NCBI GenBank assembly: GCA_963753725.1
Contig: CAVWDI010000036.1
Coordinates: 67,565-131,564 of the forward strand
Length of the DNA stretch: 64,000 bases
DNA from: an uncultured Chloroflexia bacterium
GTDB lineage: Bacteria; Chloroflexota; Anaerolineae; Anaerolineales; UBA4823
Direction: 5' to 3'
The notes below the pieces were generated by a model. The model saw only the letters and a list, made by a program, of their open reading frames with translations. It had not been told where the DNA came from and made no database searches. The position numbers and the translations under genes are program-made. Positions 1 to 64,000 of this stretch are shown one piece after another. Within the stretch, counting starts at the first letter, position 1; each line of letters begins with the position of its first letter.

Positions 1-466
1 CCGCCAGGACGATGAAATCCGTCCAGGACAGCAGCGCCTGGTTATAGAAGTTCTCTGAGTTGAAAGGAAGCCAGGACATTGTGGCATACCCGGCAAGCCA
101 ACCTGAAAAAAATGCGAAACAACAACCGATCAACAATCCAATCAGATTTTTGAGAAAATAAGGAACAGAACCGATCACTGTACCCAGTGAGACACCCACC
201 AGAGGCGCCATCAATGGCGCCAGGCTGGCGCCCAGGACTAAAAGGGCTGGCTCGTTGAGCAGAATACCAGAGCTCATCACTAATCCGGCTATTAATGAGA
301 ACAGGAAGAAGTCAAATGAGGGCGCGGCACGACGAGCGACCACGTCCAGTAAATTCGCCTGTTCGTGGGCTTCAAGCGGGGCTAATATGCGGCTGGCACG
401 CCGCCGGCGGGCGGGAGGTAAATTGTTTGGATCGTCCGGGTGTTGGTCAATGCTTGGAATAGTCAT
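1..466 (-). CDS. DUF389-like integral membrane protein, N-terminal part (3' end lies beyond the window edge)
   Basis: My own minus-strand translation from the ATG at 466-464 gives MTIPSIDQHPDDPNNLPPARRRRASRILAPLEAHEQANLLDVVARRAAPSFDFFLFSLIAGLVMSSGILLNEPALLVLGASLAPLMAPLVGVSLG... and stays open to position 1. The hydrophobic N-terminus resembles DUF389/TIGR00341. The start overlaps the stop of the upstream HAD gene (ATGA at 463-466). It is absent from the ORF track because there is no stop in the window. Confidence 0.55.
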   Translation of the reverse strand, partial: MTIPSIDQHPDDPNNLPPARRRRASRILAPLEAHEQANLLDVVARRAAPSFDFFLFSLIAGLVMSSGILLNEPALLVLGASLAPLMAPLVGVSLGTVIGSVPYFLKNLIGLLIGCCFAFFSGWLAGYATMSWLPFNSENFYNQALLSWTDFIVLA

Positions 467-933
467 TTTCTTAGACTGGCAACGAGGCGTATAGGTTTTT
501 GGAGTAGTTCGAAAGCGGTTCCGATGTCTGGTACTACCAGGTCGGCAGAATTGAGCGTTTCAACTGCAGCGCCTTCTGCCGAAAGCACACATATTCCGAT
601 GGCAGCGTTTTTCAACATGGCAGCATCATTTGCGCCTTGTCCGAAGGCGATAACCTTTTGAGCGCCGATTTCTTCAATATAAGCAGCTTTTTGATCTTGT
701 TCTCCCCCTGGTTGAATGCGGATGATTTGCAGGTTTAATTTGCGTTCGATTTGAGATTGACGGCCGTGCGTGTCCGCAGTCAGCAGGTGCACCTCCAGGC
801 GATCCCGGAGCTCGTTTATCAAGCGCGGCACCCCCTCAATCAGATGTCCATCAACAGCGATCGTTCCATTGATATCGCTGACCAGGTATTCGAGTTGAAT
901 TAACCCGCGTCCGGGGATATTCAATTCAATCAT
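463..933 (-). CDS. HAD-superfamily hydrolase, soluble P-type-ATPase-like
   Basis: 156 aa. HAD-like motifs are present: VSDINGTIAVDG (motif I-like), LTADTHG, and GQGANDAAML (GDGxND-like). Confidence 0.7.
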   Translation of the reverse strand: MIELNIPGRGLIQLEYLVSDINGTIAVDGHLIEGVPRLINELRDRLEVHLLTADTHGRQSQIERKLNLQIIRIQPGGEQDQKAAYIEEIGAQKVIAFGQGANDAAMLKNAAIGICVLSAEGAAVETLNSADLVVPDIGTAFELLQKPIRLVASLRK

Positions 934-1031
934 GAACCTATTATAACCTTTTCAACTCGTGTAAAATAGGGTCGTTAATTTTTGTGTTTGGAAAATGTAA
1001 GAATAGTATATTTATTGTGCGCTATTTATCT

Positions 1032-2087
1032 ATGAAGATTTTAAGATCTGCCTTGACGGCTGTGGTAATTGTGATCCTTTCTGCTTGTAGTTCCAGCAGC
1101 GGGGTAACTCAAACCCAATCTGCGCTTGAAGCTACCAACACCCCCATTCCTAGCGCTACCCCAACGCCACTCTCGACATCTACAACAGGACCAGCAAGGA
1201 TCATCCTTTATACGCCACCCGGTTCGGATTTACCTCTTGCGCAAGAAATTGAACCTACCCTTGCAGGTCTGGCGGAGCAAGCTGGTTTCCAGTTTGAAAG
1301 GGTTTCAGAGCCAATTGAGACCTACCTGACGAATGAGGTCAAATTGGTGGTCCTGCTTCCACCTGATCCCGGAATCATTACTCTCGCCCAAGTATATCCA
1401 GGAATTCATTTTTTAGGAATTGGAATCCCTGGCCTTATGCCGTCGAATAACGTAAGCGTTATCGGAGCGGCAGGTGATCGACCAGACCAACAGGGTTTTA
1501 TTGCGGGATATCTGAGTACAGTGCTGACCGAAGATTGGCGAGTGGGCACGATCACCGCCGGAGATACAATCTCCGGAAATGCAGCCAGGAACGCCTTTAT
1601 CAACGGCGTTGTATTCTTTTGCGGTTTGTGCAGACCCGTTGTGCCTCCTTTTATTAATTACCCTGTCTATTATGACCTGTCAACCAACGCTACCCCCGAA
1701 GAAGGGCAATTGGCGGTGGATTTTTTGATCAGTCAGGGAGTAAAAACAGTATATGTCTATCCGGGAGTTGGGGATCAAAGGCTTTTAGAGAGCCTCACGC
1801 AGGCAGGAATCAAACTGATCGGCGGAATCGACCCTGCTGCCAATTTGGAGAGCAATTGGATTGCATCGGTTCAGTCCGATTTGTCAAGCGCATTGAAAGA
1901 TATTTGGCCGCGGATCGCAGCTGGCGATGCAGGGATTGAAGTAAATCCCTCTCTTCAAATTACAAACCGTAATGAAACATTATTCAGTCCAGGCAGACAG
2001 CGACATGTTGAACAAGTTCTCGACGAGCTTCTGTCCGGTTATATTGATACTGGAATTGACCCCCTGACTGGAGAAAAGACCTATTGA
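1032..2087 (+). CDS. Lipoprotein, divergent BMP/Med-like substrate-binding protein
   Basis: ATG at 1032 gives MKILRSALTAVVIVILSACSSSS (signal peptide plus lipobox Cys), followed by a Pro/Thr/Ser-rich linker. QQGFIAGYL resembles SGFLAGALAA of the adjacent bona fide BMP protein. The ORF track starts at 984. Confidence 0.45.
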   Translation: MKILRSALTAVVIVILSACSSSSGVTQTQSALEATNTPIPSATPTPLSTSTTGPARIILYTPPGSDLPLAQEIEPTLAGLAEQAGFQFERVSEPIETYLTNEVKLVVLLPPDPGIITLAQVYPGIHFLGIGIPGLMPSNNVSVIGAAGDRPDQQGFIAGYLSTVLTEDWRVGTITAGDTISGNAARNAFINGVVFFCGLCRPVVPPFINYPVYYDLSTNATPEEGQLAVDFLISQGVKTVYVYPGVGDQRLLESLTQAGIKLIGGIDPAANLESNWIASVQSDLSSALKDIWPRIAAGDAGIEVNPSLQITNRNETLFSPGRQRHVEQVLDELLSGYIDTGIDPLTGEKTY

Positions 2088-2480
2088 ACCATAATATTAA
2101 TATAGATCAATATAATTTGGGGTATACTATCCCAACATTTTACTGGTATATGCAGAGTTTTATCCAACAGTGAACTACGCACAAGCTGTTCATCCAGAGG
2201 AATAAAAAAACTTTGAGTTGTATTAGAAAATCAATCAACCCCTCTCGATTTCTTGAAGCTTCAGACACAAAATTGCCTATCTTGTGGAGCATAATCCCGT
2301 GTAAATAGGCCGCGTAAACAGGCGAGTTCTGGCAAATAAAAGTGAAGAATGGCACATTGAGGAACAGTTTTAATTGTGTTAAACTAAAGGAGGCAAACAT
2401 AATCTAAAGACTGCAAAATCAGATTCAAAAACAATCTTAAAAGATTAAATCCCAAAATTTTAACCTGGAGGAGTAAAAAT

Positions 2481-3509
2481 ATGTCTAAAAAAGCTTTGTT
2501 GTTTTTCAGCGTGCTCGTGATTTCCGTGATGCTGCTGGGAGCCTGTGCTCCACAGTCTGGTGAAGCGGATTGTTCGAGCGATGACGTGTTATGCGTCGGT
2601 CTGGTCACAGATGTGGGTGAAGTTGATGATAAATCATTCAACCAGTCGGCATGGGAAGGTGTCCAAGCAGTAGAAAAAGATATGGGCGCCCAGATTGATT
2701 ACGTCGAGACCAAGGATGCGAAGGATTACCAATCGAACATTGCTTTGTTCGCCGACAAGGGCTACGATATCATTGTTACAGTCGGTTTTGCGATGGGTGA
2801 CGCTACCATAGAAGCCGCTGGTAAGTATCCGGATATTGATTTTATCGGAGTAGACCAATTCCAGGGTGCGCCTTTGGAAAATGTGACTGGATTGATCTTC
2901 CCTGAGGATAAATCCGGTTTCCTGGCCGGCGCGCTTGCGGCTATGATGACTGAGACAGATACCATCGCGGCTGTTCTGGGGACGGACCTAGTACCGCCGG
3001 TTGTGGCATTCAAAGAAGGTTATGAAGGCGGGGCAAAGTACATCAACCCCGACATTAACGTGATTTCAACCTATCACCCCGGCGGCTTAGACGTTGCGTT
3101 CACAGATCCCGAATGGGGCGCAACCACAGCTAAGCAGGCTATGGATCAGGGCGCGGACTTTGTCTTCGGCGCTGGCGGTAAAACCGGAAATGGGGCCATT
3201 ATTGAGGTGGCCGGTAACGAAGGTTCATACTGTATCGGTGTTGACTCTGACCAATGGGGGACTGTACCTGAAGCACACCCGTGCTTAATTTCGAGCGCGA
3301 TGAAACTGATCACCCCTGGTGTAACGGGCTTGATCACCAACTCAGTTGAAGGCAGTTTCCCGGGCGGCAACTTCCTGGGACCCGTTGGATTGGCGCCCTT
3401 CCATGACCACGAAGATGCTGTTCCGCAAGAAGTTAAGGATAAGCTGGAAGAGATCGATACAGCATTGAAGGATGGTTCCATCAGCACAGGCTACAATCCT
3501 GGTGGATAA
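2481..3509 (+). CDS. BMP-family (Med/PnrA-type) ABC transporter substrate-binding lipoprotein
   Basis: Lipoprotein signal MSKKALLFFSVLVISVMLLGAC and an RBS ggagg upstream. BMP-like blocks are present: DKSFNQSAWEG, GYDIIVTVGF, DFIGVD, SGFLAGALAA, AFKEGYEGGAKYINP. Cognate permeases and ATPase follow. Confidence 0.85.
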   Translation: MSKKALLFFSVLVISVMLLGACAPQSGEADCSSDDVLCVGLVTDVGEVDDKSFNQSAWEGVQAVEKDMGAQIDYVETKDAKDYQSNIALFADKGYDIIVTVGFAMGDATIEAAGKYPDIDFIGVDQFQGAPLENVTGLIFPEDKSGFLAGALAAMMTETDTIAAVLGTDLVPPVVAFKEGYEGGAKYINPDINVISTYHPGGLDVAFTDPEWGATTAKQAMDQGADFVFGAGGKTGNGAIIEVAGNEGSYCIGVDSDQWGTVPEAHPCLISSAMKLITPGVTGLITNSVEGSFPGGNFLGPVGLAPFHDHEDAVPQEVKDKLEEIDTALKDGSISTGYNPGG

Positions 3510-3543
3510 TCAGAAAACGATTGAGGACCATTGATTGAAAAGG

Positions 3544-3595
3544 ACAACGTGCGAAACACCTTTCAGGTGCGACGCACGTTGTTTTTTAAATTTTT
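3544..3595 (+). terminator. Intrinsic terminator after the binding-protein gene
   Basis: A 10-bp stem, acaacgtgcg (3544-3553) pairing with cgcacgttgt (3573-3582), has an inner cacct/aggtg pairing and is followed by tttttaaatttttt. Confidence 0.7.
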
Positions 3596-3696
3596 TCACA
3601 CGTTCTAATTCTTTATAGATAATAACTTTACGGGTTAAATCAAGACGGGTAAAATGTCTTTTATCCATTATCCACGGTTCTGAGCGAGGTATTAAT

Positions 3697-4816
3697 ATGA
3701 GCGATGAACAATCACCCTCAACACAATCACGATCATTCAGGTCCGTATTAAATTCGATATGGCGAGCGATCAGCGTTCCACTCGGCGCAGTGATTCTTGC
3801 ATTGGCGATCGGAGCGATCATCCTGCTAATTTCCGGCGCCAATCCAATCCAAGCGTATGCGGCGCTGTTTAAGGGCGCATTTGGAAGTCCAGCCGCGATT
3901 CAACGTACTTTGGAGAAAGCAACGCCGTTAATTTTCAGCGGATTGGCCGTAGCGTTTGCTTTTAAGGCAGGCCTATTCAATATCGGCGCTCAAGGACAAC
4001 TGCTGTTCGGCGCTTTGACTGCGGCTGTGGTTGGTTTTGCCATTCAGGGAGTACCCCCTATCCTGCACGCGTTTTTAGCATTATTGGTAGGTGGAATTGC
4101 TGGAGCGTTGTACGGCGCAATACCAGGTGCTTTGAAGGTTTATACAGGGGCGAATGAAGTAATAACGACGATTATGTTGAATTACATTGCTATCAATATA
4201 ACCGATTATTTTGCCGATGGGCCTCTGAAAGACAACTCCCCCGGGAATATTGTAGCCAGGACACCAGAGATACTCGAATTCCGCCCGGATTCCAACATTT
4301 TTTGGTATCCCATTGGGTTTTGTGCTTGGAATTATCGCGGCTGTGATTATCTGGTGGATATTATGGTATACGACAAAAGGTTTTGAAATCCGTACGGTAG
4401 GGCTCAACCCAAATGCGGCTCGCTATGCAGGAATGAAAGTGGGTTTCACAATTATTTTAACCATGGTAATCAGCGGTTTTCTTGCGGGGATTGGCGGCGG
4501 GATCGAAACATTAGGAGTGGTAGGACGTTACCAACCGGGTTTTAATGTTGGCCTGGGTTTTGATGGTATCACGATAGCGCTGCTTGGCCGGACTCATCCA
4601 TTCGGAGTGATACCGGCCGCGATCCTGGTAGGAGCGATGAAAGCCGGTTCCGCTCAGATGCAGTTCAGCGCTGGTGTAGCCAAAGAAATTACAGACGTTA
4701 TCCAGGCTTTGATCCTATTCTTTGTAGCGGCCGATATGATAGTAAGGAAAGTTTTCCGGATAAAAGAGGTGGAAGTTGAACGTCCGGCTTTGAGTACGGG
4801 TTGGGGACAGCAATAA
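3697..4816 (+). pseudogene. ABC transporter permease (BMP-family system), split by one frame shift near 4262-4282 (provisional; may be an assembly indel)
   Basis: ORFs 3697..4386 and 4313..4816 together make a normal ~370-aa permease. Removing one base of GAATTC (4276-4281) gives ...TPEIL(E/D)SARIPTFFGIPLGFVLGIIAAV.... Confidence 0.8.
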
Positions 4817-4832
4817 TCAGGAGGCATATGAT

Positions 4833-5864
4833 ATGACAACCATGACGACTGCTCACAATTCGCTAACAGGACAATTTCTACGAAAACTCTCCCGCTGGAC
4901 TACATGGATAATTTTCGGTCTGGCAGCGTTAATTGCGGTTATTGCCGGATATTTATTGGATCCGCGTGTAACCGCAGCAGTTTTAGCATCTGCTGTACGC
5001 CAATCAACTCCGCTCGTGTTAGGCGCTATGTGCGGGTTAATCGGGGAACGTGCCGGAGTAATCAACATCGGAATCGAAGGCCAGATGCTGATGGCGGCAT
5101 TTATCGGTTTTCTTGTGAATGTCTGGACTGGCAATCTTTTAATCGCTGTAATCGCTGGTGTTATGACTGGCGCATTGTTAGGAGCGCTGCTGGCTTTCAT
5201 GTCGGTCACATTAATGATCGACCAGATCATCGGAGGGTCTGTGATCAATATCCTTGCTCTGGGTCTGACCGGTTATTTTTATACAGCTGGTTTAACCACT
5301 GAGGGAAAAATGGGACCTATCTCATTGGGACCGCTGGCTGATCTCCCACTGATCGGACCAGTATTGTTCAATAATCCTCCGATTACATACTTAACAATTA
5401 TTTTAGTATTTGTCGTGCACTATGTGTTGTTCCATACGAAGTGGGGTCTGCGTACCAGGGCTGTTGGAGAACACCCTAGAGCGGCGGACACAGTAGGTGT
5501 GAACGTATATTTTATGCGCTATGCCAATGTGATCATTGGTGGTGGTTTCGCTGGATTGGCTGGCGCATTTTTAACTTTGGAAGCGGTGGGTTCTTTTGAA
5601 CGTGCGATGACCAATGGACGCGGGTTTGTCGCCCTGGCAGTGATGATTTTTGGCAGGTGGACGCCGCTGGGATCATGGGGGGCAGCCTTGTTGTTCGGTC
5701 TGGCTTCTGCGGTTCAAACTCAGCTGCAGTTTGGAGGAAAGGTAGATATCCCACACCAATTTATTGGGTTATTACCTTACTTGCTGACGATCGTCGTATT
5801 GGCGGGATTTGGCGGTCGGGCTCGTCCGCCTGCGGCTGACGGTGTTCCGTATAAGAAAGAATAG
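4833..5864 (+). CDS. ABC transporter permease (second membrane component)
   Basis: 343 aa, polytopic. It carries GERAGVINIGIEGQML and RTRAVGEHPRAADTVGVNV blocks typical of BMP-system permeases. Confidence 0.85.
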   Translation: MTTMTTAHNSLTGQFLRKLSRWTTWIIFGLAALIAVIAGYLLDPRVTAAVLASAVRQSTPLVLGAMCGLIGERAGVINIGIEGQMLMAAFIGFLVNVWTGNLLIAVIAGVMTGALLGALLAFMSVTLMIDQIIGGSVINILALGLTGYFYTAGLTTEGKMGPISLGPLADLPLIGPVLFNNPPITYLTIILVFVVHYVLFHTKWGLRTRAVGEHPRAADTVGVNVYFMRYANVIIGGGFAGLAGAFLTLEAVGSFERAMTNGRGFVALAVMIFGRWTPLGSWGAALLFGLASAVQTQLQFGGKVDIPHQFIGLLPYLLTIVVLAGFGGRARPPAADGVPYKKE

Positions 5865-5867
5865 CAG

Positions 5868-7472
5868 ATGGATAAGGATATCTCTATGAGCGATCAGATA
5901 GCACTTGAAGTCCATAACATAACAAAACGATTTCCCGGCGTCTTAGCAAACGACAACGTGGATTTTACGCTCAAAAAGGGTGAAATTCATGCTTTGCTGG
6001 GTGAGAATGGCGCCGGAAAAAGTACGTTAATGAACGTGATTTACGGCTTATATACTCCTGAAGAGGGTGAGATTCTGCTGAATACAAATCACGGAACAAA
6101 CGGGCTGCAGAAGGTGGACATTGAAACGCCTCACGATGCAATCAAGTACGGTATCGGTATGGTCCACCAACATTTTATGCTGGTTCCGGTGTTCACAGTA
6201 GCAGAGAACATGATCCTGGGAGATGAGGTTACGCGCGGTCCAAGCCTGGACCTGCGGACTGCCCGCCGTCAAATTAGCCAACTTTCCGAAGATTATGGTC
6301 TTGAAGTAGACCCGAATGCTGTGGTTGAAGATTTATCAGTTGGTGTCCAGCAGCGGGTGGAAATATTAAAAGCTCTTTACCGGGAGGCCAGGATTCTTGT
6401 ATTAGATGAGCCAACTGCGGTACTTACGCCTCAGGAAGTGGAAGATTTATTTAAAGTAATGCGCCAACTCACTGACCGGGGAGTCTCGATAATCTTTATT
6501 ACCCACAAACTGAAAGAAGTGCTGGCGATCGCGGATGAGATCACAGTAATGCGGCGGGGTAAAGTGGTAGGCAATACCACACCCTCCGAAACGGATGAAC
6601 AAGGTCTGGCTGCGATGATGGTTGGACGTGATGTGATCTTGTGGATAGATAAAGAACCTGCTCAACCGAAGGATGTCGTCCTGAGTGTCAAGAACCTAAA
6701 TGTAAAGGATGACCGTGATATGCTGACTGTTCGAGATTTATCGTTCGAAGTCAAAGCTGGTGAAATTTTAGGTATTGCAGGGGTGCAGGGCAACGGTCAG
6801 AAAGAATTGGTGGAAGCGCTGACCGGACTTCGAGAGATCGAAGATGGATCAATCACATTGAATGGTCAGGAACTGCCAGCAGTTAATCCTCGCGCGCTGG
6901 TGGAATTAGGCGTGGCGCATATCCCCGAGGACCGCCATAAACACGGCTTAGTACTGCCGTATTCCATTTCAGATAATACAGTTTTGAATACGTATTACCA
7001 ACCACCGTTTGCTAAAGGACTGCAACGTAATCAAAAAGCGGTGCTTGAAAATTCGGAAAAATTGATCGAACAATTTGATGTGCGCACACCCAGCGCATTA
7101 TTACCTGCCAGCAATTTGTCAGGCGGCAACCAGCAGAAAGTGATTGTTGCCCGTGAATTAGGCCGACCGATTAGTTTGCTCATAGCTAACCAACCCACAC
7201 GCGGTTTGGATGTGGGGTCGATCGAATACATTCACAGCCAGATTGTCGACCGGCGGGATAAGGGGATTGCCGTACTGCTTGTCTCTGCTGAACTCGATGA
7301 GGTATTGTCCTTGTCTGACCGCATATCCGTAATGTACCACGGCGAAATGGTTGCGACTGTAGATGCAGATGACGCCTCCCGTGAAGAATTAGGCTTGTGG
7401 ATGGCTGGCTCACATGAGGATGAAGAACAGGATATTGAAAGTGAGGACAATATACCTGTAGAACAAAACTGA
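5868..7472 (+). CDS. ABC transporter ATP-binding protein with duplicated nucleotide-binding domains
   Basis: Walker A GENGAGKST, signature LSVGVQQRVEI and Walker B ILVLDEPT in the first domain. The second domain has GVQGNGQKEL, LSGGNQQKV and LLIANQPTRGLD. Confidence 0.9.
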   Translation: MDKDISMSDQIALEVHNITKRFPGVLANDNVDFTLKKGEIHALLGENGAGKSTLMNVIYGLYTPEEGEILLNTNHGTNGLQKVDIETPHDAIKYGIGMVHQHFMLVPVFTVAENMILGDEVTRGPSLDLRTARRQISQLSEDYGLEVDPNAVVEDLSVGVQQRVEILKALYREARILVLDEPTAVLTPQEVEDLFKVMRQLTDRGVSIIFITHKLKEVLAIADEITVMRRGKVVGNTTPSETDEQGLAAMMVGRDVILWIDKEPAQPKDVVLSVKNLNVKDDRDMLTVRDLSFEVKAGEILGIAGVQGNGQKELVEALTGLREIEDGSITLNGQELPAVNPRALVELGVAHIPEDRHKHGLVLPYSISDNTVLNTYYQPPFAKGLQRNQKAVLENSEKLIEQFDVRTPSALLPASNLSGGNQQKVIVARELGRPISLLIANQPTRGLDVGSIEYIHSQIVDRRDKGIAVLLVSAELDEVLSLSDRISVMYHGEMVATVDADDASREELGLWMAGSHEDEEQDIESEDNIPVEQN

Positions 7473-7582
7473 GTTAGAAATCTCATCAAAATATAAGGTT
7501 TTGGGTGGGTTAAAATCTCATCACAAAACCTCTTTTTACTTAAATAGATATTACGATTGATACTCAGTAATATGATCTCCCA

Positions 7583-9732
7583 ATGATTAAAGATCAAAGA
7601 TTAGAAATCCCTGTTTCGGGTATGGACTGTGTTGATTGCACAGTTCACGTACGTAAAGCCATCGCGGGATTGCCTGGTGTGTATTCGGTTGAGGTATATC
7701 TCGCCTCAGAAAAGGCAGTTGTCCAGATGGATCCGAACCTGGTGGAAATGGGGGATATTAAGCGGGCGGTTGAAAAAGCTGGATATTCAGTGCCAGACAA
7801 AGAAGATGAGTCTCAGCAAATGGGGGACACCAGAAGTTTTTCTCGCGCGATATTCATCCTATTAGCGATCCTATTCGGGGTGGTTTTATTTACAGTGATC
7901 GTTGGAGAATGGCTGGGTCTTTTTGATGTGTTGATGGCTTATGTACCCTGGCCAGTGTGGGTCGCGATTATTGTGATCATTGGGTACCCGGTATTTCGAA
8001 GTGTTCTAAGGGCTACCCTGCAGCGTCAGATCATCGCGCATACACTGATGACTGTGGGTGTTCTGGCGGCGCTGGCAGCTGGGGAGTGGGCGACAGCCAT
8101 TATTGTTACATTCTTTATGCGCATTGGGGATTATGTCGAGCGCTTCACAACTGAGAAAGCCCGCCAGTCAGTCAGGGGATTGGTCGATATGGCCCCTCAA
8201 ATGGCGCGGGTTGAGAGGGGAAGCGAAGAATTTGAAATTCCTGTCGAGCATGTGGAAATTGGCGAGACGGTCCTGCTGCGCCCGGGCGAAAAAATCCCGG
8301 TGGATGGAGAGGTTTTGAGTGGTTACGCGAGTATTGACCAGGCCGCAATTACTGGTGAAGCCATGCCCCTGGATGCGGGACCCGGCTCACAGGTTTATGC
8401 GGCTTCGCTGGTGCAGTCCGGTAGTCTGAAGGTGCGTGCGCTGCAGGTTGGCGCCGATACAACCTTTGGACATGTTGTTAATCTGGTTGAAGAAGCGGAG
8501 ACTCAGAAGGCTGAAGTACAGCGGCTGGCAGACCGCTTTTCTGGATATTTCCTGCCCCTTGTAGCAGTCGTTGCGTTTTTATCGTACATCATCCGTCGAG
8601 ATCCAATGGCGACAGTTGCCGTATTAGTGGTGGCATGTTCTTGTGCATTTGCGTTGGCCACACCCATCGCCATGCTGGCTTCAATTGGCGCTGGAGCCAG
8701 GCGCGGGATAATGATCAAGGGCGGAAAATTTATTGAATTGCTTGACAAGGTACAGGTACTGTTAATCGACAAGACTGGGACTTTAACGTTCGGTAAACCA
8801 GAGATCGTGGATATTGAACTGCTGGATTCTGGATTCGGGATGGGGGAGGATGAAGGACAAGTAAAATTAGAAATACTGCGCCTGGCAGCTTCTGCGGAAA
8901 GGTTCTCAGAACATCCTCTGGCGAAGGCTTTGGTTTCGGCAGCCAGTGATAAAAATTTAAGGCTGGTTGAACCTCAAGGATTTAAATCTGTTACCGGATT
9001 CGGTGTGGGTGCAAATGTAGATGGATACCAGGTTGAAGTTGGTCGCAGACGGATGTTTGAAATTCAAAACAAAGTTCCTGCCAACCTGGAGCAGCAGTTG
9101 AGCATAGAGGATAGTGACAGAAGCCTGATTTACGTGGCAGTAGACGGCCAGGTTGTGGCAGTCCTGGCTGCAGCTGATGTTATGCGCGGTGAAATACCCG
9201 CAGCCATGGATGATATTTACGCTCTGGGAATAGAAAAAGTTAAAGTTTAACAGGAGACCGCCAGCAGACTGCGGCAGATCTGGTTGCACAGATAAAACAG
9301 GGAATGACAAATCGGAACCCCATAGAATTTTCGGCTGACCTGCTTCCTGAGGACAAGATAAAGATTGTAAAGGCATACCAAACGGGTGGAAATATGGTTG
9401 TGATGGTCGGTGACGGAGTCAATGACGCGCCTGCGCTTGCTCAAGCAGATGTTGGCATTGCGATGGGCGCGGCTGGCAGCGATATTGCGATTGAAGCTGC
9501 GCATGTAGCCCTGATGCGCGATGATTGGTCATTGGTACCTGAGGTTTTCCAGATATCGCGCCGAACGATGCGGGTAGTTAAGATGAATATCCTGTTCACA
9601 GGACTATATAACCTGGTGGGATTGACCCTGGCCGCATTCGGAATATTACCCCCGGTCCTGGCTGCCGCGACTCAATCTCTCCCGGATTTGGGCATTCTAG
9701 CAAATTCATCGCGCTTGCTTCGCCAAAAGTGA
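7583..9732 (+). pseudogene. P1B-type heavy-metal-translocating ATPase, split by one frame shift at 9246-9248 (provisional)
   Basis: HMA domain GMDCVDCTVHV, TGE (AITGEAMP), DKTGTLT, and GDGVNDAPAL in the second ORF. Adding one T to the T3 run restores ...LGIEKVKVLTGDRQQTAADLVAQI.... Confidence 0.85.
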
Positions 9733-9773
9733 AGCTGTATTGGTCAACAGTGTTGTAACTTCAAAAGATGGGA

Positions 9774-11309
9774 TTAATTGGTAGTAAAGGGGATATATAT
9801 GTTATCAATTATGGTTTCAAATGCATCGATTCTGCCCCACCCATAGGTGTTGTTTGGGATTACTTCCCCTGAAATGCCGCCGCAATTTTCCGAGGTAGTG
9901 CGCGGTTCCGCGTTTTGTTCGATCAGCGTTTCTATCTGCTCAACCTGGCCGGCTAATTCAGGGCGTGCGGAAATCAATAACGCCACCAATCCGGACACGT
10001 GCGGGGAGGCCATGCTCGTACCGCTTGCGGTACGATAAGCGCCGGCCAGTGTGCTGGAATAGATGCCGACACCAGGTGCGGAGACATTGGGTTTCAACAG
10101 GTTTGTATAACCCGATGGTCCGCGGCTGCTGAAACTGGCGATGCCATCATTTTGATCTGTCGCGCCGATGCTGAAGGATGATTCATAAATGGCTGGTGGA
10201 AACCTCACCGAGCCGCAGCCGTTATATCCCTCATTTCCGGCTGACGTGACAACAACGATGCCGGCTGCACGAGTGTTATTAACAACTTCTTGCAGTGAAT
10301 CCCAGTTGCATTCTTCTTCTGGAGGGCAGTACCAGGAATTGTTGATGACATGTGGAGCAAGGGCTGTGTTCCCATTTTGATTATTGAGGTCAGTTGGCTG
10401 CACGAACCATTGGAAACACTCGATATACGTAGAGGCTTTCCCGTCTCCCTGGTCCATATTACGGCAGCCAATCCACTTCGCACCGGGTGCTACACCGATC
10501 TGGCTGCCTGCTCCATCATCACCAACCATGGTCCCCATTGTATGGGTACCGTGCCAGAAGTCGTCGCAGGGTTCGGATGCGTCCGGTCCACAGATTCCGC
10601 CGCCGGTATGTATAGCGTCATGCCAATTGTAGTTGTGGTCGACTGTCGTACCATTCCATCCGCGGTATTTCTCCTTAAGAGCTGGGTGGTCCCAGTCGTA
10701 ACCGGTGTCCTGGCCGCCGATCACAACACCGCTTCCCGTAATACCAGCTTCCCAAACCGAAGGCGCGTTAACTTTTGCTATATTCCACACAATTCCACTC
10801 GGGGATGACGATCGATTAGAAATGCCTGGATCGGGATCAGTTTCAGGAAATTCCACAGCAAATTTTTGATCCGAATATATTTTTGATGTGTCGTTTCGTT
10901 TAGCGATTGTTTCTAAAACCTTGTAATCGCTTTGAACCCATATCAAATTTGCGATCCAGAATGAGCGATGTTCAACGCCTTCTGCAGTGAGGAAATCCAG
11001 AATTGGTTTTTGGATATTTTCCGCCGCAGCTTTTAAGCGCTTTACGACAAATTCTCCCTTCTCTTGTTTGGACTCCAGCTGTTCAGCCATATCCAAATCC
11101 GCCTGATGATTAAGGAACACCAGGTATTCTGTCTGGTCGGAACTGGCATCTTCTAATACCCTCGATTCAACTTTTTCCTGCCAATTGGATACAGGCGCGG
11201 CAACAATCGATCTGGTAGAAATCAGGATCAAAAACAGGGGAAGAAAGTAGATTATCCGGCTTAAGCGGTGCATTGTTGAGTTCTGTAATAAGAAATCCGG
11301 CAAACGCAA
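9774..11309 (-). CDS. Secreted S8 (subtilisin-like) serine peptidase
   Basis: Asp/His/Ser triad blocks GGQDTGYDWDHP, HGTHTMGTMVG and GTSMASPHVSGLVALL. Hydrophobic N-terminal signal. The start may instead be the internal Met at 11273. Confidence 0.85.
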   Translation of the reverse strand: MRLPDFLLQNSTMHRLSRIIYFLPLFLILISTRSIVAAPVSNWQEKVESRVLEDASSDQTEYLVFLNHQADLDMAEQLESKQEKGEFVVKRLKAAAENIQKPILDFLTAEGVEHRSFWIANLIWVQSDYKVLETIAKRNDTSKIYSDQKFAVEFPETDPDPGISNRSSSPSGIVWNIAKVNAPSVWEAGITGSGVVIGGQDTGYDWDHPALKEKYRGWNGTTVDHNYNWHDAIHTGGGICGPDASEPCDDFWHGTHTMGTMVGDDGAGSQIGVAPGAKWIGCRNMDQGDGKASTYIECFQWFVQPTDLNNQNGNTALAPHVINNSWYCPPEEECNWDSLQEVVNNTRAAGIVVVTSAGNEGYNGCGSVRFPPAIYESSFSIGATDQNDGIASFSSRGPSGYTNLLKPNVSAPGVGIYSSTLAGAYRTASGTSMASPHVSGLVALLISARPELAGQVEQIETLIEQNAEPRTTSENCGGISGEVIPNNTYGWGRIDAFETIIDNIYIPFTTN

Positions 11310-11385
11310 TAAAAAAAATGGCGAAGACAGGTGTTTAGGAAAATGATTTTAACATACAGGACGCAGAGCGGTCTTACTCTGCAGA

Positions 11386-12903
11386 TTATAGTTTTATGAG
11401 CAGTTTTACTTCGGGCCAGATAAAGGGAGCCACCACCAGGCACCCGATTCCCAGAGATAGAAATGCCATAACAATGGAGGAGAGGGGAAGCTGCAGGAGG
11501 AGTAATACGGCGGCTACCCCGCACGCGGTCCCAATAACAGCCCTGATGAGTGTGCGGCTGGTTTGCTGAAACCGAACGCCTCTGCGGTTCAGCAGGTAAA
11601 GCAGCAGCAGCGCTTCAACCGTAAATGCGATGGTATTCGCCAGGGCGATACCGACAGCTCCAATAAAACGTGACAGCGTTACAGCAAAGATTATATAAAA
11701 AAGTGCATTTAAACCAGCTACATATAACGGCGTTTTTGCATCCTGCTGAGCGTAAAATGAGCGCGCAGAGATTTCCAGGAGGGTATGACCTGTAAGACCC
11801 AGCAGGTAAGCGCGGGTGACCCAAACCACCAGATCGGTACCCGCTGAATCGAATCCAAAGATGAATTCGATTAAAGGGGGAATAACCACCGCTACCAGCG
11901 CTGCAGCAGGTATGGTCAGGGCAATTAAAATCCTGACTGCATTGTTAATCGTACTCCCGTACTGCTCGAGCTTACCGACTGCGAACAACTCCGAAAGTGT
12001 CGGCAAGATAGCGATGGCTATAGCAGTCCCGATCAGGGTTTCAGGCACCTGCATGATGAACCACCCGTAATTTAACGCCGTCACAGCCCCCTCACCCAAC
12101 CCGGATGCGAGATTGTCGCGCGTGATAAAGAACACCTGCAGGAAAAACATGGTCAGGATGCGCGGACCTAGTAGATACAGAACTTTAATTACTCCCGGGT
12201 TGCGCAGGTTAATGGCCGGAGTCCAGCGGAAATGGAAATGAATTAAACCTGGAATCTGAATCCCAAGGTGCAGGAAGGCGCCGATAATCACCCCGTATAC
12301 TAAACCGTGAATACCCAGCCCAAATGCTGGCAGCGTGATGCTCCCAATTGTTATGCCTTCAGATGGAGCCAGGATGGCTATCCCAAAGATTTGGCCGAGA
12401 TTGTACATTGCGGGAGCCATAGCGGGCAGTAAGAAGTGTTGATTAGCCTGTAAACCGGCCATTACCAGACCGCTGATCGAAAAGATCAAAATGGCAAACA
12501 AGTCAAGACGCATAAGTTCGATTGTCAGCGCCTGTTGGGCGGGCGGGAAACCGGGAGCGATAACATATTCGACCAGCGGTTTTGCCAGGACAATGATTAA
12601 AATCGAAAAACCAGCAGTTGTAAGAAAGGCAAGGTTAAGGATCCTCGAAAAAAGGTCCCAGACTGCCTGCCTGCCGCGCAGTTCCAGGTATTCAGACAAT
12701 ACGGGGATCAGCGCAACGCCCAGGGCGCCCCCAGAAATGAGAGCGGATAACAGGTCTGGAATATTATTGGCCGCGTTAAAAACGTCGATGTTGTAAGTTA
12801 ACCCAAATTCACGTGCAACCAGCACCTGCCGGATGAACCCCAGACCTTTATCGATTGCAAAGAATACGGCGATGATGAGCGAGGAGCGGGCGATAAGCGA
12901 CAT
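11386..12903 (-). CDS. murJ: Lipid II flippase MurJ/MviN
   Basis: 505 aa, about 14 TM segments. N-terminus MSLIARSSLIIAVFFAIDKGLGFIRQVLVAREFG is typical of MurJ. Confidence 0.8.
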   Translation of the reverse strand: MSLIARSSLIIAVFFAIDKGLGFIRQVLVAREFGLTYNIDVFNAANNIPDLLSALISGGALGVALIPVLSEYLELRGRQAVWDLFSRILNLAFLTTAGFSILIIVLAKPLVEYVIAPGFPPAQQALTIELMRLDLFAILIFSISGLVMAGLQANQHFLLPAMAPAMYNLGQIFGIAILAPSEGITIGSITLPAFGLGIHGLVYGVIIGAFLHLGIQIPGLIHFHFRWTPAINLRNPGVIKVLYLLGPRILTMFFLQVFFITRDNLASGLGEGAVTALNYGWFIMQVPETLIGTAIAIAILPTLSELFAVGKLEQYGSTINNAVRILIALTIPAAALVAVVIPPLIEFIFGFDSAGTDLVVWVTRAYLLGLTGHTLLEISARSFYAQQDAKTPLYVAGLNALFYIIFAVTLSRFIGAVGIALANTIAFTVEALLLLYLLNRRGVRFQQTSRTLIRAVIGTACGVAAVLLLLQLPLSSIVMAFLSLGIGCLVVAPFIWPEVKLLIKL

Positions 12904-13144
12904 TTGAGTAGTTTTGTTAAGATCGTGGCGGGTTCTTCTACCTGCGGGGCATGGTCAGGATTTGGTTTTTTTCCGTTTGTGATCTGTCTAAAAACGGGAG
13001 CAATTGTGTCTGTTATCCCGTTTGCTGGACGGGACAAGTATAGCATGAGAGAATAGGTTGCGCACACCATTATCGCTCGTGTTGCTGGTGTCAAGCAGAT
13101 ATGGTAGAATTTCTGCGCTCGGGAGGGATTACCCTCCTGCAACC

Positions 13145-13237
<93 letters not shown>

Positions 13238-13268
13238 AAACTGCGAGAATTGCAGTAGTGTAACAAAT

Positions 13269-13357
13269 GGGGAGGTGCCAGAGTGGCTGATTGGGACCGC
13301 CTGCTAAGCGGTTGTCGGGCTAATCCTCGACCGCGGGTTCGAATCCCGCCCTCCCCG
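13269..13357 (+). tRNA. tRNA-Ser (anticodon GCU)
   Basis: Folded by hand. Acceptor GGGGAGG/CCTCCCC, anticodon arm accgc-CTGCTAA-gcggt (anticodon GCT at 13303-13305), long variable arm, T arm gcggg-TTCGAAT-cccgc. Confidence 0.85.
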
Positions 13358-13380
13358 CTGTAAGTGCTTTATGTGCTGAG

Positions 13381-13410
13381 AGTGCTCGAGTTTTTAATCG
13401 AGCACTTTTG
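13381..13410 (+). terminator. Intrinsic terminator after the tRNA pair
   Basis: agtgctcga (13381-13389) pairs with tcgagcact (13398-13406), followed by tttg. Confidence 0.6.
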
Positions 13411-13785
13411 TCCTTAATCCACTAATTTTCACCAATCCCCAAAAGGGGATGCTACGCGAAGTACTAAAGCACGAATTTCCACTAAAAAGGTACTGAATAC
13501 TACAAAAAGAATACCCGGCTTTACCCTTAGCTGAAATAGTTGACTTCTTCAATAATTAAACGAAGTTATCGAATTCTGGTCTTTTGGAATAATTCAAAAA
13601 TTGATCTGTGATTTTGAGGAATATGCCAAAAAAAGTTGCAGGATAGTGATAGATTGTTGATAAAATAGGGCGGTTGAGATTTCTATCCATTATTATTCAA
13701 CCGGTATCCGGTATTGAATTTTGATCAGGTGATGACAACCAGGGGATTGGCTTCCCTGTTAATTTAATTTGAAAATTTTTCAATC

Positions 13786-15072
13786 ATGCATAAGAGACCA
13801 TCACGTTTATTTTTCATCACAGTCATACCCTTTGCTGCAGGCTTGTGTTTTGCCGGCGTTTATTTTTCAATTTCCCTCTGGCCTTCTTTAGGCGCGCAGG
13901 GAGCCGATGTTTTACGTTCGATCGTGGGGGATAAACCGGTAGCTTTGTTAGAAATGTATTACCTTCGGGCACAAGACCAAATCCAGCAAACGGAATACAA
14001 ACTCGGTTTAGAAGAAGCCGAAGCGCCCTGGGAGGTGCCCGCTGCCCCTGTGGTTTCGCCTGCAACACCACTGCCCCTAACTGCAACCAATACTGCAGCG
14101 GAGGTGGTGAAAACAGAAAGCGAGAATCCGGGGACCAATCCTATCAGTACAATCACACCGGATGAAGGAACGGAGATACCCCCTTCCACGCCAACCCCGG
14201 TCACTCCAACAGTGGAGCCAACCGCGACGGTTTGGGCTCCTGCATTGGTTGATCCATTGGGTGGATTGGATGGGGAAGGTGTTTGGTCCCCTTATATCCA
14301 AAATGCGGATGGCGAGGTTATCGCTCACCGCTCGTTCGTTCAACCCGACCCGGAGCGCCCGTATTCGGTGGTAGCGATCGTGGCTTTCGATCTTGCGAAA
14401 ATCAAGTTAAATTTTGTACTCGGATTCGAGGAGCCATATAACCCGGAAGCGCCGAAACGATCAGGAAAAATTCCGGAGGAACATAAAGTCCCCGGGACCC
14501 TTCTGGCGGCTTTCAACGGCGGTTTTAAAGGTCAGCACGGGCAGTCAGGAGCGATGTCAGGTGGATTAGAAGTACTCCCGCCGCGTGACGGATTGGGAAC
14601 CGTCGCCATGTATGAGGATGGGAATCTGGCGCTGGGAGAATGGGGGAGTGAAATCCTGGAGACAGGTGATATGACCGCCTGGAGACAAAACGGTCCACTT
14701 GTGGTACAGGATGGGGAGATCAATCCCAGGATTTATAACAACGATCCAAAAGATTGGGGATATACGGTGGATGATGTCTCGCCTACACTGCGCTCCGGCC
14801 TTGGTGTCTCACAGGACGGGAACACGCTGTATTATTTCGCCGGAACGAAGCTCACCATGGAAGCCCTGGCGAACAGTATGCTGGCCGGCGTCGCGTGGGA
14901 TGGGATCCAACTCGATATCAATAATTATTGGGTGCACTTTGTCGTATATCCAGCGGATTTGGACGAATTAAAACCAGAGCCGCTGCTGCCGGAATTAATG
15001 ATCGAAAATTTTGATCGCTATCTGGATGCCTTCGGGCGGGATTATTTTTACATCACACCGCGCGAAGAGTAG
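13786..15072 (+). CDS. Membrane-anchored/secreted protein with a phosphodiester-glycosidase-like (DUF2233) C-terminal domain
   Basis: N-terminal TM segment and a Pro/Thr-rich linker. The C-terminal blocks AAFNGGFKG, GPLVVQDGEI, RSGLGVSQDGNTLYYFAG and GIQLDIN resemble the DUF2233/NAGPA family. Confidence 0.5.
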   Translation: MHKRPSRLFFITVIPFAAGLCFAGVYFSISLWPSLGAQGADVLRSIVGDKPVALLEMYYLRAQDQIQQTEYKLGLEEAEAPWEVPAAPVVSPATPLPLTATNTAAEVVKTESENPGTNPISTITPDEGTEIPPSTPTPVTPTVEPTATVWAPALVDPLGGLDGEGVWSPYIQNADGEVIAHRSFVQPDPERPYSVVAIVAFDLAKIKLNFVLGFEEPYNPEAPKRSGKIPEEHKVPGTLLAAFNGGFKGQHGQSGAMSGGLEVLPPRDGLGTVAMYEDGNLALGEWGSEILETGDMTAWRQNGPLVVQDGEINPRIYNNDPKDWGYTVDDVSPTLRSGLGVSQDGNTLYYFAGTKLTMEALANSMLAGVAWDGIQLDINNYWVHFVVYPADLDELKPEPLLPELMIENFDRYLDAFGRDYFYITPREE

Positions 15073-15099
15073 TTATCAGATACATAGAATATGATGAAT

Positions 15100-15203
15100 T
15101 GTCATTCTGATGCGGATTTAAATCCCTGTTTTTTGGGAGCAGAAGAATCTGAACTCTTCGCGCTGCTCCCGCATATTACGCGGGATTAAAATCAGAGTGA
15201 CAA
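15100..15203. terminator. Nested imperfect inverted repeat between convergent genes (probable bidirectional terminator)
   Basis: The core stem is gggagcag (15135-15142) with ctgctccc (15163-15170). Outer arms tgtcattctgat...tttaaatccc and gggattaaaatcagagtgaca enclose it. Confidence 0.5.
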
Positions 15204-15259
15204 TTTCAATTTTGTTAATCCATTCAAATTTTAGTGATTGACTTGTAGGCAAATTTCAC

Positions 15260-16797
15260 CTAATCTAAGCTGCCCACAACACTTTCCACTTCTTCCAGAA
15301 TTTCACAAGACTTAACCAATTCTTTCATTTTGTTGTGATCCGGGTAAAGAGGACGGTCCACATCCAGATGATCCACATGTTTGCGAATTGTCTGGCGGGC
15401 GGTCTCCACACCCAAACCGGGGTTGAAGGCATTTTCGCCGCTGATGCGGAAGTCAAGCGCCTGAGCTGCAGCCATGAATTCGATCCCTAAAATTCCATAG
15501 GCATTATCCAGGATCTGGGCGTTCTTGATAGCGGTGTTCATGCCCATCGAAACAAAGTCTTCTTGGTCGGCTGCCGCGGGTATAGAGGCAATGGAAGCCG
15601 GCATGGAAAGGATGCGCTGTTCAACAATCAGCGTATCGGCGGTGTACTGGCTGAGCATCATTCCGGAGAACATGCCTGCCCCTTTTGTCAAGAAGGCCGG
15701 CAGACCGACGCTTAACGCAGGGTTGGTGAGGCGGTTGAGCCTTCGCTCGGACAGCACGCTCACCATTGTGATGGCGGCTCCAGCCATATCCATGGGGAGA
15801 GATACGGGCGAACCCTGGAAATTTGCTCCCGTCAAGGTGAGATTGTGTTCCGGTAGGAAAAGCGGATTGTCTCCAACCCCGTTCAGTTCGATCTCAACCT
15901 GGCTCCTGGCAAAAGCAATCGCGTCGTGAGCGGCGCCAATCACCTGGGGCGATGAGCGCATCGAATAAGCATCCTGGACTTTGGTCTTTAGTTTACCTGT
16001 CATCAGATCGCTGCCCTGGAAACATCTTTTAATGCATTGGCGGTACGGACAGCGCCTTTAAAGCCGCGCTTTTCATGCAAGCGCAGGTCGTAGGGTTTCA
16101 AATTAGCTAACAGCGCTTCCAGGCTCATGGCGCAGGCGATTTCGGCCTGTTTCAGCCAGCGGCTCATGTCATATAAATGGAGCGCGCTCATGGCGGTTAG
16201 TAGATTGGCGCCATTAATCACCGACAATCCGTCGCGTGCCTTGAGGCCAGGTATATTAATTCCCGCTTTACGCAGAGCAACATCTCCTGGAAGGCGCTGC
16301 CCCTCAAAAAATGCCTCCCCTTCACCCATCATGAGTAAAGCGATTTGAGACATGGGCGCCAGGTCTCCGCAGGCGCCGACCGATCCTTTCTGACACACAA
16401 CCGGCGTGACTCCCTTGTTGAGCATATCGATTAACGTAAAGGTGATTTCAGGTCTGCAGCCAGAATTCCCGTGAGCATGGACATTAATGCGGCCTGCCAT
16501 AGCGCCGCGTACGTATTCAATTGGAGCTGGATCACCGATGCCGGCGGCATGGTTGTAGACCAGGTATTTCTGGAATTCCCCCACCTGCTCGTCTGAGAGG
16601 ATAACTTCTGAAAATTCCCCAATCCCGGTATTGACGCCGTACATAATTTCGTGGGCTGCTATCTTATCTTCGAGCATAGCCCGGCATGTTTTTATGCGTT
16701 CCAATGCCTCAGGGTGGAGTTCAACTGCCTCGTTATCTCTGGCAACCTTAACAAGCACCTCGAAAGTCAACCCAGAACCATCCATGACGATCGTCAT
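15260..16797 (-). pseudogene. hutH: Histidine ammonia-lyase family (MIO-dependent) enzyme, split by one frame shift near 16014-16026 (provisional)
   Basis: ORFs of 264 and 247 aa sum to 511 aa, the normal HAL length. Blocks YGVNTGIGEF, GSVGACGDLAPMS and KVQDAYSMRSSPQVIGA. Adding one T to the T3 run (plus-strand 16020-16022) joins the frames as ...LKDVFQGSDLMTGK.... Confidence 0.8.
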
Positions 16798-17131
16798 TCA
16801 TTTCTCCTTGTACTGCTGTTTGGTTTATGTGCCAACTTTCACTATTTGATGCTTAAGTTTACACCCATTTTGTAGAACGAATAGGTCTGTTGGTTCATGA
16901 ATCTGACATCAATTTTTAGAAAACATCTAGTGAAAAATCCCAATGAAATTTTAATGATCTTTTTATCTATAACGAGCATATTTTCAGAATAAGGTTGGGT
17001 TTGTAAATAGTATTTTCTTTGGATTGCAATTTTATTAGAGAGCATTACTTCATCACTTTAGAAGTGGTAAGATTGGATGGTTTACACCTTGGTGAATAAG
17101 TACTTTCATTTTTTATCGGTAGGAGCGCCGG

Positions 17132-18118
17132 TTGGGATATATAACACAGTCGAACAAAGACAATTCTAATTTGACGCTGACGCGGGGTTATTTGATTTGT
17201 TTAACCGCGGTTGCGCTCTGGTCAACGACGGCTATATTTATTGGATACCTGATACAGACTTTTCAAATGCCGCCGCTTGTGCTGGCTTTCTGGCGCGATG
17301 CGATTGTTTTCATATTCCTCTTTTTGGTATTTATCTTTTTCAACAGGAGTCGATTGAAGCCAGGGTATGGAAATACACGATTTTTCCTTCTATATGGATT
17401 TATCCTCTCGGCATTTAATGCGATTTGGACGGTCTCTGTTGCGCTAAATGGGGCAGCAGTATCGACCGTTTTGGCATACAGCGCGCCCGCCTTTACGGTA
17501 TTGTTGGCTCACTGGATATTTCGTGAAGAACTTACAGTTGTAAAAATATTGGCAGTGATTTTAAGTCTTTTAGGTTGTTTTTTGATTTCGGGCGCATACA
17601 ATCTACACAATTGGCAGCTGAATCCGATTGGGATTGTGACCGGATTGCTTTCAGGTTTACTTTTTGCAGCATACAACCTGATGGGTAAAGCCTCCTCGGA
17701 ACGTTCTATATATCCCTGGCGGGCGATGTTGTATTCCTTTGGATTTGCAGCCTTATTCTTGTTTATATATGTTCAACTGCCGGTACCGTGGCCGCAGGGA
17801 ATATCTTCATCTAATCTGTTTTGGTTGGATGGAGAATGGGTTGGGTGGTTGGCTTTAATCATTCTGGCGGTTGGACCGACTGCTGTAGGTTTCGGTCTTT
17901 ACACCGTCAGTTTAACTTACCTGCCTGTCGGGGTTGCCAGCCTGATCGCTACCATTGAGCCCGTAATGACAGCTGGTTTAGCATATGTACTGCTGGGTGA
18001 ACGGTTTACAATACCTCAATTCATTGGCGGTGTCTTGATCGTTCTGGGGGTGGTATTACTGCGGATGAATGAAGGGCGCAGAAGAAACGCAAGAAAAGGT
18101 TCACCTTTACCTGGGTAG
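17132..18118 (+). CDS. EamA/DMT-family transporter
   Basis: 328 aa with about 10 TM segments in two EamA-like halves. The start codon is TTG as given by the ORF track. Confidence 0.75.
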   Translation: MGYITQSNKDNSNLTLTRGYLICLTAVALWSTTAIFIGYLIQTFQMPPLVLAFWRDAIVFIFLFLVFIFFNRSRLKPGYGNTRFFLLYGFILSAFNAIWTVSVALNGAAVSTVLAYSAPAFTVLLAHWIFREELTVVKILAVILSLLGCFLISGAYNLHNWQLNPIGIVTGLLSGLLFAAYNLMGKASSERSIYPWRAMLYSFGFAALFLFIYVQLPVPWPQGISSSNLFWLDGEWVGWLALIILAVGPTAVGFGLYTVSLTYLPVGVASLIATIEPVMTAGLAYVLLGERFTIPQFIGGVLIVLGVVLLRMNEGRRRNARKGSPLPG

Positions 18119-18214
18119 TACCATTTTGTATATATTTCGAATTGAGAGGCGTGCTAAAATATAGATATTGCACCCATGAGTTACAAAAAAATTCCTACGA
18201 CGGGTAGATGATTT

Positions 18215-19225
18215 ATGGAATATAAAGATTATTACGAGGTTCTTGGAGTTAGCAAAAGCTCCGAAAAAGATGATATAAAGAAAGCTTACCGGAAATTAGC
18301 GCGCCAGTACCATCCGGATGTAAACCCGGGGGATAAAGCCGCTGAAGAAAAATTTAAAGAAATAAACGAGGCCTACGAAGTATTATCGGACCCTGACAAG
18401 CGGGGTAAATACGACCAGTTTGGATCGCAGTGGCAGCAGTATACCCGCGGTGGCGGCAGACCGGAAGATTTTGACTGGGGCTCCTGGTCAGCGCAGCCGG
18501 GTGCTGGAGGCAGAGGTGGGACGTATACCCGCACGGTATCACAGGAGGAATTCCAGCAGATGTTCGGCGGGGGTATGGGCGGGTTGGGAGGCTTCTCGGA
18601 TTTCTTCGAAACGCTGTTCGGGGGTATGAGCCGCGGCCAATCCGCGGGGACTCGTTCTGCGGGTTTTGAAGATTTGTTCGGCGGCGGATATAATCAGGGC
18701 GCCAGCCGCGGCCGGGACAGCCAGCACAGCATCCAGATAAGCCTGGAAGAGGCTTTTAACGGTTCAACACGCATGCTCCAGTGGGAGGATGGACGAAAAA
18801 TTGAAGCCAAGATACCGCGCGGCGTAAAAACGGGTTCTAAAATACGGCTGCGGGGACAGGGAGAAAAAGGGATGGGAGGCGGTCAAACCGGGGATTTATT
18901 CCTGCGTGTCGAAGTGATGCCGCATGATGTTTACGAGCGCGATGGCGATGACCTGAAAGTGACCCTTCCTGTTGACCTGTACACCGTCATGCTGGGCGGT
19001 GAAACGGATGTGAAGGCGCTGGATAAAACCGTAAAGCTGTCCATTCCCTCGGAAACGGTAAACGGAAGAGTTTTCCGCCTGCGCGGTCTGGGAATGCCCA
19101 ATCTAAAAAAACCAGACAAGCGCGGTGACCTGTTTGCGAAGGTTGAGATCGAGCTGCCTGAGAACTTGAGTGATGAAGAAAAGAGGCTGTTCAAGGAATT
19201 GAGGGGGTTGAGATCGGATTCGTAG
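18215..19225 (+). CDS. J-domain co-chaperone of the CbpA type (DnaJ without zinc finger)
   Basis: J domain DYYEVLGV...YHPD, a Gly/Phe-rich linker and a DnaJ C-terminal domain. No CxxCxGxG repeats. Confidence 0.85.
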
Positions 19226-19608
19226 AAGGTTAAGCGGGGATTTCAATATTTGGGTGTTTGGAGATGAAGATACCGGCGGATTCTAAATCCGGAAGTTGCT
19301 TTCTACTTAATCCTCTTTTGTAACTGCACGCCCAGGGATACATTATTGATAACCGGCAGCAAATGAATTGGTCGTTCTAAATTATGCATTTTTGGTTCTA
19401 ATAATCACACTATAAACGATACTTTTTTGGAGTTGATTTTCATCATGCTGGCTGATTCCTGATTGATTTAAATCACATTATGGATATCCAAAATTTTTCT
19501 TATTGGCCAAAATATCTCTCTTATTTTTCCACCCATTTTGTCTCACAGAGTTCTGAAACAACACAATTGACAATTTAATAATATCTAATCCACGATACTT
19601 ATTTGCCA

Positions 19609-22600
19609 TCAAGTTATTTGACCCATACGTACAAGGACACGATGCTTGACCATGTCCTTGTCTAATGGGATCACCCCATCCTCCAGAAGTTGACCATCCA
19701 TCTCTACACGGGACACTCCCTGTTCGAAACCATCCGGATTTTCAACTTGAATTTCATATATGGTTTCACCATGGCGATAGCGGAGATTGAAAGCCTCCCA
19801 CCAGCTAGGGATGACCGGATTTATTTGCATTTGATCTCCCAGCACTTTTAACCCTAGGATTTCTTCAACCCAAGCTCGGTACATCCAAGCAGCCGAACCA
19901 GTGTACCAGGACCACCCTCCGTGACCAACCCTTCCTGGTAATCTGTAAACATCAGCTGATATTACATATGGCTCAACCCCATAACGCCAGACGGCATTTA
20001 CATCGAGCGCATGCTCAATTGGATTGAGAATTCGCATGATTTTGGCAGCACGCGAGCCATCTCCGCGACGAGCCATGGCTATTGCTAACCAAATAGCGGC
20101 ATGAGTGTATTGACCCCCATTCTCCCGAACCCCTGGGGGGTATCCCCTAATGTAACCTGGGAACGGTTCTGATTTGTCAAAGGGTGGTTCTAAAAGCAAC
20201 ACAAGGCCTTCGTTTTCGATCACGAGATGTCTCCATGCAGAATTCTAAGGCTTTTTCTGCGCGATCTTTTGTTGCTCCCCCACTTAGCCAAGCCCAAGAT
20301 TGGGGTATGGAATTCGATCCTGGCTTCAATATTTTCTGAAGAGCCCAGTGGAGTGCCTTCATCAAAAATTGCCCGAATGTACCATTTTCCATCCCATGAT
20401 ACTCGCTCTATTCGCTGAATCAGTGAATCCTTTTCTTGTTGATATGTCTGACACAGATCTGATCGATCAATTATCTCTGACAATTCGGCCATACCCTCTA
20501 GAACATCAACCAAAAACCACCCCAACCAAACACTCTCCCCCTTTCCATCGGCGCCAACAAGGTTCATCCCATCATTCCAGTCCCCTGTCCCTATCAGTGG
20601 CAGCCCATTAGGTCCTTGAGTTCAGACCAAGCTTAACCGCACGCTCACAGTGTTCAAATAGCGTAGCCACATCGAATGTAATCTCAGGTGTAAGGAAAAC
20701 TTCATGCTGGTCATCTTCCAGGATAGGCGCATCAAGAAATGGAATTTTCGTTTCTAAGATATTCACATCACCGGTAACGCGTATATATCTAGCAACGACA
20801 TATGGCAGCCACAAAAGGTCATCAGAAATCCGTGACCTGATACCAGCTCCACTAGGAGGATGCCACCAGTGCTGAACATCGCCTTCCCTGAATTGTCGAC
20901 TCGCGGCAAGCAGAATTTGCTCCCGTGCCAAATCGGGATATGCATATAGAAAAGCCAGAACATCTTGCAATTGATCTCGGAAGCCGATTGCGCCACCAGA
21001 CTGGTAAAAAGCAGAACGCCCCCATAATCGGCAACTGAGACTTTGGTACATGAGCCAACGGTTGATTAAGAAATCTACTGCGAGTTCGGGGGTTTGCACT
21101 TCGATTGTGCTTAAAATACCATCCCACTCCGCTTTCGTTTGGGATAAGCTGTTTTCAAGGGCAATATCTTCTTGGTATTGTGTGACTAATCTATGGAGTT
21201 CTTCTAGTGACTTTGCTTGCCCTAGCATAAACGTAATTTCCGAACTCTCTCCTGGTGCCAGTTCAATTTTAACTTGTAGTGCAGAGCAAGGATCAAATCC
21301 TACCCCAGTACGACCTGACAGTTTAGTCCGGTCCATCGCTGCTGGATTACTAAGCGATCGGTTGCGGCCAATAAAAGACGTACGATCACCACAGAATGAT
21401 ACAGGGGGCGGATTTGTTGCCACAAAAGCGATCCGATCTCCATATTCAGGGTGGTAATAATTTCGAGCAATCAAAGCTTGTGCGTCTTCATCCCATTCAG
21501 TAATTACACGCTCCTGAGATGATTCGCGGTTCTCTCCTAAGACCCACTCTACATAGTATGTTATTGATAATTTTCGTTGCCTAGCGGAGTTGTTCAATAA
21601 ACGCAACCTTTGTAATTTAATCGGGTCTCCACCATTTCTATCCATTGGAACAAAGACTGTTAATTCCTGCTCAATCCCGTGGCTATTATGTTCAAAAATT
21701 GTGTAGCCTGCCCCGTGCCTGGCCCGGTAAGCCATCTCCTCTCGTATCGGTGACGCCGTCGGTGTCCAGAAAACTCCAGTCTCTTCATCTCGAATGTATA
21801 TTGCTTCAGAAGGTGGATCTATCACCGGGTCATTCGACCATTGCGTCAAACGATTACGCTGACTGTTGCCATACCATGTAAACCCAGAACCAATCTCACT
21901 GATCATTGTTCCAAAATTTTGGTTGGCAATTACATTTACCCAGGGCGCAGGTGTATGGGTGTTTGGTCCGAGATAAATCACATATTCGCCCCCATTCGAG
22001 GTAAAACCACCCAGGCTATTGAAGTAAGGTAACTCCATATAAGGCAATAATCCTGAAGGATCTCTGGGATCAGGTTTCTTTTTTAGGGGTATTGGTAATT
22101 CGGGCACAGAGGTTGGTATAGGTAATTGCTGAGCCAATGTACCGCGGGCAGCCACTAGTACCACCCTCGCGACAGCCATAATTAGCCTTAGATCTTCTTT
22201 TGGGATTTGATCTTTATTCCGCAAGAAAATTCCACCTGGCTGATCAACACCTGTATATATTGAATGAGATTGAATCAAATTCTCGAGTTGTTCACGCAAC
22301 GGCTGTTCATAACTATTTGATTCCTCATTGAGTACCACAAGATCTACCATTAAACCGTGTCTTCGCCAGTATGAATGCGCTTGAAGCATTTGACGGACCA
22401 AACTGATATCCCGCATCTTGCTAATGGTAACCAGCGCAATCGGCAAATCGCCCGAAATCCCGTAGGCCCATAAGTCAGCTTGACCTTTACGATTTTCTTC
22501 AATGTATTCGGCTGGAGAGCGCCATAAGGGGTTGGGGAAGAGTAAGTGACTTGCTAGCATCTGAAATCGTCGGGCTTCATCCGGCTGAACCCGGAGTAAG

Positions 22601-25600
22601 CGCAGTTCAAGTTGGGACGATGCCCATGTAAGATCCATCGCCCGCTCTATCGCAGGGGGATCATTAAATTTTCCAATTAACTTTATTACTTCCTCCCGAG
22701 TTTCACCAGCAGCGATAATCATGGAAACCTGGATCCTTTGGCCAGGAGTTAAACGCAGACTCTTCCTCAGACTTAGGATCGGATCCAGGACAAATCCCTG
22801 AGTGTTGTTAAGTTTCTGGCTTGGTCCCATAGGGTTTGCGAGTGTTCGCCCCCTACCGATGAATTGGCGCCTATCGGTTTCAAACTCCAATGAGACTTCG
22901 TCAGTTTTCTCAAGGGTAATACTGTGAGCAATAAAAATTGGAGCTTCATCTTCTTTTCGAGATCGGCGGAAGCCAAGTAGCGCATTATATTCAGGCACCG
23001 CTTCGGTCTGGATAAACATCTTGTTGAAGGCTGGATGTTGTCGGTCTGCATCATGAGGTGCCATTGATAGTTCGATGTAGCTTGTAAGATTAAGGTGTCG
23101 GGTGCTACTTGATTGATTTACAAGTGTGATCCGCCGAATCTCAACATCCTCTTCTGGAGAAACGATAACCGCAGTTTCAGATTGGATCCCATAATCAGTG
23201 CGTTTGAATATGGCACGATCGAGAGCAAAGTTGACGGAATACCCTTCAACTTCCCCACCGCTTGGGTGGTAAGCGGTAGACCATAAACGATCAGAATCAA
23301 CCTCATGAATATAACAAAAGGTTCCTAACGAATCTTGAGTCCGATCCGCCCTCCAACGTGTGATTTCAAAGTCACCCCAACGACTGTATCCGCCACCTGA
23401 GTTTGTGACCATCAAACCGTAGCGACCATTACTTAGCAGTTGGGTTTTGGGTGTTGTAGTATGAGGGGTATCAAACTTACTCACAGATGGAGCGGCTTCG
23501 GCAATGCTTGTCACAGAAGTCGTCCTATCTCTTGTAGTAACGTAATGTATTGGGGGGTCAGTGGGGACACGTTCATGAAGTAATTCTTCGACTGCTCGCA
23601 CATGGACGTCGGCATGGAAATACCGTTGAAGCAGTTGATCGTGGAAAAAATTTGTTATTGACAAGAACCCCATGCCTTGATGATGTGCCATATAGGTCCT
23701 TACAATCACCCCATCTTCGGCCTCGCGTCCAGGACGACGGTTAAAATCCATTGCTTCATAATATCCATAATCGCTAAAAAGCCCCAGACTTTCAAGCCTT
23801 TTTAGATTTGTTATTGTCCTTTTCGGAGCCAGGTTCACTGCCATCAATGTGGCGTAAGGGGCTACAACTAAATCATCCTCCAAACCGCGTTTCAATCCGA
23901 GTCCAGGTACTCCAAAGGCTTTATATTGATAGGTCTTATTAAGATCTAAGTCACTATATGCAGCCTCAGAAATCCCCCAAGGTATGAGACGCTTTCGACC
24001 ATACTCGATTTGGATTTCAACGGCTTCCTTTACCGCTTTGTCTAGCAAGGAATTCTCAGTCAAGCGCTGAAAAATCAACGGCATCAAATACTCGAACATA
24101 GTTCCGGTCCAGCTGAGGAGCACCCTACGCCGACCAATTACATTGTAAGGTCTACCCATGGAGAACCAATGTTCAACGGGAACATCTCCCCGAGCAATAG
24201 CGACAAAACTCCCCAATCGTGCCTCGCTTGCGAGAAGGTCATAGTAAGCATCATCCAATCGGCTTTCAGTAACATTGTAGCCAATAGAAAACAGCTTACG
24301 TTCGAGGTCATATAGGAATCGCAGATTGATAGACTCGGATAGCTGTTGGATTTTTTGAAGAATTTCCTCTCCCAAACCTAACATTTCACCTGCAAGCCAC
24401 TTTGATTGCTCATAGGCTTCCATCAAGCGTTGCAGCCATTCATACATGGAAATGTCATCCGTTGGAGAAAACTCTCTAATCGATTTAAGAGCCTGAATAC
24501 TACCAATCTCTCCATTGGCGAGATCATAAAGTGTGGGTGCTCGTACGAGATCTTTGCGGACAGCAAGCATAACATCCATACCTAATTGGGTTATTTCAAC
24601 TTCTGTTTTTTCATTGAGGATATCAATCCAAATGAGATACCGATCCGAGATATCGAGCCAAGATGTTACATGCTGTTCCATCTGTCTGGCCCAGTAGACC
24701 GCCTCGGTTTCAGGACCAGAAGACATACTAACTTCATTTACCAATACTCTTGTAATCCCCTCCATTCTTTTGAGAAGGTTGATAACACCCGTTATGCGAT
24801 CCGGGGGATTATCCAATTTTTCAATTAACTCACCGAAGACGTTATTATCAATTCCATCATTGCCTTCAATTGCAGATGAGTGTCTTAAAACTTCACTGGT
24901 ATCGCGCAGTCCTTTAATAGATTTTTTATCCAGTAGGGGTGAATGAATAAGCTCTTTCAATCCTTGTTCCAGGGTCAACAAAGTGCCAAGAAGGTTTCCA
25001 CTATCCACAGCAGAAACATAACGAGGTTCAAGAGGTAACAAGGTTTGAATATCGTACCAATTTAACAAATGCCCTTTATGTCGATCGAGTTTACTGATCG
25101 TATCAAAGGTATGCATTAGTTTTTCAATGATTTGATCCAAAGTTTGATATCCAAATTCATGAGCAGATATCAGGCTAAGCAACCAAAGTCCAATATTTGT
25201 AGGACTTGTGCGCATTGCCAGTTGGTTTTTATGTGAGACTTGGTAATTGTCAGGCGGGAGCCAAGAGGTTTTATCATTGACAAAATCCGAGAAGTAACGC
25301 CAGGTTCTACGTGCAACTTGTCTAAGGAATCTCATATCTTTAGCAGGGAGCACGGATTGCTTTTTAGACATTTTCGGACTTAAATTCAGAAGCCATCCAA
25401 ACAAGGGGGATAAGAACCATAAAACGAGCCAGGGTACAGCAATTGCTAGGTTAGATGGCATCCACTTTTGCACCATCAAACCCAATATCCCGCTGAAAAA
25501 ACTCGCAAGACCCATGGACAATATGAACCTTGGGATTTGATCAGAGGAACTCAAATTGGTAACTTGTTGAGAAGTCCATTGAAGCAAATTCCGGTGGGAG

Positions 25601-28313
25601 ATAAGGCGCCGAAACCAAACACGAAATATGGCATCAATGGCAAGCCAAGCCTGATGTGGTATTAATGCGGCATCCACAATCGCCCGTAGAAAGTCGTGAA
25701 ATAATTGTGAAAACGATAAATTTTTAAGCCCTCTTCGAGTAGTAAATGATGTTACAGGTTGGACTAATGAATGGAAGAATATTTGCATGGCAACAACTAT
25801 TGTTGAGAGCCATCCTATCTGGGACGATGTCAACCAAGATACAGAAAGAAAACCAAGACTAGATATGGGGATCAAGCTGCGGCGAAGGTTGTTAAAAATC
25901 TTCCACCGATTGAACCATGAGAGTTGGTTGGGCTCCCTTTCTCCTCCAGGATTGGGAACGTGCGGCAAGATCCAATCCGCTATTTGCCAATCCCCTCGAA
26001 TCCAGCGATGTTGCCGGCGAGAATAGCTCATATAATTTTGTGGGAACTCATCAAACAGCTCAATATCACTTGCCAAACCCACTCGAATATAGGCACCCTC
26101 CAACAAATCATGGCTCAACAGTAATTCATCGGGAAACCTTCCTGATAGTATCTGGTTAAATGCGCGCACATCATAGATGCCTTTTCCAAGATAAGAACCT
26201 TCTCCAATGAGGTCCTGATAAACATCGGAAACAGCTTTGGTGTATGGGTCAATGCCTTTCCCATCAGCGAATAGTCGGCTGAATAGTGAGGCATTTGAAC
26301 TTGGCAAGGATGGACTCACACGTGGTTGAATGAGCGAGTAGGAGCCAGCAAGAACTCTACCTTCATTATTGATGCGTGGTTGGTTTAATGGATGAGCGAG
26401 AGTTCTCGATCATCCTTCGGGCACTGTCATGAGGAAGTTGGGTGTCGCTATCCAATGTGATTATGAATCTCACATCAGACAAATGATCCGGATTGCCTAC
26501 ATATACAATATTTTCATCATTTTCGGATTGTGTGCCTTCGATCAGTCGATTAAGTTCTTCTAACTTCCCACGTTTGCGCTCCCAACCGATGAATTTATTC
26601 TCAGATTCGCTCCATTTTCGATCCCGATGAAATAGGAAGAAAAGATCGTGCCCATAGCGTTGATTAAGAACTTCAATTTGATCGGTTATGATCTGGAGCA
26701 GCCGCTTATCCTCTCCATGTTGTTCCTGATCAGAATCAGAATAATCCGAAAATAGACCAAACATGAGATTCGACTCGCTATTAGCTAGATAGCGGACTTC
26801 AAGTTTGTTTACCTCTTCCAGGATTGTCTCTTCATTCTCCAATTGCATGGGAACCACTACCAAGGTTTGATAAGCATCAGGAATTCCAGATACAGAGAAA
26901 TCCATCTTTGATAGTATGCGGGGTGGAATTAACCGAGTGATCATGTAATTTAGAACTTCAAGCGAAAGTTGGCTGACAGGAATCAACATAAGTAAAAAAA
27001 TCAAAAGCTGGATCAGAAGGGACTGTCCCTGAAGTCCCAGCTCAAACACCAGGTAAACAAGCAATGCAAATATGGTACTGAATCCTAGGAAGTAAACTGC
27101 CGAATGATAACGAAATATCCACTCCAAGATTCGGATACGGGGTGCCTCACGGCAACGTAAAAGCCGGACGAGCTCGGTTTTCCCTTCCCCAACCAGATAA
27201 GCCCCAACATGAGACATCCGATTATCTCCAGGAGTTTTTTTCAAGGCTTGTTTTGTTAACTCTATAGATTGTTGACTAACATATTCCTCAGATTGTCCCG
27301 ACCTCCGGGAAAGCTCTTCAATCACCTGCCGATATTGGTTACGGGTTTTGAAATCCATTTTTTGATATACATCAGATGGGTCTTGCCTTAATAACTTTTC
27401 CACATGGCTATGTCGTTCAAAGATTTTTCTCCAATCTAACATGGCCAGTTGTTTCAAACTAATAAATCCATTTCCAATTGAAATCTGATCTTTTGCCTGA
27501 CGGTTTTGCTCGCGTATCGTCAGCTCACTTATTGATTTAAGGAGCGTGCGTTCAAGCCAGATCTGGACAGGTACAAGAACCGGCGCCTCGTCATAGAGAT
27601 GATCAATAATTTGTGAGCCAAAATAAGGGCTAGGTTTAGGATATTTTTCAGCAAGTTCTGATAGGATCGAAAATAATTGATTTGGGTTTCTTCGATTAGC
27701 GCTGATTAGCCTGTTTGACCAAAAGTCAGCGATCTCCCTTTCTCGCAACTCAATCAATGCTCTTACTGCGAGATCCCGGATACTTTCAATTAATACGATG
27801 CGCAACATTTGGGGGATGCCCCATAGCTCGCCTATAGTCAAGGTTTGCTCGGATTGATATGCTTCAATAAAGACATGGATGTTTTCGCGATCTAGTCGCA
27901 TGTCCGTATGATTAACAAGTTCCTTTGCCAGACTGTAGATTCGCGGAAGCCCTCGATAAGGTCCGCTTGAGAGCTGAGGTAGTTCCTGATAATAGCGACG
28001 GGGAAGGTTTTGCTTAACATCGTTTGAGTTACCTTCGATGATATATTCATTATCGAGTACCCACTCTGCTATTGGAGAGATTTTCTTATCCAATCGAGTT
28101 GCATCATATAGATCTGACCAGACTTGATGTATCCATTGACTGGCTTGATCGAGTTGTATCGATTAACTCGGTATTCCTTTGGGGATTAGGATTAATCTGA
28201 TGTTCTGCAGCCAATCGGTGAGCATGTTCTCGGATATCCGCAAAGGAGAGTTGATCCCTGCTTTTTGGCATCCTGTCGTCCTGGATTTCGAGCTTCGGAT
28301 GTAAGATAAACAC
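19609..28313 (-). pseudogene. Cyclic beta-1,2-glucan synthase-like giant protein (membrane glycosyltransferase plus GH94-like phosphorylase region), in 5-6 frame pieces (provisional)
   Basis: Collinear minus-strand ORFs are 28104..28313, 26366..28093, 20608..26319, 20220..20567, part of 20177..20392, and 19609..20223. Blocks include ISPIAEWVLDNEY, FIITLDSDTQLP, GIDPYTKAVSDVYQDL, EGDVQHWWHPPSGAGIRSRISDDLLWLPY, GTGDWNDGMNLVG (in the repaired frame), IPQSWAWLSGG and GGWSWYTGSAAWMY. Confidence 0.8.
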
Positions 28314-28369
28314 TGCGGGTGGTCTGCCCCCGATTTCCCGAAACAGTGCGACTGAAATCCGCAGTTTTT

Positions 28370-28801
28370 CTACTGAACTTCTTGAAGGATTAAGACGGTT
28401 TCTTTAGACAATAGCCATCGTGCGTGATCCTTGAGAAGTTTCCTGTCAACGCCGTATTTTGAACGCCGTATTAACACTGGGCCCAAGAGGGCTCCAATAA
28501 GCCCACCAATAATGATAAAACCCAAGTTTGATATGTTGTCATCCGAAATGAATTTCGAGTTGGGATAGAAAAAGAGTATAGTTCCAGTAATACCCCCCAT
28601 TAAGATCGCCATCAGGATTACGCTGATAGTGCGACGCCGAGGGAAGGGATCCTTAAGATGTACTTTACCTTCTACATTCTTATACACCAATGCAGTTCGA
28701 TGGAATCCTCTCGCCTGCAATTTCCTGAGAGCTTCATCTGCATTCTTTCTATTTGAAAAGTATCCTATGAGAACACCTTTATCAAGTTTACGTTTTTGCA
28801 T
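28370..28801 (-). CDS. Small membrane protein upstream of the glucan synthase gene
   Basis: 143 aa. A soluble N-terminal domain is followed by two TM segments (ISVILMAILMGGITGTILFF, GFIIIGGLIGALLGPVLI). No family recognised. Confidence 0.45.
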   Translation of the reverse strand: MQKRKLDKGVLIGYFSNRKNADEALRKLQARGFHRTALVYKNVEGKVHLKDPFPRRRTISVILMAILMGGITGTILFFYPNSKFISDDNISNLGFIIIGGLIGALLGPVLIRRSKYGVDRKLLKDHARWLLSKETVLILQEVQ

Positions 28802-28888
28802 TATTCTTTTGATTATATTTCATAATAATAGTATTTCTTCCTTGATTTGCTTCATGTTCAGGGAAGATTTAATAATTATGTGAGCAGT

Positions 28889-28912
28889 GGTGTTCAAATC
28901 CCTCTGGGCGCG
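28889..28912 (+). other. tRNA 3'-end-like remnant
   Basis: ggtgTTCAAATCCctctgggcgcg is a T-loop-like TTCAAATCC followed by an acceptor-like strand. There is no 5' half, and the T stem does not pair well. Confidence 0.3.
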
Positions 28913-29275
28913 TAACGGGAGCAAGGTTGATCAAAAAGACGCGTCCCGAACACTAACTCATATTCAAACTCATGCAGGATATCCACAAACTGCTACTTAC
29001 TGACACATACCCAACCAATGAAATTGACATTTTATTAACATTGTACTGACTATTATCTAAATCAGTAAAGGACGGTTATCGGGATGCTGGCCATCAGTGT
29101 ACGTCGTCGAGCAATTTTTATCTATGTTATTCTTTGAAAATAAGGGTAATTTGGATGAATTGGGGCTTGATACTTAATTAGTTTCGCAATTAAACTTTTG
29201 AAAAATTTTAGTGGGTTAAGCGTAATACTTCATATTATTAAACTCATAATGAGAACAAATACCTTATCTTACTCA

Positions 29276-30009
29276 TTATATTTGTTGTAACTTTCGAGCT
29301 ATTACTAATCCGCCGTTATATTGGACTGCACGTCCAGGCTTGTAGTCCAATATAACGTGGAGCAGGAAAATTTTTAAGTTTAGCGGCAGAGGCAGGTTTT
29401 CCAAATTAAAGGTGGGGTTAGGGATATTTACCACCAAGACAATGGAGGTCGTGGATTCATTTACTCTTTTATAGCCGAGCGGGGTGATCCTTTTTATGGT
29501 ACTCAGGATATCTGATTGTCGATTTTGCGGTTGCCCAGGTAGGCGAGGAGGCCTAGAGAAAGTAGAGGAAACCGCTGATGATAACCACATTGAGAGGCTG
29601 TCCCATACCTGGGTTAGCCTAATATCCTGATCCAGAAGGATGGCGTATTTGAAGATGGTGAAGAGGAACCCGACCAGTATAAAGAGAGTGTATCCGGCCA
29701 GGAGGTAGCGCAGCTTGATTTTACGGGGGTCGATGACGCCAGTAAGATAAAGGGAGAGACCCAGCAAGACTATTATATTTACAGTCAAAAGCATGGCAAT
29801 GTCATTCCAGGCTTCCTGCGGGCTGGTGTAACACAAATTGCCGATAGAGTTGGATGATGATTAAAGAAAAGAGTGGTGAAAAGGTACATTATGGTACATA
29901 GAGAGCGAAAGATGTTTGTTTCGCGTTCGTCAAAATTAAATGGTCTTTTATCCATTTGCTCCATCCTCCCAAAAAAGCTGGTCGAGGGTTCTTTCAAGAG
30001 TTCTGGCAA
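29276..30009 (-). CDS. Membrane protein downstream of the XRE regulator; possibly two frame pieces (29785..30009 and 29276..29836)
   Basis: Hydrophobic segments lie in both ORFs (TIMYLFTTLFF; LLTVNIIVLLGLSLYL; LLAGYTLFILVGFLFTIF), and the first ORF overlaps the XRE gene end. The C-terminal ~20 codons belong to a repeated segment (see findings). Confidence 0.3.
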
Positions 30010-30163
30010 TCTTTATACACAGGTTCAGGGTGGGGTTGTAGTTCCCCTTTTCGATGAGGCCAATGGTCTGCCGGGTGACCTCAACCTGGTTGGCAAGCTC
30101 CTGCTGAGTGAGGTTTTTTTCAATGCGCGCTAGTTTGAGTTTCATACGTGCAGATTGGTTCAT
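29948..30163 (-). CDS. Short XRE-family helix-turn-helix transcriptional regulator
   Basis: Internal start MNQSARMKLKLARIEKNLTQQELANQVEVTRQTIGLIEKGNYNPTLNLCIKIARTL is a canonical Cro/C1 HTH. The long N-terminal extension in the ORF track is unlikely to be real. Confidence 0.7.
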   Translation of the reverse strand: MNQSARMKLKLARIEKNLTQQELANQVEVTRQTIGLIEKGNYNPTLNLCIKIARTLERTLDQLFWEDGANG

Positions 30164-30341
30164 TGGGATGATATAACATATAAATGGCATTATGTCAATA
30201 AATACATACATAATAGCAGATATAGATTGCATTGGAGGGTGAAGGCACCGAAAATTCGTAAATAGTGTGGAGATTTTTAGTAAATGAAAATCTAAATTTT
30301 GAAAGAGGCAACTCAATTATTCGCCTCTCATATCAGTGGAA

Positions 30342-30623
30342 TTATCCTGAGGATCGTTTGAACACACAGAAGTATGAATTGCTGTATACGTATGCCGCCC
30401 CCGGAAAATGTATATCTCCTTTGTTTCCGATTCCTGGTATAGGTTCCATATGCACCAATTCCCAACCATGATCGCCTAAGGAATTGAGCCTTGGGATCGT
30501 GGACTGAACTGCATACTTCGGAGGGTTTTTCATTCTGTGTTCAGCATTGTGTAAGTGTTCAGCAAAGCCCTTATTTTCAATATCGGCATAAAGAATTTCG
30601 GTTAAGTATTCCCACCGTTGCAT
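30342..30623 (-). CDS. Small hypothetical protein (DUF4177-like)
   Basis: 93 aa. MQRWEYLTE...LNSLGDHGWELVHMEP resembles the DUF4177 pattern (WEY...GWELV). Confidence 0.4.
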   Translation of the reverse strand: MQRWEYLTEILYADIENKGFAEHLHNAEHRMKNPPKYAVQSTIPRLNSLGDHGWELVHMEPIPGIGNKGDIHFPGAAYVYSNSYFCVFKRSSG

Positions 30624-30840
30624 TTCACACTCTCCTTTACCTATATATCAGTATACTTCTTATCAAATTCGATCTTAACAGGATTATCTGGGGACTTGAG
30701 TGTTTGGGTTATATGGGGATACGATAATCTAATGGGAGGATAAGCTGGAAAATTAGCCCCATTGCCACTTTCTAGCTATTTCTAATGCGCCGTTATACTG
30801 TACTGCACGCCCAGGTGTTTAGGGTATCCATAGAATGTTT

Positions 30841-30865
30841 ACGGGTTCGAGTCCTGTTCCGCCCA
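30841..30865 (+). other. tRNA 3'-end fragment (T arm plus acceptor strand)
   Basis: acggg-TTCGAGT-cctgt then tccgccc-a is a well-formed T arm with a canonical T loop. No matching 5' acceptor strand lies upstream. Confidence 0.45.
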
Positions 30866-31192
30866 CTATTCAATCAGGAACTGGTTGACATGCCTATGGA
30901 GCGATTTTAAGTTGCACTAAACCCCAAGACACAATCACTCAAAACACCTCTCTGACCTTTATAAACCGAATAAAAATACCCAAGCACAAAACAGGGCCGA
31001 AGAAGATATAAATCTTTGGCTGCAGTCCGCCTCCTGAGAACAGGATAGTATGAGAAGAACTACAGGAGGCAAAGATGGCTAAACGGTCAAGGATGGTAAG
31101 AGAAATTCGACTGGTCGCCCAAGCGCATCGGGAAGGGGAAGTACGACTTCGGCGAGCCCATCGCCAACTATGGCAAGCGAGTTGCCAGCAGG

Positions 31193-31400
31193 ATGAGAAA
31201 AGAGATAGGTGTGAAGATTGAAAAGAAAGCAGCTTTGTATGCCCGGGTATCGATTACGCAACAAGAACAGGAAGCAACGATCGAGAGTCAGGTCACTGAA
31301 CTTGAAAGCTATGCCCAAGAGCAAGGGGATGAGATTGATCCAGATCTGATCTTTCTGGATCAGACCGTTAGTGAGAGTCGTTTGGCAAGGCCGGTATTGC
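31193..31400 (+). pseudogene. Serine recombinase (resolvase/integrase) N-terminal remnant
   Basis: KKAALYARVSITQQEQEATIESQVTELESYAQEQGDEIDPDLIFLDQTVSESRLARPVL matches the catalytic N-terminus pattern (YARVS..Q...S...Q...L..YA...G......D.G.SG..L.RP.L). Similarity ends after about 70 aa. Confidence 0.55.
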
Positions 31401-31666
31401 CTCTGCTACAATCCGCCATGCCCTCGATATTAAAGTATCTCACATTGGCGGTATCGATCTCCGTCGCCAGTCTTTTGATCATTTCTCTCTACCGGAGAGT
31501 AGCTGCATTAATAAAAATACGGAGAGATCAAAGTTTAAGGCAATTCGTCGAAATTAGTTAGACAACGAATTGCCTGCGTAACAAGAAGAAAGCCCTTAAT
31601 CTAAGTTCGGGACAACGCTTATTTGGTCTTAGGAGTACAACAGAAATAGACGAGAAGGAGGATGAC

Positions 31667-31807
31667 ATGGAACAGGCTTTATTAGCAGTTCAATTAGTGT
31701 TTTTTATCATGGGTGGCTTAGGATTATTTTTCACAGGCGTTGGCGTGCTTTGGTTTGTGACGGTTTATAAAGAGAAGAAGGAGCAGTATCGCAAGCTTGC
31801 TGCGTGA
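31667..31807 (+). CDS. 46-aa hydrophobic small protein (below the ORF-track length cutoff)
   Basis: The ATG is preceded by gagaaggaggatgac (strong RBS). Translation: MEQALLAVQLVFFIMGGLGLFFTGVGVLWFVTVYKEKKEQYRKLAA. An intrinsic terminator follows. Confidence 0.5.
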   Translation: MEQALLAVQLVFFIMGGLGLFFTGVGVLWFVTVYKEKKEQYRKLAA

Positions 31808-31822
31808 TTTCGGCTATATCAA

Positions 31823-31856
31823 AAAACGGGCTGGTAGATTGCAGTCCGTTTTTTGA
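31823..31856 (+). terminator. Intrinsic terminator
   Basis: aacgggctg pairs with cagtccgtt (one G-T pair), followed by ttttt. Confidence 0.65.
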
Positions 31857-32012
31857 TTCCCATTCCAAGTCCGCAATAACCCCCCTGAATAACACGTTGA
31901 GGGTATGACACTAATACCACCTTGCGTGTATACTTCAGGTGTAAGAAGCAATTTTGATCTTGGAGGCAGTTTGGCGTCTCCATCCATTACATATCATAAA
32001 TGGAGTAATATC

Positions 32013-32708
32013 ATGACGAATGAAGAAAAATTTTCCATAGATCAATCTTGGAAGGGAGTTTATAAGGTGAGCGGACTCGCCTTGTTCGCAAGTGGAGCCG
32101 TCGTTATCGTATTCTTTCTTTCCATGGTCATCATGCGAATAACTCTCCCAGACAATGCTCAGGTATTCTTTGAGAATCCGGTGCCCCCGACAATTCTCTA
32201 CATCTTAGCTGCCTTAGGTGAGTTTCTTCTGATGTTCGGGGTGTTGGGACTTTATATAGCTCTGAAGGATGTCAATAAGAACTATATGTTGATCGCCGCA
32301 GCATTTGGTTTTATATCTACACCCATGTGGCTTGTCTCCCGAGCCCAAATCTTCTCCCTCTTTCCAATAAGTGGTAGATACATGGCTACAACCAGCGAGA
32401 TCATGAAAGCAGCATACTTGGCATCGGCAGAGCGTGCAATTGAATTGGCAAACATTTTCGCAACGATGGGTTTAATGTTCTTAGGAGGCGCGTCTATCCT
32501 CATCGGCTTGGTCATGCTGAAGGGAGTCTTCGGTAAACGTGTGGGCTACCTGGTCACAGTTGCAGGCACCTGTATTCTCATTGGCACCTTTGGAATCTTT
32601 TTCAAGCCTATGGCTGTACTAGTACCAATTGGATTAATCCTCAATGCTGCCTGGCAAACTATCGTTGGTATCAAACTCTACAAACTGGGTATGGGCCTTC
32701 CCCTGTAG
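32013..32708 (+). CDS. Polytopic membrane protein (DUF4386-like)
   Basis: From the internal ATG: MTNEEKFSIDQSWKGVYKVSGLALFASGAVVIVFF.... About 6 TM segments. The family assignment is an impression only. Confidence 0.45.
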   Translation: MTNEEKFSIDQSWKGVYKVSGLALFASGAVVIVFFLSMVIMRITLPDNAQVFFENPVPPTILYILAALGEFLLMFGVLGLYIALKDVNKNYMLIAAAFGFISTPMWLVSRAQIFSLFPISGRYMATTSEIMKAAYLASAERAIELANIFATMGLMFLGGASILIGLVMLKGVFGKRVGYLVTVAGTCILIGTFGIFFKPMAVLVPIGLILNAAWQTIVGIKLYKLGMGLPL

Positions 32709-32798
32709 GTCTTGGAATCAAGAGAGAAGCATGTTTCCGCTATCGCGTCACGGGCTTTATTCGACCCTTACCCAAAGCTAAGGGCAATCAAGGAGGGT

Positions 32799-33038
32799 GT
32801 GAAAGCAATGGTCTACCACGAATATGGTTCACCCAACAATCTTGAGTTGGATAAAATAGAAATGCCTGCCGTCAAAGATGATGAAGTGCTGGTGGAAGTT
32901 CATACGGCTTCTGTAAACTGGCTTGACTGGCACTTCCTGACCAGCACACCGTTCCTGGCGCGCTTCATGGCTGGGCTTCTCAAACCAGATAACCAAGAGG
33001 GAAAAGCAACAGGTTCAGAAATAACTGGGCGATCATAA
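32799..33038 (+). pseudogene. Zinc-type alcohol dehydrogenase / quinone oxidoreductase (MDR) N-terminal fragment
   Basis: (V)KAMVYHEYGSPNNLELDKIEMPAVKDDEVLVEVHTASVNWLDWHFLTSTPFLARFMAGLLKP is a typical MDR N-terminus. The rest of the ~330-aa protein is missing. Confidence 0.6.
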
Positions 33039-33130
33039 ATCCATTTTGATATAAATTGAGAAATAGCATTGCCAAAGCTTGCAGTTGATCTGCCTGGAAT
33101 ACTTTCAAGTAATCAGCACCCTATCATCCC

Positions 33131-33400
33131 ATGACACAAGGCAAGATAGAGCGCTGGCATCGTTCCATAAAAAATGTGATCAAACTACAGAATTACTACT
33201 CTCCGTCTGAGTTGGAACGAGCAATCGCTGAGTGGGCGGAGTACTACAACAACCAGCGATATCATGAGTCGCTGGAAAATGTCACTCCCGCCGATGTTTA
33301 TTTTGGAAGAGAAAAGGAGATCATCAAGAAAAGAAACAAACTCAAAGAACAGAGCCTGGCTTTACGTCGCCAGCAATACCTGCAAATTGTGGGTGTATAA
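33131..33400 (+). mobile_element. C-terminal fragment of a DDE (rve-type, IS481/IS3-like) transposase
   Basis: QGKIERWHRSIKNVIKLQNYYSPSELERAIAEWAEYYNNQRYHESLENVTPADVYFGR is the conserved end of the integrase core domain. No N-terminal part is present. Confidence 0.6.
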
Positions 33401-33725
33401 TCAAATCAACGAGGCGAAAAGTCTCCATAAATAAATCTGCCCTTGTGTCCAAAATTCTTTGAACCGGTACATCTTTGTCAATGGTGTAAATTCTATTATG
33501 CTTCCAGTGATAAATCAGAGATAACATTTTTTCCTGAAGTCGGTCATAATATTCTATCCATTAATTGATTCACAATTTATAAAATGGTCAGGATTATGAA
33601 TTCCTACCATGCCAAACATCACATATCATATCTGTATTGATAATAACAATTCTGCGGGTGTGTTGACTTTTCCTCTATCGGCAAGTATTATGCAAGATAC
33701 CTGAACTCACTTGGGAAAACAACCA

Positions 33726-34609
33726 ATGAGGTTATTTAATTACAGTAATTTTCACTTGTTGGTTATTTTGACATTATCTGCCTGCTCTGTTCAGGCTTCA
33801 GAATTGGCAAAATCAGTAGTCATCGAATCACCAATCCCAAATAATAAACCAACTTCAACAAATATCAGAATCAATCTACATTGATGATTTTGAGATTATG
33901 ATGGCATTAATTCCAGCTGGAGAATTCCTTATGGGAACAATTAATGGCGATGTCAATACTCGTCCACAACATGAGGTTTATCTCGATTCATTTAATATCG
34001 ACCAGACTGAAATCACCAATTACCAATATTCACAATGCGTTAAATCGCAGGTTTGTACCCAGCCATTAGGTATTGGCTCATCTTCTCGCTCATTTTATTA
34101 CAGCAATTTAATATACAACTTCATCCTGTTATCAACGTTACCTGGGAGATGGCTTTGGATTATTGTGAGTGGCGTGGTGCTCGCTTACCAACAGAAGCGG
34201 AGTGGGAAAAAGCTTCTCGGGGGGTATAGAAGATAAGCTATACCCTTGGGGGGATAAAAATGCCGATTGCTCAATTGTTAATTATTTGTCGAAGAGCGAC
34301 TTCTGCATTGGAGATACCACCAGCGTGTCAAGTTATCCCTCAAATGGCTATGGACTATATGACATGGCTGGTAATGTGTGGGAATGGGTAGCAGATTGTT
34401 ATGCGAGCGATTATTATGTAGCTTCCCCTGACATAAATCCCCCAGGTCCTTCTTGTACCGGTGAACGTGTATTACGGGGAGGCTCATGGAATGATGGTTT
34501 AAAATTCATTCAACTGACTCATCGTTATAGTTATCCCCAAGATCACAGGGGTTTTGGGCTAAACTTTTTTGGATTCCGTTGTGCTCGTTCTATTCAGGCT
34601 GAACAATAA
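33726..34609 (+). pseudogene. Formylglycine-generating-enzyme (SUMF1/FGE-sulfatase) domain lipoprotein with about 3 frame shifts (provisional)
   Basis: Signal MRLFNYSNFHLLVILTLSAC. Across three frames: MALIPAGEFLMG, (frame 2) [34 protein letters not shown], then EDKLYPWGD, YGLYDMAGNVWEWV, RVLRGGSW. One shift falls at the G6 run 34219-34224. Confidence 0.7.
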
Positions 34610-34895
34610 CCCTTGTATCGTTTCCAGGCCTGGAAAATAAATTGAGTAAAAAAATAATAGAGACATTTTCAATATTAATGTCAATATATTTAATCCCCTT
34701 CCCTTCTTCAAGTCTTACGCACTTGCAGGGTAATTGCGGTGCAAATGGATCAAGAAAGCATGGAAATTGTGGACAGTATGGACGCATTTTGTAACTATTA
34801 ATATAACAAATGACGCAATAACACAGCAAAATACTACCTGGACGTGCTTTTGCCAATCTTAAATCCGCCGGTTGAGGGCTAAGAGTTTTGAAAAC

Positions 34896-36765
34896 CTAAA
34901 TAGAAGTCGTGGTATTCACATTCTGCAATGGCAGATAAACTCCCCTGGCCTCACCACTCGGAACACAATGGGATTCATTATCCTGTATGTTGAAAGCATA
35001 CAGTGAATACACCCCCACACCGCCATAAGAGAACAGTTCAGAAGCGACCGTCTGCTCATACCCGTACAGCCGTTCCTCCAGTTTATTCCGATCGTACCCG
35101 AACGGCTCCAGCACCGACTCTGCCGCCCGCAGCAGCAGCTCTTTGTAGTAGTCCAGGTTCAGTGCGGCGCGCTCCAGCGGCTGGGGCAGGTCCCAGGCGT
35201 GCACACCCGGCTGGCCGCGCGTGTAGTGGAAGCGCACGCTCTGCCCGGCACGCAGGGTCTTGCCAACGGCCTGCAGTTGGAAGGCAGCCCGTGCGGATGG
35301 GGAGGGCACGCGGTATTCGTTTAGCTCCCGGCTGAGCTTCTGCTTGACCAGCAGGTCTTTCAGCGGCACCCAACCGTGCCGCAGGTCGACCAACTTGCGG
35401 CGTAATAATGCAAAGACCTGCTCCAGGCTGGTCTCCTCGTCACCTCGTCGGCCGGAAGCCAGCAGCCGCAGGATTTCCATCTGGGTATCGACCACAAAGG
35501 GCGACGCATCACGCCGGCGGGCCTCGATGCCGCGCACTTTGAGCGTGCCGTCCTGGTAGACGCCGAAGTAGCGGTTGGCGACCGGCACGCGCCCGTCCAG
35601 GCGCGAGGGCAGGAAGGCCACCCAGCGGTAGATGCCGTCCAGGGCGATCGGCAGCCCGGTGCGTTTAGCAATCTCTTTCAGCAGGGGCTGTAACGCTTCT
35701 ACGGTCTTTGCGCCAGTTTTCTTGACCCACATGCCGTCTACGTACATGTGCAGCACCTGGTAACCCATGTCCTCAGCGGCTTCTTTAGCGCGCAGCAGCG
35801 CTTCGCGACCGTAAGCGGTGACCGCCTCGTGGGCTTCGATGCGCCCGAAGCGGGCGTTCTTGTAACCCAGGTAGCCAAAACAGGTCACCAGCAGCCATTT
35901 CTGGGCGGAGGCGCGCGCTTCGTAAGATTTGCGGCGCGGGTTCCGAGCGGGGTGGAGGCCAGGCGGTTCTTGAAAGCGATACGTTTGCCGAGTAAAGGGG
36001 AAAGCGTGCGCGGCACCAGGCCGGGCCCCTGCTCGCCGTAGGGCGCCTCAATCACCTGCAGGTCACCGGGGTTGGGCGGCTTTGCGCCGGCGGTCTCGGG
36101 GGAGATGTTGAAGCGCACCATGATCCCGGGATACATGGAGATGAAATCGATCCCGGCCACGTCGTGGTGCAGCCCGACCGTGGGCTGGTAGACCAGCCCG
36201 CCCTGGTCGGCGGCGAACATGTCCAGGGCAGTTTTGGGGCGCTCGGCCTGCTGCTTTTGCCAGGGCACCAGGATGCCCATGCGCAGGGCGGTCAGTATCT
36301 GCATGGAGGAGATGGCGGTGCCAGGCGAGGCGCGCGCCGCGGTCTGCAGCGGCAGGGAAGAGACGCGCGCGACACCTCCAGCGAACCCTCCAGTTCGTAG
36401 TCGTCCCACAGCATGATATTGTGGCCGTCCAGGTGCCAGCGCCCGAACAGCAGCACCTGCTGGCCGCGGTAGATCACCTGGCCGTAGGAGAAGTAAGTGC
36501 GCTCCGGGCGGTGGGCGACTCCGAATCTTGAATCGCGGTTGAGCGGCAGCGGGAGGCGGTGTTTTTTCGAGAGTTCGAGCAGGCGCGGTAATAACCCGAT
36601 GTCCCCCCAGGAGGTCAGCAGCAGGTCGGGGTCGTGGCGTTTGAGGATGGCGCGCAGGTTGACCAGCAGCGGCCGTTCGGGCTTTAATGCCAGGCGGTAG
36701 TTATAGCGCTCGAAGTTCAGGAGGAGATGGCTGGGCGGCGAGCGGTTGGGGTCGCGGTCCGGCCT
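34896..36765 (-). pseudogene. Family-B DNA polymerase gene fragment (5'-truncated, at least 2 frame shifts) in a GC-rich block
   Basis: Minus-strand pieces carry an exo-like region (KRHDPDLLLTSWGD, GRWHLDGHNIM), motif A GIDFISMYPGIM, motif B-like QKWLLVTCFGYLGYKNARFG, a motif C-like region GYQVLHMYVDGMWV, and KVRGIEARRRD. About 625 codons are present versus roughly 780-800 expected. Confidence 0.7.
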
Positions 36766-38364
36766 GATATAGTCATCCTGGCTGGATCACAAATATTTGT
36801 CATCGAGTATAAGGATTTATCTCGCCCCAATCGTGCCTCCATTGATCAAGTATCCGCTTACGCTCGCGATCTCGAGCATTATCATGCTGCTTCTCATGGT
36901 AGAGATGTGTTTCCAATACTGAATCTAACGAGAGCAATCTCACAGCACGACCGTGTTAGTGAAGTATTAATAGTATCTCCAGACATACTCCCAAATCTAT
37001 TATCTGATTTATATGTTTCTTCAACTGATAATCCAATCGATCCAGACACCTGGCGTAATTCAGACTACGCTCCCTTACCCTCCTTAGTTAGTGCTGCACC
37101 CAGAATATTTCAGCATGAACCCTTGCCTTATATAAAACGCGCTGAAAGTGCAGGAATACCTGATACAATAAATAATCTAGTGAATATCGCGGGTCAAGCT
37201 CAAGTCAATCAACAACATCACCTCTCCTTAGTCACAGGTGTACCTGGCGCCGGCAAGACCTTGGTTGGTATCCAATTTGTTTATGAAAATTATTTCAACG
37301 ATCAGGGCTCTCAACGCACTGCTGTATTTTTATCCGGTAATGGACCACTAGTAAATGTACTTCAGCATGCGTTGATTAGTAAAGTATTTGTACAAGATGT
37401 GCATGGTTTCCTACGCCAATATGGTGGTGATCGCACCAATATCCCTGATGAAAATATTTTTGTCTTTGATGAAGCGCAGCGTGCTTGGGATTCATCCCGA
37501 GTCTTGGAAAAGCGTGATCATGCCCATTCCGAACCTTATGACTTTCTTCAAATCGGGGAAAAGAAACCCTGGTCTATGATGTTGGGTTTAATTGGTGATG
37601 GACAAGAAATCCATATCGGTGAGGAAGCCGGGCTAATCCAATGGAATGATGCAATCTCTGAAATGTCCCTTCCTTGGATTGTCCATTGTCCTGATCATAT
37701 TGCTACATTGTTCACTTCAGCTGATAGCGTTAATACAAGTGAATCTCTAAACCTTACTGCTTCTCTTAGATCGCATATTTCTGAGCATGTTCAAACTTGG
37801 GTCAAGCATCTTCTTTTGGGGGATTTGACTTTAGCTTGAGATTTAGCCCCAGGTATTCAAAAGCAAGCTTTTGATATGTATATAACCAGAAATCTTGATA
37901 TTGCTAAGCAATATTTGTTTTCAAGATACGATGGTTTATTTGAAAAACGTTATGGCTATCTCGCCTCGTCAAAAGCGAAAAATCTTGAACAATACGGAAT
38001 TGATAACAGTTATCTAACCACAAGGAAATTACGAGAAGGTCCTTGGTATAACGATCCCCCATTTTCTCCTGATTCTTGTTGTCAACTAAAGAAAGTCGCA
38101 ACAGAATTTGCTTGCCAAGGACTTGAATTAGATTTTCCTATTATTTGCTGGGGGGATGATTTGATATGGAGGAACTCAAATTGGTACAGTTGTCCACCAG
38201 GACCACGATCGAAAGCACGCGATCCACATAGCCTTAGGTTGAATAGTTATCGTGTTCTTCTTACGAGAGGAAGAGATGGGTTTGTAATATTTGTTCCCCC
38301 AGAAGCAAATATGGAGACCACGTGCTGTGCGTTAATAAGCGCAGGCATAAGTGAATTGAATTAA
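36760..38364 (+). pseudogene. DUF2075-family P-loop ATPase (Schlafen-like), N-terminally truncated and carrying an in-frame TGA at 37837-37839
   Basis: RPDIVILAGSQIFVIEYKD (nuclease-like core), Walker A VTGVPGAGKTLVG, Walker B FVFDEAQRAW, IGDGQEIHIGE. ORFs 36727..37839 and 37876..38364 share one frame. Confidence 0.65.
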
Positions 38365-38592
38365 CTGCCCCACAGAAACTGGTCCAAAAGATAATTTAGG
38401 ACTAAGGCAAAAAGGAGGCAGGCAGAATGCCACGGAAACAAGTTTCATCTGAACAGATTATTACATCTTAATCAAGCCACACAGTTCACAAGGTTACAAA
38501 CCACCAGCTCCAGCTACTGTCGTGATGTGATCTTCTCAAATTAATCAAGTTAGTCTAACATTGTGACTGGTACATATTATGGGGGCAAGTCA
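38362..38592 (+). mobile_element. MITE-like internal-deletion derivative of the IS3-family element found at 49612..50842
   Basis: The left ~105 nt match the IS left end, including the first 13 orfA codons (atgccacggaaacaagtttcatctgaacagattattaca). The right ~125 nt match the IS right end up to gggggcaagtca. Confidence 0.7.
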
Positions 38593-38973
38593 GTTACATT
38601 CGATAAGGATGTTGTTAACTACAAGGCTCATGTGATCGGATTTGAGAGCAGTCAAATCCAACTACACATCTATTCTGAATGGGAAGCGGACTGGGAGAAG
38701 CTTGTGATAGAGGGACAAGCGCCGCCGCGCATTTCTCTGGTTACACCTGTGGAGCAATTCACCCTTGGCAGTACACCAGCAGTGCGTTATATATCCACGA
38801 ACCCCGACTCGAAAATGTTACTCTATAACAAAGGGGCATGGGCATATTTTCACAAAAAGCTTTATTCGTTTTCGTTCATCAGTGCTCCGTATTTGCCTTC
38901 ATGTGATGCCCTGCCTCTTTCCGAAGAACAGGTCTATGAATACCTCGTTTCGACGGTTGAATTCTTGGAATAG
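38563..38973 (+). CDS. Hypothetical protein (start uncertain; the track start lies inside the MITE)
   Basis: 136-aa ORF with no recognisable motifs. Confidence 0.25.
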   Translation: MTGTYYGGKSVTFDKDVVNYKAHVIGFESSQIQLHIYSEWEADWEKLVIEGQAPPRISLVTPVEQFTLGSTPAVRYISTNPDSKMLLYNKGAWAYFHKKLYSFSFISAPYLPSCDALPLSEEQVYEYLVSTVEFLE

Positions 38974-39057
38974 CTTTGTGACAAGGCTGCCCCATCCACC
39001 GTTAGGCTGGTCATTCGATCAGGGTGTTAGCTTTGGTTGTTGTCATAGGAACCCAGC

Positions 39058-39612
39058 ATGAAAGCAAACACATCTCTTCCTTCTAATTATTCCCATTACA
39101 CTATTCTCGAGCCATTGAAGTCTCCCAAATTCATACTCATGGCGATCGTTACTGGCATTGCATTGCTCCTTATATTTGGCTGGCTATTCGTGTTTCTCGC
39201 AGACACCCTCCGCCCAACCAGCCTGGACGGCATGCGACTACGCAATGGTTTCAGTACGACGAGCACAGGAATCTCCTTTGCTGTCTCGCCAGCATTGCTC
39301 CGAAATATCGTTATTGCTCTGGTTGCAGTATTAATCGTCCACGAACTCGTGCACGGCTTGTTTTACTGGCTGTTTTCAAGCCGACGCCCAAAGTTTGGAT
39401 TTCAGGGTCTCTTGCCTTATGCAGCGGCACCGATCGGTGTATACTTTCCGCGAAAGCAATTCATCACCATAGGTCTAGCCCCTCTGGTGTTGCTTACCGC
39501 GGTTGGCCTGCTACTCCTGGTAATCGCACCCATCGCCCTTGTCCCCCTTTTCTTCTTCTTTGTTGCCTCCAACGCAGCCGGAGCAGCTGGCGATTTGATC
39601 ATAGAGATTTAG
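39058..39612 (+). CDS. DUF3267-like membrane protein with HExxH (putative zincin)
   Basis: 184 aa and 3-4 TM segments, with HELVHGLFYWLF at a TM boundary as in the DUF3267 family. Confidence 0.55.
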   Translation: MKANTSLPSNYSHYTILEPLKSPKFILMAIVTGIALLLIFGWLFVFLADTLRPTSLDGMRLRNGFSTTSTGISFAVSPALLRNIVIALVAVLIVHELVHGLFYWLFSSRRPKFGFQGLLPYAAAPIGVYFPRKQFITIGLAPLVLLTAVGLLLLVIAPIALVPLFFFFVASNAAGAAGDLIIEI

Positions 39613-39752
39613 CTAATGTCGTTTTCCTCAAATACCATGATGGAGGATAACAACGTGGGCTTGATAATTTATGGACCCAAGAGAAACAGAAAAGCCGCCT
39701 AACACCCACGTGGTGCAGTAACCATAAGTGAATCTTTGGTTCGGAGGATGAT

Positions 39753-40475
39753 ATGACATCGAAGAAGGTAGTTGGTCAAAAGGTAGTACTAACAATTTCC
39801 GCTCGCCAGTGGATCCGTTTGATTGCGGTGTATCTCTTCATACCACTGGTTCTATTCGTTTGCGGAGGTGATTTCGGTTGGTGGCAGGCCTGGGTGTATT
39901 CCCTGCTAATTGTTGCTGCTGGAGTGGGAGGGCGTATTTTGGCGGAACGGCGGCATCCGGGATTGATGGCAGAACGACAAAATATAGAAAATATCCAAGA
40001 AGCGAAAACTTGGGATAAAGTGCTTGCCCCGTTGATGGCATTGAGTATAGGCTTCCCACTAGTCATTGTGGCCGGGCTGGACCATCGCTTTGGTTGGTCA
40101 CCTGTATTCCCGCTATGGCTCATCGTGCTCGGATTCTTCTTAATCGCGCTCGGATACACTTTTTCTGCGTGGGCATTGGTGGAGAACCGTTTCTTTTCCA
40201 GCGTGGTGCGTATTCAAACGGATCGAGGGCATGAAGTGTGTGATAGCGGCCCATATCGAATCGTTCGGCATCCAGGCTATGCCGGAAATATTCTGCCACT
40301 GCTAGGAATTGTGCTGGCTTTAAGCTCCTTGTGGACACTCATTCCGGCAGCTGTGGCGCTGGTCATAGCAGTGATCAGAACCACACTGGAAGACCAAACG
40401 CTGCAAGAAGAGCTGCCGGGGTATCAGGAATATGCTCATCGCGTGCGCTATCGGTTGATTCCGGGGATTTACTGA
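39753..40475 (+). CDS. Isoprenylcysteine carboxyl methyltransferase (ICMT)/phospholipid methyltransferase family membrane protein
   Basis: Polytopic. C-terminal GPYRIVRHPGYAGNIL...TLEDQTLQEELPGYQEYAHRVRYRLIPGIY is the characteristic ICMT-family block. Confidence 0.7.
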   Translation: MTSKKVVGQKVVLTISARQWIRLIAVYLFIPLVLFVCGGDFGWWQAWVYSLLIVAAGVGGRILAERRHPGLMAERQNIENIQEAKTWDKVLAPLMALSIGFPLVIVAGLDHRFGWSPVFPLWLIVLGFFLIALGYTFSAWALVENRFFSSVVRIQTDRGHEVCDSGPYRIVRHPGYAGNILPLLGIVLALSSLWTLIPAAVALVIAVIRTTLEDQTLQEELPGYQEYAHRVRYRLIPGIY

Positions 40476-41025
40476 AAGATGTCACCATACATCGTTGCGC
40501 TGATCAACCCGCGGCTGCACCCGACGTGGCTATCCCAAGCGATTGGGAAGTTAGCTAAGCCCGCCGCCGAGGTCTCTGCCGAAGGCTCGTTGCCCAAGCT
40601 GCGGTCAGCCGCTGCTTTTCCGCTGTTAAATTCAATCTACTGGACGTTGCCCACCATGAGCGGCTACGTTTCCCCGTCCTCACTTTTTCACTGGATGCTG
40701 GATTGCGCACTTGCACCCTTGGTTCCACTCGTCTCATGCCAGGAAATATTTATCCGATTGTCTCTTTCACTGGATTCCTGGTTTGTGCAGACAGGCTTTA
40801 TTGTCGTACAATCAATACATATCTATCGATTTGATGACGGTTTTGACCTAGTAGCGTACCTTAAACCCCAAATATCCAGGTGCGTTTACTAAGACGGCTT
40901 AGTTCAACTCGGTTTGATGTGGCGGCTCAACGAACTGGCGTTTCGACTTTCCCCCACCCCGCCACATCAAACCTTAACCATTGCAGTAGAGAAATCAATT
41001 CACACCTGTAAGGAGATATTTCACA

Positions 41026-41772
41026 ATGGACATTCCAAGGATCTTCAACATCACCGAAAGTGCTCATCGCATCCACAACCCGTTCACACCCGAAAAACTC
41101 GCTACTCTCGGCGCGGCGTTGCGACTGGAACCGGGGACCCGTGTCCTCGACCTCGGCAGCGGCTCGGGCGAGATGCTGTGCACCTGGGCACGCGATTACG
41201 GAATCATTGGCACTGGTATCGACATGAGCCAATTGTTCTCCGATCAAGCGAAGCGCCGCGCTGAAGAACTCAGTGTTGCCGGCCAAGTCGAGTTTATCCA
41301 CGGCGACGCTGCCGGCTACGTAGCCGCCGAAAAGGTCGGAGTGGCAGCCTGTCTCGGCGCCACGTGGATCGGCGGGGGAGTTGTCGGCACGATCGAACTT
41401 CTGGCGAAAAGCCTCCGCACGGGAGGGATCATCCTCATCGGCGAGCCCTATTGGTTGCAGTTACCGCCGACAGAAGACGTTGCCAAGGGTTGCCATGCCG
41501 GTTCGATAGCCGACTTTCTCATGCTTCCAGAACTGATCGCATCTTTCGGCAGACTCGATTACGACGTCGTGGAAATGGTTCTGGCAGACCAAGAGGGCTG
41601 GGACAGGTACGAGGCAGCCAAGTGGCTCACCATGCGCCGATGGCTCGAAGCGAATCCCGATGACGAGTTCGCGAAAGAAGTGCGAGCCCAACTGACCTCG
41701 GAACCCGAACGCTACGCCACGTACACGCGTGAATACTTGGGCTGGGGGGTGTTCGCGCTGATGGCGCGGTGA
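41026..41772 (+). CDS. Class I SAM-dependent methyltransferase
   Basis: Motif I VLDLGSGSGEM, and GGIILIGEPYW post-motif blocks. Visibly higher G+C than neighbours. Confidence 0.75.
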   Translation: MDIPRIFNITESAHRIHNPFTPEKLATLGAALRLEPGTRVLDLGSGSGEMLCTWARDYGIIGTGIDMSQLFSDQAKRRAEELSVAGQVEFIHGDAAGYVAAEKVGVAACLGATWIGGGVVGTIELLAKSLRTGGIILIGEPYWLQLPPTEDVAKGCHAGSIADFLMLPELIASFGRLDYDVVEMVLADQEGWDRYEAAKWLTMRRWLEANPDDEFAKEVRAQLTSEPERYATYTREYLGWGVFALMAR

Positions 41773-42375
41773 TGTACGTGCAGGGCGTGTCCACCGGCAA
41801 AGTTGCCGCAATCACCGAACGATTATGCGGCAGCGAGATCTCCTCCACGCAGGTCAGCCGGGCGGCCGCACTGCTGGATGAAGTCCTGGAAGCTTGGCGC
41901 AACCGACCCCTGGGAACAATCATCTACCTGTACCTAGATGCTATGTACGAGAAAGTTCGGGTAGATGGCCAGATCCGGGACGCAGCTGTGCAAATAGCCA
42001 GTTGTGTAAAACCCGACGGTAAACGCTTGATTTTGGGCATTTCTGTCTCAATGGGCGAACAAGAACTGCACTGGCGAGACTTCCTGCAAGGCCTGGTGGA
42101 GCGAGGCTCTGAACGGTGTGGAACTGATCATTAGCGATGCCCATGTTGGCCTGTTGGCAGCCCGCAAAGCGGTATTCAGCGGCATTCCCTGGCAACGCTG
42201 CCAGTTTCACCTCCAGCAGAATGCCAGCCAGTATGTGCCTCGCCTGAGCATGAAGAGAGAAGTAGCTGCAGACATACGGGCTATCTTCAATGCTTCAGAT
42301 CGAACACAGTCTGAAGCTCATCTGCGGAAGATAGTTGAGAAATATGCTAAGACTGCTTCAAGACTGGCCCACTGA
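41769..42375 (+). mobile_element. IS256-family transposase internal fragment (frame-shifted, truncated at both ends)
   Basis: VSTGKVAAITERLCG...RPLGTIIYLYLDAMYEKVR...ELIISDAHVGLLAARKAVFSGIPWQRCQFHLQQN parallels the intact IS256 transposase at 45616..46866 (VSTRKVDALLKALG...YIWLDATYFKVR...LIISDAHEGLKEAL...ASWQRCRVHFMRN). Confidence 0.75.
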
Positions 42376-42531
42376 CCTGGCCCCCAAAAACTGATCCAAA
42401 AGATAAGATAGGATTAGAAGGAAAAGGAAGCAGGTAGAAAGATAGGGTATAGTTTTCACCTGAGGAAATTATTACAATCTGGTCAGGCAGTAAAGTTCAC
42501 TGGGTTACAGACCACCAGCTCCAGCTACTGT
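42373..42531 (+). mobile_element. Second, right-truncated MITE-like derivative of the IS3-family element
   Basis: tgacctggcccccaaaaactgatccaaaagataag... then ...ggttacagaccaccagctccagctactgtc. It abuts and truncates the IS256 fragment. Confidence 0.6.
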
Positions 42532-42765
42532 CCCCAAAAGGCGCTCGCATCCCTGACAGGTCAAGGTCCTGGTTCTCAGGCTGTGTACCGAAAGGGTAGA
42601 CGAATCAGTGAATGGTGATCACTTGATCTTGTTCTACCCTTTTCGCTACCTTTCGTCTAGTATAAGTAACAGGGGCAGGTCAAAAGAAAGAGATTGGAAG
42701 TAAAGATAAAAGAATTGAAAAATGATATTATTAAATTAGAAGAATTGGCATCTTACAAGGAGTAA

Positions 42766-43293
42766 TTGATGTATAAAAAAATGTTGCGTTACAGTGCGAT
42801 ATTTTTATTCTTTATGGCTCTCCTAATATCATGTAATTCAGTTAAAACAGAACCCACAGTCCCCAAGAAAATTAATATACCAATTCCATCTACTCAACCA
42901 ACACAGAATGAATTTTCGACTGGTGATTATCTTGAAAAGACCAAAGAAATTTTCATGGGAAGCTTCGTTCCATCATTAGGTGATCTAGGTAGGCAGTTAA
43001 AGCTTATTGAGGGCGATCCCACAATAATGTTTGATGAAAATTTCAAAGAACTAGTTTTCAGGGAACTGAATTACCTAAAATCAACAACGATTACCCTTAA
43101 ACAGTTACCAGCACCGTCAGAATACGAAAATTTATCTTCATTATTCGATGATCTCGACTCTGAAATCGATCAAATGGCTGAGGACTTACGCCAAGCAATA
43201 AATAATATTGATCCGGATAAGTTTGAACAAGTTTATTATCACGTAGATGCAATTGTAAGTCTCGCCGAAAAGATTGATGATTATTATAGATAA
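42766..43293 (+). CDS. Hypothetical lipoprotein
   Basis: MMYKKMLRYSAIFLFFMALLISCNS (signal plus Cys). Acidic helical remainder. Confidence 0.45.
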   Translation: MMYKKMLRYSAIFLFFMALLISCNSVKTEPTVPKKINIPIPSTQPTQNEFSTGDYLEKTKEIFMGSFVPSLGDLGRQLKLIEGDPTIMFDENFKELVFRELNYLKSTTITLKQLPAPSEYENLSSLFDDLDSEIDQMAEDLRQAINNIDPDKFEQVYYHVDAIVSLAEKIDDYYR

Positions 43294-43400
43294 ATTGATT
43301 TTTGCATTAAATAATCTCTAAAGCTACCATAAATTAGATTGTTTTAGTTGAGACATTTTATTATGATAGGTAGCTGATACATTTCTAATTGTTTGCCTTC

Positions 43401-43495
43401 TGTCTGGCCCCAAAACATGTAACAGTTACTATGTTAGACTAACTCGCTGAATTTGAGAAGGTTGAACCACGACAGTCGCTGGCTCTGGCGGCTCC
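43401..43495 (+). mobile_element. Solo right-end fragment of the IS3-family element
   Basis: tgtctggccccaaaacatgtaacagttactatgttagactaactcgctgaatttgagaaggttgaaccacgac parallels 49612-49690. Confidence 0.55.
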
Positions 43496-43578
43496 AGAGA
43501 GTTGTTATGCGCCCGCGAGTCTACCAAGAAGGGTCGTAGCCGATAGATCCTTTACGACGTGACCGATGCCTGGATTGT

Positions 43579-44715
43579 TTATTGAGTTGGGTAGAAAGTT
43601 TCGGGTGTAATGTTAAAGCTGGTGATGATGCGGTCGATCACATCACGGTAAGTATCGTTTGCGTATGCAAATCCCAGCATATAGCTCTTGCCCTCGTAAT
43701 ACATTTGCAGTTGCCTTTCTTCACCTTCCACTGTACTCGGCTGCGTAAAGATGTACTCAGTGCCCTGTATCCCGTTGTACATGACGTCGTATTGTCCTCT
43801 GATCAGGTTCGGAAAAGGTGGATTATTTGCTGAATCATCATCCATCACGTGCACCCGCATTAACACTCCGCTCTTGTAGTAGACGTTCTCGTGTGGTCCG
43901 CCTTCATATTTCGATTCGGCCTCAAGATCCGCTGATCTGGCTTCGAGGCCCGAAAGCTGGATATTAGCAGGACGATGGAAGTTGTACTCCCAGTCATCCG
44001 GAATCAAGATTTGATACAGCTGGTTAGGATCACTCACTAATATCATATGACTGTCATCACTCAGTCCACCTGAGAGCAGTTCAAGCGAATTGATAATCTG
44101 ATCTGCAGCCGCCTTATTCTCTGGCGTGGGTTGGGATACGTATATAGAGAGCACTGGTCCCTCCATATAAAAATGGTATACAAACCGGTTTCTTTCACCA
44201 GCCACCTGGGTGTCATACCCTCTTAATCCACCCACCTCGATGTAGTTGGCGTAGGCGTTCATCGGTGAGTTAATCTGGTTGTCCGAAAACTCCTCCCATG
44301 ATATTGGCGGCAGGTTGTATTGTAGGGTGCCATACATCTGGAAATCGCCTGAGCTCGGACCACCTGGATTGCCGTAATTTTGGATGTAAAACAAGTAGCT
44401 CTCCAGCTTGCTTTGGTCCTCATAATTCACGATCAGATCTTTTCTGACATAGAGATCCTGGGGGATTTCCAGGGCGATCCCTAGTTGTTCAAACATGTGC
44501 CGCTGGGTTGTATATGTTGACGATGGCTCTTCTAATGTCACGATAGGTTGAACGACCTCCACCGTTGGTTCCGTGGTGACGAGTTCAATATTCGGATCCT
44601 GCTGGTCAACAAGTTTATCCGTGCTTTCGACTTCCAGCTGTGGCGAGCCGCATGTCGTGACGAAGAGCGTCATAGAAATGATCAGTGCTGCGATTGAGAT
44701 GCGATTTTTCCTCAT
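43579..44715 (-). CDS. Hypothetical lipoprotein
   Basis: MRKNRISIAALIISMTLFVTTCGS (signal plus Cys). 378 aa, no recognised domain. Confidence 0.5.
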   Translation of the reverse strand: MRKNRISIAALIISMTLFVTTCGSPQLEVESTDKLVDQQDPNIELVTTEPTVEVVQPIVTLEEPSSTYTTQRHMFEQLGIALEIPQDLYVRKDLIVNYEDQSKLESYLFYIQNYGNPGGPSSGDFQMYGTLQYNLPPISWEEFSDNQINSPMNAYANYIEVGGLRGYDTQVAGERNRFVYHFYMEGPVLSIYVSQPTPENKAAADQIINSLELLSGGLSDDSHMILVSDPNQLYQILIPDDWEYNFHRPANIQLSGLEARSADLEAESKYEGGPHENVYYKSGVLMRVHVMDDDSANNPPFPNLIRGQYDVMYNGIQGTEYIFTQPSTVEGEERQLQMYYEGKSYMLGFAYANDTYRDVIDRIITSFNITPETFYPTQ

Positions 44716-45537
44716 AATTTCCTTCGCTTGAGCGCTGAAACGGGTTTATCCGCTTAAGCGCATTTTTTGATTGCGCAGAGTATCGCCCATTAATGCATCT
44801 ATGGTTTAATAACCGAGTGGTGCCTGTGTTTCACGAGCTTACCGTCAAGTGACACCAGGAAAAACTGTCGTAGGCGCATACCGGGTTGATAACCCGACAT
44901 TTTAATGCGCGAAATCCGCCAAATACATTGTATAAGAATCAAAATCGGTATAAGATTTGGATAATACCTCGCAGAAGAATTTTATCAACAATTATTCTGT
45001 GGATTATGTGAAATACTGGAGCTTATCTATTAATACTTCAAGATAATGGATTATATCAATACTACAAAATCACTTTTTCAACAGCCTGAAAGGTTGTGCG
45101 ACATGGACAATGATTCGACGTAAAAGAATTGTAGTTTTAGAACATAACAATTATTTATCATGAATTGATTTATCATGTTGGATAAAAACAAATGGATATA
45201 CGTTCTGCCATGTGGGATTATGTCCAATACGAACACCGTAGCAGATTTGGATATAAAAAACAAGATAGCATCACTAAAGTTTTTCTACGATTAGAAGAAA
45301 ATCGACTTTTGCAGTCGCTCCCATACCTTGGAATGTAGGCTTGACATTTGGGATAATTGCTACTATTTCTCCCTCTAAACTGTTCAAGAATTCCTCTAAT
45401 CTATCTTTTTCAGTATCCATTTTCAAATCAAATCTATGCACTTTGTATTTCATTTTGTCCTCTCAACTTATTATTCCATATTTCCTCAAATCAACCAAAA
45501 GAACAATGGTTAAAATATTGATAATGTCTCATAACGT

Positions 45538-46876
45538 GGTGTAAAAAGGATTGACAAAAAAGGTCATCCTGTGCTTCCATAAGTTTTTCGACAAAATACA
45601 AAAAGGAGCACAAAGATGACCGACCCAACTATAGCACTTAAGGAATACCTTATCAATATAGGACTTGAAGAAGACGCAGATTTTCTGCAGCAGGGTGTGC
45701 AACTGCTCAGTCAAATGCTGATGGAAGTTGAAGTGGAACAGCAAATCGGAGCTGGGAAACATGAACGCAATCCTGAGCGGAAGAATTACCGCAACGGCCA
45801 TCGCCAACGGACCTGGAAAACTCGGGTAGGCGAGATCGACCTGGCGATCCCCAAACTGCGCAAAGGCAGTTACTTTCCCAGTTTGCTGCAACCACGCAGG
45901 CCAGCGGAGAAGGCGCTTCTGGCGGTTGTTCAAGAAGCCTATCTGAAAGGAGTGAGCACCAGAAAAGTTGACGCCTTGCTGAAAGCTCTTGGATTGACAG
46001 GCATCGATAAGAGCGAAGTATCCAGGATCAATAAAGAATTGAGCCATGTAGTGGATGAATTTCGCAATCGACCGTTGCAAGCGAGTTATCCATACATTTG
46101 GCTGGATGCCACGTATTTCAAGGTCAGGCAGAACCATCGCGTGGTCAGCATGGCATTTGTGATTGGTGTTGGTGTGGACGAGACAGGTGAACGACATCTG
46201 CTGGGATTTGACCTTGGTGCTAGCGAAGAAAAAGCATTTTGGTTGGCGTTTTTGCGTTCGTTGGTCAAAAGAGGCCTGAAAAACGTGCAATTGATCATTA
46301 GCGATGCACACGAAGGTTTGAAGGAGGCTTTGAGCCAGGTGTTCACAGGAGCCAGTTGGCAGCGATGCCGAGTGCATTTCATGAGAAATATACTGGCGCT
46401 TATCCCGAAAAAGGATAAATGTGCAGTGGCAGATGCGGTACGCATGATCTTTGATCAGCCCGATCGTTTTACTGCTGGCGTTCAGCTTCACAAACTGGCC
46501 CAAAGTCTGCAGAACTATTACCCAAAGGCAGCCCAATTGCTGATCGAGGCTGAAGAAGATATCCTGGCATACAAGATGTTTCCAAGAGAGCATTGGCGCA
46601 GGATCCATTCCATCAATCCTTTGGAGCGTATGCATAAGGAGGTAAAACGAAGAACAAATGTTGTTGGCGTTTTCCCGGATCAAGGCTCTGTTTTTCGATT
46701 AGCTGGAATGCTCCTAATAGAGATCGATGATGATTGGCGAGTAGGACGCCGGTACTTTCAAGAAGATAGCATGCAGTTATTGAAAGATTGGAAAAACATT
46801 CCTGAAAAGGTGAAAACATCATTTCTTGTAAATGTTGCTGCTGATTTATCATTGGAAGCGCAATAGAATTTACACC
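45538..46876 (+). mobile_element. IS256-family insertion sequence (boundaries tentative)
   Basis: ggtgtaaa at 45538 faces tttacacc ending at 46876 as short terminal inverted repeats. It encloses an intact transposase gene. No target duplication was recognised. Confidence 0.6.
45616..46866 (+). CDS. IS256-family (Transposase_mut) transposase
   Basis: 416 aa. Blocks YRNGHRQRTWKTRVGEIDLAIPKLRKGSYFPSLL, YIWLDATYFKVR, LIISDAHEGLKEAL, WQRCRVHFMRN. Confidence 0.9.
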   Translation: MTDPTIALKEYLINIGLEEDADFLQQGVQLLSQMLMEVEVEQQIGAGKHERNPERKNYRNGHRQRTWKTRVGEIDLAIPKLRKGSYFPSLLQPRRPAEKALLAVVQEAYLKGVSTRKVDALLKALGLTGIDKSEVSRINKELSHVVDEFRNRPLQASYPYIWLDATYFKVRQNHRVVSMAFVIGVGVDETGERHLLGFDLGASEEKAFWLAFLRSLVKRGLKNVQLIISDAHEGLKEALSQVFTGASWQRCRVHFMRNILALIPKKDKCAVADAVRMIFDQPDRFTAGVQLHKLAQSLQNYYPKAAQLLIEAEEDILAYKMFPREHWRRIHSINPLERMHKEVKRRTNVVGVFPDQGSVFRLAGMLLIEIDDDWRVGRRYFQEDSMQLLKDWKNIPEKVKTSFLVNVAADLSLEAQ

Positions 46877-47372
46877 ATTGACAGAGACACTAACAAAATA
46901 TTCCATGTAATATATACCTCTTCGATTTATTTTACATTTATTATTTTTTTTTGCATATGTGTTCCTCAATAGAATTTAGACCTCCAACTTTATAACGATA
47001 AAATCACCCCGTCCGGTGGACAAGTGGTTATAAATGATGTGGGACAATATCAAAAGTGAACATAGGAGGTCTATACAAATAAATGGCTAATCCCTGATGG
47101 TGGAGCCTAGGGGGTACCAGTAGGGCACCGCCTGGACAGTAGGGGGGCGAGGTGAAGGGCTGTAGATTTTAGGGAATAGTGTAGACGGTCACCGTTCCCA
47201 CATGTCTACGGTTACTAATTTCTAAAATGCAAAACAACCGCCTTTTTAGCGGTTTTAGCCACCCATTGACTCCCAGCATGGGTGTCCGTACTAGCGGATC
47301 TCTGTACTAGTGGACCCCAAAAACTGGACAGATAGCTAAAGAGAGAATTAGACTCTCGGAAAGGGATCCACA

Positions 47373-47681
47373 ATGAAAAAACGACGCACATTCACACCCG
47401 AATTCAAAGCCCAAGTGGTGCTCGATATGATCACTACTCCAAAAAGTGCAGCCCAAGCCAGTCGAGAATATGGCATCAAAGATTTTGTCCTCTCACGTTG
47501 GAAACAAGAATTTATCGAGCGTTCTCCAATGTTGTTTGATCAAAGTCCAGTCAATGATGATAGGGATCAACGCATCGCCGAGTTGGAACGCATGGTGGGG
47601 CGCATGACTATGGAGCTGGAAATGGCAAAAAAAGTGTCCAATTTCTTGAACTCGAGCGGCAAGAAAAGCGTGAATTGGTAA
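47373..47681 (+). CDS. IS3-family transposase OrfA (HTH)
   Basis: MKKRRTFTPEFKAQVVLDMI...SRWKQEF is a typical IS3 OrfA with a leucine-zipper-like C-terminus. Confidence 0.85.
   Translation: MKKRRTFTPEFKAQVVLDMITTPKSAAQASREYGIKDFVLSRWKQEFIERSPMLFDQSPVNDDRDQRIAELERMVGRMTMELEMAKKVSNFLNSSGKKSVNW
47627..47633 (+). promoter_or_regulatory. Programmed -1 ribosomal frameshift slippery run (A7) joining orfA to orfB
   Basis: gcA AAA AAA gtg in the orfA frame. The -1 frame then reads KKSVQFLELERQEKRELVSMLSDQEGYPV with no stop into orfB. Confidence 0.65.
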
Positions 47682-48532
47682 GCATGTTGAGTGACCAAGA
47701 AGGCTATCCCGTGGTTGCAGCATGTGAACTGCTGAAATTACAGCGCAGTACGTTCTATTATCAATCCGAAAATGTCGACGAAAGTGAGTTGGAAGCTGCG
47801 ATTGAAGACATTGCAGGAAAATTCCCGACCTATGGGACTCGGCGAGTGACACAAGAACTAAGGCGGTATCCATACGAACTGCCGGTTAATCGTAAGAGAG
47901 TACGGCGAATAATGGCTAAAAAGAAGTTGCTGCGGCCTGTAAAACGACGAAAGCGACATACTACAGATAGCGACCACCCCTATCCTCGCTATCCAAACCT
48001 GGTTAAAGATCTGGAAATCTCTCGGCCGGACCAGGTTTGGGTCAGCGACATAACATACATCCGTCTGCAGTATACGCACGTGTACCTGGCTGTCATAATG
48101 GATGTATTCACACGGGCGATCCGTGGTTGGTGCTTGAGCCGTACGCTCGACCAGGAGTTAACATTGACAGCTTTACGACCAGCTCTGGATACGCACATTC
48201 CCGAAATCCATCACAGCGACCAGGGCATCCAATATGCCGCTTATGCCTACACCGATTTGTTGCAGGCACATGGCATCCAGATAAGCATGGCCGCTGCCGG
48301 GAAAGCCGAAGAAAACGGTTATGCGGAACGCTTGATCCGCACCATTAAAGAAGAGGAGGTGTACCTTTCTGAATATCGTGATTTTTCCGATGCACGCACT
48401 CAGATTGGATGCTTTGTAGAGGATGTTTATATGACTAAACGCATCCATTCATCACTGGGGTACTTAACACCGGTTGAGTATGAGATTGCCTGGTGGCAGT
48501 CAAACGTACAATCGGTTATGGAATCCCCCTAA
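47675..48532 (+). CDS. IS3-family transposase OrfB (rve integrase core)
   Basis: VWVSDITYIRL...IHHSDQGIQYAA...AEENGYAERLIRTIKEEEV...HSSLGYLTPVEYE gives the DDE triad context. Confidence 0.85.
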   Translation: MVSMLSDQEGYPVVAACELLKLQRSTFYYQSENVDESELEAAIEDIAGKFPTYGTRRVTQELRRYPYELPVNRKRVRRIMAKKKLLRPVKRRKRHTTDSDHPYPRYPNLVKDLEISRPDQVWVSDITYIRLQYTHVYLAVIMDVFTRAIRGWCLSRTLDQELTLTALRPALDTHIPEIHHSDQGIQYAAYAYTDLLQAHGIQISMAAAGKAEENGYAERLIRTIKEEEVYLSEYRDFSDARTQIGCFVEDVYMTKRIHSSLGYLTPVEYEIAWWQSNVQSVMESP

Positions 48533-49249
48533 GAAACGCTTAAATCAGTGTCCAATTTAATGGGACCACTACACTGTAAACTCTCTAGGAGTTAGGGCGA
48601 GTCAATATAGTAGAGGTCATGGACTTTCTATCAAGGGTATCCAATGATAGGTTGAATTTTCGAGCACTCCCGAGCCAAAGTGGATCAAGCCTGTTTATTG
48701 GACGGCGATTTGGACACATAAGTAATAAAAAAGTTGTAATAATTTCTAAATGTAAATTCTTATTAAGTAGATAAAAATTATGAAGATCAAATTTCCTGGT
48801 TATTACCAACCAACTGAAAAAGAATTTAATTTATAATGGGATTTGTGTTCTTGTCAATGTTATTCGCAGACGGACATTTTCATTCACCTGGTTGGAAATG
48901 GTTAAGCCAGCTAGTAATTAGCGGAATAGTATTGGCCGCCATTCTGAGAGTTGTATAGCCAGGCCCCATGCATTATTTGAGCGATGCTGAAAACCTGATT
49001 GAGCATCCTCTGGGCTTCAATCTCCAAATGCCACCCATATTAGATTCCATCGTATTACAGGGAGGCGATACCAAAATGATCACCTCCTTTCCAAAAAAGA
49101 ACTCCCATGACGGAGAGTTCGCTTACGAAAATCATAGTTTTACAGTTTTCATGAGCTGTAAAAGGGTAGTAATTATTTGACTATATATGTGTATAAGTTT
49201 ACATTTTAATTCTACCGATCAGGGGTTTCTACCCAAATTAGCACATTAA

Positions 49250-49611
49250 ATGGGAGCGAAAATGAACACGTATGTTCAGAGTTTTGAAAGGGTTAATTGG
49301 AATGAAATAATAAGAATGTATCGAGTACCTGATTTCCCAAAGGCGGTTGGTCAGATATTATCATCAGTAGTTCCATATATTGGGATGATGATTTTGATGT
49401 ATTTCACTTTAGAAATTTCTTATTGGTGGACGTTGCTACTGGCTGTTCCCACAGCAGGATTTGCTGTAAGGACATTTATCATTTTCCATGATTGCGGCCA
49501 TCAGAGCTTTTTTGGTTCTAAGAATAAAAAAGTCAATGATATTCTTGGGGTGATAACAGGGCTATTGACATTTACGCCATATCATTTTTGGAGACGTGCT
49601 CATGCCAAACA
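49250..49611 (+). pseudogene. Fatty-acid desaturase N-terminal fragment, cut by the IS3-family element
   Basis: First His box HDCGHQSF and the start of the second (WRRAHAKH|), at which point the IS end tgacctgccccc begins (49612). Confidence 0.65.
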
Positions 49612-49637
49612 TGACCTGCCCCCAAAATATGTACCAG

Positions 49638-50504
49638 TCACAATGTTAGACTAACTTGATTTATTTGAGAAGGTTGAATCACAACAGCAGCTGGAGCTGG
49701 TGGTTTGTAACCCAGTGAACTGTGTGGCCTGACCATATTGTAATGATTTCTCCACATTTCAATTAGAATTTGGGCCTCCTTTAGCGAATAAAATATTTCT
49801 CTGTCTAAAAGCTCATCTCTCATCTTGCCATTGAAGGATTCGATGTAGCCATTCTCCCACGGACTGCCAGGTTCGATAAATAGAGGTCTGACCGACAACC
49901 TGGATAAGAACTTTCGCACTTTCTTGGCAATAAACTCCGAGCCATTATCTGAACGGATATGCACCGGTACTCCTCGTTCAAGAAACAAATCCAATAGCAC
50001 ATCCAGAACATCCTTGTGAGTAAATCTTCGAGCCACTTTGACGATCAAACACTCCCGAGAGTATTCATCGATTACATTCAGAATACGGAAAGGAACCCCA
50101 TTGTGAGTTCGGTGCTGCATGAAATCATAGCTCCAGACATGCTTGGGGAACTCAGGTCTCAGTCTCACGATCGAACCATCATTGAGCCATAATCGACCCC
50201 GTTTAGGCTGTTTTTGGGGTACTTTCAGCCCTTCCTGGCGCCAGATCCGCTCTACTCGCTTGTGATTGACTACCCAACCTTGATTTCGTAACATGGCTGT
50301 CACTCTGCGATATCCATATCTGCCATACTCACTCGCCAGCTGCAGGACTTGTTCTCGCAGTATATGTTCATCATCTGGAACCCTTTTGTCATATCTTTGG
50401 GTTGATCTTGGTTGTCCGATTACCCGGCAGGCTCGTCGCTCCGAAACTTCCAGCACTTCCTTCACTTGCTTTACCGCTTCTCGCCGCCTGTCCGGGCTGA
50501 TCAC
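49638..50504 (-). CDS. IS3-family transposase OrfB (rve integrase core)
   Basis: HVWSYDFM...IRSDNGSEFIAKKV...PGSPWENGYIESFNGKMRDELL...RPHSSLGYKPPAP. Confidence 0.85.
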   Translation of the reverse strand: MISPDRRREAVKQVKEVLEVSERRACRVIGQPRSTQRYDKRVPDDEHILREQVLQLASEYGRYGYRRVTAMLRNQGWVVNHKRVERIWRQEGLKVPQKQPKRGRLWLNDGSIVRLRPEFPKHVWSYDFMQHRTHNGVPFRILNVIDEYSRECLIVKVARRFTHKDVLDVLLDLFLERGVPVHIRSDNGSEFIAKKVRKFLSRLSVRPLFIEPGSPWENGYIESFNGKMRDELLDREIFYSLKEAQILIEMWRNHYNMVRPHSSLGYKPPAPAAVVIQPSQINQVSLTL

Positions 50505-50776
50505 TTTTTTGAGAGCACCTCCTTCAAGATCGCATTATCCAGGGATAAGTCTGCCACCAGTGTCTTCAACTGCAGGTTCTCTTTTTCAAGTTGTTTCAAT
50601 TTCCTGGCTTGGGTGGTATCCAATCCCCCATATTCTTTACGCCAGCGGTAGTAGGTCTGCTCGCTGATTTCTAATTGACGGGCGGCCTCAACCACAGTCA
50701 TGCCCTGGCTTAATAGTACTTCGGCTTCACGAAGTTTGGTAATAATTTGTTCAGATGAAAACTGTTTCCTTGGCAT
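50501..50776 (-). CDS. IS3-family transposase OrfA
   Basis: MPRKQFSSEQIITKLREAEVLLSQGMTVVEAARQLEISEQTYYRWRKEYGG... (HTH). Confidence 0.85.
   Translation of the reverse strand: MPRKQFSSEQIITKLREAEVLLSQGMTVVEAARQLEISEQTYYRWRKEYGGLDTTQARKLKQLEKENLQLKTLVADLSLDNAILKEVLSKK
50504..50510 (-). promoter_or_regulatory. Canonical A AAA AAG -1 frameshift heptamer at the orfA/orfB junction
   Basis: The minus strand reads ctc tcA AAA AAG tga. The -1 frame continues KKVISPDRRREAVKQV (OrfB). Confidence 0.7.
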
Positions 50777-51401
50777 TCTGCCTGCCTCCTTTTTGCCTTA
50801 ATCCTAACTTATCTTTTGGATCAGTTTTGGGGGGGCAGGTCAAAAACCATCAAACCTATTTTGAATATTCCAAGCGTGCAATTTCCACAATACTGTAAGC
50901 CTCTGGTGTTGTTGAAATCCGTGCCAACCGCGGTCTGCTGGGTTCACCCCGGGTGGGTCTGATTACTGATTGGTAGTCTCTTCCTGACTGGGCAAAATTT
51001 GCCGAGAGCTCTGAGTATCCGAAACTCGAGTATGAGCTGCTCAAGTCCACCACGAAAATCAACATCGATATCTGGGGACCCTCGCCATTTATACCATAGC
51101 CTCTCTGCCCTGAGAAATAAATTGATGCTCGAGTAGCCAGGGAGTTTACAATCTGGTAGGCACAATTAGCGCACCTTCCCGCTATTGATTTTATTAGATT
51201 GCTTGACTGTGCTGAACCTGGCAATCTTTCTTTGAAAGCACAAGCTTTTTTAAAGAAGAACAAGAATTACTATGGTAAAAAATAATTTCTATTGACCAAA
51301 TTATTGTCCCTCCTGTGAAAAAATTCAGATAAAAACCAATCCTCAGGCACCCTCAATGCTATTTAACTTTTTCCCTGGACGGGTGGCGTGAAGAACATTT
51401 T

Positions 51402-51908
51402 CTATTTCTTTTCATGCGATCGTTTGACCACCCACAGGGTAATGTCATCGTATTGAGGTATTTCGCCTGTAAAGGTGTCGACATCCACGAGAATTCCTGC
51501 CAGAATTTCCTGCGATTCCTTACCATTTAGCTTTGATATAGAACCCCACAAGTTTTTTTCTCCAAAAGGAACACGATGGTGGTTCTCGGCGTCCGTAATT
51601 CCATCAGTGTACATAACTAAAAAATCATCCGGTCCTAATACCTCAGTCCGCTGCTTCCATATTTCCTTTTTATAAATCCCCAACGGTATCCCTGTTCGCT
51701 TCAATTCCTGAAGTGGCCTACCATTTATCTTTCTCACCAATAGCGGAGGGCAGTGACCGGCATTGCAGTATGCCAACTCACCGCTTTTCAGATTGAGTAT
51801 CCCGTAAAATATGGTTATAAATTGGGAGGCGGTTGTGTAATCCAGTATGCGCTGGTTGACAATATTCAATACTTGCTCAGGCTGGGATGGATATTCTGTC
51901 ACATAAGA
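51402..51908 (-). pseudogene. PP2C/SpoIIE-type serine phosphatase, C-terminal half only
   Basis: FITIFYGILNLKSGELAYCNAGHCPPLL...LVMYTDGITDAEN...DDITLWVVKR are the C-terminal PP2C motifs. The N-terminal half is replaced by the IS5/IS1182 fragment at about 51909. Confidence 0.65.
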
Positions 51909-52601
51909 AATATTTCCTTTGCTCTTTCGCATGACCATGCTCGTCTTTGACTTTCTGTGTATGTTTCACCCCCCATTGAGCATCTGGATCGCGTGGACCT
52001 TTGCCCTTATTTTTTCTGTTTTCATCCTTAGATGTGTTCACGTTGGCTATACTATGCACACTGTCCACAATCTGGATCGAGCCAAATTGAACGCCACTTT
52101 CCAGCGCTATCTGGATGATCTCAGTAAGCAATTCCTCAAACGCTTCCAACTTGCCCCTCTCTATCAACCGCTTCCTGAACTTGGTCAACGTAGAATGATC
52201 CGGCGCTTTCTGATCTACAGCCAGCCCAACAAAATACTTGGCTGACAAATTGTCATTCACATAGGTCTCTACCTGGCGCTCGGAAAGGTTGTATAGATAG
52301 GCTATCATCTCCATTTTTAGCATCAGGGCAGGATCGAAAGGCGGTCGCCCGTACCTCCCGCCACCTTTGTATAGCCCGATTAGCCTCTTCGTAAATCGTT
52401 CCCAAGGGATGATTTCTTTCAGTTTACGCAGAAAGTGCTCTTGGGGCACTATTTGATCGTATATGTAATCTCCAAAGAATGAATTCTTGCCTGTCTCTAC
52501 AAATCGCTCTTTTCCCATTTCATGCTCCAATTACGGTGTTTGCATGATTATATTAAAGAACGATTCTGAGGTCAATTTTGAATTTGTTTTTCAACACTCT
52601 C
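51909..52601 (-). mobile_element. IS5/IS1182-family element, 5' half only (copy 1)
   Basis: The end gagagtgttgaaaaacaaatt (reverse complement of 52581-52601) and the transposase N-terminus are nearly identical to copy 2 at 59763. Similarity stops after ...AKEQRKYF. Confidence 0.8.
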
Positions 52602-52610
52602 ATACTCAAG

Positions 52611-52668
52611 TAGGGCGGGTGGGAATCAAACCCACAAAGTATCTCTACCGGCGGATTCTAAATCCCCC
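52611..52668 (-). other. tRNA-Leu(UAG)-like 3' fragment (pseudo-tRNA) abutting the IS end
   Basis: The minus strand reads gggga-TTTAGAA-tccgc (anticodon-arm-like, UAG), then a long variable region, the T arm gtggg-TTTGATT-cccac, and the acceptor strand ccgccct-a. The T loop is non-canonical and there is no 5' half. Confidence 0.4.
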
Positions 52669-52802
52669 AATTCCTAAAATGATCGAATACTCAAACCTGC
52701 TTCCTCTGAAGGATGTCAGTTATTACAGAATATTCATGAGGGCTACCTGAGCAACAGCTTTTTGGTATGTTACTTGCTTCCTGTTAAACTAGCCCCTCAT
52801 GC

Positions 52803-52950
52803 GCGGTCATGCCATGGCTCAAAAGCACTTTGGCTTCACGAAGCTTGGTAATAATTTAATCAGATGAAATCTATTTCCTTTGTATCGTGCTTGCCTCCTT
52901 TTTGTTCTAGTCCGAACTTATCTTATGGATCAGTTTTTGGGGGCAGGTCG
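52803..52950 (-). mobile_element. Solo left-end fragment of the 49.6-kb IS3-family element
   Basis: It parallels 50695-50842, including degraded orfA N-terminal codons and the terminus tttttgggggcaggtcg. Confidence 0.55.
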
Positions 52951-53288
52951 ACATGGCGAGACCGAGCTAAATCAATCTATGGGTCGGACTGGCACTGTGT
53001 GATCAATGTCGCTCACGTGTTCTGATGTGAAATTTCAATGGTAACTCAAGAGGTGGGAAGGTTGATACGATGCTTTGCCAGCAAACGATGGTTTTTGTCC
53101 AAAAGATAAATATTCACCAAGACACTTAAGGCGGTTTGATTGAGGAGAATGTCACCGATTGTATTGAAATAGTGTTGACCATTTATCACAATCAGCTAAA
53201 ATATATAATATGAGGTTGAGGTGGTCAAATAGTTAAAAATAGACCATTCAGCGATAGGCTATCCATTAACCCCTATTAGGAGGATGCA

Positions 53289-53699
53289 ATGAGTGATGCT
53301 TCAGAATTTATAAAGGTCGGCAAAACTCCCACCACAGACTTTACCATTGCCGATCCGGACATCTTGATTGGCACACCCAAACCAGGCACGGTTGACAATC
53401 AAGAGTCAGCCAAAATCAATGTTGAATTTGAGGGAAATTATGCCCGCGAGTTGGGGAAACGTATCTGTGTTGTTATTCTCGTGGATAATTTACTGGCCCA
53501 GGATGCCGAGACCAGAAGGGTTTATACTGAAGGATTAGGCGAAGATAGTATTTATGGTGTCGCCCTGGTTTCTGGTAATTCCATGGGGCGAGCCATCGCG
53601 AGCTTTTTTATGGGCCTCTCTAAGCCAAAGGTCCCAACAAAAATCTTTGATTCTATCCAGAGCGCCATAGCATGGGCGCGATCTATTCGAACGGAGTAG
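53289..53699 (+). CDS. Small soluble protein, paralog A (possibly STAS/SpoIIAA-like fold)
   Basis: 136 aa with RBS aggagg upstream. It shares ...GLSKPKVPTKIFDSIQSAIAWA with its neighbour. The fold assignment is an impression from the C-terminal pattern. Confidence 0.6.
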   Translation: MSDASEFIKVGKTPTTDFTIADPDILIGTPKPGTVDNQESAKINVEFEGNYARELGKRICVVILVDNLLAQDAETRRVYTEGLGEDSIYGVALVSGNSMGRAIASFFMGLSKPKVPTKIFDSIQSAIAWARSIRTE

Positions 53700-53702
53700 A
53701 AA

Positions 53703-54116
53703 ATGACGATAAATACCGAAGGATGGAAAGAAATTGGAGAAACTGCCAACGCCACGATATTTGAAGTGGAACCCCGGATACTGGTCGTTGTGCCCGTAGA
53801 AGGCGCCATCGATGATGGAGACACGGCCAAGGCTAACCTTGAAATGCAAGTGGATTATCTAAGTTCCAAAGGCCAGAAGGCGGGTGTAATTATCACTATG
53901 GATCCAGTCGCCGAACAAACCGCCGCTGCCAGAGCTGTTTACCGGGACGATACGGACCCTGTTTTATTTGCCTGTTATGCAATTGTAGGCGGCACTTTTT
54001 TTGCTCGGGCTGTGGGTTCAGTTTTTCTGGGTCTGTCCAAGCCCCGTATCCCCACCTCTATGTTCGCTTCGTTTGAAGATGCTCTTGAATGGTGTCGCGT
54101 CCAAGTAGGAAAGTAG
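53703..54116 (+). CDS. Small soluble protein, paralog B
   Basis: 137 aa, beginning 4 nt after paralog A ends. ...GLSKPRIPTSMFASFEDALEWC aligns along the full length with paralog A. Confidence 0.6.
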   Translation: MTINTEGWKEIGETANATIFEVEPRILVVVPVEGAIDDGDTAKANLEMQVDYLSSKGQKAGVIITMDPVAEQTAAARAVYRDDTDPVLFACYAIVGGTFFARAVGSVFLGLSKPRIPTSMFASFEDALEWCRVQVGK

Positions 54117-54123
54117 ACAACCC

Positions 54124-55536
54124 TTGACCGAACTGCATCTTCCATCCCTCCTGATAGAGGGATTTGAAAAACTGGCCTCCGGCGACTTTTCTTACCGTTT
54201 ACCTCGCAGCATGGAACACGATGAGGAAGATGCCATTGCGTTTTATTACAATACTGTAGCTGAAGAGCTGGGGCGGATTTTCCGCGCCTCCCAGGCTAAC
54301 GAGCAGCGTTTGAACCAGTCCGTTGAGGCGATATCTGCTGCGCTGTTCGACTTAGCTGCAGGTAACCTTGAGGTTGAGGTGGAACGGGATTACAAAGGGG
54401 ATCAACTGGATGTGCTCACTTTTATGGTCAATACTACTATCAGCGAGCTAAATCTTCTTGTGACCGAAAACCAGCGCCGCAACGCCGAATCCCAGGCTCG
54501 TCTTGAAAGTGCTGTCGAAGAACGCACCCAAGCCCTGTCGCAAGCCCTGGATGATCTCAAAGCTACACAGCGAGACTTGATCCAATCGGAAAAGATGGCC
54601 GCATTGGGGCAACTGATTGCCGGAATTGCCCACGAGATAAACACACCTTTGGGGGCTATTGGCGCATCGATTGGTAACATTTCTAATGCCCTCGAAGACT
54701 CCATCCAGCAATTGCCCCTATTAATTCAACGCCTTTCACTTCAACAGCAGGAGGATTTCTTTGCCCTGCTCGACAGATCGTTGGCCAACCAGGACGTACT
54801 ATCCTCCAGAGAAGAACGCAATTTCAAACGAGCCTTGAGTAGAAAACTGCAAGCCCAAAGGGTTGATGGGTCTGATCGTGTTGCCGACACCCTGGTTGAT
54901 ATGGGCATTTATGAAGATATTGATGCTTTCATCCCCATCTTTCAATCAGAGAACGCGGATTTGATTTTGAACACGACCTATAACCTGTCCAGCCAGCAAA
55001 AAAATAGTCGAAATATCGCCACTGCTGTCGAGCGAGCTTCGAGAATGGTTTTTGCCCTAAAGCGGTACATTCACCGGGACCCTTCCGGTGAGATGATTGA
55101 GGCGAATGTCACTGATGGTATCGAGGTGGTATTGACTCTTTACTATAACCAGATAAAACACGGGGTTGAGGTGATCAAAAAATTTCAACCCGTACCGTCT
55201 ATTCGTTGCGCACCTCATGAACTGAACCAGGTCTGGACAAACCTGATCCAAAATGCGCTGCAAGCAATGAACTATAAAGGGCAATTGGAGATAGCAGTCT
55301 TTCAGCAAAACGGGCAGGTAGTGACTCAGATTACAGACTCTGGTCCCGGCATTCCCGATGAAATGAAAGAGCGAATTTTTGAACCCTTCTTTACCACTAA
55401 ACCTGTTGGAGAGGGCAGTGGTTTAGGCCTGGATATTGTTCGTAAAATCGTTAAGAAACATCAAGGAAAAGTGGAAGTAGAAAGCCGTCCAGGCCGGACG
55501 ACGTTTAGTGTTCGGCTACCTATTGAGCCGTCGTGA
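54124..55536 (+). CDS. Cytoplasmic sensor histidine kinase (no TM segments)
   Basis: Two HAMP-like or coiled segments. H box [23 protein letters not shown] box [15 protein letters not shown] boxes DSGPGIP and [12 protein letters not shown] start per the ORF track. Confidence 0.85.
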
Positions 55537-55543
55537 GGCAAGT

Positions 55544-55942
55544 ATGGTTAAAAAAGCAATTCTGTGCGTTGATGACGAAAAAATCGTTCTGATCAGCTTG
55601 AAATCTCAAATCAAGAAACATTTTGGCAATCGTTATATCTATGAATTTGCGGAGAGTGCTGCTGAGACCTGGGAAGTCATCGAAGAACTATACGACGACG
55701 GAATCGAATTATTGGTCATTGTCTCAGATTGGCTGATGCCAAAAACCAAGGGCGATGAATTACTTATCGAAATTCATAAAAAATTCCCAAATATTATCAC
55801 AGTGCTATTAACCGGTCACGCCGACCAACAAGCCATTACCCGCTGCCGTGAGCAGGCCAACCTCCACCGTTGCTTGTTCAAGCCGTGGACCGAACAAGAG
55901 TTAATCGAAACCATTGAGTCAGGGTTGGAACAACTACAATGA
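55544..55942 (+). CDS. Stand-alone response-regulator receiver protein
   Basis: MVKKAILCVDDEK...LLVIVSDWLMPKTKGDE...VLLTGHAD...KPW. Receiver Asp and Lys are present. Confidence 0.85.
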   Translation: MVKKAILCVDDEKIVLISLKSQIKKHFGNRYIYEFAESAAETWEVIEELYDDGIELLVIVSDWLMPKTKGDELLIEIHKKFPNIITVLLTGHADQQAITRCREQANLHRCLFKPWTEQELIETIESGLEQLQ

Positions 55943-57270
55943 AGAAAAAAGCTGTGATTCTCTGCGTAGATGATGAAAAGATGGTCCTGGTCAGTCTAAG
56001 GCAACAGCTCAAGCGTAAATTTGAGCGTAAATACATCCTTGAAACAGCTGAGAGCGGTGAGGAAGCTCTGGAAATTATCGAGGAGTTACTTCAAAATAAT
56101 ATTGATATCCCCGTTGTCCTCTCTGACCACATTATGCCCGGTATGAAGGGAGATGAGTTGCTAAAGCGGATTCACGAGCTTTCTCCTAGAACTTTAAATA
56201 TCCTTTTGACCGGCCAAGCCAACGCCGATGCCGTTGGTTATGTGGTCAACTATGCCAACCTCTATCGCTACATTGCCAAACCGTGGGATCAAACTGACCT
56301 GAACTTAACCATAGCCGAGGCAACCCGCAGCTACTTTCAAGATAAAAAGCTAGAAGAACAGAATGTAATCTTGGAAGAAACGAACCAGGAGTTGCTGGAG
56401 CTTAACACATCTTATGAACGTTTTGTGCCCCGTGAATTCTTAAGCGTTTTGCAAAAGAAAAGCATCATCGATGTTCAACTGGGCGACCATATCGAAAAGA
56501 AAATGACTGTCTTATTTTCGGATATCCGTGACTTCACGTTACTGTCAGAAAGTATGAATCCCCAGGAAAACTTTAATTTCATCAACGCTTATCTGGTGCG
56601 AATGGAGCCAATTATTCGGAATCACAACGGCTTTATAGATAAATATATAGGAGATGCAGTTATGGCCTTGTTTCCTACCTCGGCCAATGATGCGATACAA
56701 TGTTCCATTGATATGCTCAAACAATTGAACGCTTATAACAAGCATCGACAAAGCAAGGGGGATCAGCCAATTAACATTGGTATTGGTCTGCATACCGGCT
56801 TGTTGATGTTGGGCACGGTGGGGGGCCAAAGCCGAATGGACGGCACAGTCATCAGTGATGCCGTAAATTTAACAGCTCGCATAGAAAAAATGTCCAAACT
56901 CTATGGCGCGCCGCTAATAATTAGTGAACAAATCCTGTATGAGCTTGACCAATCCAACCAACATCTTTTGCGTTTTCTGGGTAAGGTACAGGTCAAGGGT
57001 AAGAAAAAGCCGGTCTCGTTATTTGAAATTTTTGATGGCTATCCAGCTAAAATCATCGAATTGAAACTAAAGACCCAGACCGATTTTGAAGAGGGGCTGT
57101 TTCATTATTACGAACAAGAGTTTACCGAGGCCCTTGGTCACTTCAACCGGATTTTAGATGTTGATGCTGCGGATAAAGCTGCTAAACTTTATCTGAAACG
57201 CACGAAACATTATTTAGAATATGGGGTTCCTACTTATTGGGATGGGATTGAAGTACTTACAGAGAAGTAA
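55939..57270 (+). CDS. Response-regulator receiver fused to a class III adenylate/guanylate cyclase domain
   Basis: Receiver (CVDDEK, VVLSDHIMPGMKGDE, KPW). Cyclase blocks VLFSDIRDFTLLSE, DKYIGDAVMALF and GTVISDAVNLTARIE. The ATGA start overlaps the upstream stop. Confidence 0.85.
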   Translation: MKKKAVILCVDDEKMVLVSLRQQLKRKFERKYILETAESGEEALEIIEELLQNNIDIPVVLSDHIMPGMKGDELLKRIHELSPRTLNILLTGQANADAVGYVVNYANLYRYIAKPWDQTDLNLTIAEATRSYFQDKKLEEQNVILEETNQELLELNTSYERFVPREFLSVLQKKSIIDVQLGDHIEKKMTVLFSDIRDFTLLSESMNPQENFNFINAYLVRMEPIIRNHNGFIDKYIGDAVMALFPTSANDAIQCSIDMLKQLNAYNKHRQSKGDQPINIGIGLHTGLLMLGTVGGQSRMDGTVISDAVNLTARIEKMSKLYGAPLIISEQILYELDQSNQHLLRFLGKVQVKGKKKPVSLFEIFDGYPAKIIELKLKTQTDFEEGLFHYYEQEFTEALGHFNRILDVDAADKAAKLYLKRTKHYLEYGVPTYWDGIEVLTEK

Positions 57271-57291
57271 TCATTCACTCTCACGCCCAAT

Positions 57292-57519
57292 GTGATTTCA
57301 ATCAATATAGAAGAAGTTGGGTCCTTTTTGAAAGAAGTTGCACCAGAGAGGTTGGAATTATACGCGCAGGCGGATCGAATTCTGGTTGAGCAGCAGGCGG
57401 TGGTCATGCCCCTAACCTACATGTGGTCACACGCATTGGTGAAGCCATGGGTTCGTAAGTACCCCGCATCGGCGATCAATGAGTGGCTCTGGAAGGATTT
57501 TGTTATCGAACCTCATTGA
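57292..57519 (+). pseudogene. C-terminal relic of a family-5 (peptide/nickel-type) ABC substrate-binding protein
   Basis: LYAQADRILVEQQAVVMPLTYMWSHALVKPWVRKYP...DFVIEP resembles the conserved C-terminal end of SBP_bac_5 proteins. Only about 75 codons remain. Confidence 0.4.
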
Positions 57520-57634
57520 TCGGCCTTATAAATAGAGTCATAACGACTTTAGTGAAAAAAAATGATAAGATTAGATTTGGTTTGCCCAATAGATTTTCCA
57601 CAAACAGCAAAATCATGAGTTTTTCGAGCTAAAA

Positions 57635-59548
57635 ATGAATGTTCGAACCCTTTTTAAAATGTTTGCGAATAACCTGCGGAAAAATTCATCTTCAATTAGG
57701 TTAGATCATGGTTCGCGTGTAGCCGTCATAGGTGGCGGTCCGGCGGGTTCTTTCTTCAGCTACTTTCTCCTGGATATGGCTGAGCGGATTGATCTTAAAA
57801 TCCATGTAGATATTTACGAGCCAAGGGACTATACGGTGGCTGGTCCAGCTGGCTGCAACATGTGTGGTGGTGTCATGTATGAATCTCTTATCCAAAGTCT
57901 GGCTATCGAGGGAATCAACCTGCCCACAACTGTTGTGCAACGAGGGATAGAATATAACATGCTGCACATGGATATTGGCAGTGTCCAAATTCAAACTCCC
58001 CGTCAGGAGAAAAGGATTGCAACTACATTTCGCGGCGCCGGGCCGCGAGGTTCTTCAGAGTCAAAAAATGGAAGCCTCGATAAATATCTTTTGCATGCAG
58101 CAGTTTCGAAAGGCGCACGTCATATCCGTGGCCGGGTGAATGAAGTAGGTTGGTTTTCACTTGCTGACGCAACCGATCCATGCGATAAACTGATACAGAT
58201 CAAGACAAAAGGTGATGTATATCAGACATATGAGCTTCTGGCTGTAACAGCTGGTGTAAATACAGCCATCCTTAAGCTTTTCCTCGATTTGGATACCGGT
58301 TATCAGCCTCCTCGAACATCAAAATTGCTTGTCCGAGAGTACTATCTTGGAGAAGAAGTGGTTTCAAAATACCTCGGGCCTGTATTCCATGCCTTTTTGC
58401 TGGATATTCCTGGGCTTGATTATGGCGCAATTATTCCTAAAGGCAAATATGTGTCGATATGCCTGCTGAGCAGTCATGGAGACCTTGACCCTGGAATAAT
58501 GGATACTTTCATTAATAACCCCGCTGTTAAGAAAATTTTACCTCCTGAATTTTCACCAGCTGACCATGACTGTTATTGCCGTCCTCGCATTAATGTTTTG
58601 GGGTCTTCACAACCATTTGGGAACCGCATTGTATTTATTGGCGATAGTGGTGTAAGCCGTCTATACAAGGATGGAATTGGAGCGACGTATCGCGCTGCTA
58701 AAATTGCTGCAACTACAGCCATTTTCCAGGGCATCTCAGCGAGTGACTTTAAGAATCATTACATGCCTTTTTGCCAAAAGATGGATTTTGATAATCGTAT
58801 TGGGAAGTTGCTATTCAAGGCTGTAAGTCAAGTCCAGAAAATGCAATTTGCCAGGCGAGCAGTTCTGCGCATGGTTTCCAGTGAGCAACAAGGAAAGGCG
58901 AATGCCGTAAGAGGGATGAGTATGGTGATGTGGGATATGCTCACTGGAGGCGCGCTTTATGGAGAGGTTCTTAAGCGGGTGCTCCGCCCAACATTTTGGG
59001 CCCGCTTCTTATGGAATATTGTAAAATCACTCTTTTCTGCTGATGCAATCATAAAAAGGGTAAATTCAACTGGAACCTCACCGCCTCATCATATGACCGA
59101 TTTACAAAAATTGGAGACCAAAACCATGAGTATAGGAGCGTTAGGGAAAATTTATCAGGATAGAGAAACTATTGTACGTCAAGGTGAGGTAGGTGATTGT
59201 ATGTTTGTCGTCCAGGATGGTTTTGTGGAGGTGGTTATTGAGTCTGACGTTCAACAAGTTCAGCTAGATATACTCGGTAAAGATGAATTCTTTGGTGAGA
59301 TGGCGATCTTCAAACATGAGATTCGAACTGCCACAGTACGTGCAAAGGGACCCGCCAGGGTTCTCACTGTTGATCACAAAAACTTTTTACATCGCATTCA
59401 TGAAGATCCTTCTCTTGCATATCGCATGATGGAGGTTATGTCTGATCGAATTAATAAATTAAATAAAGAAGTTACAAAACTAAATCATATAATGTTCGAA
59501 TCCGATAACACAAAAAATAATTCAAAGTTGACTACAAATAATAATTGA
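57635..59548 (+). CDS. FAD-dependent oxidoreductase (geranylgeranyl-reductase-like) fused to a C-terminal cyclic-nucleotide-binding domain
   Basis: Rossmann motif VAVIGGGPAGSFF and a GGR-like CNMCGG. The C-terminal cNMP domain (about 59147-59500) has VRQGEVGDCMFVVQDG and the phosphate-binding cassette FFGEMAIFKHEIRTATVRA. Confidence 0.75.
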   Translation: MNVRTLFKMFANNLRKNSSSIRLDHGSRVAVIGGGPAGSFFSYFLLDMAERIDLKIHVDIYEPRDYTVAGPAGCNMCGGVMYESLIQSLAIEGINLPTTVVQRGIEYNMLHMDIGSVQIQTPRQEKRIATTFRGAGPRGSSESKNGSLDKYLLHAAVSKGARHIRGRVNEVGWFSLADATDPCDKLIQIKTKGDVYQTYELLAVTAGVNTAILKLFLDLDTGYQPPRTSKLLVREYYLGEEVVSKYLGPVFHAFLLDIPGLDYGAIIPKGKYVSICLLSSHGDLDPGIMDTFINNPAVKKILPPEFSPADHDCYCRPRINVLGSSQPFGNRIVFIGDSGVSRLYKDGIGATYRAAKIAATTAIFQGISASDFKNHYMPFCQKMDFDNRIGKLLFKAVSQVQKMQFARRAVLRMVSSEQQGKANAVRGMSMVMWDMLTGGALYGEVLKRVLRPTFWARFLWNIVKSLFSADAIIKRVNSTGTSPPHHMTDLQKLETKTMSIGALGKIYQDRETIVRQGEVGDCMFVVQDGFVEVVIESDVQQVQLDILGKDEFFGEMAIFKHEIRTATVRAKGPARVLTVDHKNFLHRIHEDPSLAYRMMEVMSDRINKLNKEVTKLNHIMFESDNTKNNSKLTTNNN

Positions 59549-59762
59549 AAATCATCAACCTTAAAAGAAGAAATTCTAGACAATAAGGAATTCAATAAGA
59601 GATCAATGGACAGGTAGGACACTTTTTTCCTTGAATTGACAATTATTTATCATGTACGAATTCTTCAAGAAGCGCTTTAGTCTCATGCAGGTCCACCGAT
59701 GCAAACCTTTCAATGCAATTTTAATCATCATTAATTTATAGACATGTCAAGAGATATTGATA

Positions 59763-61125
59763 GAGAGTGTTGAAAAACAAATATTTAATTGACCTCAAAA
59801 TCTTTCTTTAATATAATCAGACCAACAAAGTATTTGGAGCAGAAAATGGAAAAAGAACGATTTGTAGAGACTGGCAAGAATTCATTCTTTGGAGATTACA
59901 TTTATGATCAAATAGTGCCCCAAGATCACTTTCTACGTAGACTGAAAGAAATCATCCCTTGGGAGCGTTTCACGAAGAGACTAATCGTGCTATACAAAGG
60001 TGGCGGGAGGTACGGGCGACCGCCCTTCGATCCTGCCCTCATGCTAAAAATGGAGATGATAGCCTATCTATACAACCTGTCCGAGCGCCAGGTAGAGGCC
60101 TATGTGAATGACAATTTATCCGCCAAGTATTTTGTTGGGCTGGCTGTAGATCAGAAAGCGCCGGATCATTCTACGTTGACCAAGTTCAGGAAGCGATTGA
60201 TAGAGAGGGGCAAGTTGGAAGCGTTTGAGGAATTGCTTACTGAGATCATCCAGATAGCGCTGGAAAGTGGAGTTCAATTTGGCTCGATCCAGATTGTGGA
60301 CAGTGTGCATAGTATAGCCAACGTGAACACATCTAAGGATGAAAACAGAAAAAATAAGGGTAAAGGTCCACGCGATCCAGATGCTAAATGGGGGTGAAAC
60401 ATACACAGAAAGTCAAAGACGAGCATGGTCATGCGAAAGAGCAAAGGAAATATTTCTATGGATACAAAGCGCATGTGAGCCTGAATGCTGAAAGCGGCAT
60501 GATCACCAATTTAATTGTTACAGCGGGAAACGCGTATGATGGACATAAGCTTCCCGAATTGGTAAATCGAGACCTGGAACTAGGATTGCCGATCGATACG
60601 GTGGCAGCGGATCGAGGATATGATGATGGTAATAACCATTATTTCTTGCAGAAGAGAGGTTTGCACTCTGCCATACACCTGAATACGTACCGCACCCAAA
60701 AGAAAGACGAAAACAAAGAAGTATGGTTGCAACTCCAATCAACCCCCGAATATCAACAAGGGCAAAAAGAAAGATACAAAGTGGAACGAAAATTTGGTGA
60801 AGGCAAGCAGGGTCATGGATTGGGTCGCTGTCGTTACGTTGGAAGGATAGCGTATGCAATCCAGGTTTTGTTGACTGCGATGGCATTGAATCTGAAGCGG
60901 ATGGTGAAAATGTTGACTGGCACTAATTTCAAGGGCCGTGCTACCGTGATGGCCTGACCCAGGGACATTTGCCTCTGGTGCTAGAAATGATGTAAAAATA
61001 ATTGGAAATCAAGGGTACCCAATGGTCAATTTTGGGCTGTAAATGGACTGAATTCAATAATAATGCCCTTGATTCGATTGGCGATGGGAATATCTTTATT
61101 TATTGAATGATTATTCAACACTCTC
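59763..61125 (+). mobile_element. IS5/IS1182-family insertion sequence, full length (copy 2), transposase in two frames
   Basis: Terminal inverted repeats gagagtgttgaa (59763-) and ttcaacactctc (ending 61125). A 7-bp direct repeat attgata lies on both flanks (59756-59762, 61126-61132). ORFs 59846..60397 and 60388..60957 carry a DUF772-like N-terminus and the DDE domain (GYKAHV..., VAADRGYD..., YKVERKFGEGK). The frames are separated by a G5 run (60390-60394) that is G6 in copy 1. Confidence 0.85.
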
Positions 61126-62131
61126 ATTGATAAGGAAGTGTGTTCTTCCATTAGCCTGAAAAGAGGGTATTTGATCGATGATTAGGATCACCATGTGTTC
61201 CTTTTCAAAGACTGTGAAACAAAACTCAGGGGAAATATAAGAGAGCCTTTTCTCAGGATTTCATAATTTAATGAATCTTCGCCTTTCCTTAATCATGCCT
61301 GGTGTAGTTCTGGCAGAGTTCCGGTGCCTTCCCGGTGCAGATGGTACACCACTGCATGGAAATAATGGATACAGTGGACATCATTTGACACTTTTTGTGA
61401 ACTGTTTGGACGGAATACCAGGCAAAAGCATTCGGTAGACAAAGCTTGGCTGTGCTCTTAATCAACCAATAACCCAAATAGAAGACTGGATGTCAAATGC
61501 TGGAGTTATCTATAACCGAAAAAACCAGTCAATGCAAAATATCTTTATCAGCCTGGTCAGCTTCTTCGAATATTTTCTTCACCTCGTTTTTCATCTCATC
61601 ACTCGCGCTCGGACTATTGGGGATAAATTTGACCAGGTCACGAGCCTGCCGCAAGAGATCCTTTACCTTGGCAATGTAAGAAAAATCATATTTACCTGTT
61701 TGGGCCGGCACGGGCAGGTTAGCGAGCTTGTTGGATTAAATCGCGGGCCCGCTTGATACGCTCAGCGGCTGGAATTATGCGAGACATAGGTGCTCCTGTT
61801 ATAGTGTGATCTTAGACCTGTAGAGATAAAAGCAGCTTTTCCGGAAAGAAATCTGTGCCCTAGATGCTAGTTGTAAATTTTGCGAATTATAACTAGCAAT
61901 TTTAGATTATGTGATGTTAGCAGTAGAAATTATGCTAATTCCCTCAGTAGATTGACGTTAGTCTCCGGCAGCGGCCATAACCTGATCATTTCATGTGAGA
62001 AAGCACCTGGGCCTTTAGGTAACAGTTATGGGATTTGGATGTTGTTAGTGACCTCCTGACCGTCACAAAGACCGGACTTTCACCGATTATAAGATGATAG
62101 CTTTCAGGACACACCAGCGGAGTTTAGGCGC

Positions 62132-62629
62132 TCACCGCTTCTCATCAGGTATATTATTCCATGTGCCCCAATCGATGTCTCTACCAGGAAATGCTGCATT
62201 CCCAAAGGGCCACTCGCTTTTCAGCCAAAGCTTAACCACACTACATAAGCTAGCATCAAGACCAACTCCTAACTTTGATTCTCTAGCCCATAGATAAACT
62301 TCTGCGTCATACCCGCGCTTCCTCGTCGGATTGATGTAGACACATCCCAGCACTCTCGTTTCGTCGAGGGTAACAACAGTGTATGCGAATGAGCGTCGAG
62401 TCAGAAACTCACGTTGATGCCAGCCAAGATCAATCAGGTTTTCTTCGAGTGTCAGACCCACAGGCCAGTTGGAGTCCGGGAAAATTGTTTTTAGTTCGTC
62501 GACGCTCGACATGACCGCATCGTAGTCCTTCACCACGTCGTTAACCGTTAGCATTCGTAGCCGGAACTCCTTAGCCTCCAGCTTTTCGGGGACCTTGAAG
62601 CTTTTCTCCATAAACTGACCAGGTTCCAT
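62132..62629 (-). CDS. GNAT-family N-acetyltransferase (tentative)
   Basis: 165 aa. VLGCVYINPTRKRGYDAEVYLWARES resembles the GNAT motif A region. The assignment is moderate. Confidence 0.5.
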   Translation of the reverse strand: MEPGQFMEKSFKVPEKLEAKEFRLRMLTVNDVVKDYDAVMSSVDELKTIFPDSNWPVGLTLEENLIDLGWHQREFLTRRSFAYTVVTLDETRVLGCVYINPTRKRGYDAEVYLWARESKLGVGLDASLCSVVKLWLKSEWPFGNAAFPGRDIDWGTWNNIPDEKR

Positions 62630-62715
62630 ATCTCAACTCCTCAAAATGAACGCCTAACGACTAAACTTTGCGAAGCATCCAGAAAAGATACCTGCCACGA
62701 TGAAACGCAGCGGAA

Positions 62716-62965
62716 TAACCTGCCCCCAAAATATGTGCAAATTATAATGTTAGACTAACTTACTGAATTTGAGAAGGTTAAATCACGACAGTGGCAGGAA
62801 CTGGCAGTTTGTAACCTGGTGAACTAAGGTCCCTGACCACATTGTGTTGATTTCTCCACATTTCTATTAGAATTTGTAACTCCTTTCGCGAATAGAATAT
62901 TTCTATGTCTAGTAGTTCATCTCTCATCTTTCCAATAAAGGAATCGATGTATCCTTTGCTTCCAC
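62716..62965 (-). mobile_element. 3' fragment of a diverged copy of the IS3-family element (OrfB C-terminus plus right end)
   Basis: taacctgcccccaaaatatgtg... plus the OrfB tail GYIDSFIGKMRDELLDIEIFYSRKELQILIEMWRNQHNVVR. Confidence 0.6.
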
Positions 62966-63299
62966 TCCTGCTTCGTAACTGATCTATACTTACTAACATG
63001 AGCACAAAGGGGTATAAAAAGTCTACCCACCCCCATAAGGTGCCTGAGTGCACCCTGACCTTCTCTTTTTATCCGATCTTGCTCTTCAGTTTAACCCACC
63101 GTATATCGAGCCGTAAAATCCTAGAGCTAAAACCTGCATCAAATTATTTAACTGATCGCAAAAAAAGAAGTTGCGGCTTGGCACAGCCCCCCGATTTTGT
63201 CCTATTCTAATTTCAGGCGATTCCTAAAATCGCGGAAATAAATAACCGCTGCCCACCAGATGAGAATAGCGAGTAGCGGAATTTGAAAACATAAAAAGC

Positions 63300-64000
63300 T
63301 TATCTAAATAACACCGGCTCAAAAATATCGTACGGGTAGGTCTCATATGCACCCATGTCGACTGTAGCTGTGCCATCCATATTCCCGTCAACCTTACGCA
63401 CTTTATTATCCAGGTCAAACGTTATGGTGATATATTGGTTATCGCCCGCGTCGATGGCCGGCAAATCTTTGGTTAGTCGTAAATTTCCGTCATTTGTTGG
63501 AGCGGTGGTAGGGTCGACAGGTGTGACGAACATGGGGTCTTCGTCGATATTGTCACCGCCGTTCACATAGCCAGGGTCTAACGCCCATACCCCACTGCCT
63601 CCAGAACCCTCTACCAGGCTGTGAGTAAGAGTAATCTTGGCGCTATCGGTTAAGTAAATGGTGGAGTTGATAGTATCGGCACCGCTGCTATCCTGGTTAT
63701 TCCAGTAAATGCTGTTGTACACTTCGGAACTTCCACCTTCTACCATCATCCCGCCACCATAATCCAATGCCGAATTCCCAGAAAAGGTTGCGTTGATAAA
63801 GGTTGATTCACTTTCATAGTCGTATACTCCAGCACCATATTCGGCCTTATTACCAGAGATTAATGTATTCGTCATCATTGAGTTACTATATACATTACAT
63901 AAACCACCTCCTAAACTCGTGGCGGTATTTTTGGTAAATGTTAAGTTGGTCATTAAACATGGACTTTGATCGTTGTTAGACCCACCACAATATTCAGCCA
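63300..64000 (-). CDS. Parallel-beta-helix repeat / choice-of-anchor-Q-like secreted protein, C-terminal part (5' end beyond the window)
   Basis: Repetitive N/G/S/T-rich beta-helix-like repeats (FTKNTATSLGGGL, ISGNKAEYGAGVY, FSGNSALDYGGGM) and the terminal block LRLTKDLPAIDAGDN...DLDNKVRKVDGNMDGTATVDMGAYE. The frame is probably open upstream of the listed Met. Confidence 0.6.
   Translation of the reverse strand, partial: AEYCGGSNNDQSPCLMTNLTFTKNTATSLGGGLCNVYSNSMMTNTLISGNKAEYGAGVYDYESESTFINATFSGNSALDYGGGMMVEGGSSEVYNSIYWNNQDSSGADTINSTIYLTDSAKITLTHSLVEGSGGSGVWALDPGYVNGGDNIDEDPMFVTPVDPTTAPTNDGNLRLTKDLPAIDAGDNQYITITFDLDNKVRKVDGNMDGTATVDMGAYETYPYDIFEPVLFR

Follow-up and report, generated by a model that had tools for sequence, protein, structure and literature searches.

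A putative cytoplasmic signalling module of DUF7793 proteins, a soluble kinase, an adenylyl-type cyclase and a cyclic-nucleotide-binding flavoprotein in an Anaerolineales-type bacterium

The SiaABCD and HptB-HsbR-HsbA-HsbD systems of Pseudomonas aeruginosa each contain a STAS-like protein, SiaC and HsbA, respectively, that binds a diguanylate cyclase and activates it. A dedicated kinase and a PP2C phosphatase switch these STAS-like proteins. STAS proteins are also found upstream of signalling enzymes in the stressosome, where RsbR/RsbS/RsbT modules have two-component or GGDEF outputs. The locus described here lies in a window of 64,000 nucleotides (the whole stretch of DNA analysed) from an Anaerolineales-type bacterium of the Chloroflexota, and it resembles both. 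As in the Sia and Hsb systems, a small SpoIIAA-fold protein is encoded next to a signalling enzyme, its putative target in trans is a helical region preceding the catalytic domain, and its family, DUF7793, also occurs with HAMP-GGDEF proteins. Unlike in those systems, no dedicated kinase or PP2C phosphatase is conserved in DUF7793 loci, and DUF7793 instead pairs with a specific HAMP-like module, which occurs fused to histidine kinases as well. As in the stressosome, tandem STAS paralogs are located upstream of a signalling output, and RsbS is the closest solved structure. However, DUF7793 loci contain neither an RsbT-type kinase nor an RsbX phosphatase, and the paralogs are single-domain proteins of about 136 aa that lack an N-terminal sensor domain.

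The downstream genes have other relatives. A receiver (REC) joined to a class III catalytic domain is known from cyanobacterial CyaC and Myxococcus CyaB, while the class IIIb CyaB of P. aeruginosa and bPAC/OaPAC have the Lys/Thr pair, the metal-binding Asp pair and the Asn/Arg in common with the window cyclase. In contrast to all of these, the cognate kinase is here a protein of its own, soluble, with two HAMP-like units and STAS-fold partners, and neither bicarbonate nor light is implied as input. The fusion of a canonical cyclic-nucleotide-binding domain (CNB) to an enzyme can be observed in the cAMP-dependent acetyltransferase Pat/KATmt of mycobacteria and in the EAL phosphodiesterase Bd1971 of Bdellovibrio, a comparison backed by NCBIfam and PDB matches. 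The fused CNB is presumably an allosteric switch. Unlike in Pat/KATmt and Bd1971, the CNB would here regulate an FAD oxidoreductase domain from a family without Pfam model, and it is C-terminal and often encoded as a separate gene.

All six ORFs of an earlier note on this DNA were found on the forward strand at the coordinates it gave, and its spacings were confirmed when the junctions were read directly. The two DUF7793 genes (P1 and P2) are separated by 3 nt, P2 and the kinase gene by 7 nt, and the kinase and stand-alone receiver genes by another 7 nt, while an ATGA overlap at 55939-55942 joins this receiver to the receiver-cyclase. A ribosome-binding site (aggagg) precedes the ATG of P1. 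The quoted motifs DKYIGD and FGE...RTATVRA are both present in the translations. The identical six-gene order was observed on independent metagenome contigs, with proteins that are 76-96% identical to those of the window; the arrangement is thus not a product of chance. The comparison of co-occurrence and synteny suggested by the same note favours the core circuit, although the synteny samples are phylogenetically clustered and the counts given below are therefore not independent events.

The surrounding region is variable and rich in insertion sequences (IS) and their debris. To the left lies a truncated IS5-like copy (51906-52601, reverse strand; Pfam and repeat match) with the N-terminal part of a DUF772 transposase. 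It is an inverted repeat of 59763-60457 (94-100% complementary), which belongs to a second, inverted IS5-like copy at the right (59763-60957, forward strand), whose transposase (DUF772, DDE_Tnp_1) is split into two ORFs. The six genes between these brackets seem to have been relocated together in the window genome. A SpoIIE/PP2C fragment (51402-51938, reverse strand) covers Pfam profile positions 23-191 of 192. Its earlier reading as the relic of a partner-switching layer did not hold: the fragment is on the opposite strand, IS debris lies in between, and a counterpart is absent from all related loci examined. Insertion sequences carried it next to the module, to which it does not belong.

P1 (53289-53699, forward strand; 136 aa) and P2 (53703-54116, forward strand; 137 aa) are 31% identical, and both match PF25056 (DUF7793) above the cut-off of 26 bits, with 51.9 bits (E 8.8e-14) and 36.8 bits (E 4.4e-9), respectively. 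All 45 homologues of P1 are DUF7793 proteins. In the Pfam search neither the STAS nor the DUF1987 model was matched, but the proposal that the paralogs are STAS-like is borne out by the predicted fold. An AF2 model of P1 (pLDDT 91.4) found RsbS (6jhk) as its best Foldseek match (E 1.9e-4, TM 0.63/0.72), followed among the top matches by SLC26 STAS domains, SpoIIAA and SiaC; 7e6g and 6kko, which are cited beside the SiaABCD and Hsb systems, were also among the matches. The DUF7793 paralogs are accordingly predicted to adopt the STAS/SpoIIAA fold. P1 represents a distal paralog type and P2 the type adjacent to the effector in most multi-copy loci: the effector-proximal copy is closer to P2 by score in 10 of 11 such loci (L107 is the exception).

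The neighboring kinase (54124-55536, forward strand; 470 aa, TTG start) consists of a di-HAMP region, a coiled coil, a DHp domain with the H-box IAHEINTPL and a GHKL ATPase domain (Pfam: HATPase_c, E 8.7e-27; partial HisKA at 161-188). It is 95% identical to its orthologue in locus L002. As stated before, it has no transmembrane segment (maximum KD19 hydropathy 1.26). The accompanying claim that it lacks a recognizable sensor domain was wrong, as two HAMP-like units make up its N-terminus (about residues 1-115, 54124-54468, forward strand). The Pfam HAMP model scores below cut-off on the window kinase itself (E 0.001-0.003), and it is detected in 14 of 17 homologous N-terminal modules (best E 4e-8). 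Homologues of this module (E 1e-24 to 1e-54) adjoin DUF7793 genes regardless of the output domain. About 20 such loci were found; they represent at least five phyla and come from Anaerolineales, Myxococcota, Acidobacteriota, Kapaibacteria, Leptospirales and other groups. In all but one of these loci DUF7793 is directly upstream of the HAMP-like protein, whose outputs comprise HisKA-HATPase, hybrid kinases with REC and Hpt, PAS-GGDEF, GGDEF and PAS-HisKA_3. The DUF7793 copy number tracks the number of HAMP units: at least two genes are found in 10 of the 12 di-HAMP loci, and a single gene in each of the seven loci with one HAMP unit. Since the output domain varies while DUF7793 and the HAMP-like module stay, the two are proposed to form an input pair, with residues 1-115 or so of the kinase as putative docking and input site. 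This agrees with the earlier suggestion that the paralogs are candidates for the kinase input.

The stand-alone receiver (55544-55942, forward strand; 132 aa, ATG start; Response_reg, E 7.9e-15) has an in-frame GTG upstream of its ATG, at 55508; the same 132-aa gene is called in relatives. Its phosphorylation residues DD / D / T / K are intact (VDDE...VSDWLMP...LLTG...FKPW), and so is the H-box of the kinase. The overlapping gene (55939-57270, forward strand; 443 aa) encodes a receiver, a class IIIb catalytic domain (Response_reg, Guanylate_cyc) and a TPR-like C-terminal tail. In alignments the Lys of DKYIGD occupies the position held by Glu in the guanylyl cyclase Cya2, the Thr of DGTVISDAVN is found as in CyaB and the photoactivated adenylyl cyclases, and the window cyclase also has the metal-binding Asp pair and the Asn/Arg. 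The Lys/Thr pair thus points to adenylyl specificity, as had been proposed from the Lys alone. In every Anaerolineales-type locus a REC-cyclase follows the kinase. This order was observed in the window and in L002-5, L011, L012 and L107.

The last gene (57635-59548, forward strand) encodes the flavoprotein FAD-CNB. Its FAD-binding oxidoreductase domain (57635-59086, forward strand) has the motifs GGGPAG, GCNMCGG, CxCxP and GDSG...RLYKDG, and belongs to an uncharacterised family of 1018 representatives (50% clustering) of which, to our knowledge, no member has been characterised. The four Cys of its CxxC...CxC signature are each present in about 91-92% of 119 sequences. The earlier label 'geranylgeranyl-reductase-like' could not be verified, as the N-terminal 480 aa match no Pfam or NCBIfam family and no PDB profile of geranylgeranyl reductases; only weak matches at superfamily level (PHBH fold) were obtained, to KMO, flavin halogenases and FixC. 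Common features with the GR2 group of geranylgeranyl reductases and PHBH-fold enzymes are the N-terminal GxGxxG Rossmann motif for FAD, a late GD motif and a Cys-Gly-Gly soon after the first beta-alpha-beta unit, whereas the CxxC...CxC signature is the family's own and no significant match to geranylgeranyl reductase or other Pfam/NCBIfam flavoprotein models was found. A linker and the C-terminal CNB follow (59087-59548, forward strand). The CNB is canonical, as previously stated: cNMP_binding is matched at residues 507-587 (E 3.9e-19, 68.8 bits), the PDB matches are PKG, PKA-R, CRP and Bd1971, and the phosphate-binding cassette is intact (FGEMAIF...RTATVRA), with G554, E555 and A566 invariant across the family members and R564 and T567 almost invariant. 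The full-length structure model is poor (pLDDT 50).

A class III cyclase is the only recurrent neighbor of the FAD-CNB family. Within 1.5 kb (155 kb of proximal flank) 22 cyclase ORFs were counted, against zero in 167 kb of distal flank beyond 3 kb, and 16 of 63 clusters (dereplicated at 90% identity) have an adjacent cyclase. These partner cyclases show at least four architectures, and in about half of the loci FAD and CNB are split into adjacent ORFs. The DUF7793-kinase-REC-cyclase module adjoins FAD-CNB in at least five lineages (the window, L002, L012, L032 and L107), whose FAD-CNB proteins are mutually 60-76% identical. The junction occurs in two gene orders. In one of them FAD-CNB and the first DUF7793 gene share an ATGA overlap, which implies one operon. 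In the window, 364 nt separate the cyclase from FAD-CNB, so co-transcription is uncertain. This gap contains a 75-aa pseudogene remnant (57292-57519, forward strand), which corresponds to the C-terminal tail of a gene with cyclase-AAA_16-TPR-SBP_bac_5 architecture. The remnant matches residues 1213-1268 of a 1268-aa protein of L030 (56% identity, E 5e-21) and gives weak OppA-tail matches in NCBIfam; full-length genes of this type adjoin FAD-CNB in L030 and L109. This points to the exchange of one cyclase for another at this position.

Not all of these data favor a joined circuit. About 70-75% of FAD-CNB loci have no adjacent cyclase, and few carry DUF7793. The operon and FAD-CNB could instead be two independent units made neighbors in the window by IS-mediated rearrangement, where the operon's cAMP acts globally (e.g., through CRP-type regulators) and FAD-CNB senses cellular cNMP or another cyclase. 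The gap with the remnant of another cyclase, the bracketing IS copies and their debris, and the far larger size of the FAD-CNB family, mostly without DUF7793 neighbors, all fit this explanation. So does the discordant divergence from L002 (76% identity for FAD-CNB, 86-96% for the other five proteins), which indicates that the junction was remodelled. We nevertheless consider it rather unlikely, because the adjacency recurs in the lineages listed above, in both orders and once with an overlap, because no gene other than some type of cyclase is a recurrent neighbor of FAD-CNB, and because the remnant speaks for a swap in place.

Two further explanations are less probable still. The DUF7793 proteins might be downstream partner-switching outputs or substrates, set by phosphorylation and relaying the kinase signal like SpoIIAA, RsbV or SiaC. 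Their fold and best structural matches (SpoIIAA, RsbS, SiaC) would allow this, and a Thr (P2 type) or Asp (P1 type) near the N-terminus of helix 2 lies at about the position phosphorylated in SpoIIAA, as placed by rough secondary-structure matching rather than structural alignment. Yet no RsbW/SpoIIAB-type kinase or PP2C phosphatase is recurrent in 19 loci, what stays constant beside DUF7793 is the HAMP-like module and not a kinase domain, direct HAMP-GGDEF fusions occur without any kinase, and the DUF7793 genes are nearly always upstream of the effector; this role is improbable. Most doubtful is a Pycsar-like anti-phage system in which infection would trigger the class III cyclase to make a cyclic nucleotide and the flavoenzyme, as CNB-domain effector, would kill or arrest the cell. 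As in Pycsar, a class III cyclase gene adjoins that of a CNB-domain effector: the PADLOC PycC models match the window cyclase (E 3e-23) and the partner cyclases of L106 and L030, and the CNB matches that of PycTIR effectors (E 3e-11). The IS-rich location and the STAND-like AAA_16-TPR architecture of some partner cyclases also fit. However, the PADLOC matches are domain-level only, and TIR or TM effector parts are absent. The window cyclase bears the Lys/Thr signature for a purine (ATP), as do CyaB and the photoactivated cyclases, and is placed under two-component control, with REC or AAA_16-TPR regulatory domains across the partner cyclases. The flavoenzyme is strongly conserved (61-78% identity across the 120 best hits) and usually unpaired, unlike the effector of an obligate two-gene defence operon.

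The locus is thus, on balance, probably a cytoplasmic signalling module in which two conserved functional pairs are joined. Gene order, domain identities, predicted STAS fold, catalytic and phospho-acceptor residues, and the conserved synteny of both pairs and their junction were observed, and comparative genomics supports the putative wiring. In the input pair, at least one DUF7793 STAS-fold protein would bind the HAMP-like N-terminal units of a soluble signalling protein, here the histidine kinase, and set its signalling state; the physical interactions, the signal sensed and the phosphotransfer belong to the part that we infer. The kinase would then phosphorylate the stand-alone receiver, which probably serves as a sink or relay, and also the receiver domain of the class IIIb adenylyl cyclase, thereby controlling cAMP synthesis. 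The nucleotide made and bound and the substrate of the flavoprotein are likewise proposed. In the output pair, cAMP may bind the C-terminal CNB of the flavoprotein with its Cys4 (CxxC...CxC) site and would thereby change its redox activity.

The block consists of six ORFs on the + strand, and the positions and spacings that the earlier note had given for them were confirmed from the junction sequence. A Shine-Dalgarno sequence (aggagg) is found 5' of the first gene, P1 (53289-53699), which is followed after 3 nt by its paralog P2 (53703-54116). The kinase gene (54124-55536) starts with TTG after a gap of 7 nt, and the receiver gene starts with ATG at 55544 after a further 7 nt. The receiver (55544-55942) and receiver-cyclase (55939-57270) genes overlap in an ATGA at 55939-55942. 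The last gene (57635-59548) encodes FAD-CNB, a protein with an FAD domain and a C-terminal cyclic-nucleotide-binding (CNB) domain. In Pfam, P1 and P2 (136 and 137 aa) are assigned to DUF7793 (PF25056), the kinase to HATPase_c and a partial HisKA, the receiver to Response_reg, the receiver-cyclase to Response_reg and Guanylate_cyc, and residues 507-587 of FAD-CNB to cNMP_binding. No convincing transmembrane segment was found in any of the six proteins. An Rfam search of 51000-61500 returned no RNA family, and promoter and terminator scans gave results no better than shuffles. Exact-sequence look-ups yielded no match for the kinase or FAD-CNB and one 2.2-kb contig for the cyclase.

P1 and P2 had been called STAS-like. 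At the level of the predicted fold this label is correct, because the best PDB matches of the P1 model in Foldseek are RsbS, SLC26 STAS domains, TM1081, SpoIIAA and SiaC (probability 0.97-1.00, TM 0.44-0.72, mostly at least 0.55). The AF2 model is confident (pLDDT 91.4) and displays the SpoIIAA topology, with a four- to five-stranded beta-sheet and four helices. The Pfam STAS models did not match either paralog at E values up to 0.01, PF25056 being the only assignment. Near the N-terminus of helix 2 (an approximate position, taken from the sequence alignment), where partner-switching STAS proteins have a phosphorylatable Ser/Thr, P1-type proteins carry Q-D-A and P2-type proteins Q-T-A/S.

A genome scan with the DUF7793 alignment yielded 16 loci, to which further loci from metagenome contigs were added; their ORFs were searched with the domains of the window and then checked by Pfam. 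The scan loci span the Anaerolineales, Myxococcales/Polyangiaceae, Acidobacteriota, Kapaibacteria, Leptospirales and others. In these loci one to five DUF7793 genes immediately precede the gene of an effector, a protein with an N-terminus homologous to the first ~150 residues of the kinase (E 1e-24 to 1e-54); the exception is one Leptospirales locus, where the two are divergently oriented. Behind this N-terminal module the output differs: HisKA-HATPase, a hybrid kinase with two REC domains and an Hpt, PAS-GGDEF, GGDEF alone or PAS-HisKA_3. Farther downstream REC, REC-Hpt, REC-kinase, REC-GerE, REC-cyclase or REC-HD-GYP proteins are encoded. Such constancy of the partner of DUF7793 amid varying outputs is the signature of an input module, which DUF7793 and the HAMP-like N-terminal module would form.

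The kinase had been described as having no recognizable sensor domain; its N-terminus consists of two HAMP-like units. In the window kinase (residues ~5-115) the Pfam HAMP model reaches 18.5-19.8 bits against a cut-off of 25; of 17 homologous N-terminal modules, 14 match HAMP (best E 4e-8) and seven match HAMP_2. A word-based homologue search with the N-terminal module gave six matches only. In A6, the alignment of these modules, the second unit is universal and follows the pattern RDYxGDxxDVL...N.T..E, while the first is present in some loci only. At least two DUF7793 genes are found in 10 of the 12 two-unit loci, and a single one in all seven one-unit loci. The resulting association between DUF7793 copy number and the number of HAMP-like units (L011-L026, A6) is suggestive and phylogenetically confounded, since the one-unit loci are mostly Polyangiaceae and the association may reflect their common descent. 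The effector-proximal copy is P2-type in 10 of 11 multi-copy loci, the exception being L107, a locus from an NCBI Anaerolineales MAG.

The remainder of the kinase carries the H-box His and the N, G1 and G2 boxes of GHKL ATPases (including GSGLGL), with 94.2 bits for HATPase_c and 20.6 bits for the partial HisKA. The latter covers profile positions 2-29 of 66 only, and roughly 100 additional residues separate the H-box helix from the ATPase domain (residues ~190-365). A Leptospirales homologue matches the kinase over its full length (E 2e-85). Both receivers (Response_reg, 55.4 and 59.7 bits) retain the acidic pair, the phospho-acceptor Asp and the conserved Thr and Lys.

The cyclase domain (Guanylate_cyc, 70.8 bits) was aligned with the solved class III cyclases Cya2, IlaC, CyaB and OaPAC/bPAC, and the alignments show the motifs FSDIRDFT, DKYIGD and DGTVISDAVNLTAR. 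The Lys of DKYIGD occupies the position of a Glu in the guanylyl cyclase Cya2; CyaB, the photoactivated cyclases and IlaC, an engineered adenylyl cyclase, share this Lys. The Thr of DGTVISDAVN is as in CyaB and the photoactivated cyclases. The two metal-binding Asp residues and the transition-state Asn/Arg pair are kept as well. On this sequence evidence the adenylyl type proposed in the earlier note is supported, as a predicted class IIIb cyclase, and the Lys and Thr argue for ATP as the probable substrate.

Homologues of FAD-CNB are very numerous and strongly conserved, the best 120 clusters being 61-78% identical. Where source names are given they read 'CRP-like cAMP-binding protein/flavin-dependent dehydrogenase', and Anaerolineales MAGs account for several of these homologues. 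The FAD domain alone (57635-59086) retrieves 1018 representatives at 50% clustering. The family (representatives P0166-P0314) occurs in a stand-alone form of about 450 aa and in fusions with one or two CNB domains, FecR, DUF7530, NDH-2 or a second PHBH-like FAD domain. The FAD part had been likened to geranylgeranyl reductases, a resemblance that did not hold up: Pfam and NCBIfam gave no match to residues 1-484, and no geranylgeranyl reductase appeared among the PDB matches of the family profile at E values up to 10. No Pfam model covers the FAD domain in any family member. The family profile matches PDB entries weakly only (E 0.04-0.3), namely kynurenine monooxygenase (KMO) and flavin halogenases. 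Foldseek points to the PHBH-fold superfamily, in agreement with these profile matches; the full-length AF2 model is poor (pLDDT 50.5), so that its matches hint at the superfamily only. The signature of the family is GxGPAG, C-N-x-C-G-G, C-x-C-x-P and GD...R..K.G. Across 119 sequences each of the four Cys is retained in about 91-92%, which suggests a Cys4 site that binds a metal or an iron-sulfur cluster or is redox-active.

The C-terminal domain was correctly recognized as a canonical cNMP-binding domain, with 68.8 bits for cNMP_binding (cut-off 27.5) and a phosphate-binding cassette FGE...R[ST]A whose residues are invariant or nearly so across the family; its PDB matches are PKG, PKA-R and CRP. 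Roughly half of the FAD-CNB loci encode the FAD and CNB parts in two neighboring ORFs, and this pattern of fusion and fission would link both parts functionally. The separate ORFs measure about 445 and about 125 aa, as in L035, L040, L041, L044, L047, L061, L067, L078, L084, L085, L088, L090, L095, L102 and others. In about half of them both ORFs share a frame with one stop between. Selenocysteine insertion or read-through at this stop was considered and set aside: in about half of the split loci the two frames differ, and by this reading-frame argument they are taken to be ordinary separate genes.

A metagenome scan provided 79 FAD-CNB loci, in which class III cyclases are the sole recurrent neighbor family. 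In 155 kb of proximal flank, 22 cyclase ORFs occur no more than 1.5 kb from FAD-CNB. Two more are at 1.5-3 kb, and the 167 kb of flank beyond 3 kb contains none. Once the loci are dereplicated at 90% identity, an adjacent cyclase is present in 16 of 63 clusters, and in 9 of the 29 having at least 1 kb on both sides. The partner cyclases are of at least four architectures: cyclase-AAA_16-TPR, cyclase-AAA_16-TPR-SBP_bac_5, REC-cyclase and FHA-cyclase. A DegV-family (fatty-acid-binding) gene is the second commonest real neighbor (7/79 loci, e.g., 5366-6235 on the - strand of L084), a faint hint of a lipid-related role. On a 1.5-Mb contig with FAD-CNB and a cyclase-AAA_16-TPR gene (L106), another cNMP_binding protein (448 aa, 1-627) is encoded roughly 5 kb upstream; DDE transposase genes lie in the interval.

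The earlier note had proposed a circuit in which the paralogs act on the kinase, the kinase on the receiver-cyclase, and cAMP on a flavin reductase. The gene linkage implied by this circuit recurs, as FAD-CNB adjoins the DUF7793-kinase-REC-cyclase module in five lineages (the window, L002-5/L079, L012, L032 and L107/L108) whose FAD-CNB proteins are 60-76% identical to each other. Two gene orders are found: FAD-CNB ends the cluster in the window and L002 and begins it in L012, L032 and L107. In L107 its stop codon overlaps the first DUF7793 start (ATGA).

The module DNA of a relative, L002, is 88% identical to that of the window, and the comparison shows rearrangement: the upstream genes of L002 map to 12648-19301 of the window, its downstream PolB gene to 34723-36764 and the six-gene block to 53020-59552. 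In L002 the module stands between DnaJ and a family-B DNA polymerase, flanks that lie 15-40 kb from the module in the window. The window polymerase gene is apparently broken: 34896-36409 contains two ORFs, of 330 and 174 aa, compared with 809 aa in L002. Two copies of an IS5-like element, inverted relative to each other and 94-100% identical over some 700 nt, flank the block: a truncated left copy (51906-52601, - strand, DUF772) and a right copy (59763-60957, + strand, DUF772 and DDE_Tnp_1) whose transposase is split into two overlapping ORFs. This arrangement looks like a decayed composite transposon. Its surroundings are IS3 and IS256 debris and cut-down genes, with an IS256-type transposase at 45616-46866 and IS3 elements at 47675-48532 and 49638-50776, the latter cutting off a fatty-acid desaturase fragment of 134 aa (49250-49654, + strand). 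A PP2C/SpoIIE fragment of 178 aa (51402-51938, - strand), cut off by the IS5-like copy at 51906, had been taken as a hint of a former partner-switching layer. It was rejected as part of the module: IS debris separates it from the six genes, whose strand it does not share, L002-L005 lack it, and no PP2C recurs in the 19 DUF7793 loci or accompanies the module elsewhere.

The tight packing that had been noted on the + strand stands up to the cyclase; a pseudogene remnant, previously missed, lies in the 364 nt that separate the cyclase from FAD-CNB. The remnant is a 75-aa ORF (57292-57519) that represents the C-terminal end of a cyclase-AAA_16-TPR-SBP_bac_5 gene, and it is 56% identical (E 5e-21) to residues 1213-1268 of the L030 protein. 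It is found in the window and L001 and is absent from L002; L030 and L109 have such genes at full length as partners of FAD-CNB. Apparently one cyclase type replaced another beside FAD-CNB, which would be consistent with selection for a cyclase at this position. Moreover, FAD-CNB of the window is only 76% identical to that of L002 (14655-16535), compared with 86-96% for the other five proteins, and its identity to much more distant lineages remains 62-70%. This discordance suggests allele replacement or independent juxtaposition. The junction between cyclase and FAD-CNB has thus been remodelled, and their present adjacency is not ancient.

The 364-nt gap, the cyclase remnant and the discordance in divergence favor the view that the module and FAD-CNB are independent neighbors. 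Given that the adjacency recurs in two gene orders, however, we consider mere neighborhood unlikely. On the input side, the STAS-like fold could also mean that the DUF7793 proteins are the outputs of a partner switch. This is quite improbable, as neither a cognate GHKL Ser/Thr kinase (RsbW-like) nor a PP2C phosphatase recurs across the 19 DUF7793 loci, and partner HAMP-GGDEF proteins occur without any kinase. Least probable of all, and very unlikely, is that cyclase and CNB form a Pycsar-like defense pair. The PADLOC models PycC and PycTIR do match the cyclase and the CNB domain, respectively, but these matches are confined to the two domains and the TIR or transmembrane killing part is absent. 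Moreover, the cyclase has ATP-type residues and is under two-component control, while FAD-CNB is strongly conserved and its pairing with a cyclase is non-obligate.

The furthest-reaching interpretation has two parts taken jointly: the DUF7793 proteins would be trans-acting input subunits of HAMP units, and the Cys4 flavoprotein family would be a dedicated cAMP effector in the Chloroflexota. We put it forward tentatively, as a real possibility that falls somewhat short of being probable. The relay from kinase to REC-cyclase, cAMP and a CNB effector is built from known domain types; REC-fused class III cyclases are known, as are CNB-regulated enzymes (Pat, Bd1971). For the input side we take SiaC-SiaD and HsbA-HsbD, STAS-like activators of signaling enzymes, to be the nearest analogues, together with stressosome modules that have two-component outputs. 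Neither the DUF7793-HAMP pairing nor the FAD family with its coupling to cyclases has a name in Pfam, NCBIfam or the PDB, and both appear undescribed.

If the joint reading is true, STAS-fold DUF7793 proteins drive otherwise orphan cytoplasmic HAMP units, with approximately one paralog type per unit, and constitute a widespread new signal feed into histidine kinases, diguanylate cyclases and adenylyl cyclases. The pairing offers a testable answer to how signals enter soluble HAMP domains that have no transmembrane driver, and it would give DUF7793, a domain of unknown function, a role across several phyla. On the output side there would be a direct bacterial route from cAMP to the control of a redox enzyme, with interchangeable cyclase inputs (two-component, STAND-type, FHA and SBP-fused). 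Both pairs are compact and soluble, and are therefore suited to in vitro reconstitution. Among known bacterial cAMP effectors transcription factors predominate, beside a small number of enzymes and channels. A conserved family of flavoenzymes that sense cAMP, each paired with a cyclase of its own, would extend this set by a direct output to metabolism or redox chemistry and give a functional handle on an unannotated family of about 1000 sequence clusters.
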